A stretch of 63,991 nucleotides of DNA, counting the filler, from Klebsormidium nitens (Eukaryota; Plantae; Klebsormidiophyceae), in the NCBI GenBank assembly GCA_000708835.1. It is 4 parts of 4 records of this genome, joined end to end, with 100 filler letters (N's around TTAATTAATTAA, not from the genome) between each part and the next. Parts side by side here need not be neighbours in the genome. Positions count along the whole stretch, not along the records: positions 54,673 to 57,928 come from DF238591.1; 3 more parts are not named here. One strand, written 5' to 3'. The notes beneath the pieces are model-generated. The model was not told the DNA's origin. It saw nothing but the letters and a program-made list of their open reading frames with translations, and did not search any database. The position numbers were made by a program, and so were the translations under genes. Within the stretch, counting starts at the first letter, position 1, and every line of letters starts with the position of its first letter. Of this stretch, positions 1-63,991 are shown in pieces.

Positions 1-2391
1 AGAGATTCGGTCCCTAAATGCCCGTATCTCAACACTATGTTTTGCAGGTCTTGATAACAGCGTACATAGAGTTTGCACCATTTGCAAGCTCCCTCTTGGA
101 TCTGCTCTGCCGTTTACTTTCAACAAGGAAGGGTTGCAACCTCGGTGCATCTCATGTTCGCCTGTGAAAGGTTTCACCCCTCGCCCTAGGCCACACTTTG
201 GTAAGCTTGGCGTGCCCTTTCTTCTGCACATGCTCTGTACGTATACGTAAACACATTTGTGACAGTATTCTGCTTCAGTCATGCAAAAATGCGCTAGATT
301 GCAAAAATTTAGTTACATAGTGAAACAAGCTGGTCTTCATGCTTGGAGTGCTTGGAGTGCTTACCAGTGCAGAGACCCTTAATTGTACCTAAGCTTTTTG
401 TTTGTTTAAAGAGGTTAGGAATATTACCTCTTCCAAGGGCATCCGATGTTTGATGTCGAGGCGCACCTAAGCATCTGAAATTCCTTTTCCAGCAGCTTCT
501 GAGCAAGGCGTCACTTGGGGAGATCGCTCTGAAACCAAAGGCTACTTGGAGCGGGAAGCAAATGCGCCGCATCTACATTGGCGTACGCCTGTTGCTGTGG
601 GTGAACCCATCTGCCGAGGATCAAGGCCGGATCCTCGGGGCTTGCTCCCATCACGGGTTGATCCAGATGGGAGGGAGTCTTGCTGTGGAGGTAGCGGCAA
701 CCCCAACTTCCCGGATGGACTCAGACAGGTGCTCTGTCATGGGAAAATGCCTCCGTTTTGTGACTGACACCGAATACCGGTGGAGCGCCTTAGGAAACGA
801 CATAATGGTAGGCTTCCCGTTTGCATCTGTCTAGATCCAGTGCCTTTGACAGCGGAGGAGGTGCGAAGTTACAAAGATTGGGATAGAACCCCATCCTTTG
901 AGATGCATGGAGGGCTCGGTACTGGCCAGAATGGCATTGGAACTATAGTAAGGACAATATGGTGACGGGAGTGGTTAGGTTGCGCGGCATGTGAGTTTGG
1001 CTATGCTTTATTGCTAAATAGGTTGCCGTAAGGATTATAATGCACGGTTATGCCCAACCCCAGTGTACTCAAACTAAATACGCCCCATGCATCGCGCCTT
1101 ATGGCTTTAAGAGCTTTGAAATGTCAAAATGTGATGTGCACAAATGTCTGGTGACCGGCTGCGCTTGGTTGGCGGCTCGTTGCTGGACCAACTCGCCGAT
1201 CAACATTTTGCGGACAACTCCAGCCACCAAATGTTTGAAGGCTTAACACGGTCTCACGGTTGGCCTGTCGGCACCCATGTACAAGAATCCCTTACTGCTA
1301 AGCTGCTAATCAAAAGTATCAAAAATATTAGTTGCATCAATGTCATTGAGCTATTATAAGTCATGTGACGGTTGAAACCATGTACTTGAAAGTTGGACGG
1401 CGGGCCGTACAATCACTGGTGCCCAGCACTGGCTGCAATGAATCCAAGTGGTCAAGTGGGCGCCACGCCCGCTGCTCGATGGTCTCTTTTCGTCCTCGAT
1501 CTAGCGATCTGTGACCTATTAAAGCGACAGGTAGGTCTAGACTCATAGGGAAAACGCTGGCTGACCGACTCAGTAGGATAGCTCCGCTAGGGCCCGGCTC
1601 ATCTGGAGGGGACTCAGCTGGAGTCGACGTCTTCACGAGATTACCATAACATTGTCAAGTTTGTCAACCGTCCGACTCTTATACTTACGCACGCATTTGA
1701 GACTCTTCGATTGCATGAATTTAACTTTGCGTTGAAAATAGTTAAATAATCAAACGTAAATACGCTCTTCGGAAGGGAGCGTTCCGGCAAAATTGAAGAT
1801 CATCAGAAAGCGAAAACCGAGCATTCACACCGCATCGCGGTTGAGCATTTATTTTTTCCACGCGACCGCCCGAGTCAAATTTGAAGGTCGTGCTCCTGTA
1901 ATAGGTCTACCGTCTACCGTTCCGGGCAAAATCTGAAAGTGCCACTTGTCATTCATAGAGGCTGTCGGGTGACACTTGTCGCAATCTGTGCCAACGCTTT
2001 GTTGATGATCAACTTCATTGACAATTCGATGCGGCCCGCCTGTCGCTGCCGGTGCGGCATTTGGACCGGGCCCGGCCGGTAGATCAAACTTTAAATAGGC
2101 ACGGCCCTGGCCCTGCGGCCTGCCGCCGCTGCCCGGCTGCGAACCGGTCGCCAGACAGGGCCAGCAGGTGCAGCTGAGGAGGACTTGAAGTTGAATCAAG
2201 AGTCAAGACGTCATGACTCATGAGACTCAGAGTCCCAATGCGTGCACTTTTACTCCGAGTCCTAGTGATCGCATTTGACGGCTGAAGCCTGTGAAGGGCG
2301 ATCACCTGGAAAGCGCCTGCCGGACCTAGGCAGTTTGCAGGGTTGGTGTCTCCTCCCTGGTTGTGCACAGTTTTTTGCCTGTTCAGGAAAG

Positions 2392-5300
2392 ATGGATGGC
2401 CTGACAGCAATTGCCAAGAGCGGTGGTGCGCTCACTTCCCTGCAGGCGCTCGTCCGGCACCCCTGCAACAGCTCATCCCAGCCCCTGCAGCCCTCTTTCT
2501 TGGGGAGTGGGTGTGGATCCTTGCCAGCGGCGGCGTTGACCACTCCTGGCAGAGCGTGCGGCGCGTGTCTGGCCGGCGCCTCCTTGCCATCCTGCACCTT
2601 GTTGTCCAGCTGTAGCTCGTCCATCACCGGGCTGCAACTGCCGCAGGCTGCCCCTGTTCGCAGACGCGCCCTGGCAGCCCCACCGCGATCTGGGGTGACC
2701 CGCGCAGCTGCAGCAGTGACGCAGGAGGTGGAGGTGAGGTGACCACTGCGTGCACAAAGGAGTCGATTAGGGAGTGGGAGGTGCTGGGATTGTCCATCTA
2801 GGAAGAGCTATTGAAGCAAGTCGTCCTTTCCTTAGTTGGATTTCTGGCTGCATTCGCTTGTGCGTGTCGTTGCTACCGTCTGTAACTTGAAACCTGTGCT
2901 CCTGCATTCGCTCTGCCCTGGCCACAAAGCACTTCTTGACTCAGTCTGATGGTGATTCAATTTGAATTGGCTCGAAAGATGCCTTGCTCGCTTTGCAGGA
3001 GATGAGCCGCCAATTTGCGTTGGACAATGAGTCAGATCTGCGGGTGAGTCTCCTGCTGGGACACCCCCATGCCTGTGCTGCTGGCACGGCTGCCGCTGTG
3101 CTGCCAGTGCTGGCTTGATCTCCCCTGCCCCCTGCCCCTGCTGCCAGCCTGTCTCCGCGCTGCTCTGTCCCCCACCGCTGCCCTGCCTCCTTGGCCCCCC
3201 TTGCCTTACGCGGGTGGCTGCTGCTGCTGCTGCCAGGTGCGCATCGTGGGCGAGGAGGGCAGCACCTGGAAGCGCTGCGAGCTGCGCGTGTCCGGCCGCC
3301 TGGCGGGCGTGCCCCTCGTGCTGCACTGGGCCATTACGAAGCCCGGCCGCCCGTGAGCCCCTCGCCTGAAGTTTGCCACAGCGCTCTCCTTGTTTGATCC
3401 TGCGGGCTGCTGTTGCGCGTGCGGGCATGTGAGTGTGGTGCGGTAATGACTAGGACGGCGGGGTGGCTGTCGTGCAGGACGTGGTACCTGCCCGCGGAGG
3501 CGCAGCGGCCGGCCAACACGCGCGAGTACAAGAAGCGGGCGCTGCAGACCACGTTCAACAAGGTGCGCTGTGTGCGGGGCCGTCCTGCTTCTGCAGCACC
3601 TGGAGTAAACGGATTGGCCGGCCAGGAAGAGAGGGGCGGGGCAAGCACGCCTTGCCGGCGGGGCAAGCACAGTAGAGAGGGGCGCAGGGGCAGTCACGCA
3701 CTCCTTGGATCTCCCTTGCTGCAGTGCTTCCACCCATGGACGCCGTCTCTGGTAGACTGACCCCATTGCTTGCATTGTGCAGATTGACGATGGGGCCATC
3801 CTTATTATCGACGTCGACGCCGCTCAGAATGATGCAATTGAGTTCACCCTCAAAGATGACTCCTGCAATGCCTGGTGAGTGTCTCGGCGCACCCCCCTTC
3901 CCTGTGGCCATCCCTGCAACACGGCCAGGCCTGTGCTTGTCCCCCCCCTTGTGCGGCGCGGCGGCCCCAGCTCACTCCTCTGTATAGCGCGGAGGCAGAG
4001 CGGCAGGCGAGCTGCGAATGTTGGTTGTGAAGACAAAGGGCCACCCTGAGCTGTGAGATGAGGAGGGAGGTGCCAAGCCAGATCTGGGTTTCTCTGGTGC
4101 TTGGGTCAGTCTTTGGCAGTTCCCAGAATGAAGCCCCTGTGAAGAGTTGCACCTGATGCGGCTGTTGTTGCCGTGTGGCGCAGGTTCAAGAACCGCGGCA
4201 GCAACTTCCGGGTGGAGGTGGGCAAGGGCGGCGCGGCGGCGCCCCCCGCGGCCAGCCCGGCCCCCGCGGCAGTGGACATCCCCAAGGAGCTGGTGGACAT
4301 TCAGTCGTACCTGCGCTGGTGAGACAGCCGCCAAGCACAGTCAGAGCGCCGCAGATGGGATGCACAGGCTGGTGCAACCACTCTGATCGAGGCGCGGGAT
4401 GGCTGGTCCGTCAGTGTGTGTTTGGTGAACTCTCACGCCGGAAACTGATATGAACGGACCTGGTCGTTGCGCGCTGCTGAGATGCCCGCGCGTGCGTGCA
4501 GGGAGCGTGCGGGGAAGCAGACCTACTCGTACGAGCAACAGGAGGTAAGGGCCCCAGCGGGGGCGGTGCGGAGGCCGCGCTGCGCCCAGGGTCTCTCAGG
4601 AACGCCCCAGGCTGGGCTGCACCGGCAAAGCCGGGCGCAACCTTGCGGCGGTGCCCTTGCGGGAGAAGCGCGCCTGCCGTCCTGTGAATGCTCACCTTTG
4701 GCGCTGATCGGTGCTCCTCGCTTGGTCTGCTCGGTCGAGGGTCAGCCTGCCGATGTGTCACAGTGTGCGAGAGAGCCGCCTGGTGTTGAAATGCCCGGCG
4801 CGTGCGTGTGCAGGCGGAGTACCGGGCGGCGCGCGAGGAGCTGGAGGCGCAGGTGCGCAGTGGGGCCACCCTGGAGGAGCTCAGGCAGCGCCTCAAGGGC
4901 GGGCCAGCCACCAACGGGGCAGCCAGCGGGAACGGCGCGGGCGCCTCGCAGGGAGCGGGCGGCGTGGCTGTTCCGGAGGACCTGGTGGGCATCCAGGCGT
5001 ACCTGCGCTGGGAGCGGGGCGGCAAGAAGAACTACTCCCCCGAGGAGCAACAGGTGGGGCACCGCGCCCAGCGCCTCTTGGTGGAGTTGTGAAAGCTGGT
5101 CGAGCAAGTGTCGGTCTTGGACCACTGGTTGCACTCTCCCACTCACTTTCAGAGTCGCTGTCAGTCTGACCCTCCCCCCCTTCTGTCTCTTCTGACCCTT
5201 GAGCCCCCTGAGAACGCTCAGACCCCTTGGACGCAAGACTCTCACTATCGCTCTCGCTGCCGCCGAGACAGCGTCCAACTCCGAATTAACCCCGTGATAC

Positions 5301-8300
5301 CTCTGGCGCTTAGAGCCTGCTTAACAGTCTGCGGATCGGCTGTCCACATCTTCCCGTCCTCGCTCCTCAACCTGCTCCTCCATCACGGGAGACAGCGGAC
5401 ACAGCGTCCTGCGCCCTGATTATGGCCTCACCTCCCGACAGCACATGGTCCCTGTCCAGGGTCACGAGTGTGGTTGCCGCGCTAGGGAAGCTCTCTTGGA
5501 GGGTTGCACTCTTCTTGCACTTCACAGGAAGCAAAAGGGCTTTTGGGGAGGCATGCTTGTGACGCCCAAAGAGACTTAGATTACTTCCGCCCAAGGCCTC
5601 AGTGGGCAGCGTTGGCCTCCCCAAAGGGTCCGCCTGCTTCACCTGTCGGCGAACCTCGCCCGGGAGGGTGCCTGACAGTGTCCTGACCGGGGGGTGCTGC
5701 CTTGTGCAGCGCGAGTACGAGGCGGCGCGCGCGGAGCTGCAGGCGGCGGTGGCGGGGGGCGCCAGCGTGGCGTCGCTTCGTGCTCAGCTGCAGGCCCCCA
5801 AGAAGGAGGCGCAGGCCGCCGCCGCGCAGAAGCCGCAGAGCCGCGTGCACATCGAGCGCAAGCAGTGGGACCCCGCGCAGCTCATCAACGCCCACACTGC
5901 GACTGCACACAGCCCCGGGACGGCTCCCCCCGCGCCTGCGCCCAAGGAGCCGACCCCGCTGGAGCTGGCCGCCGACGTGGTGATGGGCGCGGACGGGGCG
6001 ACGGTGGTGAGCCGGCAAGTGATCCCAGTGGACGGCGGCGCGGTGCTGGTGCTGGTGACGGAGGAGGGGGGCGAGGTGACGGTGCACGTGGCCACCGACC
6101 TGCGCGAGCCGCTGGCGCTGCACTGGGCCGTGTCGCGCAAGGGGCAGGAATGGGGCAAGCCGCCGAGCAGCGTGGTCCCCGAGGGGTCGGCCGAGGTGGG
6201 CGGCAGCGTGGAGACGCCGCTGGCGCGCGGCTGGGGCGGCCAGGACAGCGTGCAGGCCGCGCACGTGGCGCTGGGCCGGGACGCGGGCGGCTTTGCCGCG
6301 CTGCCGTTTGTGCTGCACGCCGCGGCGGGCTGGTGGCTCAAGAACGGGGGCAAAGACTTCGTGGCCCCGCTCAAGAAGGCGCCCCCGCCGCCCCCAGCTG
6401 CGGACGTGGACGCGTCCAAGATGGCCAAGTGGCTCGTGGACGAGATTGCGGACTGCGAGAGGGAGGCCGAGAAGTCGTTCATGCACAGGTGCGGCCCGCC
6501 GCGCATGCTGCCGCTGCACCAGCCGGGTCAGCGCTCCGTGACGTCGTCAGGGCGTCGCCCCGCTCGGGCTACCCCCGCTTGGCTCGCGCGTTACTGCCCT
6601 GAGCCTTGAGGCTGGCGGCGAAGCGTGGTTGGCGCAGAGTAGCCAGCGTGCGCTCCCTGTTCTTGACTGCCCTGGGCTTCCTCCCCGCTCAGCGCCTGCG
6701 TGTGCTCCCCCTGCCTGACCCCCTCCGCTCGCCTTCCTGCAGGTTCAATCTCGCAGCCGGCTTTGCGGAGAAGGCGCGCGACGCGGGCTCTCTGGGCCTG
6801 GCGGCCGTCTTTGTGTGGCTGCGCTACTGCCAGACGCGCCAGCTCAACTGGAACGTCAACTACAACGTCAAGCCCAGGTGCACCGCCCCGGCCCCCCTCG
6901 TCCCTTCTGCTGGGACGCCTCGCCTCCGTCAGGGCGGCCTTGGCCTGCTCCCATCTCCCGGCGTGGCGCTGTTGCTGCTGGCGGCCTCGTCCCTGCGACC
7001 CCACGTGCTCCATCTGCTCGGACCTGCGCGCTCTCGTTCGCCCCACCGGGCCCCCCTGCGCCCTTGCCTCCAAGTCACCATGTCTGCGGCAGGCCCGACT
7101 ATTTACGCCTGCCCTGGCCTCCCGCCTTGCGTGGGCGCCCGCTGATGGCGCGCGCGTGGCTGGTTGCAGGGAGATCAGCGCTGCGCAGAACAGGCTGACG
7201 GACGTGCTGGAGGGGCTGTATGCGACGCTGCCGGGCGAGCGCGAGCTGGTGCGCCTGGCGCTGAGCGCGATCGGGCGCGGCGGGGAGGGTGACGTGGGGC
7301 AGCGCATCCGCGACGAGATCCTGGTGGTGCAGCAGAACAACAACGCCAAGGGCGGCATGCTCGAGGAGTGGCACCAGAAGCTGCACAACAACACCTCGCC
7401 CGACGACGTCGTCATCTGCCAGGCGCTGCTCGACTACCTGGCCGCAGACCTGGACCTGGGCGCGTACTGGGCGCGCCTGGAGGCGGAGGGCGTGTCGCGC
7501 GAGCGGCTGGCCAGCTACGACCGTCCGATCGTGTCGGAGCCGCGGCTGAAGCCCGAGCAGAAGGAGGGCCTCATCCGCGACCTGGGCGCGTACCTCAAGA
7601 CGCTCAAGGCCGTGCACTCCGGGGCCGACCTCGAGTCCGCCGCCGCCGCCGTGCTGGGCTACAAGCTGGACGCCATGCGGGTGAGCGGGCCGGCCCCAGC
7701 CGCGGGGAACAGGCAGGCCAACGGGGCTAGAGCAGGCCCCGAGGGGTCCGCAGCAGCTCCCCGCACACTTGTTGGGGGGAGAGGGTGCTGCTGGTCCGGT
7801 TGCCCGATCTGCCCCGGCCTGCTGGGCGCTGAAGCCTGGCCCTGCCTCTGTGTACCTGCTCTGTGCTTGGGACGCTCACTCTGGCGTGGGCTGCGGCGTG
7901 CGTGCAGGGCGGCCAGCATGGCGACATCCACGTGGAACCCGTGCCGGGCCTGGCACCCGAGCTGCCGGTACGGCCCCCTGACTGCCGCCGTCCCACTTCG
8001 GAAGCACCGCACCTTTCCACGACTGCTGCATGCGGCTGCACTGTGTGCGTCCTTGCACCTGCTGATTGCTGGAGAATCTCCGCTGAGTGGGGGCGTGGCT
8101 GCTGTGGGATGCTGCGCGTGCAGGCAGTCCCTCTGCTCGCGTTGTGCGCGCGCTGATGACCGCTGACGTCGCCTGCGGGTGGGCTGTGCGTGCAGGACCT
8201 GCTGGACTTCGTGCTGGAGCACATCAACGACGCGGAGCCGCTGCCGCTACTGCTGGTCAGCCCCCCCCTGCCCCGCCCCGTGATCAGTTGCAGGAGACCA

Positions 8301-11300
8301 CGAGGACGGAACATTTGATCTACTCCTGCTCTGAGCTCGAGGTGCCAGGTAGCTGTGTGCGTGCTGGAGCCGTGGCTGACCGTCTTTCTCTGTGCTGTGC
8401 GCCGCAGGGCCTGGTGGAGGCGCGGCGCGAGCTGCGGCCGGCGCTGCAGGCGGGCGGCGACCGGCTCAAGGACTGCGTCTACCTGGACCTCGCGCTCGAC
8501 TCGGCGGTGCGCACCACGGTGGAGCGCAGCCTGGCGGCGGTGGCGGCCGCGCCGGCGGCGGACCAAATGGGCCTGGCCGCGCTGGTGGTGGAGAACCTGT
8601 GCCTCTCGCTGGACGACAACGAGGAGCTCGTCTTCTGCCTCAAGGCCTGGATGGCGGCGGCGCCCGCCTGCCGCGCAAACGAGCCCCACTGGGCGCTGCG
8701 CGCCAAGGCCGTCATGGACCGCACGCGCCTCGCGCTGGCCGACATTGCCGAGCGCACCGCCGCGCTGCTGCAGCCCACCGCCACGTACATGGGCCACCGC
8801 CTCGGGGTCGCCTCCTGGGCGGTAAGGCCGCCCGCCGAGCAAGGCTGGCCCTGCTGCGACCGCCGTTCTGCCCCTGTCGGCTGTGCAGTCTCTCGTTCAG
8901 CCCCCTGCCCCACCCGCTCCTGCCGTTCCTCGCTTTTGCCTAGGACCGCCAGCTTGCCGCGCCAGTGCCCGGCTCCCTGCTGAGCGCTGCGGTGCCCCTG
9001 CTGTTGCAGGTGGACATCTTCTCGGAGGAGGTCATCCGCATGGGCTCCGCCGCGGCCCTCTCGCAGCTGCTGGCCCGCCTGGACCCCGTCCTGCGCGCCG
9101 CGGCCGACCTGGGTGCGTGGCAGGTGATCAGCCCGGTGGCGGTGGCGGGCGTGGTGCGCTGCGTGGATTCGCTGGGCGACGTGCAGGACGTGGTGTACGA
9201 CGAGGCGACCATCCTGGTGGCGGGCCACGTCAGCGGCGAGGAGGAGATCCCCGACGGCGCTGTCGCCGTGCTCACGCCCGACATGCCCGACGTCCTCTCC
9301 CACGTCTCAGTGCGCGCGCGCAACGGCAAGGTCAGCAGGCCACCCCGCCCCGCGCCTGCGCCCGCCGTTGCCCGTCTGCTGCCCCACAAGCTGCACCTGC
9401 CGTGCCTCTGTTCCCAGCATGCCGCCTCAATCTCCGCAACCGCCGGCAAGGGTGGACACTGACGGCCCCCCTCGGGTCCCTGTTGCCTGCCTGCTTCCAG
9501 ATCTGCTTCGCGACCTGCTTCGACGAGGGCGTGCTGGCGGAGCTGCGCGCTCTGGACGGCCGCGCGCTGCGGTTGGAGCCAGCCGCAGAGGACCTCAAGT
9601 ACACCCCGATCGAGGCCGCGGAGGTGCAGCACAGCGCCGCGGGGGGAGGCGCGGACGACGACGTCCCCTCCGGGCTGAGCATCACCAAGAAGGCGTGGGC
9701 CGGCAAGTACGCGATCCCAGCCGACGACTTCACGCCCGACCTGGTGAGACACGGCCCCCGCCCGCCCGCCCGCCCGCCCGCCGCAGTCACTGGCAGCAGC
9801 GTGGGAGCAGCACCGTCCTGGCCTTGAGGCTGTCCCCCGGCCTCTCTGCGCGCCCCTGACCGGGCGCCTCTCTGTGGCGGCGTGCTGCAGGTGGGGGCCA
9901 AGTCGCGCAACCTGGCCGACCTGCGGGGGCGGCTCCCCGACTGGATCCACCTGCCCACGTCGGTGGCCATCCCCTTTGGCACGTTCGACCAGGTCCTGGC
10001 GGCGCCGCAGAACCGCGCCGTGGCCGCAGAGGTGAAGGCGTTGCAGGCGGCGCTGAAGGCGGGCCAGCACGAGAAGCTGGCGGAGCTGCGCAGCGCCGTG
10101 CTGGAGCTGGCGGCGCCCGAGGCCCTGGTGACGGAGCTGCGGGCCGCGTTCCAGGGCGCGGGCCTGCCGTGGCCGGGGGAGCAGGGCGAGGAGCGGTGGG
10201 AGGCCGCGTGGCGCGCCATCAAGAAGGTCAGCCCGGCCAGGAGCGGCACGGCCAGCCTCGTAGGGAGCGCTCTGCCGGGAAAGTGCGGCCACGCACGGTC
10301 AACCAGTGCGAGCCAGCTTGCTTTCCAGCGATTGTCGAAAGTAATCGTTTGGTCGTCTGCTGCGTGGTCGCCTTCAAGTGACAGCGGTGCAGTTAGCCTG
10401 CTCACCGCAAGTACTAGTTTGTTTTTCTTGATAGCACTTGTACCTACTGTTTTGTGCTGGGCGCTCTTCTTCTGTCGTGCCCCGCACTTGTTGCGCTCTG
10501 TGCCCGCTGCGCTGCGCCGCTGCTGACGCGCATGCCGACGCGGCTGCTCGCAGGTGTGGGCGTCCAAGTGGAATGAGCGCGCCTTCTTCAGCTGCCGCAA
10601 GGCGCGCATCAACCACGACGACCTGAGCATGGCCGTGCTGTGCCAGCAAGTCATCCGCGCCGACTACGCGTACGTCATCCACACCACCAACCCGTCGACG
10701 GGCGATGCGAGCGAGATCTACGCGGAGGTGGTGCGGGGCCTGGGGGAGACCCTGGTGGGCGCGTACCCGGGGCGGGCCCTCAGCTTCGCGGCGAGCAAGA
10801 GCGACCTTGCGCCGCGGGTAAGGCGGAGCACAGGCGGCCGGGGATACGCCCCCTGCACGGGAAGGCTGGCGCTTGGTTCTTCCGGCGGGCAGCCCCCGGT
10901 GCTTTGTCCTGGATCCTTTGAGGCTGCTTGTGTCCCTGCAACAAGCTGCGGCAAGCTGATATGCAGGCAGAGCAGAGTTATCAGAATTGCATGCACAGTG
11001 AAGGATTGGGGTTGTCCGCCGGAATTTGTTGGTCTTGCAAATGATCACCTCATCGAGAGCCGGCTGACAGCCAGGGGTCTGCCGTTTATACCGCACCTGA
11101 TGGAGCTCTCGTCCTGAAGCGGAAAGAGAGGAGCGGACAGACATCCTGCTGCAGCCCGGCCGTAGGGCGATTGCATTGTGCAGTCTCCAAGCTTGCAGTC
11201 CCAGTCTTGCCTCCCCCCCGCCGGCAGGTATCCGCACGGCCGCTCCGCTGGGTCTCGGCTTGGCTGGGCCGCCGCTCTTGGCTCACTCCGTGCCTGCGCC

Positions 11301-11889
11301 GCGCTGCAGGTCCTCGGCTTCCCCAGCAAGCGGGTGGGCCTCTTCTGCCCCGACACGCTCATCTTCCGCTCGGACTCCAACGGAGAAGACCTGGAGGGAT
11401 ATGCGGGCGCAGGGCTGTACGACAGGTGAGCACATGCCGCACATGCGGCGCACAACGTGCTCGCAGGCGTGCACCTTGATTTAGGGCTGCTCCTTCACAA
11501 ACCCTCGTGTCCGCAACTGGGCTGCGGACGCTGCTTCGATGTTATTGACTACGAGCTGTCTGCTCAGAGCATTCGACGGAATCAGAGCGCTTGCCGTGCC
11601 TTGCCTCTCGTGCGCTCGCTCCCCTTATCTTCAAGCTCTGCATTCCTCTGATTGGACTCACGGGGCGACATTGTTTCTTGGCAGTATCACGATGGATCCA
11701 GAGCAAGAAGAAAAAGTGGATTACTCCGTTGACAAGCTGCTGAACGACACGTCTTTCCAAAAAGATGTCCTGACGAGAATCGCGCAACTTGGAGATGCTG
11801 TTGAGAAGGCGCTCAAGAGTCCTCAGGATATCGAGGGGGTCGTCAAAGACGGAAAGTTGTACATGGTGCAGACACGGCCGCAGATGTAA
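2392..11889 (+). CDS. GWD1: Alpha-glucan water dikinase (plastid starch-phosphorylating enzyme), multi-exon
   Basis: GT-AG exons traced: 2392-2733 (transit-peptide-like), 3237-3352, 3478-3562, 3783-3874, 4184-4318, 4502-4544, 4814-5053, 5710-6488, 6743-6877, 7170-7680, 7908-7967, 8196-8255, 8408-8821, 9010-9330, 9501-9743, 9891-10226, 10554-10817, 11310-11425, 11685-11889. Motifs: two CBM45-like modules (LHWA..W), two IQ(S/A)YLRWER repeats, EEWHQKLHNNTSPDDVVICQAL, phospho-His motif TPDMPDVLSHVSVRARN, VGAKSRN, VWASKWNERA, IFRSDSNGEDLEGYAGAGLYDS, and C-terminal VQTRPQM*. Confidence 0.96.
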
Positions 11890-13372
11890 GGCCACTAGGG
11901 GCGAATGTTTCTGTGCACCTTGTGCGATGCATAAGAGCGTGTTGCAAACCATCTGGACAATTGAGGAGCGATCTGGCTGGTACCTTCACGGGTGAGGTTC
12001 GAAAAGCTTGAGCAAGGTTTAGATTCTAAGACATCGTCTCTGGAAAGTAGCAACCTCGAATGCCGATTGAACCATGATTGACAGTTTATCAATATCGATA
12101 TGGATTGCTTATGATCATCTCAGACGGTCTACTTTTGTGTAGAGCAAGCTGACCCAAGTCACTTGCATTTGATACTGCAACCCGCATGAGTTGATGGAGC
12201 CAACTGCAAGCCAATGTTGAGTCTACAATGGATGCTGCTTTTCCCTCTGCAATCCAGCATGTCATGTGCGCAACGTGGGGTGGGTTGCCAGTGCGTCAGC
12301 TGAAAGACGAGGTTTTGGTATCAGGCATTGGCCGTAGGTAAGATTCATGCATGCCGTCTTCAATTGATCACGAGTTGAAGCTGAGTCTGCTCCGATTGCA
12401 TTTGCCAGCTCTGTTGTGTGTACACAGGAATGATCCTCGAAGCAACATCAAACTCAATCACTTCGTGCTAGCTCCATGGACGTATGGATACGGTTCAATT
12501 ATACACTTTTAGCAGATGTTGCAATGTATATTTCTAGGTACAAGAAATGACACTTCAGGAAAAGTAAGCTTCAAGTTGCGAGCTAGGAATAGTAAGATCA
12601 CCAGCCAGCCTGGGACGCGGGTATAGGGCCGGTCACTTACTAATTGGGGTTTAGGGCCTGGGTTAGTATCGGTGCGGAGTACGCAACTTTAATAGGTTAG
12701 GACTTGAGTGTTCAATTGATTTGCATGTGTTCCCATGAGGTGTCGCGACATTGCATATATGAACCCTTTTGCTGCCGGCATGTCACTTTAGTGCAGCTGA
12801 TCGATCAGTGCATGAACATGGACAGGTACACGCACATGCATTTTCACGACAAGCCCTGGCATGGAGGCTAGACAATTGGGTCTACCGAAGGAATTAGCGA
12901 CGACGTTTAAGCCAATCCAGTGACGAACTTTCAGACTTGTAAGCTAATAGCAAGCGATCAACGTATGCGTCACATGTTCGTACTTGATCTCGGGCAAGCA
13001 ATAGTAAAAGACAACAATAGAAATTCAAACGGCCAAAGGTGGAGTTGTTGAGGCCGTCACTAGCAAGGGAATTATTGCAAGTTGTCGGAGGGCCTTCTCT
13101 TTTTGGAAGTATGCAATACATCACCAGATGGGTTAGCAGTACTCTTCAATGAACGCAAGATCAGCGTAATCGTCATTACACTCCTCAGTTGATTGTTTCA
13201 AATGCTTCAACAAGAACCGTACAACATTGATATACCTTTATGACACTGGCAACCGCTTCAACTTGCAGGCGGGACGCATTACCTGGAAAATGGTTTATAC
13301 ACATGCTAGTGCTGAGATCTTTTTTCAGGACTTCACGATCGCTGGTTATTGGATTAACGGGCACGCTACCAA

Positions 13373-15896
13373 CTACATAATGATCTGTGGTGAAAGGATG
13401 CTGGCCTTAATCTCTTTGTGTGGCAAGACAACACCACCATTGCTGTAGACTTCGTCGGACATATGCACATCCTCCCCCAAGACTGTCATGTTCTCTACGC
13501 GAGCCCACTGACCGACAGTTGAGTGCCAGCCAATGATGCTCCCCGTGATGCAGGCATGCTTCTTCACACGCACTCCTCGCAGGATGGTGCAGCGAGATAG
13601 CCGCACTCCAGGCTCAATGTGACAGCCTGGTCCAATGGACACGTCAGGCCCAATGAGGCAGCCCTCTCCAATCTCTGCTGTCGAGTCAATCAGGACATTT
13701 CCAGTGACGTGCGCTCCGTTGGCCAGCCGTTCAGGGAATCTCTTGCGCAGGGATTCCAGATAAAGCTGCAGACCAGTGATGTAGTCCTTGGGCTGGCCGA
13801 CGTCCATCCAGAATCCGGGAAGTTCCATGCAGAAGAGTTTGCCGTCAGCAGCCACCTTGGGGAAGACCTCCTTCTCGATCTGTACAAAACATGCGCCTCA
13901 ATTTTGAGCACACGTCACAAAAAGATTGGTCATATGTCAATCATGTTCTGAAGCTCGACATCTCGTTTGGTTTCAAAGTTGGATTCATCACTCTGATTGT
14001 TGCATCAAAGAAGTTTGAAGTGCGCCCTGACATAAGCAACCCAGACGATGACACAGCGGATGCAGAAGATTAAATGAGACAAACCTTACAAAAAGAAATC
14101 CATCAACTACCACCAGCCTCTAAACCTCAATGTCAAGTCCTCAATAAGAGCAGCGGCAAGCACTTACACTTGTGGGGCGTAGCTCAATGCGATCAAGGAT
14201 CGCCGGTTGGCAGATGTAAATACCAGCGTTGATCTTGTTCCCCACGAAGATCTGGGGTTTCTCAACAAAGCGATCGACGTTGCCAGTCTGCTCGTTGTAG
14301 ACGACCACTCCATACTTGGAGGGTTCTTCCACCTGCCAGGAGGGCAACCGAGTGCTCGAAGCATTGCAACAGCGCAATTAACAGGAAGGCACTAACTGAT
14401 CAGTTGCTCAAAAGTAGCTCGAAATCGATATCACAAAAAGCAGGAAAGGCAGACTACAAACGGTGCACATCGGCTGCTATTGGCTGAGGGTCAGAATTTG
14501 GTTAAGGGACTGAATTTGCGGTCAAGGAGCAGCTCTATCAAAAGATACCTGATGACGAAGAACTAACTTAGCAGATGCAGAAATCGAGACGGTACCTTGG
14601 TCACCATAATGGTTGCCTCTGCATTGTGTGCTTTGTGGAACTCCAGCATATCCTTCAGAGGATACTCGCTGATGACATCACTGTTGAGCACGAAAAAGGG
14701 GTCTCCCGACCCATCATCGAGAATCTCTCGAGCCAAGGCAAGAGGCCCTGCAGTTCCCATTGGTTCTGTCTCCTGAGAGCAGATGATCTTCACCCCCAGC
14801 TGCGCTTCAAATTCTCGCAAGAAGCCAAGCATAAGCTGCAAAACGGGTCAAGATCAGTCAGCTCCAGAGTGAATTTGCAGGGTGTCATCTTTCACGCTGC
14901 AGTCCACATTGTGCTCAGAAGGGGCACTCACCATGACAGGAAAATGCTTAAGGATCTGTCAAAATGTAGATCCAGAAGCATTCTTGAATCTCAAATGCAG
15001 TACCTATGAGAAGAGGGGGAAGCAAAACATGTGATCAACAAATCTAGATGCAGATTGAAGGAAAGGTTCATCAGGATGATGCTGAACAGCATTAAGCTCA
15101 CACTGACTGTGCCTTGACAATGTTTCCTGAGACTCACTTTGAAGTCTAACCTTGGGAGCAACGACCTCAACGTAGCCAGCTTGTGTAGTCAAAGTGCCTT
15201 AGGGTGCAAGTACATTATGATAGATCAGGATGACTTACCTGATCAGAGCCGGAGAGCTACTTACCTGGGAAGGTCACTTTTTCCAGAATGAATCAAAAGC
15301 AAATAATCATGGTCTTGTGGACTACTCACCTCCGGCTGCAAGAAAAAGCTGTTTTCTCAGCAAACAGCAATGAAAGAATTAAATAAACATATTTGGCACA
15401 CGTACTGTGCATTCACACAATCTGCAAGGATTGCTTTCACAGATGTGATGCAGAACGTTCCACGATTGAATCAAATGCTGTTCACAACCATATGACACAG
15501 GCAACATTGTGCGGCAACTTTTGGACTATGTGTTCAGATCTGAACTCACTTGATAGTTGATTGCCAGTACAACCTGCAGAACAAATGGATAAGGCTCTGT
15601 GTAAATATCAGTGGTTTTTGACATCTACAATGCACCAATGAAAGGACAACTATCGTCTCACATCAGCAACTATCCACAGTGCTGCCGGAAGGAGCAACAT
15701 TCATCGACATTGGTGCAGTAACAAGCAACAAATCATGTTCAGATTACCTCACCTCAGTCGTTCCTGCAGCTTTCAGTGCTTCAATCTGATGCAAGATCAT
15801 CGGCTTGTTGGCAAAGTCGACAAGCGGTTTTGGTACCGAGAGGGTAAGAGGCCTCAGGCGGGTGCCGAAGCCGCCAACAAGAATAAGCGCCTTCAT
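13373..15896 (-). CDS. VTC1: GDP-mannose pyrophosphorylase (mannose-1-phosphate guanylyltransferase)
   Basis: Exons 15896-15753, 15573-15550, 15335-15330 (6 nt), 14835-14596, 14332-14168 and 13879-13373 sum to 1086 nt, or 361 aa plus stop. Starts [42 protein letters not shown] and contains [34 protein letters not shown] and a C-terminal left-handed beta-helix. Confidence 0.96.
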
Positions 15897-18384
15897 AGCT
15901 GCAGTTTAAAGGACGAAGCACTTGAAGGGAAGCGGCACTTCACGCCTTGAGTGGAGTTTCTGTTGGCCGTAAGAATGCAAAAACGTAAGCTTCTCTTCAA
16001 TGGCCAATGAGGTACTTGGACATGAAGCAGTACCTATCCAGGTTCTACAACTTGCGAGTTGAATGCCACCGGCCACTTGCGTATACTAGGGCCCAGCCTC
16101 CAGGCCAGGCCAGGGCACCGTCAGCCTGTCCTGCAGGACCCTGGTCCGTGGTACCTACCGGCTACCGCGGTGTAGGTACCTACCTACGCTTCAATGGTTC
16201 AACCACGATCCAAGCCGCATTTACCGCGCGGCAGATCCCGGTCACCGTACGGTCCGGTCTGGGCTACTCTGTGACTAGGAAGGAGGACTTGTACCTAGCT
16301 GCTTCCGAAATCAGAATCCGGCCTACGGGTTCAGGCCGGCTCGGTCCGTGGTACGTACCGCTCTATGATTGGACCGTGGAAGCGGTTGACTTGACTCCGG
16401 TCCATAACAATCGGGCTTGCTCAAGTTCGGACTAGCTCCGGTGATGACTTCTCGTCGGCGCACAAGCTAAGATTGACGTGATTTAAACCTAGTATGTATC
16501 GGACAGCTCGAGTACGAAAAGAGACCATCGATGATCGGACAGCTCGAGTTCTTTTGTTTCTTCTCAAAAGAATCCGTTGTCTGTTTTGCTACTACTCATC
16601 TGCCTCTTCACACTTTCTCGACTCTTCGTTCTCCAGTTCTCCCGACGAAGTTGTAAGTCTCGAATCCTCACGGGGAGGTCACGGGGCCTGCAGATCCGAA
16701 GAAAGAAAGAGACGAATGGGAAAATTGGAGACTGGGCGAAGGCTTGATTGTATATGCCAATGAGTAGGTAGAATGGTGCTGCACAATATACGGTGAATAT
16801 ACTCCTGTACTCCTCTTGCCATGATGTTCTATGAATGCGTTGCCACCGAGCAAAGCGTACGTTGGATAAACACGGGTATCCTGACTGACATGTCCAAAAG
16901 GACTTGACGCAAAACTGTTGTATACGCGCTAGGATGTGAACAAGGCAACTCAAACAAATGTTCCGGTGACCGCACACAGCCGGCATGTAATTCTGTAAAG
17001 AGATAAAATATAGGACTGGCCGGACTTAGAAGACTCAGTTGCAACTGAAGCATGCTGAGTTATAGAGCAGATACAACCGCATCTTCGGAACTTGCTGCAT
17101 GATGATTAGCCTAAGACAGTTTACTATGACACGTGGCAATCCGACTTACACCGTTGCAGGGTGACAAGTCACGGTTGTGGCATATTGTACTATTGTATTT
17201 GATCAGTTTTGCTTGTAGCATCAAATTGCCGATTACCAGATCACACAATTAGTTGGTACACCATGACCAAGTTTTAGGAAACACTAAAAACGCGAGAGAT
17301 TGCATTCCAAAGCTGAAAAGCTTTAACGTACTTCGATGGAATTGTTTGATCGGATCTATACGTACGGCCTTATATGAAAATTAAGTATACATTGAAGCGG
17401 CCAGGGCTTTATTATATATCTTCAATTAGAGCTTCAGTTGATCAAACGTAACGATCAGTGCACTCAAAAGTGGACCTCATTGAAGGCACAATCAAACACC
17501 ACTCGAAAGATCTGCCGTTTTGCCAAATTGATATGATCGATATATCATATAAGCGATATTATTAACATCATTCCCGGAGTCCATCAGGTAGTTGAAGAGC
17601 TTGTGCGGACCTGATCGATCGGATCATGCATTAGGAGTTAGGAAAACACTCTTTGGTGTCCCGATCATCCACATTTGAAATCCTGAGCTTGCAAGTGTCA
17701 TGCATGGAGTGCAAAAACGTGTACCTCACTCGTGAGCTTGCAAATGCTTTGACTGTCCCAGGTCTGCACCAGAACAACACGTTGCGCCTATGTAGTGACC
17801 AAGGCAAAGCTACATGATTGACGTCACAGGCTTGCTACAGTCAAGGTCCACTTCGATCACGAGCGAGCTCAGGCTTCACCCAGAGTGTGCAGCACACCCC
17901 GTTTCGGAGCCTAAGTCACTACCGTAGCTAGCTAAATACGGTGATCACATCAATCGCTACAAGGTGGCACGGAGCACTCCATACACCAAAAAGCGGCACA
18001 TCATGTTATAGTTGGGTAAGAGGTGGCTTTGCAACTCGGATTGGGAACAGTGCCCCCAGTATCCGGCCAACTTTCGTTGAAAGATCGCAGTTCACTCGCA
18101 GCCAAAGCATCAACCAAGATTCCTCCTCAAGTATCTCGAATATACACTGGACTATGGCACGCCTAGTAGCACAAGGACTTTCAGCTTGTCAAGCTTCACT
18201 TACAGACGGTCTGCTGTAATGACCGCCGCTGCTTACTCCCTGTCCTCGTTCCTTAAAAACCCCTTGCTTCAATGAATGTAAGTTCGCGCTTGTGTTTGGC
18301 ATGTGGCCACGATTATTCTGGGGCTTAAGGAGTCATTTATGCTTAGCGGTTCAGTAAGTAGCACAGGCCGTAGAGTTCTAATAC

Positions 18385-25321
<6,937 letters not shown>

Positions 25322-25984
25322 CGTAGCCCGGGTCAGGCAGGAGCAGCCGCACAAGCAGCACGCAGCATCGGGGTCAGCCAGACAGCCACCGGCAACCTGG
25401 AGAGCTTATCCCCGACCACAACATCTTGACTCCTCCTGCGCACAACTACGCACTGTCCAGATCACCTTCTTCCGGTGTGTGGCGTTCTAGCCTGGCAGAC
25501 CCGCCATATCAAACAGGCCAGCCTTCCTACAACATCTGAACCACCTATCAAAGTTCTCATACAAGTGGCAGCCTTACCTCATAACAGTTCCTGCAAGATG
25601 ATGACTTTGTTAACCGCCGCTTGCCGCCAAGCTGCAATCTAGAACGCGAGTCAGCTTCTCGTCCTCGCGTGTCCAAAATGTAGGCTGTGTAGCCCTGGCC
25701 CTGGGTATGTACAGCAGAGTCGGACAAGACCGTCTATCTTCCCTCAAAATTTTCCTTTGAAGGTAGTCATTTTGAACCTTCTGGGCTGACAAGCTGGACT
25801 CTGGAGTCTGGACTGTCTGGTGCAGTGCCAGCCTGCACTACCGTACCTACCGGTATACCTATCCGTACCGAGTCGCCGGCGGAAATGGTTAAGGTTGCGC
25901 GTCGACCGGAAACCTACTTGGCCTCAATGCGGTACACCTCGCCAAGCGCAAACCAACCGGCCACCCGGGCACAGCGCAGTACGT

Positions 25985-26265
25985 CCGGGTACCGCGGTCT
26001 GCGACCGCAAACCGCAACGCGATACAAGAACTGCGGTCTGCGACCGCAAACGCAGTCAATCTGGGGGGTTCTAAACCGTGGTTTCCAGATTTCGGTCGTT
26101 GGGACCGCGAACCGGGCGGGCAACCCACACATGATGAACCGCAAACCGCACATCGCGACCGCCCAGTCCAAGTCCGCAGCCTTGCGGTCTTAATATTCGG
26201 GGCGCCAGTCCCCGTCGGTTACCACCCGGGTAACCGGCAGGTTAAACAGGCGGACCGCAGACCCG
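25985..26265. repeat. Array of short near-palindromic GCGGTCTGCGACCGC / AACCGCA motifs (transposon subterminal-repeat-like)
   Basis: GCGGTCTGCGACCGCAAA occurs twice, with many partial GACCGC/AACCGC copies. Confidence 0.6.
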
Positions 26266-26833
26266 CTCCGATGGCCGAAACGCTGTCACAGCGGTCCGAT
26301 CTTCAGCTAATGAAGCCAGTCTAAGAGTGCAATTTGGGCTTTAGCTGTTGGCACCTAGGACCTGCCACGTGATCAAGACCTCTGGTATGGAAGTTGACGG
26401 AGCGATCTGCACCGTCCAATTCGTTAACGTCAACAAGATGGACGCTGGTGACAGCAAACAGGCTTGTCCCCCAGCTATTTAAGGAAATTGTATCTGCGGT
26501 CTACTCCCCTTTTTGGCATGCCATTTTCTTTGCTGTTCTGTGTGCGCCCGGGTGTGCGCGAGCGTACGCGTTATTGAAAATGGCGAAGCCATCAATATGG
26601 TGTCGTCCAAAGCCGCTGTACGACGTCGGGAAGCACTGGGCGACCGTGTACCTTGTACCATCGGGTTCAGAGCCGCCGTATCACCCTTTAATAGAAGCAC
26701 CAGGCCATGAGTCCGGCGAGACTGAACCAGCTGGTACGGTACAGGGTGTAAATGTCAGTACCTGGTACCACGGGGACCACTCTATGAACTTTGAGTGCAG
26801 CAGTAGACTGCCGACACTTGCATAAAATTCTCG

Positions 26834-27156
26834 NNNNNNNNNNNNNNNNNNNNNNNNNNNNNNNNNNNNNNNNNNNNNNNNNNNNNNNNNNNNNNNNNNN
26901 NNNNNNNNNNNNNNNNNNNNNNNNNNNNNNNNNNNNNNNNNNNNNNNNNNNNNNNNNNNNNNNNNNNNNNNNNNNNNNNNNNNNNNNNNNNNNNNNNNNN
27001 NNNNNNNNNNNNNNNNNNNNNNNNNNNNNNNNNNNNNNNNNNNNNNNNNNNNNNNNNNNNNNNNNNNNNNNNNNNNNNNNNNNNNNNNNNNNNNNNNNNN
27101 NNNNNNNNNNNNNNNNNNNNNNNNNNNNNNNNNNNNNNNNNNNNNNNNNNNNNNNN
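26834..27156. other. Sized assembly gap (N run)
   Basis: Uninterrupted N run. Confidence 0.95.
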
Positions 27157-27912
27157 TCAGAATACCTACCCCGCTGCCACTTCAAAGTGACGGTACCCTA
27201 AGGTGGCCTGGTGCCGATCCTCGGCGCCAGAAAGATTTCTTCGACCACGGAATTCCAGGAGGTTCATCCAGGCCATCGAAAACTTGGTGTACGGCTTTGC
27301 TGATCTTGACCGTAAGATGTGACCCCTGATGATTCGGCGTCAGGAGCTGGCACTAAAAATGAATACAGCGGTTTTCGGACTCTCTTGTCGTATTCTGCAT
27401 TCAAAGCAGGTCGGCCGCCGGTCGCAGGCCGTGCGATCGCAGTCTGCACGTGTGCCTAAGAGTCGCAGACCGTCGGATGGATATTCGGCCTCTTCCAGGG
27501 GGGGCGGCTGTCTCTATTGATTGCTTTGGTCAAAATTGTGTCAAGACTCAAAACCCATCCACCTATACTACCGGTAACTGCTTACCACGTATACTACAGA
27601 AGGTAGTAATATATACCAACTGCTTACCAATATTATCCGATGGCGGCCATATGTACTCGTCTCTTGGATACTTTTGAGGAAGCCAAAAATAGATCAGTAA
27701 ATGCCCGTACACGGTAGTGTGGCTTTGAACGGTTGAACCTACTAAGTCAAACCGTGGTCCGTGAGCTCGGAATTCCCACGGTTTATGACGACAAATGACA
27801 TCCGATGTTAGCTTCAAAGTCAATTCTTCAAATAATAACCAACTTCTATTCTATATGATGCTTCATATGGCATGCCGAGTGCAGCACGCGTGCTGCCAAT
27901 CTAGTTAAGCTC

Positions 27913-28347
27913 CGAGATTCGTCGGCGAAGTTGGAACTTAGAACTTACGGTCGGCGAAAATTGTTGAGAGTACATTCGCCGGCCGTCAGATCTCACTGAC
28001 GGACCATAGCGTCATTCCGTCGGCAGTACGCGCGCGAGCATAGAAGTTGGACTGATTCATATCATGTACATGAAAGTACGCGAGCAGTCCCGATGTGCGG
28101 TGCGCTCCGTGTGGAACAATCGAGCGGTCCAGACGCCATCATCTTGGAAAACGCCAGGCGTGAAGCCTGGTAACAAGAATAGAATACATCCCCTTTTAGT
28201 CGATATTGCCGCTGAATATTCAGCTACCTTATACACCGGTACTTTGGTCGCGGAGGGCATTGGCCGCCAGGCCAATGTCCCACGCCTCTCACAAAGGTCA
28301 TCGGCTTATGGCATCCTGGGCGTTCCAATTTCCGCCACCCTTAATTC
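27913..28347. repeat. Dispersed composite repeat, copy 1 (modules X', Y', Z)
   Basis: 27913-27972 is the reverse complement of 42479-42538 (58/60 identical). About 27987-28110 is the reverse complement of about 42549-42673. 28134-28347 is a direct match to 42689-42914. Confidence 0.9.
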
Positions 28348-28371
28348 TCAGATCTGCAGTTCGCGTGCTAA

Positions 28372-28401
28372 GGTACGGTACGGTACGGTACGGTACGGTA
28401 C
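28372..28401. repeat. (GGTAC)6 microsatellite
   Basis: Read directly from the sequence. Confidence 0.95.
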
Positions 28402-28921
28402 TTTTCAGTCCATTATATGATTTTCTGGTATGTACCTTGGGTGACCACGTGGATTCAACAAGCTATCCTATTGGCTAAGAAATCTGGAAATTTTCGGTCG
28501 ACGCGCACCCTATTACGACGATGTACCGGTGCTGATTCCTGAAGCCAAAGGCACCCCACCGGCTGGGTCGTCGAGCTAGGGCTGTCCAGGGAAAATGTGT
28601 ACCCGGCTCGTTGTCCCGGGACGATTAGCCGGTAGATCGCCGTCGGCAGTGGGCACAGAACGAAGTGAAAGGGCTGGCATGACCACCTGGGCTGACGACG
28701 AGAGTTTCCTGTGCCAGGCAGGTCCTTATCGCGACCGGCCTGCCCGGGGACTGTCGGAGGGTGCCTTGAGTGACTTTTAACCGGCCTTGAGAGGATACTG
28801 TCAACTGAACTGTTGTAATTCTTGTAACACTTCTAGAGAATAGAAGATAATTTGTGTGATTGACTGTGTCTTGATCTCAAACTACAGGTTTTGCACACAT
28901 GTAGTAGTTATACCATGAGAG

Positions 28922-29021
28922 NNNNNNNNNNNNNNNNNNNNNNNNNNNNNNNNNNNNNNNNNNNNTTAATTAATTAANNNNNNNNNNNNNNNNNNNNNNN
29001 NNNNNNNNNNNNNNNNNNNNN
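28922..29021. other. Assembly gap with TTAATTAATTAA linker
   Basis: 44 N, then TTAATTAATTAA (28966-28977), then 44 N. Confidence 0.97.
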
Positions 29022-31811
29022 TGCAAAGAGGAGAGGAGAGTGCTGATACCCAGCCCCGTGATGAATGTATTGCAAAGGAACCTCGCAGACGCGGAGATTG
29101 CTTGCGCCTGAGGTGGTAATTGAATGACGAGGACTCGTCGACACAACAGGTGCCGAGACTCTCTAACCCGTGCTTAGCAGGACCACAGGAGACAGGAAGC
29201 ACAGACCTTCTCGTGTTTGATCGATGCTCAAGCACTCCATGCACCAGATACATTTCGAAGCTTCACCCGCGCGCTACTCGCTCGAACGGCGATTTCTTGT
29301 TCGAACGGCAAATTAACCGTGACTTCTAACCCGCTTGCAATGGTCAAGCGGCCGGTTCGGTGGTGACCTATGGGCGACCTAGGTGCGGCGCGGCAGCGAG
29401 TCTCGCCGAAAATGAGGGACACGTGCCGCTTTTTGGTTGATCCATTTTATGCTGTTCAACAGATGGTTTAGTTGTGGTTCTGTACAAGCTGTACCTCCTA
29501 CCTATAAGTCGACGGACAACCGGCCTGGAGTGACCCCGCCCGGAGGCCGCCCGGTGAGGCCCGGGGGCCGCAGATACCGTATACCGTACTGCTTTTTAAT
29601 ATCGGCACCTTCGACGCAAAATAGTTAATTATGAAACGTTTGAAACTTTCGGCAGACCCAGCGTTACCTGCAAAAACGAACCGTTATCGACCATTATCGC
29701 CCCTGGATAATTATTTAGAATTTTCAGCAGGCCAAATACTTATTTACTTTTCGCCGAAATTAAGTAGATCGGGACCCGGACGGGTCCGTGGGGCATGCCA
29801 TTGGGGAAGTTGCAGGAGTTTTCAATATCACTGAATCTGACGGCACGAACAATGCGTCAAAGAATCATCGACGGCCTGCGACACTCATGCCAAGGTTCGC
29901 CGACTGTCTCAGTGCGTAGATAATACCGATCGGACGGTCGAAATAATTAGATAATCGATGATTTTGAAAGAAAATAAGGAAAAGGTGGGTCAAAATTGGG
30001 CACCTCTGCGTATGCGGTGCAAACGTGCAACCTTCCCAACTAGACAGTACACCAGCGAGAACCCTTATAAGAGCGCGACGTCGTACAGCATTACTTTTCA
30101 AGTCATCCCTATACGGCTTTCGCCATTTTCAACTAGATAATTCGCATTCCGCGAAACGGAACGCCGGAACATCACAATATCGCCATCGGAACGGAAAGAA
30201 GAAGGCTGAAAATGGCATGCCAAAAAGCTGTACGGTATTATATAGGTAGGTACTGTAGACCTAGCCTTCAGGGCCATACCGTACGGTAGATCATAGATGA
30301 CGAGGCCCTGGGGCCTGCATGGGACATGGCCTAGGACCTGGGCCCATGGGCGGCGGGCCGCGTGGGGAGTGGCTGGGTACACACAAGTTTCTTGATCGAT
30401 GTAACATATTGGATTTACCCGGATTTGACAAAGTATTCTCCTCTGACAGCCGTCAGATTATCTCCGCACATGCAACTTGCGGCGCTGAGTGGACCTCTCA
30501 TAGCAGATCTACCCGGTACCTAGTACGTTGCAGCTGTGAACAGCTTGATGGTCACTGAGCCATGGCCCATGGGGCAGTCACTACCTCCGGTGAGAGCAGT
30601 GAGACTCGAGATGTGCTTCTGTTCTAACGCAACTCGTCAAATGATGTTAGAAGCTGGCCGCTGAGCTTGTACGAAAAATAGACCATATATTGTTGTTCAA
30701 CCGTTGAGCCCCAGAACTTGAAGCCTAGTCCCCGAGCCGGTGTGAACATGTCTAATAACTTGGTGACTAAATTGAATCTATAGCTATGTTGAACATGCTG
30801 AATTTTATATCTAATTTTTATATATTTACCGCGATACTGATACCGCATACTGATCATCATGCCCCGATCATGGCAGCTCATATATGTGCATGAGTTGGCA
30901 TATATCGACCGTCAAGTCATGTACTACAAGAGAGAGCGCCGGGCCAGGACTTGATGTTTGGATTGCGCGCGCAACATCGTTGACTAAATAACTTATCCCA
31001 ATCGAGAAGTTACCTGCGACATATACTGCGAGCTAGAGTTTAGTAATGAGTGCGGACGGCCTAATTGGTGGCACCGTCTAGATTGTTTAATAAAGAACAT
31101 GCATCAATGATATTGGTTGCATGCATGTCTACTACGGTGGTAATCGAGTAGGTAATCATTTGGGCTATCGTTCGCCTGCCATAATGGTGTGTACATGCTT
31201 CCGACTGAGCTCATACGACGTTCATCAACATTGCGACAGTCCAGGTGAACATATGCTTCAAAGCTAAGCCGTTGGTCAACGTAAAGTTTGAAAATTCCAA
31301 GTTCGACTTCACTGAAAAGTGGCGCGTGTTATATATTAGTCGGTTTTGGCTACAAAACGGAAGCAAGCGCCGGCCTCCGGTCAGCGGTCTGAGGTGCTCT
31401 TTTTGGCCACCTTTTGTTGCTTCCTCGACTTATTGTCTTGACCAAGTACAGGGCTTAGAGCTATATCCGCTGTTAGATCTTAGCAATGTCCTACAATGAC
31501 TTCCTCGGCTCATCCAACATTCTTAGACAATGCTTCTCGGCATGTCAAAAAGCAATCGTGTAAAGGGCTATTTCCCTACCCCTGCTGGTCCAGATTGCAG
31601 CACCGGCCAAAAGGGAGTCCACCAGAGCACAGCACAATTGCTTGCTCGCCCGTGTCCACATACGCATGTCAGGTCTGACCGTTCCTTAGCCCCTTCATCT
31701 GGCCTTTCTGGGCACATGCCCACCTACCCTCTTCGCAAGCCTCTTCAGCACTTAGCTTATGGCCCCGCCCCCTCCGACATTGTCCATTTCAAAGGTCCCT
31801 ACCGGGGCTCC

Positions 31812-34800
31812 TCACCTCCTGCTTCCGGTCCCCCCTCTCTCGCCTGCACGAACCCATCCGAAAACCGCGGCATCCATTTTCGCTTCGGCCCCGGCATCTC
31901 CCCATTGGCCGCCCCGCCCCCCCCCTCCCCCTTGCAGGCTCTCCGCCCCCCCGGGAACGAGCTGGTGCTCCGCCACGCCATTGCGCCCCGTGCTCACGGA
32001 GAGCATCCACCCCTTGTGCTCGAACAGCCGCTTGTCCGCAAACGTGCCGCTCACTTTCCGCGTCAGCTGGCCCGACCGCCACGGCACTGGCGGCAGCGCC
32101 TGGCTGCCTGCCTGGCTGGGCGGCTGCAGGGGCGGCGGCGGCTGCTGCCCCGCGTGCGCCGCCAGCATGGTCTGCTGGATCTCCTCCTTGCGCAGCTCCC
32201 CGCTCTGCGGCCGGTGGTGCACGCGGGACCGCCCGCCGCTCGAGTAGCCGCCGCCGCCCTCCTCGCGGGGGGCCCGCCGGTGGGGCCGCTCCGTGAACGA
32301 GTGGTCGTTGGCAAAGCGGTCATCGCGCACCGGGTTCGGATTGAGCACCTGGCAACGACAGCAGTGGGGAGACTGAGAGTGCAGACCAGCAATCACGCCG
32401 ACAGGAGTACTGGGTGAGTCAAATGCTTCAACATCGACGAAACAAACGGTAAACGTTGCTCTAGCGTACCCTGGGTGTGACCCGGCGCGTTACCTGGGTG
32501 GCCTCCACGGGGAAGCCGCGCTGGTGCAGGTCCGGCACACTTTTGATGGGCCGCGGCCGTCCAGGCAGCGGACCGGCCCGGTCGTGGTCTGCGCCCTTAA
32601 GGCGCTCGGCGGCCTTCAACGCATCGCGCTCCGGAGCACGCAGCGAGTCCCTGCACACGCGGTGCATTGCAGGATCAGCGGTGGTGAGAAAAGCCGAAGC
32701 ACTCGTCTGAGAAAGGAGCCCGCAAACGTCAGCCAGACTTCCCTGGTTAGCACGCAGTATAAAAGTGCGCTGGCAACCCACGTGCCGCTTCAGAGGTGTG
32801 CCCAAGCGGGGCCACGTCGTGCAGCAATGGGCAGGCCTGCCATTCCCCCCTGCTTCTGTCTTCGTGCCTGTTTGAAATGCGCCTCACCTGTAGTGCTGCG
32901 CGTAGTACGCATTCGCGACGGTGTCCCACATGGGCCCGTGCGGGATTCCCATCGGCCCCGAGTGCCCCACCGGCTGCCTCCGGTCCGGCGCTCGCGGCTC
33001 CGGGTTCAGCGGGCCCATGCGCGCGGCCGGCCCGTCCTCCTCCCGGATCGCATTCCGCGGCTCCCAGATGGGCCCGCTACTCGTGCGCAGCCGCAGATCC
33101 ACGGGGCCTAACGGGCCCGACTTGCTGACGTGGCGCGAGGGAGGCGCACGCGAGGTGGTCCCTGGAGGGGTGCTGTCGCGCGCATCCGACGGGCCAGCAG
33201 CAGTCGTGGCGCCAGAGGAGTCAGCCCCGCTGATGCTCAGCTTATTGTCACTCTTGGCCTGCACGCACAAGGGCAAGGAGCGAAGCGTCAATACAAGGTC
33301 GCCAAATGGCACCAGAAGCGCGCCACCAGGAATGCACCTATGCAAACTCTGGGAGGGCGCAATGCATTCTGCTGACACTTAATCGAAGTGAAATATGAGC
33401 TTCCTCCACCGAAACGCCTCGTACCAATCCCTTCCTTCACGCTTCTGAAGAGACCACAAACACTTGCATGCTTGCTGTGCTGCGTTTGCCCCTTATGCTG
33501 TATCGGCTACCAGCAGAGCCCCTCCGCCCCCTGAGTGCGTGGCCTCACCTTCGTACTGGGCACCAGGCCAATGCGCGGCGCCGGCTTGAGCTGCCCGCTG
33601 GGGTCCAGGTCGGAGTTGGGCCGGCCTGCTGCATGCCGACTCTCACGCCGCCTCTGCGAGGGCTCGTGAGCGTTGCGATTCCGACCTGCGCCCGCGCGCA
33701 TCCTGGGGGGCCAAGCAGGACACGCAAAGTGAGCGGAGCCATTTCGGTGGGGCAGGGGAAGGAACAGGCCGAGAAAGTCGAGAACTGCAAAAATGCATCA
33801 AGTACTCTTCCGCGGAAGTTTTCCCCGGAACCCAAGCTTGTTCCTTGCACGTAGGTTTGTCGCCCATTGCACGTACTTTTGTCGCCCACAGCATCAATCC
33901 CCAACGTGGGAGGCAAGAAGAGCGTTCCTGACCCCCTCTTCCAGGCGGGCCAGGCTCACCTGCGGGCCTCCTCATCTCGCAGCTTGGCATCGTACTCTTT
34001 ACTGGGGGGGTACTCGGGAAGACTAGAGGGGTCGCAGGGGTACGGCTCAGTGTGGAAGTACTGCAAACAAACAGCAACGAAGTCAGCACAACAAACAGAC
34101 AAGGTGCGACCGCCCACCTCGTTCGGTCGCACTCACTCCGAACATGCCAGAAGCAACACCGCAAGCAACACATGCCTCGACTGCCGGATGCAGGTCAATT
34201 GACGAAGGATCAAAACCACGCCTTTCCTTGGGGTCAGGAATTTTGGTGCAGTCCCTGCAAACGCCATTCTGCAGAGACACAACATCATTCGCAGAGTCGG
34301 CGAGAGGGGTCGCTATGGGCCTCACCTCGTGCTTGAGTGCCTGGGTGGCGGTGCCTCGCTGGCCGGGCTCAATAGCGAGGAGGACGTCCAGCAGGGCGAG
34401 GGCGGCGGGCGGGAAGGCGGCATATGTATCGCGCAGACAGCGCTTATATGGTTGCTGCGGCTTGAAGATGGTGGCGTGCGGCAGGCGCGAGCGGCGCCAG
34501 TAATCGTCTGAGGGGGAGCCGCACAGCTTGAAGATCTTGTGCAGCTGCTCAACCTGCGCGCAGCGGCCGAGAGGCCGTCATGCCACGGGCGCAGAGAATG
34601 GAGCGAGAGCTGCACCCTGCCGGGCATCACGTGTGAAACACAAGAACGCGGCAAGCGAAAGCAGAAAATCCAGGCGGAGAATATGAAGCTGGTTTTGGTG
34701 ATTGCACCCAAGCCCAGGTATGCACCTTCCGAACTCCTTTTGACAAACATGAACAACAGGCATAGCAAGCTCTACACCCGCACAACGCGACCCTGCGGGA

Positions 34801-37471
34801 TGACCCGCCCCGCAGGGCCACCCGAAGAGCCGGGCACGCGGGAGAGAATGAGAGTGGGTGCGCACCTCGGTGCGGCCGGGCATGATGGGCTTCCCCGCGA
34901 GCAGCTCCGCGAGGATGCAGCCGGTGGACCAGAGGTCGACGGCCGCGCCGTACGCGGTGGCGCCCAGCAGCAGCTCGGGGGGGCGGTACCAGAGGGTCAC
35001 CACGCGGCTGGTCAGGGGCACCGCGGCGTCGGGGCGGTAGAAAGTGGCGAGACCAAAATCGGCAATCTTGAGGATGCCGTTGTTGTCCAGCAGCAGGTTG
35101 CTGCCCTTGATATCGCGGTGCAGCACGCCCCGACTGTGGCAGTGCTCCAAGCCGCGGAGCAACTGCAAGGAGAGAAGCGGACAAACCTTCGGATAAGGTC
35201 CCAGATGTCAGCGCAACCAAAGTTCCAACTGTGCATCAGCTGTTGCGTAGCATGGGCTGATGATGGCAGCCAAGCGAAGACTGCAGCAAATGCAATAATG
35301 ATGGTTCTGCAAACGTATGCCACAACCATAAAGAAGAGGGGGAATATCCAAGCGGGAGGGGGAAGCGCATATCAAGACCAGTAGGCGTCAGCATGTTACC
35401 AGGGCCACCGTGACGTAACAAAAAGCCTCAAATGCGAGCCTGCAAGGTCCTCATTGCCCAAAGCCGGCCCTGCTTCCAACCCAGTACAAGTAGATGAGGA
35501 TGATTTGAAACGCAACAGGCCCAGAACACTAAAAGTCGGCCCCCGTTTGCCAGGGAATCTTTATTGCGAGCGCCCAACTCCAGCTACGCCTCCCTGCCGC
35601 TTCAAGCCATGACCCGGACCCCCGGCCCGCCATCCCGTGTACGTGCCCCATTGCCTGCCCGTGCGCGATGCTTACCTGCAGCATGTAACACTTGATCTGC
35701 GCGTCGGTGAAGGTGACCCCGGGGCAGGCGGCGAGGCCGGCGAGGTCATGCTCCATGTACTCAAACACGAGGTAGAGAGAGCACGAGACGCGGCTGGTGA
35801 CGAGGCCCTTGAGCTTGACGATGTTGGGGTGGTCCAGCCGCCGCAGCACCTCGATCTCGCGCGCCATGAAGCGCACGCTCTCCGCCTCCAGATTGTCAAA
35901 GCGCACCTTCTTGAGCGCCACAATGCTGCCGTCCTCCAGGTCGCGCGCCTTGTACACGTTGCTGTACGTGCCCTGCCCAATCTGCACACGCAAGTGCCAG
36001 AGCCACATCTCTCTTTCTCCTTCTTTCCACTCAATCACCCGCACAATGCAGTGACGTGGGTTCACGTACGCCAGATCAGCGGAACCAGGCGCTAGGAGCA
36101 GGGAACGTCCGCTGCGCACAACACTGTGGGGCAGTGCTCCACACTGGCACAGTAGCTCTGCAGTGCCTCGTTGAGGGATCATCACCCACGGTGGGCGCCG
36201 TCAGGAATAATCTCCGACCGGGACTGGTCAGTTTAGCCGCCCGGGCTGTCTGCTCCCCCTCCAGATCAACTGGGGCAACAAATTCTCCCGCCGTAACTGC
36301 AACAGTTGCAGGCAACACCACGCGGAGCGTAACTAGTCCTCGTGCTTCAGAATCACAGTTTTGGACTTGGGCCCGGTGTGCTGGAAAGTCACCACAGGTC
36401 AAAGCTCGCAGGGGGATCACCCACGATGCCATAACTGTACTGCTTTTTGGCAAAGGTGTAGCAACGTTCGGGCTGGCCCAGTAGGGATGCTGGTAAAACC
36501 TCACAAAGAAGGCACCTTCAATCTCTTGAGAAAAATCAAGACCTGTTCCAGCGATGGCATTTAGGGTTTCCGGCACAACTTGCATCGCAAGCTGTAGCAT
36601 TGAGTACCCCAGCAGGTAACAGCTGCACTTAAAAAGGCAGCAGGGATCTGGTAACTCAACCCCATCGCCAAGTGCCCCATTCTTCATGTTATCAGTTTAT
36701 TGATAGCTCTCATGTTGCAAGATCCGAGGAGTTAAGCCCGGTACATGGCACTTCACATTCCAGAATTACATGCCCACCGATGCCACCAAGTGAGTAGCAA
36801 CACCGCAATTGGCCAATTGCTTTCCAGCCACGGCCTCCCATCAGCGCCCTCCTCGTGTCTCCCCTCACCTTGTCCAGCTTCTCAAACGAGTCTGCCCTCC
36901 GCGGCACCCACCCCAGGATCGCATCCCCCGCTACGCTGCTCAGCCAGGGCGGCCATGCTGACTGCCCCTCCCCCGGGACCGCCCGTCCCGGGCCCACCTC
37001 AGTAGTGCGCCCGCTGCTCCCCGGCACCTCCCCGCGCCCCCCGTCCAGCCGCGGTTTCGCCCGTCCCGCTCGCCGCCGTACCTCGAGTCGGTCGCCGACG
37101 AGGAACGGACGGCCCGTCCGGCCGGGGACNNNNNNNNNNNNNNNNNNNNCACGTACGTCGCGCCCCGCCTCGCTCCCCGGCCACCTCCCCCGCGCCCCCC
37201 GTCCCAGCCGCGGTTTGCCGCCCGCTGCGCCGTACTCATGGTGCGACGAGAAGGAGGCCGCCCCGCCGGGCCGCCCGTTAAGCCCGCTGCCGCTGCCCGG
37301 CTTCTGCGAGCGCGCGCTCGCCCGCCCCGAACTCTCCGACCTGGCGCTCCCTGACAACACGTGCTGCGTGTCCGCGCCCGCCTTGCGCGCGCGCCGGGGG
37401 GGGCGCACCTTGAGCTCGCGCTCCTGGTAGCCGTCCCCCCGCTCGCGGCGCTTGGAGCAGCAGGACCCCAT
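31812..37471 (-). CDS. CDK-like (CDKL/CKL-type, 'SVRFMARE') serine/threonine kinase with N-terminal MGSCCSK lipidation motif, multi-exon
   Basis: WPPWLSSVAGDAILGWVPRRADSFEKLDK|IGQGTYSNVYKARDL, ESVRFMAREIEVLRRLDHPN, HRDIKGSNLL, DFGLA, TSRVVTLWYRPPELLLG, EQLHKIFKLCGSP, YPPSKEYDAKLRDEEARR. The low-complexity C-terminal exons and the 3' end are approximate. A 20-N gap falls in exon 1. Confidence 0.9.
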
Positions 37472-39561
37472 GGCCCCACGTCAAAGCGCTAGCGCAGCAG
37501 CATCGCAGAGGGGGCCGCACGATGAGCCACCCGGGGTTTGGGCTCACGAATACGTAGGCGTTAGATGTCAGCAATATACCAAAGCCGCAAACGAGTTGTT
37601 TACAGGATTTGGTACCAGGAAAGGTGGTTGTCAGAAAAGTCGAGTTGCGTGAAATGCGCAAGGCGACAATGTCGCCGAAGACGCTGCATTTCTTTGGGCG
37701 TTGATTATGCGGCAGCGGCAGCAAGGAGGCTGAACAAACCGTACAGCTGCCCCTTTACCGTCTGCTTTGCAGGACTCTCAGAGCAAAGATGGTGAGCCGA
37801 TAACAATTAGCCCGTCAAGGATGACAATTCTCTGGCAGCTGCAAGTCGGTACGGCCACAACTCTGCAAGTATTGCTCAAGAGCCCATCAAACCACTTGCG
37901 TGCTGGTGAGTCCCTTAGGCAAGGCAATCTCGACAACATACGGCACACCTCCAGTGCAGAGCAGTGACCACCCCCGCCGACAGTAACAAAACCCCCGATG
38001 GACTTTGTGACGAGCTACTCGTGACCTCGACGAGAGCTTCTCCCTCATGGCACTTTGGATTTCAAACAGGAAAGCGCAACCTATCTCTCTCAGCACAACG
38101 TCCGTTTTAACATCAACAGAGCGCCTCGTGCAGCACTGGTGTACGTACCTTTCGGAGTGGTGTGCTCGGGAGTCGGTACGTGTTGCCCAGGGCCCACAGC
38201 CTACACTGCCCTACCGTAGGTATACGGTAGTCGAAGTTGAACGCTCCTGACCGTAGGTACAGGAATATGTACACTTCCTTGCGATTCGCCATGATGACGG
38301 AGGGGTCACCGGCGACGTTTGATATCGTGGTTCAGGGCCAGTTGACCCTCTGCCGGGCCCGGAAAAGTCGGACGTGTCGCCGGCAGAAGGATGTTAACAC
38401 CTTCCAGTCTTCTCGGCACAGCCTTCGTTCGTCACATCGATCCGACAAAAGCCAGACGGAGCTCACACGTATATCGCATATGCCGACAAATATATACCCG
38501 GCCCAGCGAAGAGTCTATCGGCCCGACAAGCCGGCTAGTAAAGCCGCCCTGAAGGTTCGGCTTGTTCAGAGGCTAGGACGGTCTACATCCCGGTTATTGA
38601 TCCCCGGGCAACAATCAGGGCGTACCTACTGCCGCGGCCTGATTATTGGGCAAAATTCAACGCCTTGAAGTGAGCCTATGATGTGTGAGAAAGAATTTAC
38701 ATTCTCGCGTGTGGGCAACGTACCTACGAGGTCCGAGTCTAGCCTGGCGCAGCTCTAGGCTGATGGCACGTGACAACTAGTATGGCGGCCAACAGAATTC
38801 CGTCCATGATGCATCATGCATGCTGGACCGCGCAGCTATTAGTTAGTATCAGTATCAGTATCATTCAATGCCTCGACACAATAAACCGCAAGTTACCATC
38901 ATTCAATGCCTGGCGGTAATTGGCCTCTCAGTAACTTGGCCCTCATGCAGCTACTGAGTGTGCCATGGCGGCCGCCGCCGCCATTGAGTCTATGGCACGT
39001 GCACTAATGGAACTGTGCAATGTTTGATGCAGCCCGACGTTGCATCCAATCTTCACTCGAGGGCCGTGCCTTACTTCACACTGTTACGAAAGTGCCTCCG
39101 TATATGAAAGTGTCGGTACGGGTACGATGGTCTCTTTTCGTTCTCGCCGTAGCCAAATTGGCCATAGGGTTCTCATGGCATACATGTATGAGTTTGTGTA
39201 CGTCCTCTTCTGCTTTGCAATGGCTAGCCTATGCCTACCTACCAGAGGTCCGTAGTACACCGCATCAATACGATACAGAAGTGCTTAGGCAATCCTTTCA
39301 AAAAGTGCTTCCTTACGAAAGCGTCCTTATGAGACAAAAGTTTTATTAGCCACCGTCACGGTTGAGGTCTTCTGTCCCGAAGGGATAACATACACCAACA
39401 ATCACATGCATACGGTATGTGCTATAAAAACCTATCCTATGATCCTATGGACGAAGGCTGCATGACCGAGAAAAAGAATAAAAGAGACAACTCGAATGTG
39501 CCGGCATATACAGTTTAATAGCAGATTGAGGTGTTGAGCGATTAGTCGTCTCTTCGAGCAT

Positions 39562-42232
39562 TCAAATATTTGATTTCAGTTCCTTTAACCTACTTCTGGC
39601 ATGCAACTTAGCTCGTGCCAAAATGTGCTTTTGCCCGATCCTCCAACAAAAGGCGAGTGAAATCAACTCATCTACAAAATCAAACTTTCGTTCGCATACT
39701 TCGTTCTCCTTACACCAATGGGTTATCGGTCCTTGCTGCTCTGGATTGCTAAGAGCCACTTGCACGGGCTTCCAGGCTTTATCATGTAAAGCAAGGTCGC
39801 TTTCAAGACTGGTTGGCAAATCTTGCAAAAGCAGTTGACATACGCTTTCTAACCACTCATACGTCCTAACATCCCCTTCCACGGAAATCCGCATTCCAGC
39901 AGACGCAAGGTGTCCATACCGTTTTCTGTCGAGGGCTGACGCTGCTCGCAGCCGCAGGGCAGACAGGAGACCAAAGGATGGTTGCCCATCTGCCCGTACA
40001 TGACACTCGGAGCGCATCTCCAACTCTGCGGAATGGACATGAGAACGTTGCTGCTCACAAGCCGCTTTCGGAAGGAGGCTGGCTGGTAGCAGGATGGTGA
40101 CCGCGTCGTTGGGATTGTCGGGAAGGAGGAAGCCGTAGTGCTCCAGCAAGTCGAGGTTACGGTACGCGCCATAGCAGAGGAGTACCTGCGTATGAGACGG
40201 GTCGCTTACAACCCCGCGCAATGCCTCCGGATCGAAGCGCCTTGCAGGCTGATTCGCTGCTTTGTCCGTGTCCTCCGTTTAGCTTCTGGTACGACCTTCG
40301 ACGGACCTGACGAGGTCCAGCCAAGACCGGTCGAGGATGAAGTAGCGGCAGTTAGGCAAGCGAAAAGTTGGGTACGAGAGTCCTGGGCGTACCTGCTGGC
40401 CTGTCCTGTAGTTCTCCCGTGCGTAGAAGCGGAAGCAGCGGGTCTCCGCGTCAAAGGCTCCGTCTGTGAGGCGGGCGGTCTGGTCCTCCTCGGACGGCGC
40501 AGCGTAGTTGAACAAGTCGCCCACGGGACAAAGCGCGCCCGCAGAATCGAAGGGAATCGCCACAGAACGGGAAGTGACCTGGACGCAGTACAAAGACAAA
40601 CGTCCGTTCAAAATGTTCCTGTTGGCATCGAAGTAGACGAGGAGACGGCGTACGCATCGTGGCACATAGCGCCACAGCCGTGCTTTGATGCCGAAGGCAG
40701 CTTGCTAACCCTTGCTTCCCAGCGGTGGTTGAGCGCTGTAGAACGCGCAAGACACTGGGATGCACCAGTGGTTGAACGACCTGTTCAGAGAATCAAAGGC
40801 TGTGCAGCTTCCACTTGAGCCGGAGGTTGATGAGATGGGTTCAAAGTAGTAGAGACGAGTGACACAGACACTGTGGTGGAGAGCACAGCATCGAAATCAG
40901 AATTTGGGTGCAAACAAAGACTCAAATGAAAGCACAGACTGCATCAAGAGTCAACCGAAGGTAACAGACAGCCTTCCTCATCGTAAGTACTCAATGACGA
41001 AGATGAAGAAGTCAAAATAAAGGTAGCGACGGAGACCTAAGGGCATCGAGCTGCTTAACAAGTACTGGAGTTGGCCCCTGGCAGAGGCAACAAAGAAGTC
41101 CGGCTCCCGGCTCTTGAATGACTAACGAAACATGTTTAGAAGCTCTGCTTTGACGTGACCCCCTCAAACCGAATGGGGACTCCGTGGTGGAGATGCGCAG
41201 AGGCCCAGACAAAACATGCTGCCCCAGGGGGAGCCCCTGGGCCGGCCGAAGTTGCAGGTGCACAGCCGGGGCCTGCAAACACCATTTGCCGAGAATACCC
41301 TGAAGACTGAGCGTTAGTTTTCAAACATTCACAAAAGCACCCCATCAGCCAGCACCATCAACGTGTTCTCCCGGCGGTCCTGCATGGCTGGCCCCGCTCT
41401 CGCGCCTGCTCACCGTTGCGGCGGCCCACAGCCAGGCCTTGAAGCGCCGGAACTTTGGGGGCAGCCCCAAATCCTGCAACAAAGGGGCGGCTGCAGCCCA
41501 ATCGCGGTGCGCTTCGGTGCGGGCCCGCCGGGCGGCCTCCATGGCATGGGGAAACTGGAGGTGGAGGACCTGAGGGGCGGAGAAGTGGGCGAGGGTGTGG
41601 TGCACGCGAGGCAGCGCTAGCAGGTAAGGCCGCCAGAAGGAGGCAGCCCCCTTGGCCACCTCGTGCAGTAAGTGCACTATCAGGACCTGCATGGGTGAAA
41701 GACAAGGGGGGGGGAAATCAAAATCCTTAAAATGCCGTTCACTAAAAAGTGACCGTCTCAGAAGGGGAGATGTTTGAAAGCACGATCCCCTTTCAAAAGA
41801 ACATAAAGGCAGAAAAATTCACCACATGCTGGAGAAGAGGATTGGAAGGACTCCGCAAGAAACAAATGCATCTGAGGGTTGCTGTTGTTCTGCCCCCAAC
41901 GAACACACCTGGTGCGAAGTCAAGCCTGGAGATCTGGTGAGCAGGGGTCCGAGAATGGCATCCGTGCGAGCTGACTTGGCGGTCATGAGCAATTGCTCAG
42001 GCACTGCCAGAAGCGCCTCCCCCGCTGTAAGGTCCCTCGTGGCAGCCAGGCCCCGGCCCCCCGCCTCAGGAAAAGTGGCCACCGCTAATGTCGTCTCCAG
42101 GCAGCTCCTTCGTTCGTTCCTTCTAGACTGCCGCGGCAAATGACCGGCCTGATGTAACAGTGGTGCAGAAACAGAGTCGTGCGCTCCGTGCTCCGCTGCC
42201 CACTTCAGCAGCTCGTCCAACTCTTGGTCCAT
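39562..42232 (-). CDS. SDG40: SET-domain (Rubisco LSMT-like class) lysine methyltransferase, SDG40-like
   Basis: MDQELDELLKWAAEHG..FPEAGGRGLAATRDL..LLAVPEQLLMT, WLWAAAT|VTSRSVAIPFDSAGALCPVGDLFNY, and VLLCYGAYRNLDLLEHYGFLLPDNPND. GT-AG introns. The ATG at 42232 is used rather than the TTG start in the ORF track. Confidence 0.85.
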
Positions 42233-42478
42233 CTGTTCTACCAACCAGCATCAATGGACCATCCGCAACGGCAAACAGAAGTCCACCACTAACCCAGCTC
42301 GCTTTGGCCAATTCGTTGTCCCCAGCTTTTGAAAGGGTGCTGTATGCAACACAGAATTGCAATGGCCCGAGCTATTCTCAAGGCACCCGGAAAAAAAGCA
42401 CTGCGAGAGAACAGATTCCTGGGGGCATCAAAGCTTGCTTCTGCTGAAAAAGGAGTAGCGAATGTCGACCACACGAAA

Positions 42479-42914
42479 TACTCTCGACAATTTTCGCCGA
42501 CCTTAAGTTCTAAGTTCCAACTTCGCCGACGAATCTCGATCGCTACGCGCGGCGCTCCACCGCACATCGCCACTGCTCGCGTACTTTTATGTATGTTATA
42601 TGCATCAGTCGGACGGCAATGCTAGCGCGCATATTGACGGCGGGATGACGCTATGGCCCGTCAGTGAAATCTGCGGTCTAGCTTGAGTCGCCATCATTTT
42701 GGAAACGCCAGGCGTAAAGCCTGAGGTAACAAGGATAACATAAATCTGTCATATATCCTCTTTTATTCAGTGTTATTGTCGCTGAATATTCATCTACCTT
42801 TTATAAAATTTCAGTCGCGGAGGGCGTTGGCCGCCAGGCCAATGTCCCACGCCTCTCACAAAGGTCATCGGCTTATTGCATCCTGGGCGTTCCAATTTCC
42901 GCCACCCTTAATTC
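42479..42914. repeat. Dispersed composite repeat, copy 2 (modules X, Y, Z), in the SDG40/CYC1 divergent intergenic region
   Basis: See copy 1. The distal 101 bp (42814-42914 vs 28247-28347) are 99/101 identical. Confidence 0.9.
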
Positions 42915-43195
42915 AACTACCGGTAAGCTGCTGCTCGGCACCCAGGTGTTTTATTTTGATGGCCACGTGCTACAAGATGAACCGTGCGATGTGCAAATGC
43001 CAGTGTGCAAGACGGCCATTGCCAGAAAGCGCTGAGAACGTCAAGAGGAGGACTCGGAGGAGCTTTGACGCGCTTGCATTGCAAGCGCCAGATACGATCT
43101 GAACCCAGCTCTTGGGGGACCCTTTGTGTCCGCTTGATCCCCCTTTCCTTCTGCAGACGCGGCGATCAAGGCCAACGGCAAACGCTGCGTCCAGC

Positions 43196-46100
43196 ATGTT
43201 GGGGCGGGTGGCTCTGGCGGCCCGCAGCCTTGTGCGTTCCTCGAACACCGCACCCGTGCAGGATGGAGTTTTTCAGAGGGCAGCACAGGTAGGGTAACCA
43301 GTTCGCGCTTTGCCAGGTTGTGTGGTTGATGCACATTATCAAAGTCTCTTGTGCTGCTGCTTCTATTCAGTATACAGAGAGACCTCCTGTTTCTGCCCTC
43401 AACCACATGAAGCACACCTTTTATCTGCTGGATGTGGCGTGTGAAATAATTTCAGTTCATTCTTGTGTTCTTTGAGAGGCGCATGAAGAAGGATCAGCAT
43501 TTTTTTCAAATGGAATCAGGGTAAAGGGAGATATGGAATCAGGGTAACGGGAGAGAGTGGCACAATCTGAGGTTGTTTTGAGCATTTCATCGTGGTCAGC
43601 GTAACAGCATATGACAGTCGCATATATGAATCTGGAAGGCGGACGACATCAAGCTGCATCCCTGACACAGAATTGGCGGTTTCACAGGAAAAGAGCTACT
43701 GTTGATCTTGGCTTGTGCACAAGTAGTTGTGACATTTAACCCAACTTTGCATAGCCGCAAAGAAGCACCACCAAGGTTGATGCAAATTACTGACTACCTG
43801 TTGCTTGCACAATCACTTCATTGAAGACAAAAGTAGTCCTGCAAAAGGCCTGGCTGATATTGCCACGGTTGGAAGATCTACAGCGGTTTTGCATTCCTGC
43901 TCGGGAACTTCTGACCATGAGCAGGTGGTTTGCAAGCCCAGCTTCTTGCTCTGCAAAGCTTTGCATGTCTGGCTGTGTGCTCGGTTCTTCCAAAGCACCT
44001 CAGCAGCTTGTGAGGTTGCAAAAGAGTTCACATCTGCTCGCACTTTTGTGCGTTGATTGGCCCGCACTGTTGTGTATCGATTGAAGCAGGCTGCGATTGT
44101 TGTGTGCAGTTCCTGCCGGCCTCAGTGGTGACGGCGCAGCAGCAGCAGGACACGCGCGTCCAGATGGCGGTGCGCGGCGTGGCCCTGTTTGCCGGTGGGG
44201 CTGTGGCGCTGTATGGTCTGTCGGACACCGTGCAGGCGGATGAGGCGGAGCACGGCCTGCACGCCCCCGCTTACCCCTGGCCGCACAACGGCATCTTCAG
44301 CTCATACGACCATGCCAGGTGTGCCCGTCGCACTCCTGCATTCAAGCCCAGTTGATTATGTCTGAGGTTCTCGCTTGTGAATGATGCTGGATTACTCAGC
44401 AATCAGGTGCCAAGAGGCGCAGTGTTGCCGCGGGCGATTTGTCAGCACCTTTGTGCCTTGATGGAAGTGCTTCCCAACAACAAGGCTTGCCAGTAGAGAC
44501 CTCACTTGAAATGGTTAAGATCGTCCATAGTACGCTGCTTCGCAAACTCTGTTGAGCAGTGGTGAGCTTGCAGACAACCCTGCAGTATGGACCTCATCTT
44601 GCTGCAAGATTACGTACAGAAGGAACAGATGTTTTGTCTTCTTCTGTTTCTTTGTCTTTTTAGTTGTCTGTAGAAGCATGCATGACTCTGGAGGGAAAAG
44701 CAATGATTCATTGAGGGGTTTGCATCTGTATGACAACCAGTAGAGATATGGGGTGGAGCTAATATGTTCCTGGCTTTGAAAAGAGAGCTTCTGGTAGTTT
44801 TTACACAAAACCTTTGCTTGACGAAGGGTCAGTGTCAGGTCCTTTGTCAAGGGGTCTGCTGACCACTTACTGTGAAGTGATGACTTTGATCTGTCTTTTC
44901 TTGAGCCCCTCTAACCATGCATCTTTTCTAGGCTGTGCTTCTTCCTTTCTGTGCGTCAGAAAAAGGCCGCTTAATCCACCTTGTTTCTACTCATCGCTCT
45001 GCATGCCGCTCTGCTTTCGTTATTGCATTTGCGCTGATATTATATGTTTCCTCCTATTTACTTCTCATCTCCTGGACAACCTCCTCTCAGGGGACCTGAC
45101 AGTACTTGGTCAGGATTGTTGAGGCACCTTGGAGCCCTGCCGTTTTGCCCTGACTTGTCTAAAGTCGCTGAAATATGAACCTGATCCCAGTGCGATTGCA
45201 CCTGAAGCACTTAGGGCATGCTGCCCCGCCCTGACCGGTCGTTGCTCGCTCGCCTCATTGCTGAAGCCTGCGCTCCTGTCTGACTGTCCATTGCGTGTGC
45301 TGTGGCATGCGCAGCATATTTCAATAGTGATGAGGATCTAGTAGCATCGGGAAATGTTGGTTGTTGAATCAACCCTTACTAAATCTTCATTCGATGCGTA
45401 ATATAAAACTCCGGCACCCCGCCTTATCGGATCCCACTTTTCCCCTCGCAGCATCCGGCGCGGGCACCAGGTGTACCAGCAGGTGTGTGCTGCGTGCCAC
45501 AGCATGAGCCAGGTGGCGTACCGCGACCTGATTGGCGTGGCGTACACGGAGGACGAGGTCAAGGCGCTCGCGGAGGAGGTGGAGGTGGAGGACGGGCCCA
45601 ACGACGAGGGCGAGATGTTCAGCCGCCCCGGCAAGCCCTCCGACTACCTGCCCAAGCCGTACGCCAACGAGCAGGCCGCGCGCTTCGCCAATGGGGGAGC
45701 CTACCCGCCCGACCTCAGCCTTATTACCAAGGTGAGCCAAACGGGGGGGTGGCACAAACGGTGTCTTGATTCGGTTGGGAGACAAAATTAAATAGAAAAC
45801 GCTAAAATAAAATAGAAAACGCTAATCACAATAGTCGCATGCTGCTCGACATCGGGCGCGTAGCTCTGCTTTGCGCCCTTTTGTTGGTTTGTTTATGTAG
45901 GTGGTTAATTTTTCCAAAGACATAGTTTGGGGTGCAGGTTTGAGCGAGTTTTGTGACCTATGATGATGTCGAAGCGTCACATTCTTGTTGGATTGCCCTC
46001 GTCGCTTGATCTGTTGGTTCTTTAATACAAGGACGGAAGCCTCAGGCGTCAGTTACTTTCATGTGCCTGCTGTGCCGCATCTTTTAATCGCTGGCGCCCT

Positions 46101-47358
46101 CTGACCGCCTGTCTCTGCTTGCAGGCTCGTCACGACGGACAGAACTACGTCTTTGCGCTGCTGACCGGCTACAGAGAGCCCCCCGCTGGGGTCCACGTGA
46201 GTGCCGTCACGAGCTCTCTACCGCATGGTATCCCTGACGGTTAGCCAGGAAAAACTGATGGAAATCGTCGTTTTTTATTGTGGGCATGCCTTCCGAGCTG
46301 TGATTCTGGTACCTGCAAAAGTATCCCCATTAGGCACTGTTCACCCAGTGCTCAGCCCATTAGCAGCTGTGCTGAAGTCGCACTTCATGAGTTTGTTAGC
46401 CTCTCAGTTGGTGTCGTCCTTCTTGAAATCCTTTCAGCCGTCTTGCTGCCTGCAACAAAGCTGTTGCACAGGGGGCCGCTCTCCGCGCCACAGCAAGCCA
46501 TCCCCTGCTCTGACCCCTTCTGCTGGTGCGCTGGGCGGTGCAGGTGCGCGAGGGGCTGCACTACAACCCGTACTTCCCGGGGGGCGCCATCGCCATGCCC
46601 AAGATGCTCAACGACGGAGGGGTGGAGTACGACGACGGCACCCCCGCCACCGAGTCCCAGGTGAGAACCCGGCGAGGCAGGCGCGCCGGCCAACGAGAGA
46701 CGGAGTAAGGTGCGGTTCTGATTGGGAAGCCGCACGGGTGTGACGGGTGTGACGGGTGACGGGTGCTTCCGGTGCATTGATTTTGATTCGCTTCTTGGTA
46801 CTCGATGGCGGTATTGGAAAACGGTTTTCATGTGGACGAGTTTTGGCCCCCTGCAAGACCTGAGGCGTCCACGACTTCGGTTTCTCCTGGCTGGGGCGAT
46901 CTGATGATGTCATGTGGTTTGTGGAGCGGTTGAGCTTGTGGTGTTGCCGGTTGATATGTTTGCGCGTGCTGACTCGCTGACGTGTTGTGCAGATGGCGAA
47001 GGACGTGACCACCTTCCTGGCATGGGCCGCTGAGCCAGAGCACGACGAGCGCAAACTGGTAAGCCCTGCTCTGCCGCCCACGGGGGTCCGCTTAGGATAC
47101 AGAAGGAGCGCTGAATAGCAGGTCTCGCTATCTTCTTACCGGTTTACAATCGTCTTGTCTGATCGTGTTGCCGGACTTTGCCGTACTGTGTCAAGTCAAG
47201 TAGCACCCTGGTGGCAGACAGCCGTGCTCTTTCCTCCGCAGATGGGCATCAAGTGGATGTTTGTCATTGCTCTGGTGTACCTCCAAGCCGTCTACTACAA
47301 GAGGTGGAAGTGGGCCCCAATCAAGTCACGCCGACTCATAGTTGATGCCGTGAACTAG
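43196..47358 (+). CDS. CYC1: Mitochondrial cytochrome c1 (complex III heme protein), multi-exon
   Basis: Exons 43196-43288, 44110-44318, 45452-45731, 46125-46196, 46544-46660, 46993-47058, 47242-47358. Motifs [17 protein letters not shown], heme site [51 protein letters not shown], and a C-terminal TM followed by [13 protein letters not shown]. Confidence 0.96.
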
Positions 47359-48759
47359 AAACAGGAGACAAGAGGTTCCACAAGCCAGCTGAAGCGCTTG
47401 TGAGTCCTGTGTTGATACGGTATGCATCTCGCTCAAGGGAACAGCGTTTGCAGTAACATATGGAGCTTAGTGAACCACACGCACCAAAGATTCCAAAACC
47501 TTTGCCGTCGTCAGAATCATTGAATGATATTACTTGCGCAATAAAACGATGAACCTCTTCTTCACGCAACCATCAGACATGACATGAAATCAAGCTGCTA
47601 GTTCACACCGTCACATCAAAAGCAAGGCACCATCAAACCGGGCACAGTTGTTCCCGGACTTTGAGTCCTACGTAATACCTTTCTACGTACTTTGAATCTC
47701 AAATCTAGTTGGCAAATCTAGCTGGCAATCATTCGATCTGCATATGGACTGCAGACATCCAACGGACTGCCGCCAATAATAGGATGAGATCATACGATGT
47801 GCTAGTAGAATATGTGAGTCGTCAATGAGTTCAGTGATCCGATCGGACATAGATCATTGCCATATTCGTAGGTGTCCAATCAGTGTTAGCGGTGCCGGCG
47901 GGCCGCCGCGCATGGTAATGATAGCTTTTATATAAAAACTCTGCACATGATCCACCTGATCATGCATGCACATGGGGTACTATAATTAAACGTCGCATGA
48001 GCTAGAATGCGTGCATGGCCCAGTGTCGATCGGATTCTACTAGATAGTATGATTCAATCGGAAATCGAACCAATTAATTCTGCCGCTCGATATCGAGCTG
48101 ACATATTCAAGCATGTCTAGCTACTTGTTCTACAAAGATTGAATTCTAATATCATACGAAGGGACGTGCTCCGCGAGGTTCAGGGCAAATACAATCATAC
48201 CCACGTGCGTTCATTTTCAGTGCGTCGTGATGTTTATTTTGGTCAACACGTAATTATGTAGGTAGTTATGCATGGACTCAGCATGCAGTTTCCACCATGC
48301 ATGCCACACTTGATACTTGAACACATGCACATCTTCGCTTAATTTCCAATGATAAGTTTAATCTGCTGGGGATTTTGCAAAAAAACACCAATGAATGGAA
48401 AGAATTGATTCACAATATAGTAAAAGACTCATCAGTGTATTGCGACTTTTGTGTGCTTGGTTTTTTGACTAAGCTTGACCGTACCCAAGTATGTTTCACT
48501 TTCGACCCATTTGAATTTGATCAGCTAAAACTCCCGTACTGCAACTTCGGCCGTTTGCACCTTTTCTTGAAACAATCCACGTGAAAGTAAGTGCACGTCA
48601 ACGCGGAAACCTGCAAGTTTTTGCCATTGTTTGTTGCTAAATGACTCTTTGCTTGCTACTCCACATCGGAAAAACGCCCAACAACCCAGATCCTCGAAAT
48701 CCTTTAATCGGCAATTGTTTCGTATGTCACATAAATACAGCAACCACTTCCGGGAGCAT

Positions 48760-51700
48760 CTAAACCTTGGTCTCTCCGTTTAACTTGGCGGGCTTCACAT
48801 CGACCTGCACGAGCAGATGGACACTGTTAAGAAATTTAAGAGCAACTGATATTTCTTTACAATCAAGGTCACGGTTTGAGGAAGTTGTTTGGCACGGATG
48901 CCAACGAACCGCAGTACAGCAGTCGTATTGTACAAAAAGCACGTTGTTTGCACAATACCACTAAGAATTCAAGTCATTCCAAGAAGAACGTAGTCTCCTC
49001 TCAGCAGAGAGAGACAGCCAGCATTCGGCACAGCGGTTGTTCTGAAGAGCCGTACCTCTCCTTCGAAATCCTCCAATGACATGCCTTTGGATTCGGGCAC
49101 GAAGACGATGGTGCAGATTAGCCCCATGAAGTTGGCAACAGTGAGCACGATCAGGGCGTTCTGGAGCCCAATACCTGCGGGAGAGATAACTCACGACGTA
49201 AGAACTCACGGCAAGTCCTCAATCAGATAACTGTCGACGATCACTGCGGCAGACAGGAGGCAATCCCAACGGATGAGTAAACAATTCCCCCATTCTTTGC
49301 CGTGTGAAACATTCTGACCAAGAAGGGAGAGAGGTGTCACTTGGACAGGTCGCGGCTTCTCACCAGCGGGGTAGGGAGCGGAGACGGCGGGGTTCTTGTC
49401 CTGGGAGGCGTACAGGAAACCGAAGGCGCCCACAATGGCACCAGCCTTGCCGCAGGCAGCAGAGATACCGTGGGCAGTCGACCGGAACCTGGCAGACAAT
49501 AAAGAAAGGTCAAAACAAGGGCTCAAAACAAACTCTCGGAGCGCTGGAATACGAAGCGCTCAGACGAGGTTCGTCACGTCCTGATTCCCGAGTGTAAGTG
49601 AAAGTCCTCTGCAACGTCATGGACAACCTGTTGCTTCAATGGTGCTTCGATAGCGCTTCAATTACAGGAAGGATCGTCTCTCAGTTTCGTTTTCACGTTT
49701 TAAGACTTCGTTTTCCGTCTCTAAGTTTTTCCGAGGCGCTTGCAATGGGCCCTCACTTGGCGGGGAAGATCTCGGCGGGGACGATGAAGGTGGTGGCGTT
49801 GGGGCCCCAGTTGGCGAAGAAGAAGCAGAGCGAGTAGAGCGCGACGAAGGGGCCCTTCTTGGTCTTGAGGTTGTTGTAGTCGCCAGCCAGGATGCCCATG
49901 AAGAGCGTCATCATGAAGAAGCCGCCGACCTGGATCCACCACCGCCCGATGATGTCCACCGTGAAGACGGTGAAGTAGTACCCGGGGACGGTGGACCAGA
50001 GAGCGACCAGGGCCTGCGCAAAACACAATAGAGTACTGAGTCTTCGGAATCAGGTGAATCCAATCAGAGGCTCTGAGATGTGTGAGACTTGGTTGAGCGC
50101 AGACTTGGCTACGTCCTACAAAGCCTCAAAACAACTCAGAACCTCCTTCGAAGTTTACAGAGTACAGATCGCTCTGATTGATGATTCGATCAGGCCCTTC
50201 AAGGCCGCATCGAATTACCAACAGACTTCACTGGCAATGACAGACCACTCTGATTGATGATCCGATCGGGCCCGCACAGGCCGCATCGGATTGCCAACAG
50301 ATGTCACTAGCAGTGCAGGCACGATGATACTTGAGCGCGCGCGAGCTTGTACGCTTCAGTGAGGCCGGACATGGTGGTGTTCTTGGGCACCCAGCCAATG
50401 ATGGGAAACACATTGGACTGGAAGAAGTTCTGGCTGTAGAACGCGATGTCCAAGAAGAACCAGGTCGAGGTCGTGCCGATCAGCTGCACACAGGGCGGAC
50501 GTGCTGCGCTAATGAGTCCCTCGGTCTAGTTACACCAGGCGCGCTGACCTGGGCGCGCGCGAGTTTGTAGGCCTCGGTAAGGGCGGACATGGTGGTGTTC
50601 TTGGGCACCCAGCCGATGATGGAGAAGACGTTGGACTGGAACAGGTTCTGGCTGTAGAACGCGATGTCCAGGAAGAACCAGGTCGAGGTCGTGCCGATCA
50701 ACTGATGCGACACAAGAACGTCAGTAGGACGGAACAATACGCCCTGCGCATCCTTCTCCCCCTGGAGCACTGACGACAACAACCGTGGGGAAAAAACCCT
50801 GTCTTTTTCATCCCAAAAGCTCGCATGACAGCAGAATTATATAATCATCCGCGCTAGATTTCGTACAAGACTGCAGGTGCTTCAACGCCTCGACTCCGTC
50901 AAGGAGTTTGGGAAGAATCAATTGAAGGGATCCCCCTCATACTCACGTGCCAGCCGTGCCACTTGAGGAACCAGCCCCAGTTCTGCTGGGAGGGGGGCAC
51001 GTGCCTGGGCATGCCCCAGCCCTGCGCAAAAGTGTAAGTCTCCACAGCGGCGGGGTCGTATGCACCCTGCAGCTTGGCACCTCCCTCGATGGCAGCATCC
51101 TCAGCCGTGAAGTCAGTCTCCAAAACCCTGGCCATGTTGGCAGCAGTGCCGGCAGCATCCTGCACAAAAGCGGGAGTGTCAGAGTCCAGCTTTCTGGTGG
51201 GAAAAAACCAGGTCAGGTCAAAGACAATGTTTCGCAAGCAAAGCTGGTTACGATTCCTCAAATTTTTAGAAAAGTTCGCAAGCTTTGCTCGCAAGCTTTG
51301 CTTGCGTTACCTCAAACAACCTTGAGAATCGTAAGAATTCTTGAAGAAAGCTTACGAACCCTGGAGAACGGACTCGTTGATCGGCAATTGCAGTCACTAT
51401 CGGGCGCGCATGGACTTGCAGTCACACTACTAGGCGCGCATGGACGTCAAAAAACCAGAACCCTATATTTTCAAGTTGCTGGGAAAACAAGCGATGTAAG
51501 TACAGAGAACAAGTAACCCACCCCAGCAACAATGGAGGTGTAGCGAGCGGTCTCGGGCAGCTGGAGGCGGTAGTAGAAGGTGAGAGCAGCGGGGACGGCA
51601 CCCAGGGCCAAGACCAGACGCCAGGCGAAGTCAGAGGCGGGCAGACCAATGGAGCCGTAGGGATCCACGCTGAAGGGGGCGCGCGGGTGGCTGTGCCTCA

Positions 51701-53426
51701 GGCCACCGGCCACAGCCAGGGTGATGGCAGCACCAACCAGAATACCAATCCCCTGCATGCTGAACACAGCAGCCACAAAGGCACCGCGGGTTGCCCTGTA
51801 ATAGAAAAGGGCTGAAAAAGTTCACATGTGGCACAGAAAACACTTGGTTATTCGGTATAAAAGCAAGCAAGAGTAGATTGCTTCCTTGAACAATCTCATG
51901 CAACCAAGATTGACACAGAAACGTAGTCTACGAGAGATTTTAAGTGGCAGGGCAGCTTTTGACACATAGCTCTAAGAACCAAGGGTCAGGACACCGTAAC
52001 GACTACAGACTTGCAATTCGCTTGGGAAGGGCACTAGCAGATGCCCCTTGCATTTCTAATTTCTGAATCCACATGAGTTACATTAGCACAGCACTCACTT
52101 GTTGGCATACTCGGACATGATGACAGCAGACAGGGGGTAGTCACCGCCAATACCCACTCCCAACATGAACCGGCAGATGCACAGAGTTGTCACGACCGCA
52201 AGAGGCGTGGTCCCAAAAGACATGGCCTGGCCTACTCCAAAGACAACCATGGTGATCAGAGTAACACCATAGGCAGTCTTCCGGCCAATCTTGTCGCCCA
52301 ACCTGGAAGACAAACAACTCAACTTCAGACAAAAAAGCTCATGCGGCTGGCCCAGAATGCTCACAGTCTCAGCATTCGCAATTAGCGGTAACTGACGGTG
52401 ACCCAGTTCCCTCATTTTAACAGAGTTTCATCATAAGGATGACACACGGTTTGTAACTTTCACAACATGGACGACAGAGAATAACCCTGTGCGTCAGGGT
52501 CTACCTTTCTCTTCTCATCATGAGAAGGTCGGACATGCACTGCATACTGTCCCCTCCACAACCTGCTCCACAACCCCACCCCACTAGTTCTGCCAAAGTC
52601 ATCACTTGAGAGTACAGCAATCCTCATCCTGTGACACCTGACGAGGCAGCTGAATGAGCCATGCTTACCATCCAAAGAAAATCTGGCCAGCCAATGTCCC
52701 GCACAGGGCCACAGCAGTGATGGCAGAGTTCTGGTTGATGGGAAGAGCACCAGGCTTCTTGCCATAGAAGGAGGTGGGGCAGACTGTGTTCAGCGGGCAG
52801 CGTGGGGTGTAGTAGATGCGACCAATCAGCTTGGTCAGAAGACCAATCCTGTGGAAGAATGGGACTCGCTCAGAAGGGTAACACACCTATACACAGGGAC
52901 AAGGATTACTAGCTTTGCAGATTGCAGGTTGAACAGACCATCTCACTGGCAAGATCCAGACTTGCACTGCTCAGAGACGTCTGGCGCGGCAAGAGGAAAG
53001 TGCTACCGAGCGAAAGTGTTACCGGGACTCACGTAAATAGATCATAGGAATCGTTGAAGAAACCCATGCCTGCAGCAGAAGGCGAAAAGAGATGAGCAAT
53101 GGAAGCCTTCCTGTGCCAACATTCACAAGCTTCGACACTGGCTCAGTAAGTTCATCACTGAGTACATCACTGGGTTCGTCAAGGACTCCAGTACAGAAGA
53201 CGTCAAGGACTCCAGTGCTGAGGAAGAAGCAACGTCTTGCAAGTCGACCAGCAAAGCAGCAACTCGGAGGTACAGCACTACTGAAAGCTCAGTAGCAGCA
53301 GGCAGGCGCTCAGCATTCCTTCCCAACCTGTGAGCAGTGGTGCATACCTGCGATGATGATGGCCTTGAAGTGAAACCATGAGACCTTCTGCCCGTCAAGG
53401 GCCGCCAACACCTGAGACTTCACCAT
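48760..53426 (-). CDS. PHT1: PHT1-family H+/phosphate symporter (MFS), multi-exon, with a tandemly duplicated exon
   Basis: [46 protein letters not shown], signature [85 protein letters not shown] and [10 protein letters not shown]. The last exon [14 protein letters not shown] is inferred. Confidence 0.95.
50165..50316. repeat. About 76-bp imperfect tandem duplication inside a PHT1 intron
   Basis: cagatcgctctgattgatgattcgatc...accaacagacttcactggcaatga versus cagaccactctgattgatgatccgatc...gccaacagatgtcactagcagtgc. Confidence 0.85.
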
Positions 53427-54572
53427 GGTGCCTGCAGCGCCGACACACAATGCGCAGGTCTAGAGCAGGAGACGCTAGCTAGCTAGCTTCGCCCGCAATC
53501 CCGAGCAGCGTCCTCCCAAGTAACTTCAAGAGTTTTCCCGGAATGGTAGCCGAACGTAAATTTATGGAGGCCGCGGAGTGAAGGCTCAGGAGACGAAAAT
53601 ATGCTGCTTTCACTGCTTGCAGGGGCGGTGCAACTGGACAGCACGGCAGGGGCATGCAGCCGATGGAGAAGCTTGCTGTGTGGGATTCAGGAGGAATCTC
53701 CAGGCTGTTGCTTGAAAATATGCCTTTCCCTTTCATTGAGAGCAATGAAGGCCTCGTTGTCAGAATTCTAGACCAAACTCCAGCTACAGCTTTGGCAATG
53801 AGTTTGTAAAAGCAAGGCCTCAGGAGGCAAATCCCTCTCCAAAGTTGATGCCGCCTTCCTATTGGCTGAAAAAGCATCTTTCCAAGAAAGATTCCTTACA
53901 GAATCAGTTCGCCTTCCAGCAAACTCAGTTTGAGATCCTTGACCAGATGGCGCGTCGAAATGCGCTGCATGCTTAGAGCTGGAATCCGGAAACGAATAGC
54001 GAACTGGCAAGCAGTCAATCACTGATTGCAGGACCAACATCGAATTTCCCATCGAACGTTCACGTCGTAGAAACCACGCTTGTGCAATGTGAACCCCCTC
54101 CTCTAAGGATAACCAAACCGGAGGCAATCATCATCTACCCCAGATTCCGCCTCCCTCCGGTAATCAATGATAAAGTGACACTCTCGTACACGTGCACGAC
54201 GCAGGAAGACTGAGCACCGAGCGGGCCGGGGGTGTGCTCTCGTGCCGCATCCCACCGTCAAACAAGCAGTTGATCGGACGCTCAACAGCTAGACAATTTA
54301 CAAGAAATCTATCTTGGGCACTGTGATTGGCTGAGCCTGGGATTCTATAAAATTTCCGACCATTCACTAGTACCGGTACATATGGCCAATGGAGAGACGA
54401 CCGTCCGACGATCAGGCTCCAATAATGGGCTCCAATAAAGCTGGGACCGTACCGTCGAGCAGATGGAGCCTGCACACTGCACAGCGCAGCGGCATACGCT
54501 ATGCTCCATGTGTGCACTTTACAGTCACGGCTCATGCTGGCAAGCTGCGGCGGCTGCACGTCTACTGCGGTA

Positions 54573-54672
54573 NNNNNNNNNNNNNNNNNNNNNNNNNNNN
54601 NNNNNNNNNNNNNNNNTTAATTAATTAANNNNNNNNNNNNNNNNNNNNNNNNNNNNNNNNNNNNNNNNNNNN
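54573..54672. other. Assembly gap with TTAATTAATTAA linker
   Basis: 44 N, linker at 54617-54628, 44 N. Confidence 0.97.
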
Positions 54673-55242
54673 CGCAAGTTCTCCCTCCTGCTCATCGAGG
54701 AGAATCCGATCTTCCTCAAGAGCTTCTGCAGGAACCTCGCACTCCGGGGGCACGCGATCGACATCGTCCGAGACCTCGCCGAGTTCATGGCCATGGCCGA
54801 GGCGGGATCCATCCACCGTACGTACGACTGCGTCTTGGTCGACATGAGCGATGCGAACCTGGACCTGGTACAGAAACTGCGCAAGACCGAGAGAAGGACC
54901 GGCCTCAAGAGGCTTCCCGTCCTCGTCTCCGTCCCGTACGGCGCCGAAGGATGGGAGCGGCGCTACCTGGATGCGGACATAGACGGGCACTTCATGAAGC
55001 CCTGCAGCGAGGACGTCATACTCAGCCGAGTGACCGATGCGATCAGCTCCGTCAGCGCACTGGTGGCCATACACGAAGACAGCGCCAGCCAAGGATCTTC
55101 GGCCGATGGTTTCAGCATGAGCGATAAGGGATCCTTTCCTCGCACCACCGTCGAGAAGACGGCGTCGTCCATGACATCCCTTCCGCCCAGTGACATCGAC
55201 GAGACGCTTCGATCAGGCGGGGTCGGAGAATGGCATCACTAG
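54673..55242 (+). CDS. Response-regulator receiver (REC) domain protein, 5'-truncated by a gap, possibly the C-terminus of a hybrid histidine kinase
   Basis: The frame is open from the contig edge: LLLIEENPIFLK..RGHAIDIV..YDCVLVDM..LVQKLRKTERRTGLKRLPVLVS..LDADIDGHFMKP. It shows the acidic pair, the phospho-acceptor Asp and the conserved KP. Intronless. Confidence 0.75.
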   Translation, partial: RKFSLLLIEENPIFLKSFCRNLALRGHAIDIVRDLAEFMAMAEAGSIHRTYDCVLVDMSDANLDLVQKLRKTERRTGLKRLPVLVSVPYGAEGWERRYLDADIDGHFMKPCSEDVILSRVTDAISSVSALVAIHEDSASQGSSADGFSMSDKGSFPRTTVEKTASSMTSLPPSDIDETLRSGGVGEWHH

Positions 55243-55319
55243 CGTTCCGGTATCGAACATGACCCAGCGATCGTGCGCCTCTCGGCAAATATTTCTACCG
55301 GCGGTGATGTAGGGAGACC

Positions 55320-56228
55320 ATGCTAGTGACCGACACACTGACGGAAGGCTTCTGGGGCCAGGTGTTCCCTTGGATTCTGGAGATACTCCATTACGTCGAC
55401 CTGAAACGTTCGGGCGCCACGTTCAAGATAGCTTGCGCGAACTATGGTGTCGAGCCGGACTTTGACTGCATCGCGCCCTACATAGAGCACAAGTTACCCG
55501 ATGATGGTTCAGACCGCATCGTATACAATCTCACCCATCTCAAGACGGCTCACGGCATGGTGTTCCGCGAATTCGAGTCCCCGAATCGGCTGTGGAACAA
55601 GTACTTCGATTTCAAGCGGCCCATTCGCGAGGAAGTCGATGCTTTCGTTTCTCAGAACTTCACCGGTCGCACGCTGGGAATCCACTTCCGAGGAACCGAC
55701 AAGATGGTCGGTCACTGCATCCAAGGCCAGCTCATGTCCTACGCCGACATGGACCTCGTGATCGACGACTATTGCTCTCGCCCCGGAACGATGCCCGAAA
55801 CGATCTTCGTGGCCTCCGACGAAGCCAATTATATAGAGCATGTCAAGACTCTGTACGGTACCCGTTTCAAGGTGGTCCACCGTACAGACTCGTCGAGGAA
55901 CGAGAAGAACGTGCAGCGGCCCGCTTTCTACGGGGTCGATGAACACACCGGAAGACGCCTTCCCAGGACCCCGGAACAGGTGCTGGCTCTGGGGCGAGAC
56001 GCGATATGCAATCCGCTGATCCTCTCGAGATGCGATGCGGTGCTGAAGACTTCGTCCGCCCTCTCCGCTTGGGCAAAGATCTTCGAGCCGTCTCTCGAGA
56101 TCTGGCGGGTGAATGGATTTATATATAGGTGGTTTCCGGACGCCAGGATCCCCCTCTACGGTTCGTCTAATCCAGCCGTGCGAGCAATGCTGGACCGGGT
56201 CCAACGAGGGGAAGGAACGAAAGCGTGA
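55320..56228 (+). CDS. NodZ/FUT8-like (GT-B fold fucosyltransferase-type) glycosyltransferase
   Basis: 302-aa intronless ORF with LGIHFRGTDK (HxR GDP-fucose-binding motif I), IFVASDE (motif II) and ILSRCDAVLKTSSALSAWA (motif III-like). Confidence 0.7.
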   Translation: MLVTDTLTEGFWGQVFPWILEILHYVDLKRSGATFKIACANYGVEPDFDCIAPYIEHKLPDDGSDRIVYNLTHLKTAHGMVFREFESPNRLWNKYFDFKRPIREEVDAFVSQNFTGRTLGIHFRGTDKMVGHCIQGQLMSYADMDLVIDDYCSRPGTMPETIFVASDEANYIEHVKTLYGTRFKVVHRTDSSRNEKNVQRPAFYGVDEHTGRRLPRTPEQVLALGRDAICNPLILSRCDAVLKTSSALSAWAKIFEPSLEIWRVNGFIYRWFPDARIPLYGSSNPAVRAMLDRVQRGEGTKA

Positions 56229-56293
56229 AGCCGGCTACCGCTTTCAGATCGCGTTCGCACCCATGACGTATATTTTGTACGTGATTCGACAAT

Positions 56294-56746
56294 ATGGATC
56301 AGCTGACCTGGGTCTTGGCTCAAACCAGAGCTTATCTGTTGGCGTCTATCTCGGTCAAAGGCGTGGAAGACTTAGCCGTCACTTTAGACGTCTCCCATCT
56401 GGGGCTCTCTGCGGCGAGCATGGCCTGGCTGTGCGAGGTCCCGCATCGCCACGTCTGTTGCATGCCCATCAGCGGCTATTGGACGTCGTACGTGGACAAA
56501 GGGGTCATCACCTACTACCGAGGCGACCTGTCGCGCGCCTCGCGGTACGCCATGCACCTGCTGCGGCCGCCGGTGCACCACTATCTCCAAGAGACGGAGA
56601 GCGCCTTTGCGGTCTTGCTCGACGGTGACGGCGATCCCGTCTCTCGTAACACTCTGTATTTTCTGGATCTGGATGACGAAACGGAACAGAAACGGGTCGT
56701 CGCGTACATGGGACCTGGAACGGTGGGCATGACCAAGATCTGTTGA
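56294..56746 (+). CDS. Hypothetical protein (150 aa), intronless
   Basis: The ATG-initiated ORF fits tightly between its neighbours and has the same codon style as the other contig ORFs. No family recognised. Confidence 0.55.
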   Translation: MDQLTWVLAQTRAYLLASISVKGVEDLAVTLDVSHLGLSAASMAWLCEVPHRHVCCMPISGYWTSYVDKGVITYYRGDLSRASRYAMHLLRPPVHHYLQETESAFAVLLDGDGDPVSRNTLYFLDLDDETEQKRVVAYMGPGTVGMTKIC

Positions 56747-56849
56747 GGCGGTCGATACTCGAACTCCATAGCATGCGCCTGCCGTGAGGATGGTCGGGTG
56801 CATACGGCTCACGAGAAGCACCCCACCAGATAGCGTGGTTTGAGACGCA

Positions 56850-57482
56850 TCATGGGCACATCGTGATGGTGTAAGACGGCGCGGATCCGCACGTCCGCAC
56901 GGAGGTAGGGTCGTCGAAAGCGTAGGTGTAGGCGTCGGGGCAGAGCGTCTTGAAGTAGAGGGAGAGCTCGTTCGCAGGGCACGTCTCGGGCGTGCGGTGG
57001 TCCCCGGTGCAGCAGAATTCTGGCGCGGCGTACTTGCTGCAGGCGCTGAGGCACGGGGCGCCGTCGTACTCTACCAGATCGGCCGGGCACGCCGCCACGT
57101 CGAACGCGCACTGGATCGTCGGGCAGTTGTCGGAGGACGGCACGATGCGCATGCCGGAGTCGAAGCCGTCCACGATGCTGATATCGTAAAAGTCGTCGTT
57201 CGAGTCGTCGATGAAAAATTCCGCGAGGGTGTTGACTCGATCCTGAGTGGAGTTGTTCCAGATCCGGCCGCCCCATCCATGGGGGACGACGATCTGCGAC
57301 GATTCGGCGCCGGGGGCTAAAATTCTCGAAGGCGACGCATCTAGCAGCCCCCGCGTGCCATCGATGGCCCACGTCACCTCCGTCGAGCAGTTGTTGCGGA
57401 CGGTGAGAATCCTGCCGGAGCACGACTTCGCGGTCATGAGGGCGAGGAGGATGCCGATGATCAGAGAGGAACGCACCGCCAT
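56850..57482 (-). CDS. Secreted thaumatin-like protein (PR-5 family), intronless, internally deleted
   Basis: Signal peptide, then LTVRNNC, WGGRIW, TLAEF, DFYDISIVDGF, CLSAC, EFCCTG, YFKTLCPDAYTYAFDD and YTITMCP*. Confidence 0.9.
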   Translation of the reverse strand: MAVRSSLIIGILLALMTAKSCSGRILTVRNNCSTEVTWAIDGTRGLLDASPSRILAPGAESSQIVVPHGWGGRIWNNSTQDRVNTLAEFFIDDSNDDFYDISIVDGFDSGMRIVPSSDNCPTIQCAFDVAACPADLVEYDGAPCLSACSKYAAPEFCCTGDHRTPETCPANELSLYFKTLCPDAYTYAFDDPTSVRTCGSAPSYTITMCP

Positions 57483-57529
57483 GGAGCATATAAGAGAGTT
57501 GGCAAATTATCTGAGGCGACGAGGAGTCC

Positions 57530-57928
57530 TCAACGTAGGTGGTCGGCCGGCCGGAAGGACTCGTTGAGCAAGCAGAAGCGCTCGATGGCACCCTTGAAAC
57601 GACCGAAGTTGGCCGAAGGCGTCGCAACGAGGTCTTCCACCGTCTCGACGTCCCCTCCCGTCTCCTGAAAGAACTCCAAGCAGAGGAGACCCCTAGCGGA
57701 AGGACGATCCTCCTCCGGGCCTATGCAGGCCTCGATGAGGGCCCGCAGGTTTCGGTTCCGAACGAATTGCAACTCCTCCGGACGCGAGCCGCTCAACACC
57801 TCGAAGTACAGCTCGCTCACCGACTTCATCCGCCCGTACGGCTTCTTGAGCGTCGTGATCTGCAAGATCGTCATCCCCAGGGCGTACACGTCCGCCTTCA
57901 GCCCGTAGGACCCCCGCAGGACCTCCGG
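57530..57928 (-). CDS. WNK-like Ser/Thr kinase, C-lobe only (5' part lost in gap), intronless over the visible part
   Basis: PEVLRGSYGLKADVYALGMTILQITTLKKPY..SELYFEVLSGSRPEELQFVRNRNLRALIEACIG..DRPSARGLL..FF parallels WNK subdomains VIII-XI. Confidence 0.7.
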   Translation of the reverse strand, partial: PEVLRGSYGLKADVYALGMTILQITTLKKPYGRMKSVSELYFEVLSGSRPEELQFVRNRNLRALIEACIGPEEDRPSARGLLCLEFFQETGGDVETVEDLVATPSANFGRFKGAIERFCLLNESFRPADHLR

Positions 57929-58028
57929 NNNNNNNNNNNNNNNNNNNNNNNNNNNNNNNNNNNNNNNNNNNNTTAATTAATTAANNNNNNNNNNNNNNNN
58001 NNNNNNNNNNNNNNNNNNNNNNNNNNNN
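57929..58028. other. Assembly gap with TTAATTAATTAA linker
   Basis: 44 N, linker at 57973-57984, 44 N. Confidence 0.97.
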
Positions 58029-58348
58029 ACGTTTCAATATGAGCGCGGGAAACGCCGTGAAAGAGGCGTTGTGGTTCCGCAAACTCGGAGGAGATCTCGG
58101 GTTGGACCTCGGAGCGATCCTAATTCATTGCGACAACCAAGGCGCAATACGGCTCCTCAAGCATCCGATCGCTTCGCAGCGATCGAAGCACATCGACGTG
58201 ATTCATCACTTTGCGCGGGAGCGGGTGGCGCGGAAGGAGGTCGAGTTCGCGTATTGCAAGACGGAGGACATGAAGGCGGACATCTTGACCCAGGCGTTGG
58301 CGCACCCGGAAAGTTCTTGAAGTGCAAGAAGGAGATAGGAATTGCATA
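58029..58348 (+). mobile_element. Ty1/Copia LTR retrotransposon pol 3' end (RNase H), frameshifted near the end
   Basis: KEALWFRKL..IHCDNQGAIRLLKHPIASQRSKHIDVIHHFARERV..YCKTEDMKADILTQAL matches the Copia RNase H motifs. Confidence 0.92.
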
Positions 58349-58358
58349 GGATACTTAG

Positions 58359-58640
58359 TGCGTGGGGGAGTGTTAGAATTGGGCGGTACTAGCCTTGACT
58401 ACGGCCTAATATCCTATGATTTATCGTCCATAGAGTCGTAGGTTTGATGCATAACATCGGCCGTACGATTGTGAGCCTGCATGATTGAATATCCACCGTA
58501 GGATGTGCTAAACGTAAGCCGCAGGATTGAGTCCATTGTGCATGGGTTCTTTTGTGATGTGTATTTCGGTAAAGCCGTTTGATAGGTTCTTTTGTTGCCA
58601 ACGTCGAATAGGGACCGTCGATTTGTCGATTGGAACACCT
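58359..58640 (+). mobile_element. Copia polypurine tract and 3' LTR (right end approximate)
   Basis: GCGTGGGGGAG is followed immediately by TGTTAG at 58371, the canonical PPT/LTR start after pol. The LTR end was not determined. Confidence 0.7.
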
Positions 58641-59599
58641 AGGGTAGCTAGGCTTGAGCTAGGCTGTAATACTTGGACTCATGTAGCAAAAGAATCACAC
58701 TCATTCCTAGTAGTTGTGCACTTGAAAGGCGCTTGCTTTCTACACAGAGCATGTTAGCCATATCGGACAAACATTTTTGCCGTGAATGTTGGGGACACAA
58801 TTTGCAAGAAATAAATCGACTTGAAACCCGTATACCGGCTCTTTTCAATGGACACGGCAACATGAGAAGCCCACATAGAACCAGGACACGCCAATAAAAA
58901 ATGGTGTACCACTTCAACTCGTAAATGATATTAGTTCATGACCGCCGTCGAAGGCCAATTCGTTTGCCTTTGGACACGGGTTTGCTTAAAGGTGAAAGCT
59001 CGTTATAACAGCGCTAGCTTACACACAAAAGCTCTGACCACTTTTGGATGGCTATATTGGAAGCAACATCTCGAGCGTTCAGCGGCGTTCTTACTGCCGC
59101 ACAGCTGTACAAAAATATGCACATTTTCCCGCAAGTACTGTTCTTTTCTGAGTACAGTAACGAGGATTAACAAGGAAACGGACAAGCTTTTTTCTTGTCA
59201 AAACGTGAAAGTCTGTTTATAAGTCGACCGAAGTTCGACAGCCCGTTACAATGTCTATTCTTTTTCCACTCACTATTATACCGATTCCGATTCGCTGGTG
59301 GACTTTGAGACGCTTTGCAACCCGAATCGCTTTTCGACGTTTTGGCCGGGACCATCCGTGGCGCCCTCGTGTCCGGCTTGGAACCATTGTCTAAAGCCGA
59401 TTGGTCGCTTTATCCGGCTTGCCAAAGGGAATTGTCCCTCCCATCAAATTTGGACGAAGTCGAATTATTGTCCGTTTCACAGATGCTGGGAGAGATCGTT
59501 CTTTCGACCGGCCGCGTGCTTTTTTTGTCCAGATCTAAAATCTTTTGGCTGACCAAAACCGTTCCTCTCTCTTCCAAATGGGGGTCACTGTTCAAGGCC

Positions 59600-60620
59600 G
59601 AGTCCGAATGAGTGGCCGTCTTCGACTTGCTGTTTTCAACCGCCCTTCTGCCAGCCGGCTCCCCCGTGTCCGAATCTGCAGATAACTCTACGAATCCGTT
59701 TCACTTTCCGACTCCGACTTCCTCCTGTCCGAATTAAGATCACTGTCCGTGCCCGAGTCCGAATCGCTGTCTGTCTCCGATTGCTCTTTTGGACCGCCCG
59801 TTTGACTGCCGCCCCCCCCGTGTCCGAATAACTTTCCGAATCCGTTTCCCTTTCCGACACTGGCTTGCTGATCAAGACCGGCTACCTCGTGTCCGAATTA
59901 GTGTCACTGTCCGAGCCCGAGTCCGAATCGGAGTCCCAATCGCTGTCCCTATTCGACTTGCTGCTTTGGACCACCTCTTTGAGTGACCCGGCTCCCCTGT
60001 TTCCGTATGTGGAAAAAATCCTCCGAACCCAAGGTCGCTTTCCGGTCATCCTGGTCGCTCTCCGGCTTGCTGAACGATTGAGTCTTGTGACCGAACCGAT
60101 TTCCGCTTGTTAGCGGCCGAGCAATTATCCGAATCTTGTTCGCTTGCTAACCGAGACCGGCTTTCTCCAATTCTGTTCAACGTCATCGTCCGAGCTAGAG
60201 TCAGAATCCGAGTCGCTACTTGTCTCCGGCTTGTCGAATGTAACTCATCGTCGGAATGAATCCATTTCTAGCCTGTCCGCTTTTGATTCCCTCCCGAAGC
60301 TAAGTCTGCGCGTCGGCTCCCCGCTTGCTGGCCCGACCCAGCACTGTACCCGAAAGCAGCTTCCTCGTCTTCAAATTGCAGCCACTGTCCGAAATCGAGA
60401 CGCTCTCTGTCTCTCTCATGTTGCTGAACCGAACCGTCTTTCTGACACGAAGTTGGTCCCTCACGTCAGAGTTCAACTCAGTAGTCGAACGTGGTCCAAT
60501 ATTTGTCCGCGTTTGAATCGAATCAAGGCTTTTGTATTCGCAATCCAGTTTACTGACAAACCCGTCTGGAGAACCATCTTTGCTTTGTTGACCGGAATTC
60601 TTCGAACTCGGTGATCATAG
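59600..60620 (-). pseudogene. Decayed Ser/Asp-rich repetitive ORF (probably retroelement-derived) with degenerate tandem units of about 170 bp
   Basis: Minus-frame runs such as DSDSDSSSDDD and SNRDSDWDSDSDSGSDSDTNSDT are interrupted by stops. Repeated ccgagtccgaatcg / gtgtccgaat units. Confidence 0.4.
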
Positions 60621-60980
60621 TCAGCCGAATTACTGTCTGATTAAGATTCGGCCCGTGTTAGGGTATGAACTGGTGAATACCGACGTGCGTGTACTGCGGT
60701 TGGACGGTGAAACCGTTAAGCGGTTTGGAGGTTAGGCTGTTGAGAGCGGCCGTCAGTGTTAGCCGTACATAAGGATATCGAAGGCTAAGATCGAGTGTGA
60801 CTGTGAGCTAGACTAGTGAGCCTAGTAGTGTGACTTAGGCTAGTGAGCTCAGTAGGCTACTGAGCCCAGTGGAACGGGAAAGACCCGTAAGCCATATGAT
60901 GGTGGAAACCACTATTGTGATACATCATTCTAAGAGAGTTTTGTGGAGAGAAGGAAGCCGCTTGTGGGGCGCTTCGTGTG

Positions 60981-61863
60981 NNNNNNNNNNNNNNNNNNNN
61001 NNNNNNNNNNNNNNNNNNNNNNNNNNNNNNNNNNNNNNNNNNNNNNNNNNNNNNNNNNNNNNNNNNNNNNNNNNNNNNNNNNNNNNNNNNNNNNNNNNNN
61101 NNNNNNNNNNNNNNNNNNNNNNNNNNNNNNNNNNNNNNNNNNNNNNNNNNNNNNNNNNNNNNNNNNNNNNNNNNNNNNNNNNNNNNNNNNNNNNNNNNNN
61201 NNNNNNNNNNNNNNNNNNNNNNNNNNNNNNNNNNNNNNNNNNNNNNNNNNNNNNNNNNNNNNNNNNNNNNNNNNNNNNNNNNNNNNNNNNNNNNNNNNNN
61301 NNNNNNNNNNNNNNNNNNNNNNNNNNNNNNNNNNNNNNNNNNNNNNNNNNNNNNNNNNNNNNNNNNNNNNNNNNNNNNNNNNNNNNNNNNNNNNNNNNNN
61401 NNNNNNNNNNNNNNNNNNNNNNNNNNNNNNNNNNNNNNNNNNNNNNNNNNNNNNNNNNNNNNNNNNNNNNNNNNNNNNNNNNNNNNNNNNNNNNNNNNNN
61501 NNNNNNNNNNNNNNNNNNNNNNNNNNNNNNNNNNNNNNNNNNNNNNNNNNNNNNNNNNNNNNNNNNNNNNNNNNNNNNNNNNNNNNNNNNNNNNNNNNNN
61601 NNNNNNNNNNNNNNNNNNNNNNNNNNNNNNNNNNNNNNNNNNNNNNNNNNNNNNNNNNNNNNNNNNNNNNNNNNNNNNNNNNNNNNNNNNNNNNNNNNNN
61701 NNNNNNNNNNNNNNNNNNNNNNNNNNNNNNNNNNNNNNNNNNNNNNNNNNNNNNNNNNNNNNNNNNNNNNNNNNNNNNNNNNNNNNNNNNNNNNNNNNNN
61801 NNNNNNNNNNNNNNNNNNNNNNNNNNNNNNNNNNNNNNNNNNNNNNNNNNNNNNNNNNNNNNN
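60981..61863. other. Sized assembly gap (N run)
   Basis: Uninterrupted N run. Confidence 0.95.
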
Positions 61864-63991
61864 CAACACGATAAGACCCGATGACTAGTACCTCAACTAC
61901 ACTACGACTCCCCACCATCAGTTTCAACAGGAATCCCTCTTCAATCGCCGGTGAGAAGCGGACGTCCAAAAGTGCATGAGGGCCCGGATCGGAATTGCAA
62001 TCCATCTTCGGCTTATCTCATAGGAGTCTGGTTGGCTTCTCAGATCCGTGCTGCCTGGCTTTGCAGCGGATTCGGATTCTGACAACAACCCGCTGCCAAA
62101 AACGTCTTTGGATGGACCCAAAATGCTTCCAGCTGAAGGGGAATCCGGCATGAGGATTCGGACCGCGGTATAGAGGCGAGACGATATCCGAAGGCGCCTG
62201 TCCGAAGACGAGTCCGATTCCGGATGGCACCGCATCGGTTCAAAGGGAGTGACTTTGAAGCGCTTAATGCTGGAGAGAAGACCAATGCTTTCTTCAAAAC
62301 ACGGTCGAGTAAGTTAATACGCCAACGGCGGCTCCCGGATTCAACTTCGAGGTCGTAATCTATGCCCGCTAGATTCCTCCCCTCTTTATGCCACTCCTCC
62401 CAACAACTCCTTTGAGGCACACGACAAAGCGCCAGCTTATGCTGGTTAAAATCATATTTTCATGCTTGTCATAAGCTAGGGTCTAACCGCGCCTCACACA
62501 TAAGCGCCTTCACAAGGAAGCGCCTTTTCCCTTCAAGCATTTCTTAATGAATATCTTCGCATGACATTAGCCCAAAGTCACTTCAATCCCTTAGCTAGGT
62601 GTACTCTACCCTAGGTCGGATTTACTTCCACCACCCACTAGTCGGTTTTACACAATAAACTCCTTTCCATCAACCAGTCATTCTACCACTCACAATACGG
62701 CCTATCTTCCACTCGGACTGGCGACCGGAGCACTATACTACTAGTGGTCGGTGGTACCGTACTACTAGTGGTCGAGGTACTATACTTCTCGAGTCGACTC
62801 ACATCTAACGATCCACAATCCGAGTCAACACGCAATCCAACGGTTGATACTCAACGATACAACTTCTGGTTCTACGATCGATATTACACAACACAAAAAG
62901 AACTACGGTCGTTAATTAACACGACACGATCCACGATACTACGGCTCAAATCTATCGAGCCTAACAAAAGATATTGGCCGTCAATCAACTCGGTTTTTCA
63001 AAATTCCTAGCACTGACCACAAACGTGACGGTGCAGTGGTGCATGGCTCATGGCTCGAGAGATCAACCATTTTTTGGTCGCAAACGACACACGTGGGCAA
63101 GAAAAGAGCTCGAGAACTTGAGACCCTCCAGCTTAAAATCGACTCGACAATTGTTTATGTTTGCGCATTCACAGACTCGTTCCCAGATTAAACCACAAAA
63201 GCACCGAGTCCGACATGCATTGCAGCATTGAGAAAAGAGGCCAAGTCAGATGCATGAGGTTCCTCATTCGGATGAGAGCGAAGGCTTTTGACCCTCGCAG
63301 TCTTCAAATATTGTTCCGAACCAAAAATCGCACTAGGCATGACGGACCTGATAATTGTTCTAACAAGGACTGATCTTTCGAGCTAAAGGTTTGTAGGTCA
63401 AGGTTTGAGAGCTGCTCACCTTCGCTCTGGCTTGCCGTTTCAGCCGACAGTGGTCCCAGCTTCGTGCGCGGCGCCCTTCTCTTCCATACTCCTTCTGATC
63501 TATTTGGCGCGAATTGACGGATTAAGGTGACATGCTTGTTATAGCTTGTTCAATGTTGTTCCGGGGCCGACGCTAGTATCAATCGTCGTTCTTTTCCACA
63601 ATGGCATAAATTTCCCAGCTACTAGGATGTATGTAAAAGTTCAATTCATCGCTGCTCACCGACCTTTCAATGGGCCGTGGATTAAAGGTTTGTGCATCAA
63701 GGTGCCAGTCCTGACTTTTTGCATAGAGCTTTAAAAGGGCTGTGTGGTGACATGCTCGGACCGGGTTCGTCGAGGCAATTAGAGATATTTTTACAACATG
63801 GCTCTACGAACGTGTGAATATCACAGTCCATAAGCACGAGCACATGAAACAATATCCACTATAAACTAGTAGGCGGGTTTGAAAACGTTCTTTTCAACAT
63901 GAGCGAGCGCCTTCTCATACCTTAAAGCTAGATTGGGCTTTGTTGAAACACAGCGTTGTTGGAAGTGATATTCAATCAATCAAGTTCACAC

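What the first reader, a model, noticed from the sequence alone, without database searches (positions are those of the whole stretch)
54673..57928. Gap-bounded, intronless, about 91%-coding island of host-like signalling, defence and glycosylation genes: putative endogenous giant-virus or foreign DNA
Seen: five ORFs cover 2964 of 3256 bp with spacers of only about 47-103 bp and no introns in the visible parts. They are arranged +,+,+ then -,-, with a codon style rich in CG-containing codons. Every host gene in the window is intron-rich. Content: REC domain, NodZ/FUT8-like glycosyltransferase, unknown protein, thaumatin, WNK-like kinase. Known: dense intronless arrays that mix eukaryote-derived genes with glycosyltransferases are typical of Nucleocytoviricota and their endogenized copies in green lineages. 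WNK kinases are eukaryotic, which argues against simple bacterial contamination. Inference: a virus carrying captured plant-type phosphorelay, kinase and PR-5 genes could be a host-manipulation module. No viral hallmark gene is visible, and both flanks are artificial linkers.
Basis: partly seen in the sequence, partly recalled or inferred. Interest (0 to 1): 0.8.

Follow-up and report, generated by a model that had tools for sequence, protein, structure and literature searches.

The report
Likely algal giant-virus accessory gene block
A 3.3-kb piece of tightly packed, intron-free genes (a WNK-like kinase, a thaumatin, a signalling receiver, a predicted fucose-adding enzyme and an unknown protein) in a Klebsormidium algal assembly is likely a fragment of a giant virus, and close copies in unrelated samples keep the block but lack the sugar enzyme gene.

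Summary
Both flanks are scaffold linkers, so this is a separate contig, not an island seen inside host DNA. Named Klebsormidium nitens proteins match it.

It looks non-host: CpG/GpC 1.33 against 0.72±0.09, yet host-like depth in the best-holding run. Three other studies hold ORF1, 3, 4 and 5 at 90-95% identity, with mostly synonymous changes (21 of 32 codons) and no cover on the fucosyltransferase-like ORF2; one contig bridges ORF1 to ORF3 without it. A second variant in the best-holding run has ORF2 broken.

ORF3 has no GTDB or IMG/VR relative. No viral hallmark gene or host junction is shown, so 'giant virus' is inferred (0.68). Klebsormidium giant-virus contigs, and phaeovirus thaumatin and histidine kinases, are published. 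WNK kinases also occur in giant-virus MAGs (7 of 8 motif hits); I found no paper on this. 'Plant-type captured genes' holds clearly only for WNK. The scan noted other giant-virus pieces in this genome before, but no look-alike of this block.

The parts
54573..54672 (.). Artificial scaffold linker (N44 + 12-bp stop-in-all-frames spacer + N44); left end of the contig
   Evidence: same linker at 28922-29021 and 57929-58028
54673..55242 (+). ORF1: receiver (REC) domain plus a roughly 60-aa low-complexity tail; 5' end cut by the contig end. Acidic pair E8/E9, phospho-acceptor D56, S85 and K108 present (numbered from 54676; residue roles recalled)
   Evidence: Pfam Response_reg 7.9e-6, 26.5 bits, cut-off 30.2; PDB hybrid-kinase receivers E 0.0075-0.098; motif positions; a contig of run X1 runs on 3656 bp upstream
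55320..56228 (+). ORF2: complete 302-aa GT-B protein of the NodZ/FUT8/POFUT fucosyltransferase clan; the variable gene of the block
   Evidence: profile hit to NodZ 7.9e-8; model pLDDT 90; VIA Z 15.3 NodZ (rmsd 3.4, 222 aligned), 15.2 FUT8, 14.7 POFUT2, tied; no cover in X5, X6, X8 and broken in a second X1 variant
55185..56302 (.). Swappable interval: replaced by 614 other bases in a contig of run X8; the X5 and X6 contigs leave the window sequence at the same point (55184)
   Evidence: tables 5, 7, 8
56294..56746 (+). ORF3: 150-aa protein of a small unnamed family (15 clusters at 50% identity); no Pfam family, no clear fold match
56850..57482 (-). ORF4: thaumatin-like protein with a signal-peptide-like N-terminus (by inspection), acidic-cleft residues R73, E88, D100, D105, D191 kept, 12 mature cysteines, and loss of the roughly 23-aa CxTGDC loop
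   Evidence: Pfam Thaumatin 4.1e-38; alignment; PDB; cysteine count
57530..57928 (-). ORF5: C-lobe and tail of a WNK-like Ser/Thr kinase; N-lobe lies beyond the contig end
   Evidence: best 15 PDB sequences are WNK1/WNK3; loose ends in X1 and X6 continue into a WNK-type activation segment (read by eye, table 7)
57929..58028 (.). Artificial scaffold linker; right end of the contig

Best explanation
This contig is likely a fragment of the accessory-gene region of a large DNA virus (likely phylum Nucleocytoviricota) of Klebsormidium-type streptophyte algae, likely integrated in or persistently carried by the alga. Shown: five packed intron-free genes, a conserved gene order, excess synonymous change, and a fucosyltransferase-like gene that is intact in one variant, broken in another and replaced in relatives. 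Inferred roles during infection: the thaumatin would be secreted and bind or cut beta-1,3-glucan (callose) in the host wall; the WNK-like kinase would phosphorylate host ion-transport or stress proteins; the receiver would take a phosphate on D56, alone or as the end of a hybrid histidine kinase; ORF2 would transfer fucose from GDP-fucose to virion surface glycans, a trait that varies between virus strains, which would explain its turnover.
For: Architecture and composition unlike host scaffolds. Depth of long contigs in run X1 is 17.8-27 on the shared parts against 16.4-20.5 on long host contigs, as expected for DNA carried at about genome level. Runs X5, X6, X8 (three studies, three organism labels; 3 of 10 small-share runs laid) hold ORF1, 3, 4, 5 at 90-95% identity in pieces up to 727 bp, while their matches to a 17-kb host stretch are at most about 150 bp. 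21 of 32 classifiable changed codons are synonymous against 23-25% expected (p 1.5e-6; 4e-4 if 35% is assumed), with no stop among them. ORF3 and ORF4 relatives lie on metagenome contigs of matching lengths three times (15,240; 25,319; 26,980 bp), so linkage is likely conserved. ORF3 has no relative in 185,579 GTDB genomes; its only named relatives are K. nitens models on 3.3-kb and 34-kb contigs. A second K. nitens thaumatin of the same clade is modelled as fused to ankyrin repeats on a 13.6-kb contig (ankyrin richness of giant viruses is recalled). PMC5294986 (passages and section 9 read) reports many phycodnavirus-like contigs in a Klebsormidium assembly, with captured expansin and cyclin genes and a false gene fusion. 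PMC11890097 (passages read) reports histidine kinases and an expressed thaumatin in phaeovirus proviruses. WNK-type kinases occur in IMG/VR: 7 of 8 motif hits, 5 of them labelled GVMAG. ORF2's fold has matches in several giant viruses.
Against: No hallmark gene (MCP, PolB, A32, VLTF3, D5) is on the contig. IMG/VR scans found no relative of ORF3 or ORF4, and only 23-31% relatives of ORF2 over long stretches. The viral WNKs are distant (29-34% over the C-lobe, AT-rich). ORF2's closest contig with context, L017 (53%), has an outer-membrane beta-barrel neighbour and looks bacterial. No host junction is seen. Repeat-rich host segments share the CpG signature. Logan depth is not a copy number. The codon test uses only the 40 of 194 rows that one search printed; a 167-bp match in plant assembly B2 gave 3 synonymous of 7 codons. 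All protein functions are untested.
Confidence: 0.68

Rival explanations
1. The block belongs to another kind of large DNA element of the alga (a mirusvirus, a Polinton-like virus or a giant transposon) that carries cargo genes in the same packed way.
For: No NCLDV hallmark on the contig and no IMG/VR relative of ORF3 or ORF4. Unreviewed scan notes describe non-NCLDV viral-type replicons in the same genome. Synteny, gene swap and purifying selection fit any live mobile genome.
Against: A glycosyltransferase, a thaumatin, a two-component domain and a WNK kinase each have NCLDV precedent, and the published viral contigs of this genus are phycodnavirus-like.
Confidence: 0.13
2. The contig comes from a co-cultured or contaminating microbe with a compact genome (a small eukaryote such as a fungus or protist; less likely a bacterium) that lives with these algae.
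For: No junction to host DNA. The nearest named thaumatins are from Mucorales fungi (36%). ORF2 is of bacterial type. Relatives occur in runs that hold little of the host stretch. The match in plant assembly B2 is on 248- and 275-bp contigs.
Against: Depth equals host depth in X1. Spacers of 47-103 bp without introns across five unrelated genes are unusual for a eukaryote. WNK plus a secreted thaumatin are not bacterial, and ORF3 is absent from GTDB. ORF3 and ORF4 family members recur on other small K. nitens contigs.
Confidence: 0.11
3. These are ordinary, unusually compact host genes or domesticated retrogenes of Klebsormidium.
For: Host-level depth; purifying selection; public host gene models exist.
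Against: Composition outlier. The block is better conserved in three other runs than 17 kb of host DNA. Whole-gene swap of ORF2. The public models fuse neighbours across conserved termini.
Confidence: 0.06

Closest known systems
Phycodnavirus-like contigs of Klebsormidium (Gallot-Lavallee and Blanc 2017, PMC5294986; passages, section 9 and supplement legends read; Figure S5 itself not visible)
   Same: Same genus; separate contigs, mostly without a visible host junction; mosaic of viral, bacterial and eukaryotic genes; captured wall and signalling genes (expansin, cyclin); false gene fusions in the annotation.
   Different: Those contigs carry NCLDV core genes; this one has none. The passages read do not mention thaumatin, WNK, a receiver or a fucosyltransferase.
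Phaeovirus proviruses of brown algae (EsV-1; Porterinema EVEs, PMC11890097; passages read)
   Same: Integrated algal NCLDVs that encode histidine kinases, a thaumatin-like protein and glycosyltransferases in mostly intron-free, mostly silent regions.
   Different: Different host supergroup; no WNK in the passages read; homology of this thaumatin and receiver to the phaeovirus genes was not tested.
Punuivirus, the latent GEVE of Chlamydomonas (bioRxiv 10.64898/2026.10.09.758095; abstract and outline only)
   Same: Model for an integrated giant virus of a green alga that can still reactivate in some cells.
   Different: Chlorophyte host; complete element with shown virion production; nothing of the kind is shown here.
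WNK-type kinases in giant-virus MAGs
   Same: Intron-free WNK genes in dense viral gene arrays; these show the subdomain-I GxGAFKKVY-type lysine and VAWN motif (motif labels recalled).
   Different: 22-26% GC genomes, only 29-34% identity over the C-lobe, no shared neighbours with this block.
NodZ / FUT8 (GT23) and POFUT fucosyltransferases
   Same: GT-B fold over the whole chain; GIHxRxxDK and FVASDE motifs.
   Different: 12-17% identity; NodZ, FUT8 and POFUT2 are tied; below Pfam cut-offs; acceptor unknown.

Membership tests
Nucleocytoviricota (endogenous giant virus element) | Hallmark genes (MCP, PolB, A32 ATPase, VLTF3, D5) on the same DNA | tested here: inconclusive
   None among the five ORFs, but the contig is 3.3 kb and cut at both ends; longer relatives could not be fetched
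Nucleocytoviricota (endogenous giant virus element) | Dense, intron-poor gene array with composition unlike the host | tested here: met
   91% coding, spacers 47-103 bp, CpG/GpC 1.33 vs 0.72±0.09; repeat-rich segments are similar in composition
Nucleocytoviricota (endogenous giant virus element) | Closest relatives of the genes lie on viral contigs | tested here: inconclusive
   IMG/VR: none for ORF3 or ORF4; distant ones for ORF2 and WNK; the closest relatives are unlabelled metagenome proteins
Nucleocytoviricota (endogenous giant virus element) | Junction with host chromosome | not testable with these tools
Nucleocytoviricota (endogenous giant virus element) | Methylation or silencing in the host | not testable with these tools
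   No methylome or raw RNA reads available; PMC12344493 (passage read) reports methylation enrichment of viral genes in K. nitens in general
WNK kinases | Catalytic lysine in subdomain I (beta-2) instead of subdomain II (recalled) | not testable with these tools
   N-lobe lies beyond the contig end
WNK kinases | C-lobe closest to WNK kinases | tested here: met
   Top 15 of 47 PDB sequences are WNK1/WNK3, E 6.7e-11 to 7e-9; next family 1.4e-5
Thaumatin-like proteins (PF00314) | Family profile above curated cut-off | tested here: met
   131.6 bits vs 27.4
Thaumatin-like proteins (PF00314) | Acidic cleft R-E-D-D-D (recalled) | tested here: met
   R73, E88, D100, D105, D191 present; invariant or nearly so in 13 aligned sequences
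Large (16-cysteine) thaumatin-like proteins | 16 cysteines including the CxTGDC loop (recalled) | tested here: not met
   12 mature cysteines; loop missing in all 6 clade members aligned
GT23 (NodZ/FUT8) | GT-B fold with GDP-fucose-binding motifs | tested here: met
   Z 15.3 to NodZ, rmsd 3.4, 222 aligned; motifs at 120 and 163
GT23 (NodZ/FUT8) | Specific assignment to GT23 rather than the wider clan | tested here: inconclusive
   NodZ, FUT8 and POFUT2 tied within 1 Z; Pfam scores below cut-off
Receiver (REC) domain | Acidic pair, phospho-acceptor Asp, Ser/Thr, Lys (recalled) | tested here: met
   E8, E9, D56, S85, K108 aligned to known receivers; Pfam 26.5 bits is under the 30.2 cut-off
Hybrid histidine kinase | HisKA and HATPase domains upstream in the same ORF | not testable with these tools
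   The frame is open at the contig end; the 3656 bp upstream in X1 were not retrievable

The most novel reading that the evidence does not exclude
A still-circulating giant-virus lineage infects Klebsormidium-type streptophyte algae, close relatives of land plants. It carries a WNK kinase, a loop-deleted secreted thaumatin and a phosphorelay receiver as a conserved host-takeover block with a swappable surface-fucosylation gene, and the copy in this culture is present in only part of the cells (its private contigs have about half of host depth), as expected of a latent, mobile provirus.
Probability: 0.27. Interest if true: 0.75.

Novelty: new member of a known kind. Interest (0 to 1): 0.45.

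Why it matters
Giant-virus DNA in Klebsormidium is known only as remnants. As of 2017 no NCLDV had been reported for streptophyte algae (PMC5294986), and my search for a latent one listed 2 papers, unrelated by title and abstract. Relatives at 90-98% identity in independent samples, under purifying selection, suggest a present-day virus population, and ORF3 and the loop-less thaumatin are specific markers for finding its genomes and hosts. A virus-encoded WNK kinase did not turn up in the library (0 papers with 'WNK' and 'giant virus'), yet WNKs are on giant-virus MAGs. A viral thaumatin aimed at callose would be a testable model of early plant-virus wall conflict. The general phenomenon, accessory host-like genes in algal giant viruses, is well known, which caps the score.

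Tried and rejected
No whole genome is held, and the genome-index search of plants, protists, viruses and fungi alone did not complete, so other plant assemblies and the context of longer relatives stay untested. The one answered index search aligned 20 of 494 ranked genomes: one plant assembly (B2) matched ORF3 at 95% and 83% on tiny contigs; 17 bacterial hits were 26-33-bp chance matches.

Expression: no RNA holder listed; this is no evidence either way.

IMG/VR scans were blank for ORF2 alone, ORF3 (three queries) and ORF4 (two queries). GenBank phages were blank for ORF2. GTDB was blank for ORF3; ORF2 relatives there reach at most 36% full length (best 80 of 316 kept). The single metagenome scan went to ORF2 (best 80 of 484 kept); no locus held by then except L001 matched another ORF of the block.

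ORF3: no Pfam or NCBIfam family, no Atlas hit, no Foldseek hit at E<=0.001 in PDB or BFVD, best VIA Z 4.8 on residues 1-81. This does not show a new fold.

None of the four spacers folds better than shuffles (z -0.6 to 1.1), so no hairpin terminator is claimed. The predicted introns of P0022 and P0058 were rejected because they delete conserved termini. The ORF2 tree used 38 rows: 27 loci picked from the top, 10 proteins and the query.

Papers: Figure S5 of PMC5294986 is a picture, so I could not check whether contigs with ORF3 or ORF4 relatives carry core genes. Record ids were not in the one held supplement of PMC12344493. PMC4052687 mentions 'virus' only in a reference. Klebsormidium+thaumatin listed 6 papers, none on viruses by title and abstract. 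bioRxiv supplements were closed. Scan look-ups by sequence, words and relatives were empty.
Full report
1. Observation. The stretch 54673-57928 lies between two identical N44-TTAATTAATTAA-N44 linkers; a third is at 28922-29021. The window is a concatenation of scaffolds and the 'island' is a whole 3256-bp contig. Five ORFs fill it: ORF1 54673-55242 (+, 5' cut), ORF2 55320-56228 (+), ORF3 56294-56746 (+), ORF4 57482-56850 (-), ORF5 57928-57530 (-, 5' cut). They cover 2964 bp (91.0%) with spacers of 77, 65, 103 and 47 bp. CpG o/e is 1.20 and GpC 0.90 (ratio 1.33) against 0.72±0.09, maximum 0.92, in 93 overlapping windows elsewhere. The short repeat-rich segments left out of those windows have similar values.

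2. The genes. ORF1 is a receiver domain (Pfam 7.9e-6, under the cut-off) with E8, E9, D56, S85 and K108 in the canonical places (roles recalled). Its first ATG lies inside the domain, so the start is beyond the contig. The nearest Atlas clusters are bacterial (a lead only), so 'plant-type' is not supported.

ORF2 is complete. Its profile hits NodZ (7.9e-8) and FUT8, and its model (pLDDT 90) matches NodZ, FUT8 and POFUT2 at Z 15.3, 15.2 and 14.7, and several giant-virus and cyanophage proteins. Its 7 closest relatives of 14 (46-60%) are unnamed metagenome proteins. In a 38-row tree it sits in a clade of 8 (98/98) that includes L017, a contig with an outer-membrane beta-barrel neighbour. Named bacteria reach at most 36% full length, IMG/VR 31%. 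It is likely of bacterial origin.

ORF3 belongs to a family of 15 clusters at 50% identity with no Pfam family, no clear fold and no relative in GTDB or IMG/VR. ORF4 is a thaumatin-like protein (4e-38) with a signal-peptide-like start, an intact acidic cleft and 12 mature cysteines. It and its 5 closest relatives (59-92%) lack the CxTGDC loop; the nearest named proteins found are Mucorales thaumatins at 36%. ORF5 is a kinase C-lobe whose top 15 PDB matches are WNK1/WNK3; loose ends in runs X1 and X6 continue into a WNK-type activation segment (read by eye).

3. Host and annotation. Cluster look-ups returned proteins named Klebsormidium nitens (P0022, P0058) on a 3256-bp contig. They follow ORF2 for 281 aa then ORF3 from residue 24, and ORF5 for 123 aa then ORF4 from residue 25. 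These predicted introns remove ORF2's conserved C-terminus, ORF3's conserved N-terminus and ORF4's signal peptide, all kept in free-standing relatives, so I read them as false fusions. Two more family members are named from the same species on other small contigs: an ORF3 relative (47%, 34 kb) and a thaumatin (57%, 13.6 kb) modelled as fused to ankyrin repeats.

4. Depth and variants. In run X1 long host contigs have depth 16.4-20.5. On the island, contigs shared by both variants have 17.8-27, the ORF2 contig 11.5, and a bubble splits 7.6 (window letters) to 16. X1 thus holds a second variant, 1-2% different over most of ORF3-5, in which ORF2 is broken (joints 55202>55353 and 55933>56150). An X1 contig runs 3656 bp beyond the left end, so the block is part of something longer. 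Depth here is not a copy number; the half-depth of the window's variant is a weak hint only.

5. Relatives elsewhere. I laid 3 of 10 small-share runs (X5, X6, X8; three studies, three organism labels). All cover ORF1, 3, 4 and 5 at 90-95% identity and none covers the nine bins over ORF2; one X8 contig joins 55184 to 56303 with 614 other bases. The same runs match the 17-kb host stretch only in pieces of about 150 bp or less (table cut, longest kept). Of the 40 of 194 differences printed, 5 fall in spacers; 11 of 16 changed ORF1 codons (relatives) and 10 of 16 ORF3-5 codons (second X1 variant) are synonymous, against 23-25% expected. A 167-bp match in plant assembly B2 gave 3 of 7. ORF3 and ORF4 relatives share contig lengths three times (15,240; 25,319; 26,980 bp), which implies linkage, though I could not read those contigs.

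6. What it is. A packed, intron-free, mixed-origin block that is conserved in order, purified by selection, swaps a glycosyltransferase, travels apart from the host DNA tested and recurs on small contigs of one alga is best read as accessory DNA of a large virus. PMC5294986 (passages and section 9) describes many phycodnavirus-like contigs in a Klebsormidium assembly, mostly without host junctions, with captured expansin and cyclin genes. PMC11890097 (passages) gives histidine kinases and an expressed thaumatin in phaeovirus proviruses. PMC12344493 and PMC11244446 (passages) note methylated viral genes and endogenization in Klebsormidium. A motif scan of IMG/VR found WNK-type kinases in 7 of 8 hits, 5 labelled GVMAG, 29-34% identical to ORF5. 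Against this reading: no hallmark gene, no close relative on a contig labelled viral, no junction. I put NCLDV at 0.68, another large element at 0.13, a co-cultured microbe at 0.11 and host genes at 0.06.

7. How it likely works (all inferred). The thaumatin would be secreted and act on beta-1,3-glucan in the wall (cleft kept; callose in Klebsormidium walls is recalled). The WNK-like kinase and the receiver would retune host ion and stress signalling. ORF2 would fucosylate virion glycans, a strain-variable trait (chlorovirus precedent cited in PMC11890097), which fits its loss and replacement. ORF3 is best used as a lineage marker.

8. Novelty. Endogenous giant-virus DNA with host-like cargo is known, in this genus too, so this is a new member of a known kind. 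Not found in print: a viral WNK, a Klebsormidium viral thaumatin or a latent virus of streptophyte algae; the library lacks most subscription journals, and Figure S5 of PMC5294986 could not be seen. The scan's earlier notes record other giant-virus pieces in this genome (unreviewed) but no look-alike of this block. Interest 0.45; 0.75 if a live, WNK-bearing virus of these algae is confirmed (probability 0.27).

Noticed in passing
L178:7701-8549, L179:7587-8552, L180-L184 (about 7000-8650): Full-length, intron-free WNK-type kinases on AT-rich IMG/VR contigs (5 labelled GVMAG); L180-L184 share their neighbours. No paper with 'WNK' and 'giant virus' was found.
   Followed up: partly
window 58029-63991: Last scaffold is repeat-rich: it opens with a frame that reads like the RNase H end of a copia retrotransposon (recognised by eye; no Pfam hit), followed by Ser/Asp-rich low-complexity DNA. 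CpG o/e 1.15 in 58029-60980.
   Followed up: partly
window 5563-52886: Host genes seen as partial domains: glucan water dikinase (5563-11117), GDP-mannose pyrophosphorylase (13373-13897), PI4-kinase beta (18982-25405), a CDK-like kinase (34083-37480), a Rubisco-LSMT-type SET protein (39562-41818) and an MFS transporter, likely a phosphate transporter (52095-52886).
   Followed up: partly
window about 39125-39220 and 42480-42915: Short high-copy repeats: depth in the thousands at about 39160 and hundreds at about 42880 in run X1, with many different flanks; likely small transposon ends.
   Followed up: no
L002 and L018: AT-rich (26%) contigs, one in IMG/VR, with a distant ORF2 relative inside a long sugar-biosynthesis and glycosyltransferase cluster beside ClpB-like and phage-like genes; they look like huge-phage glycosylation islands (by eye).
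   Followed up: no
P0062 (K. nitens, 13,555-bp contig): Thaumatin of the same loop-less clade modelled as fused to ankyrin repeats; its metagenome twin P0046 ends after the thaumatin, so the fusion is likely another annotation error on a second virus-like contig.
   Followed up: partly
window 55287-55298 and 57496-57509: The spacers upstream of ORF2 and ORF4 both contain GGCAAAT followed by an AT-rich run, on the + strand in both cases; too few cases to test as a promoter motif.
   Followed up: no
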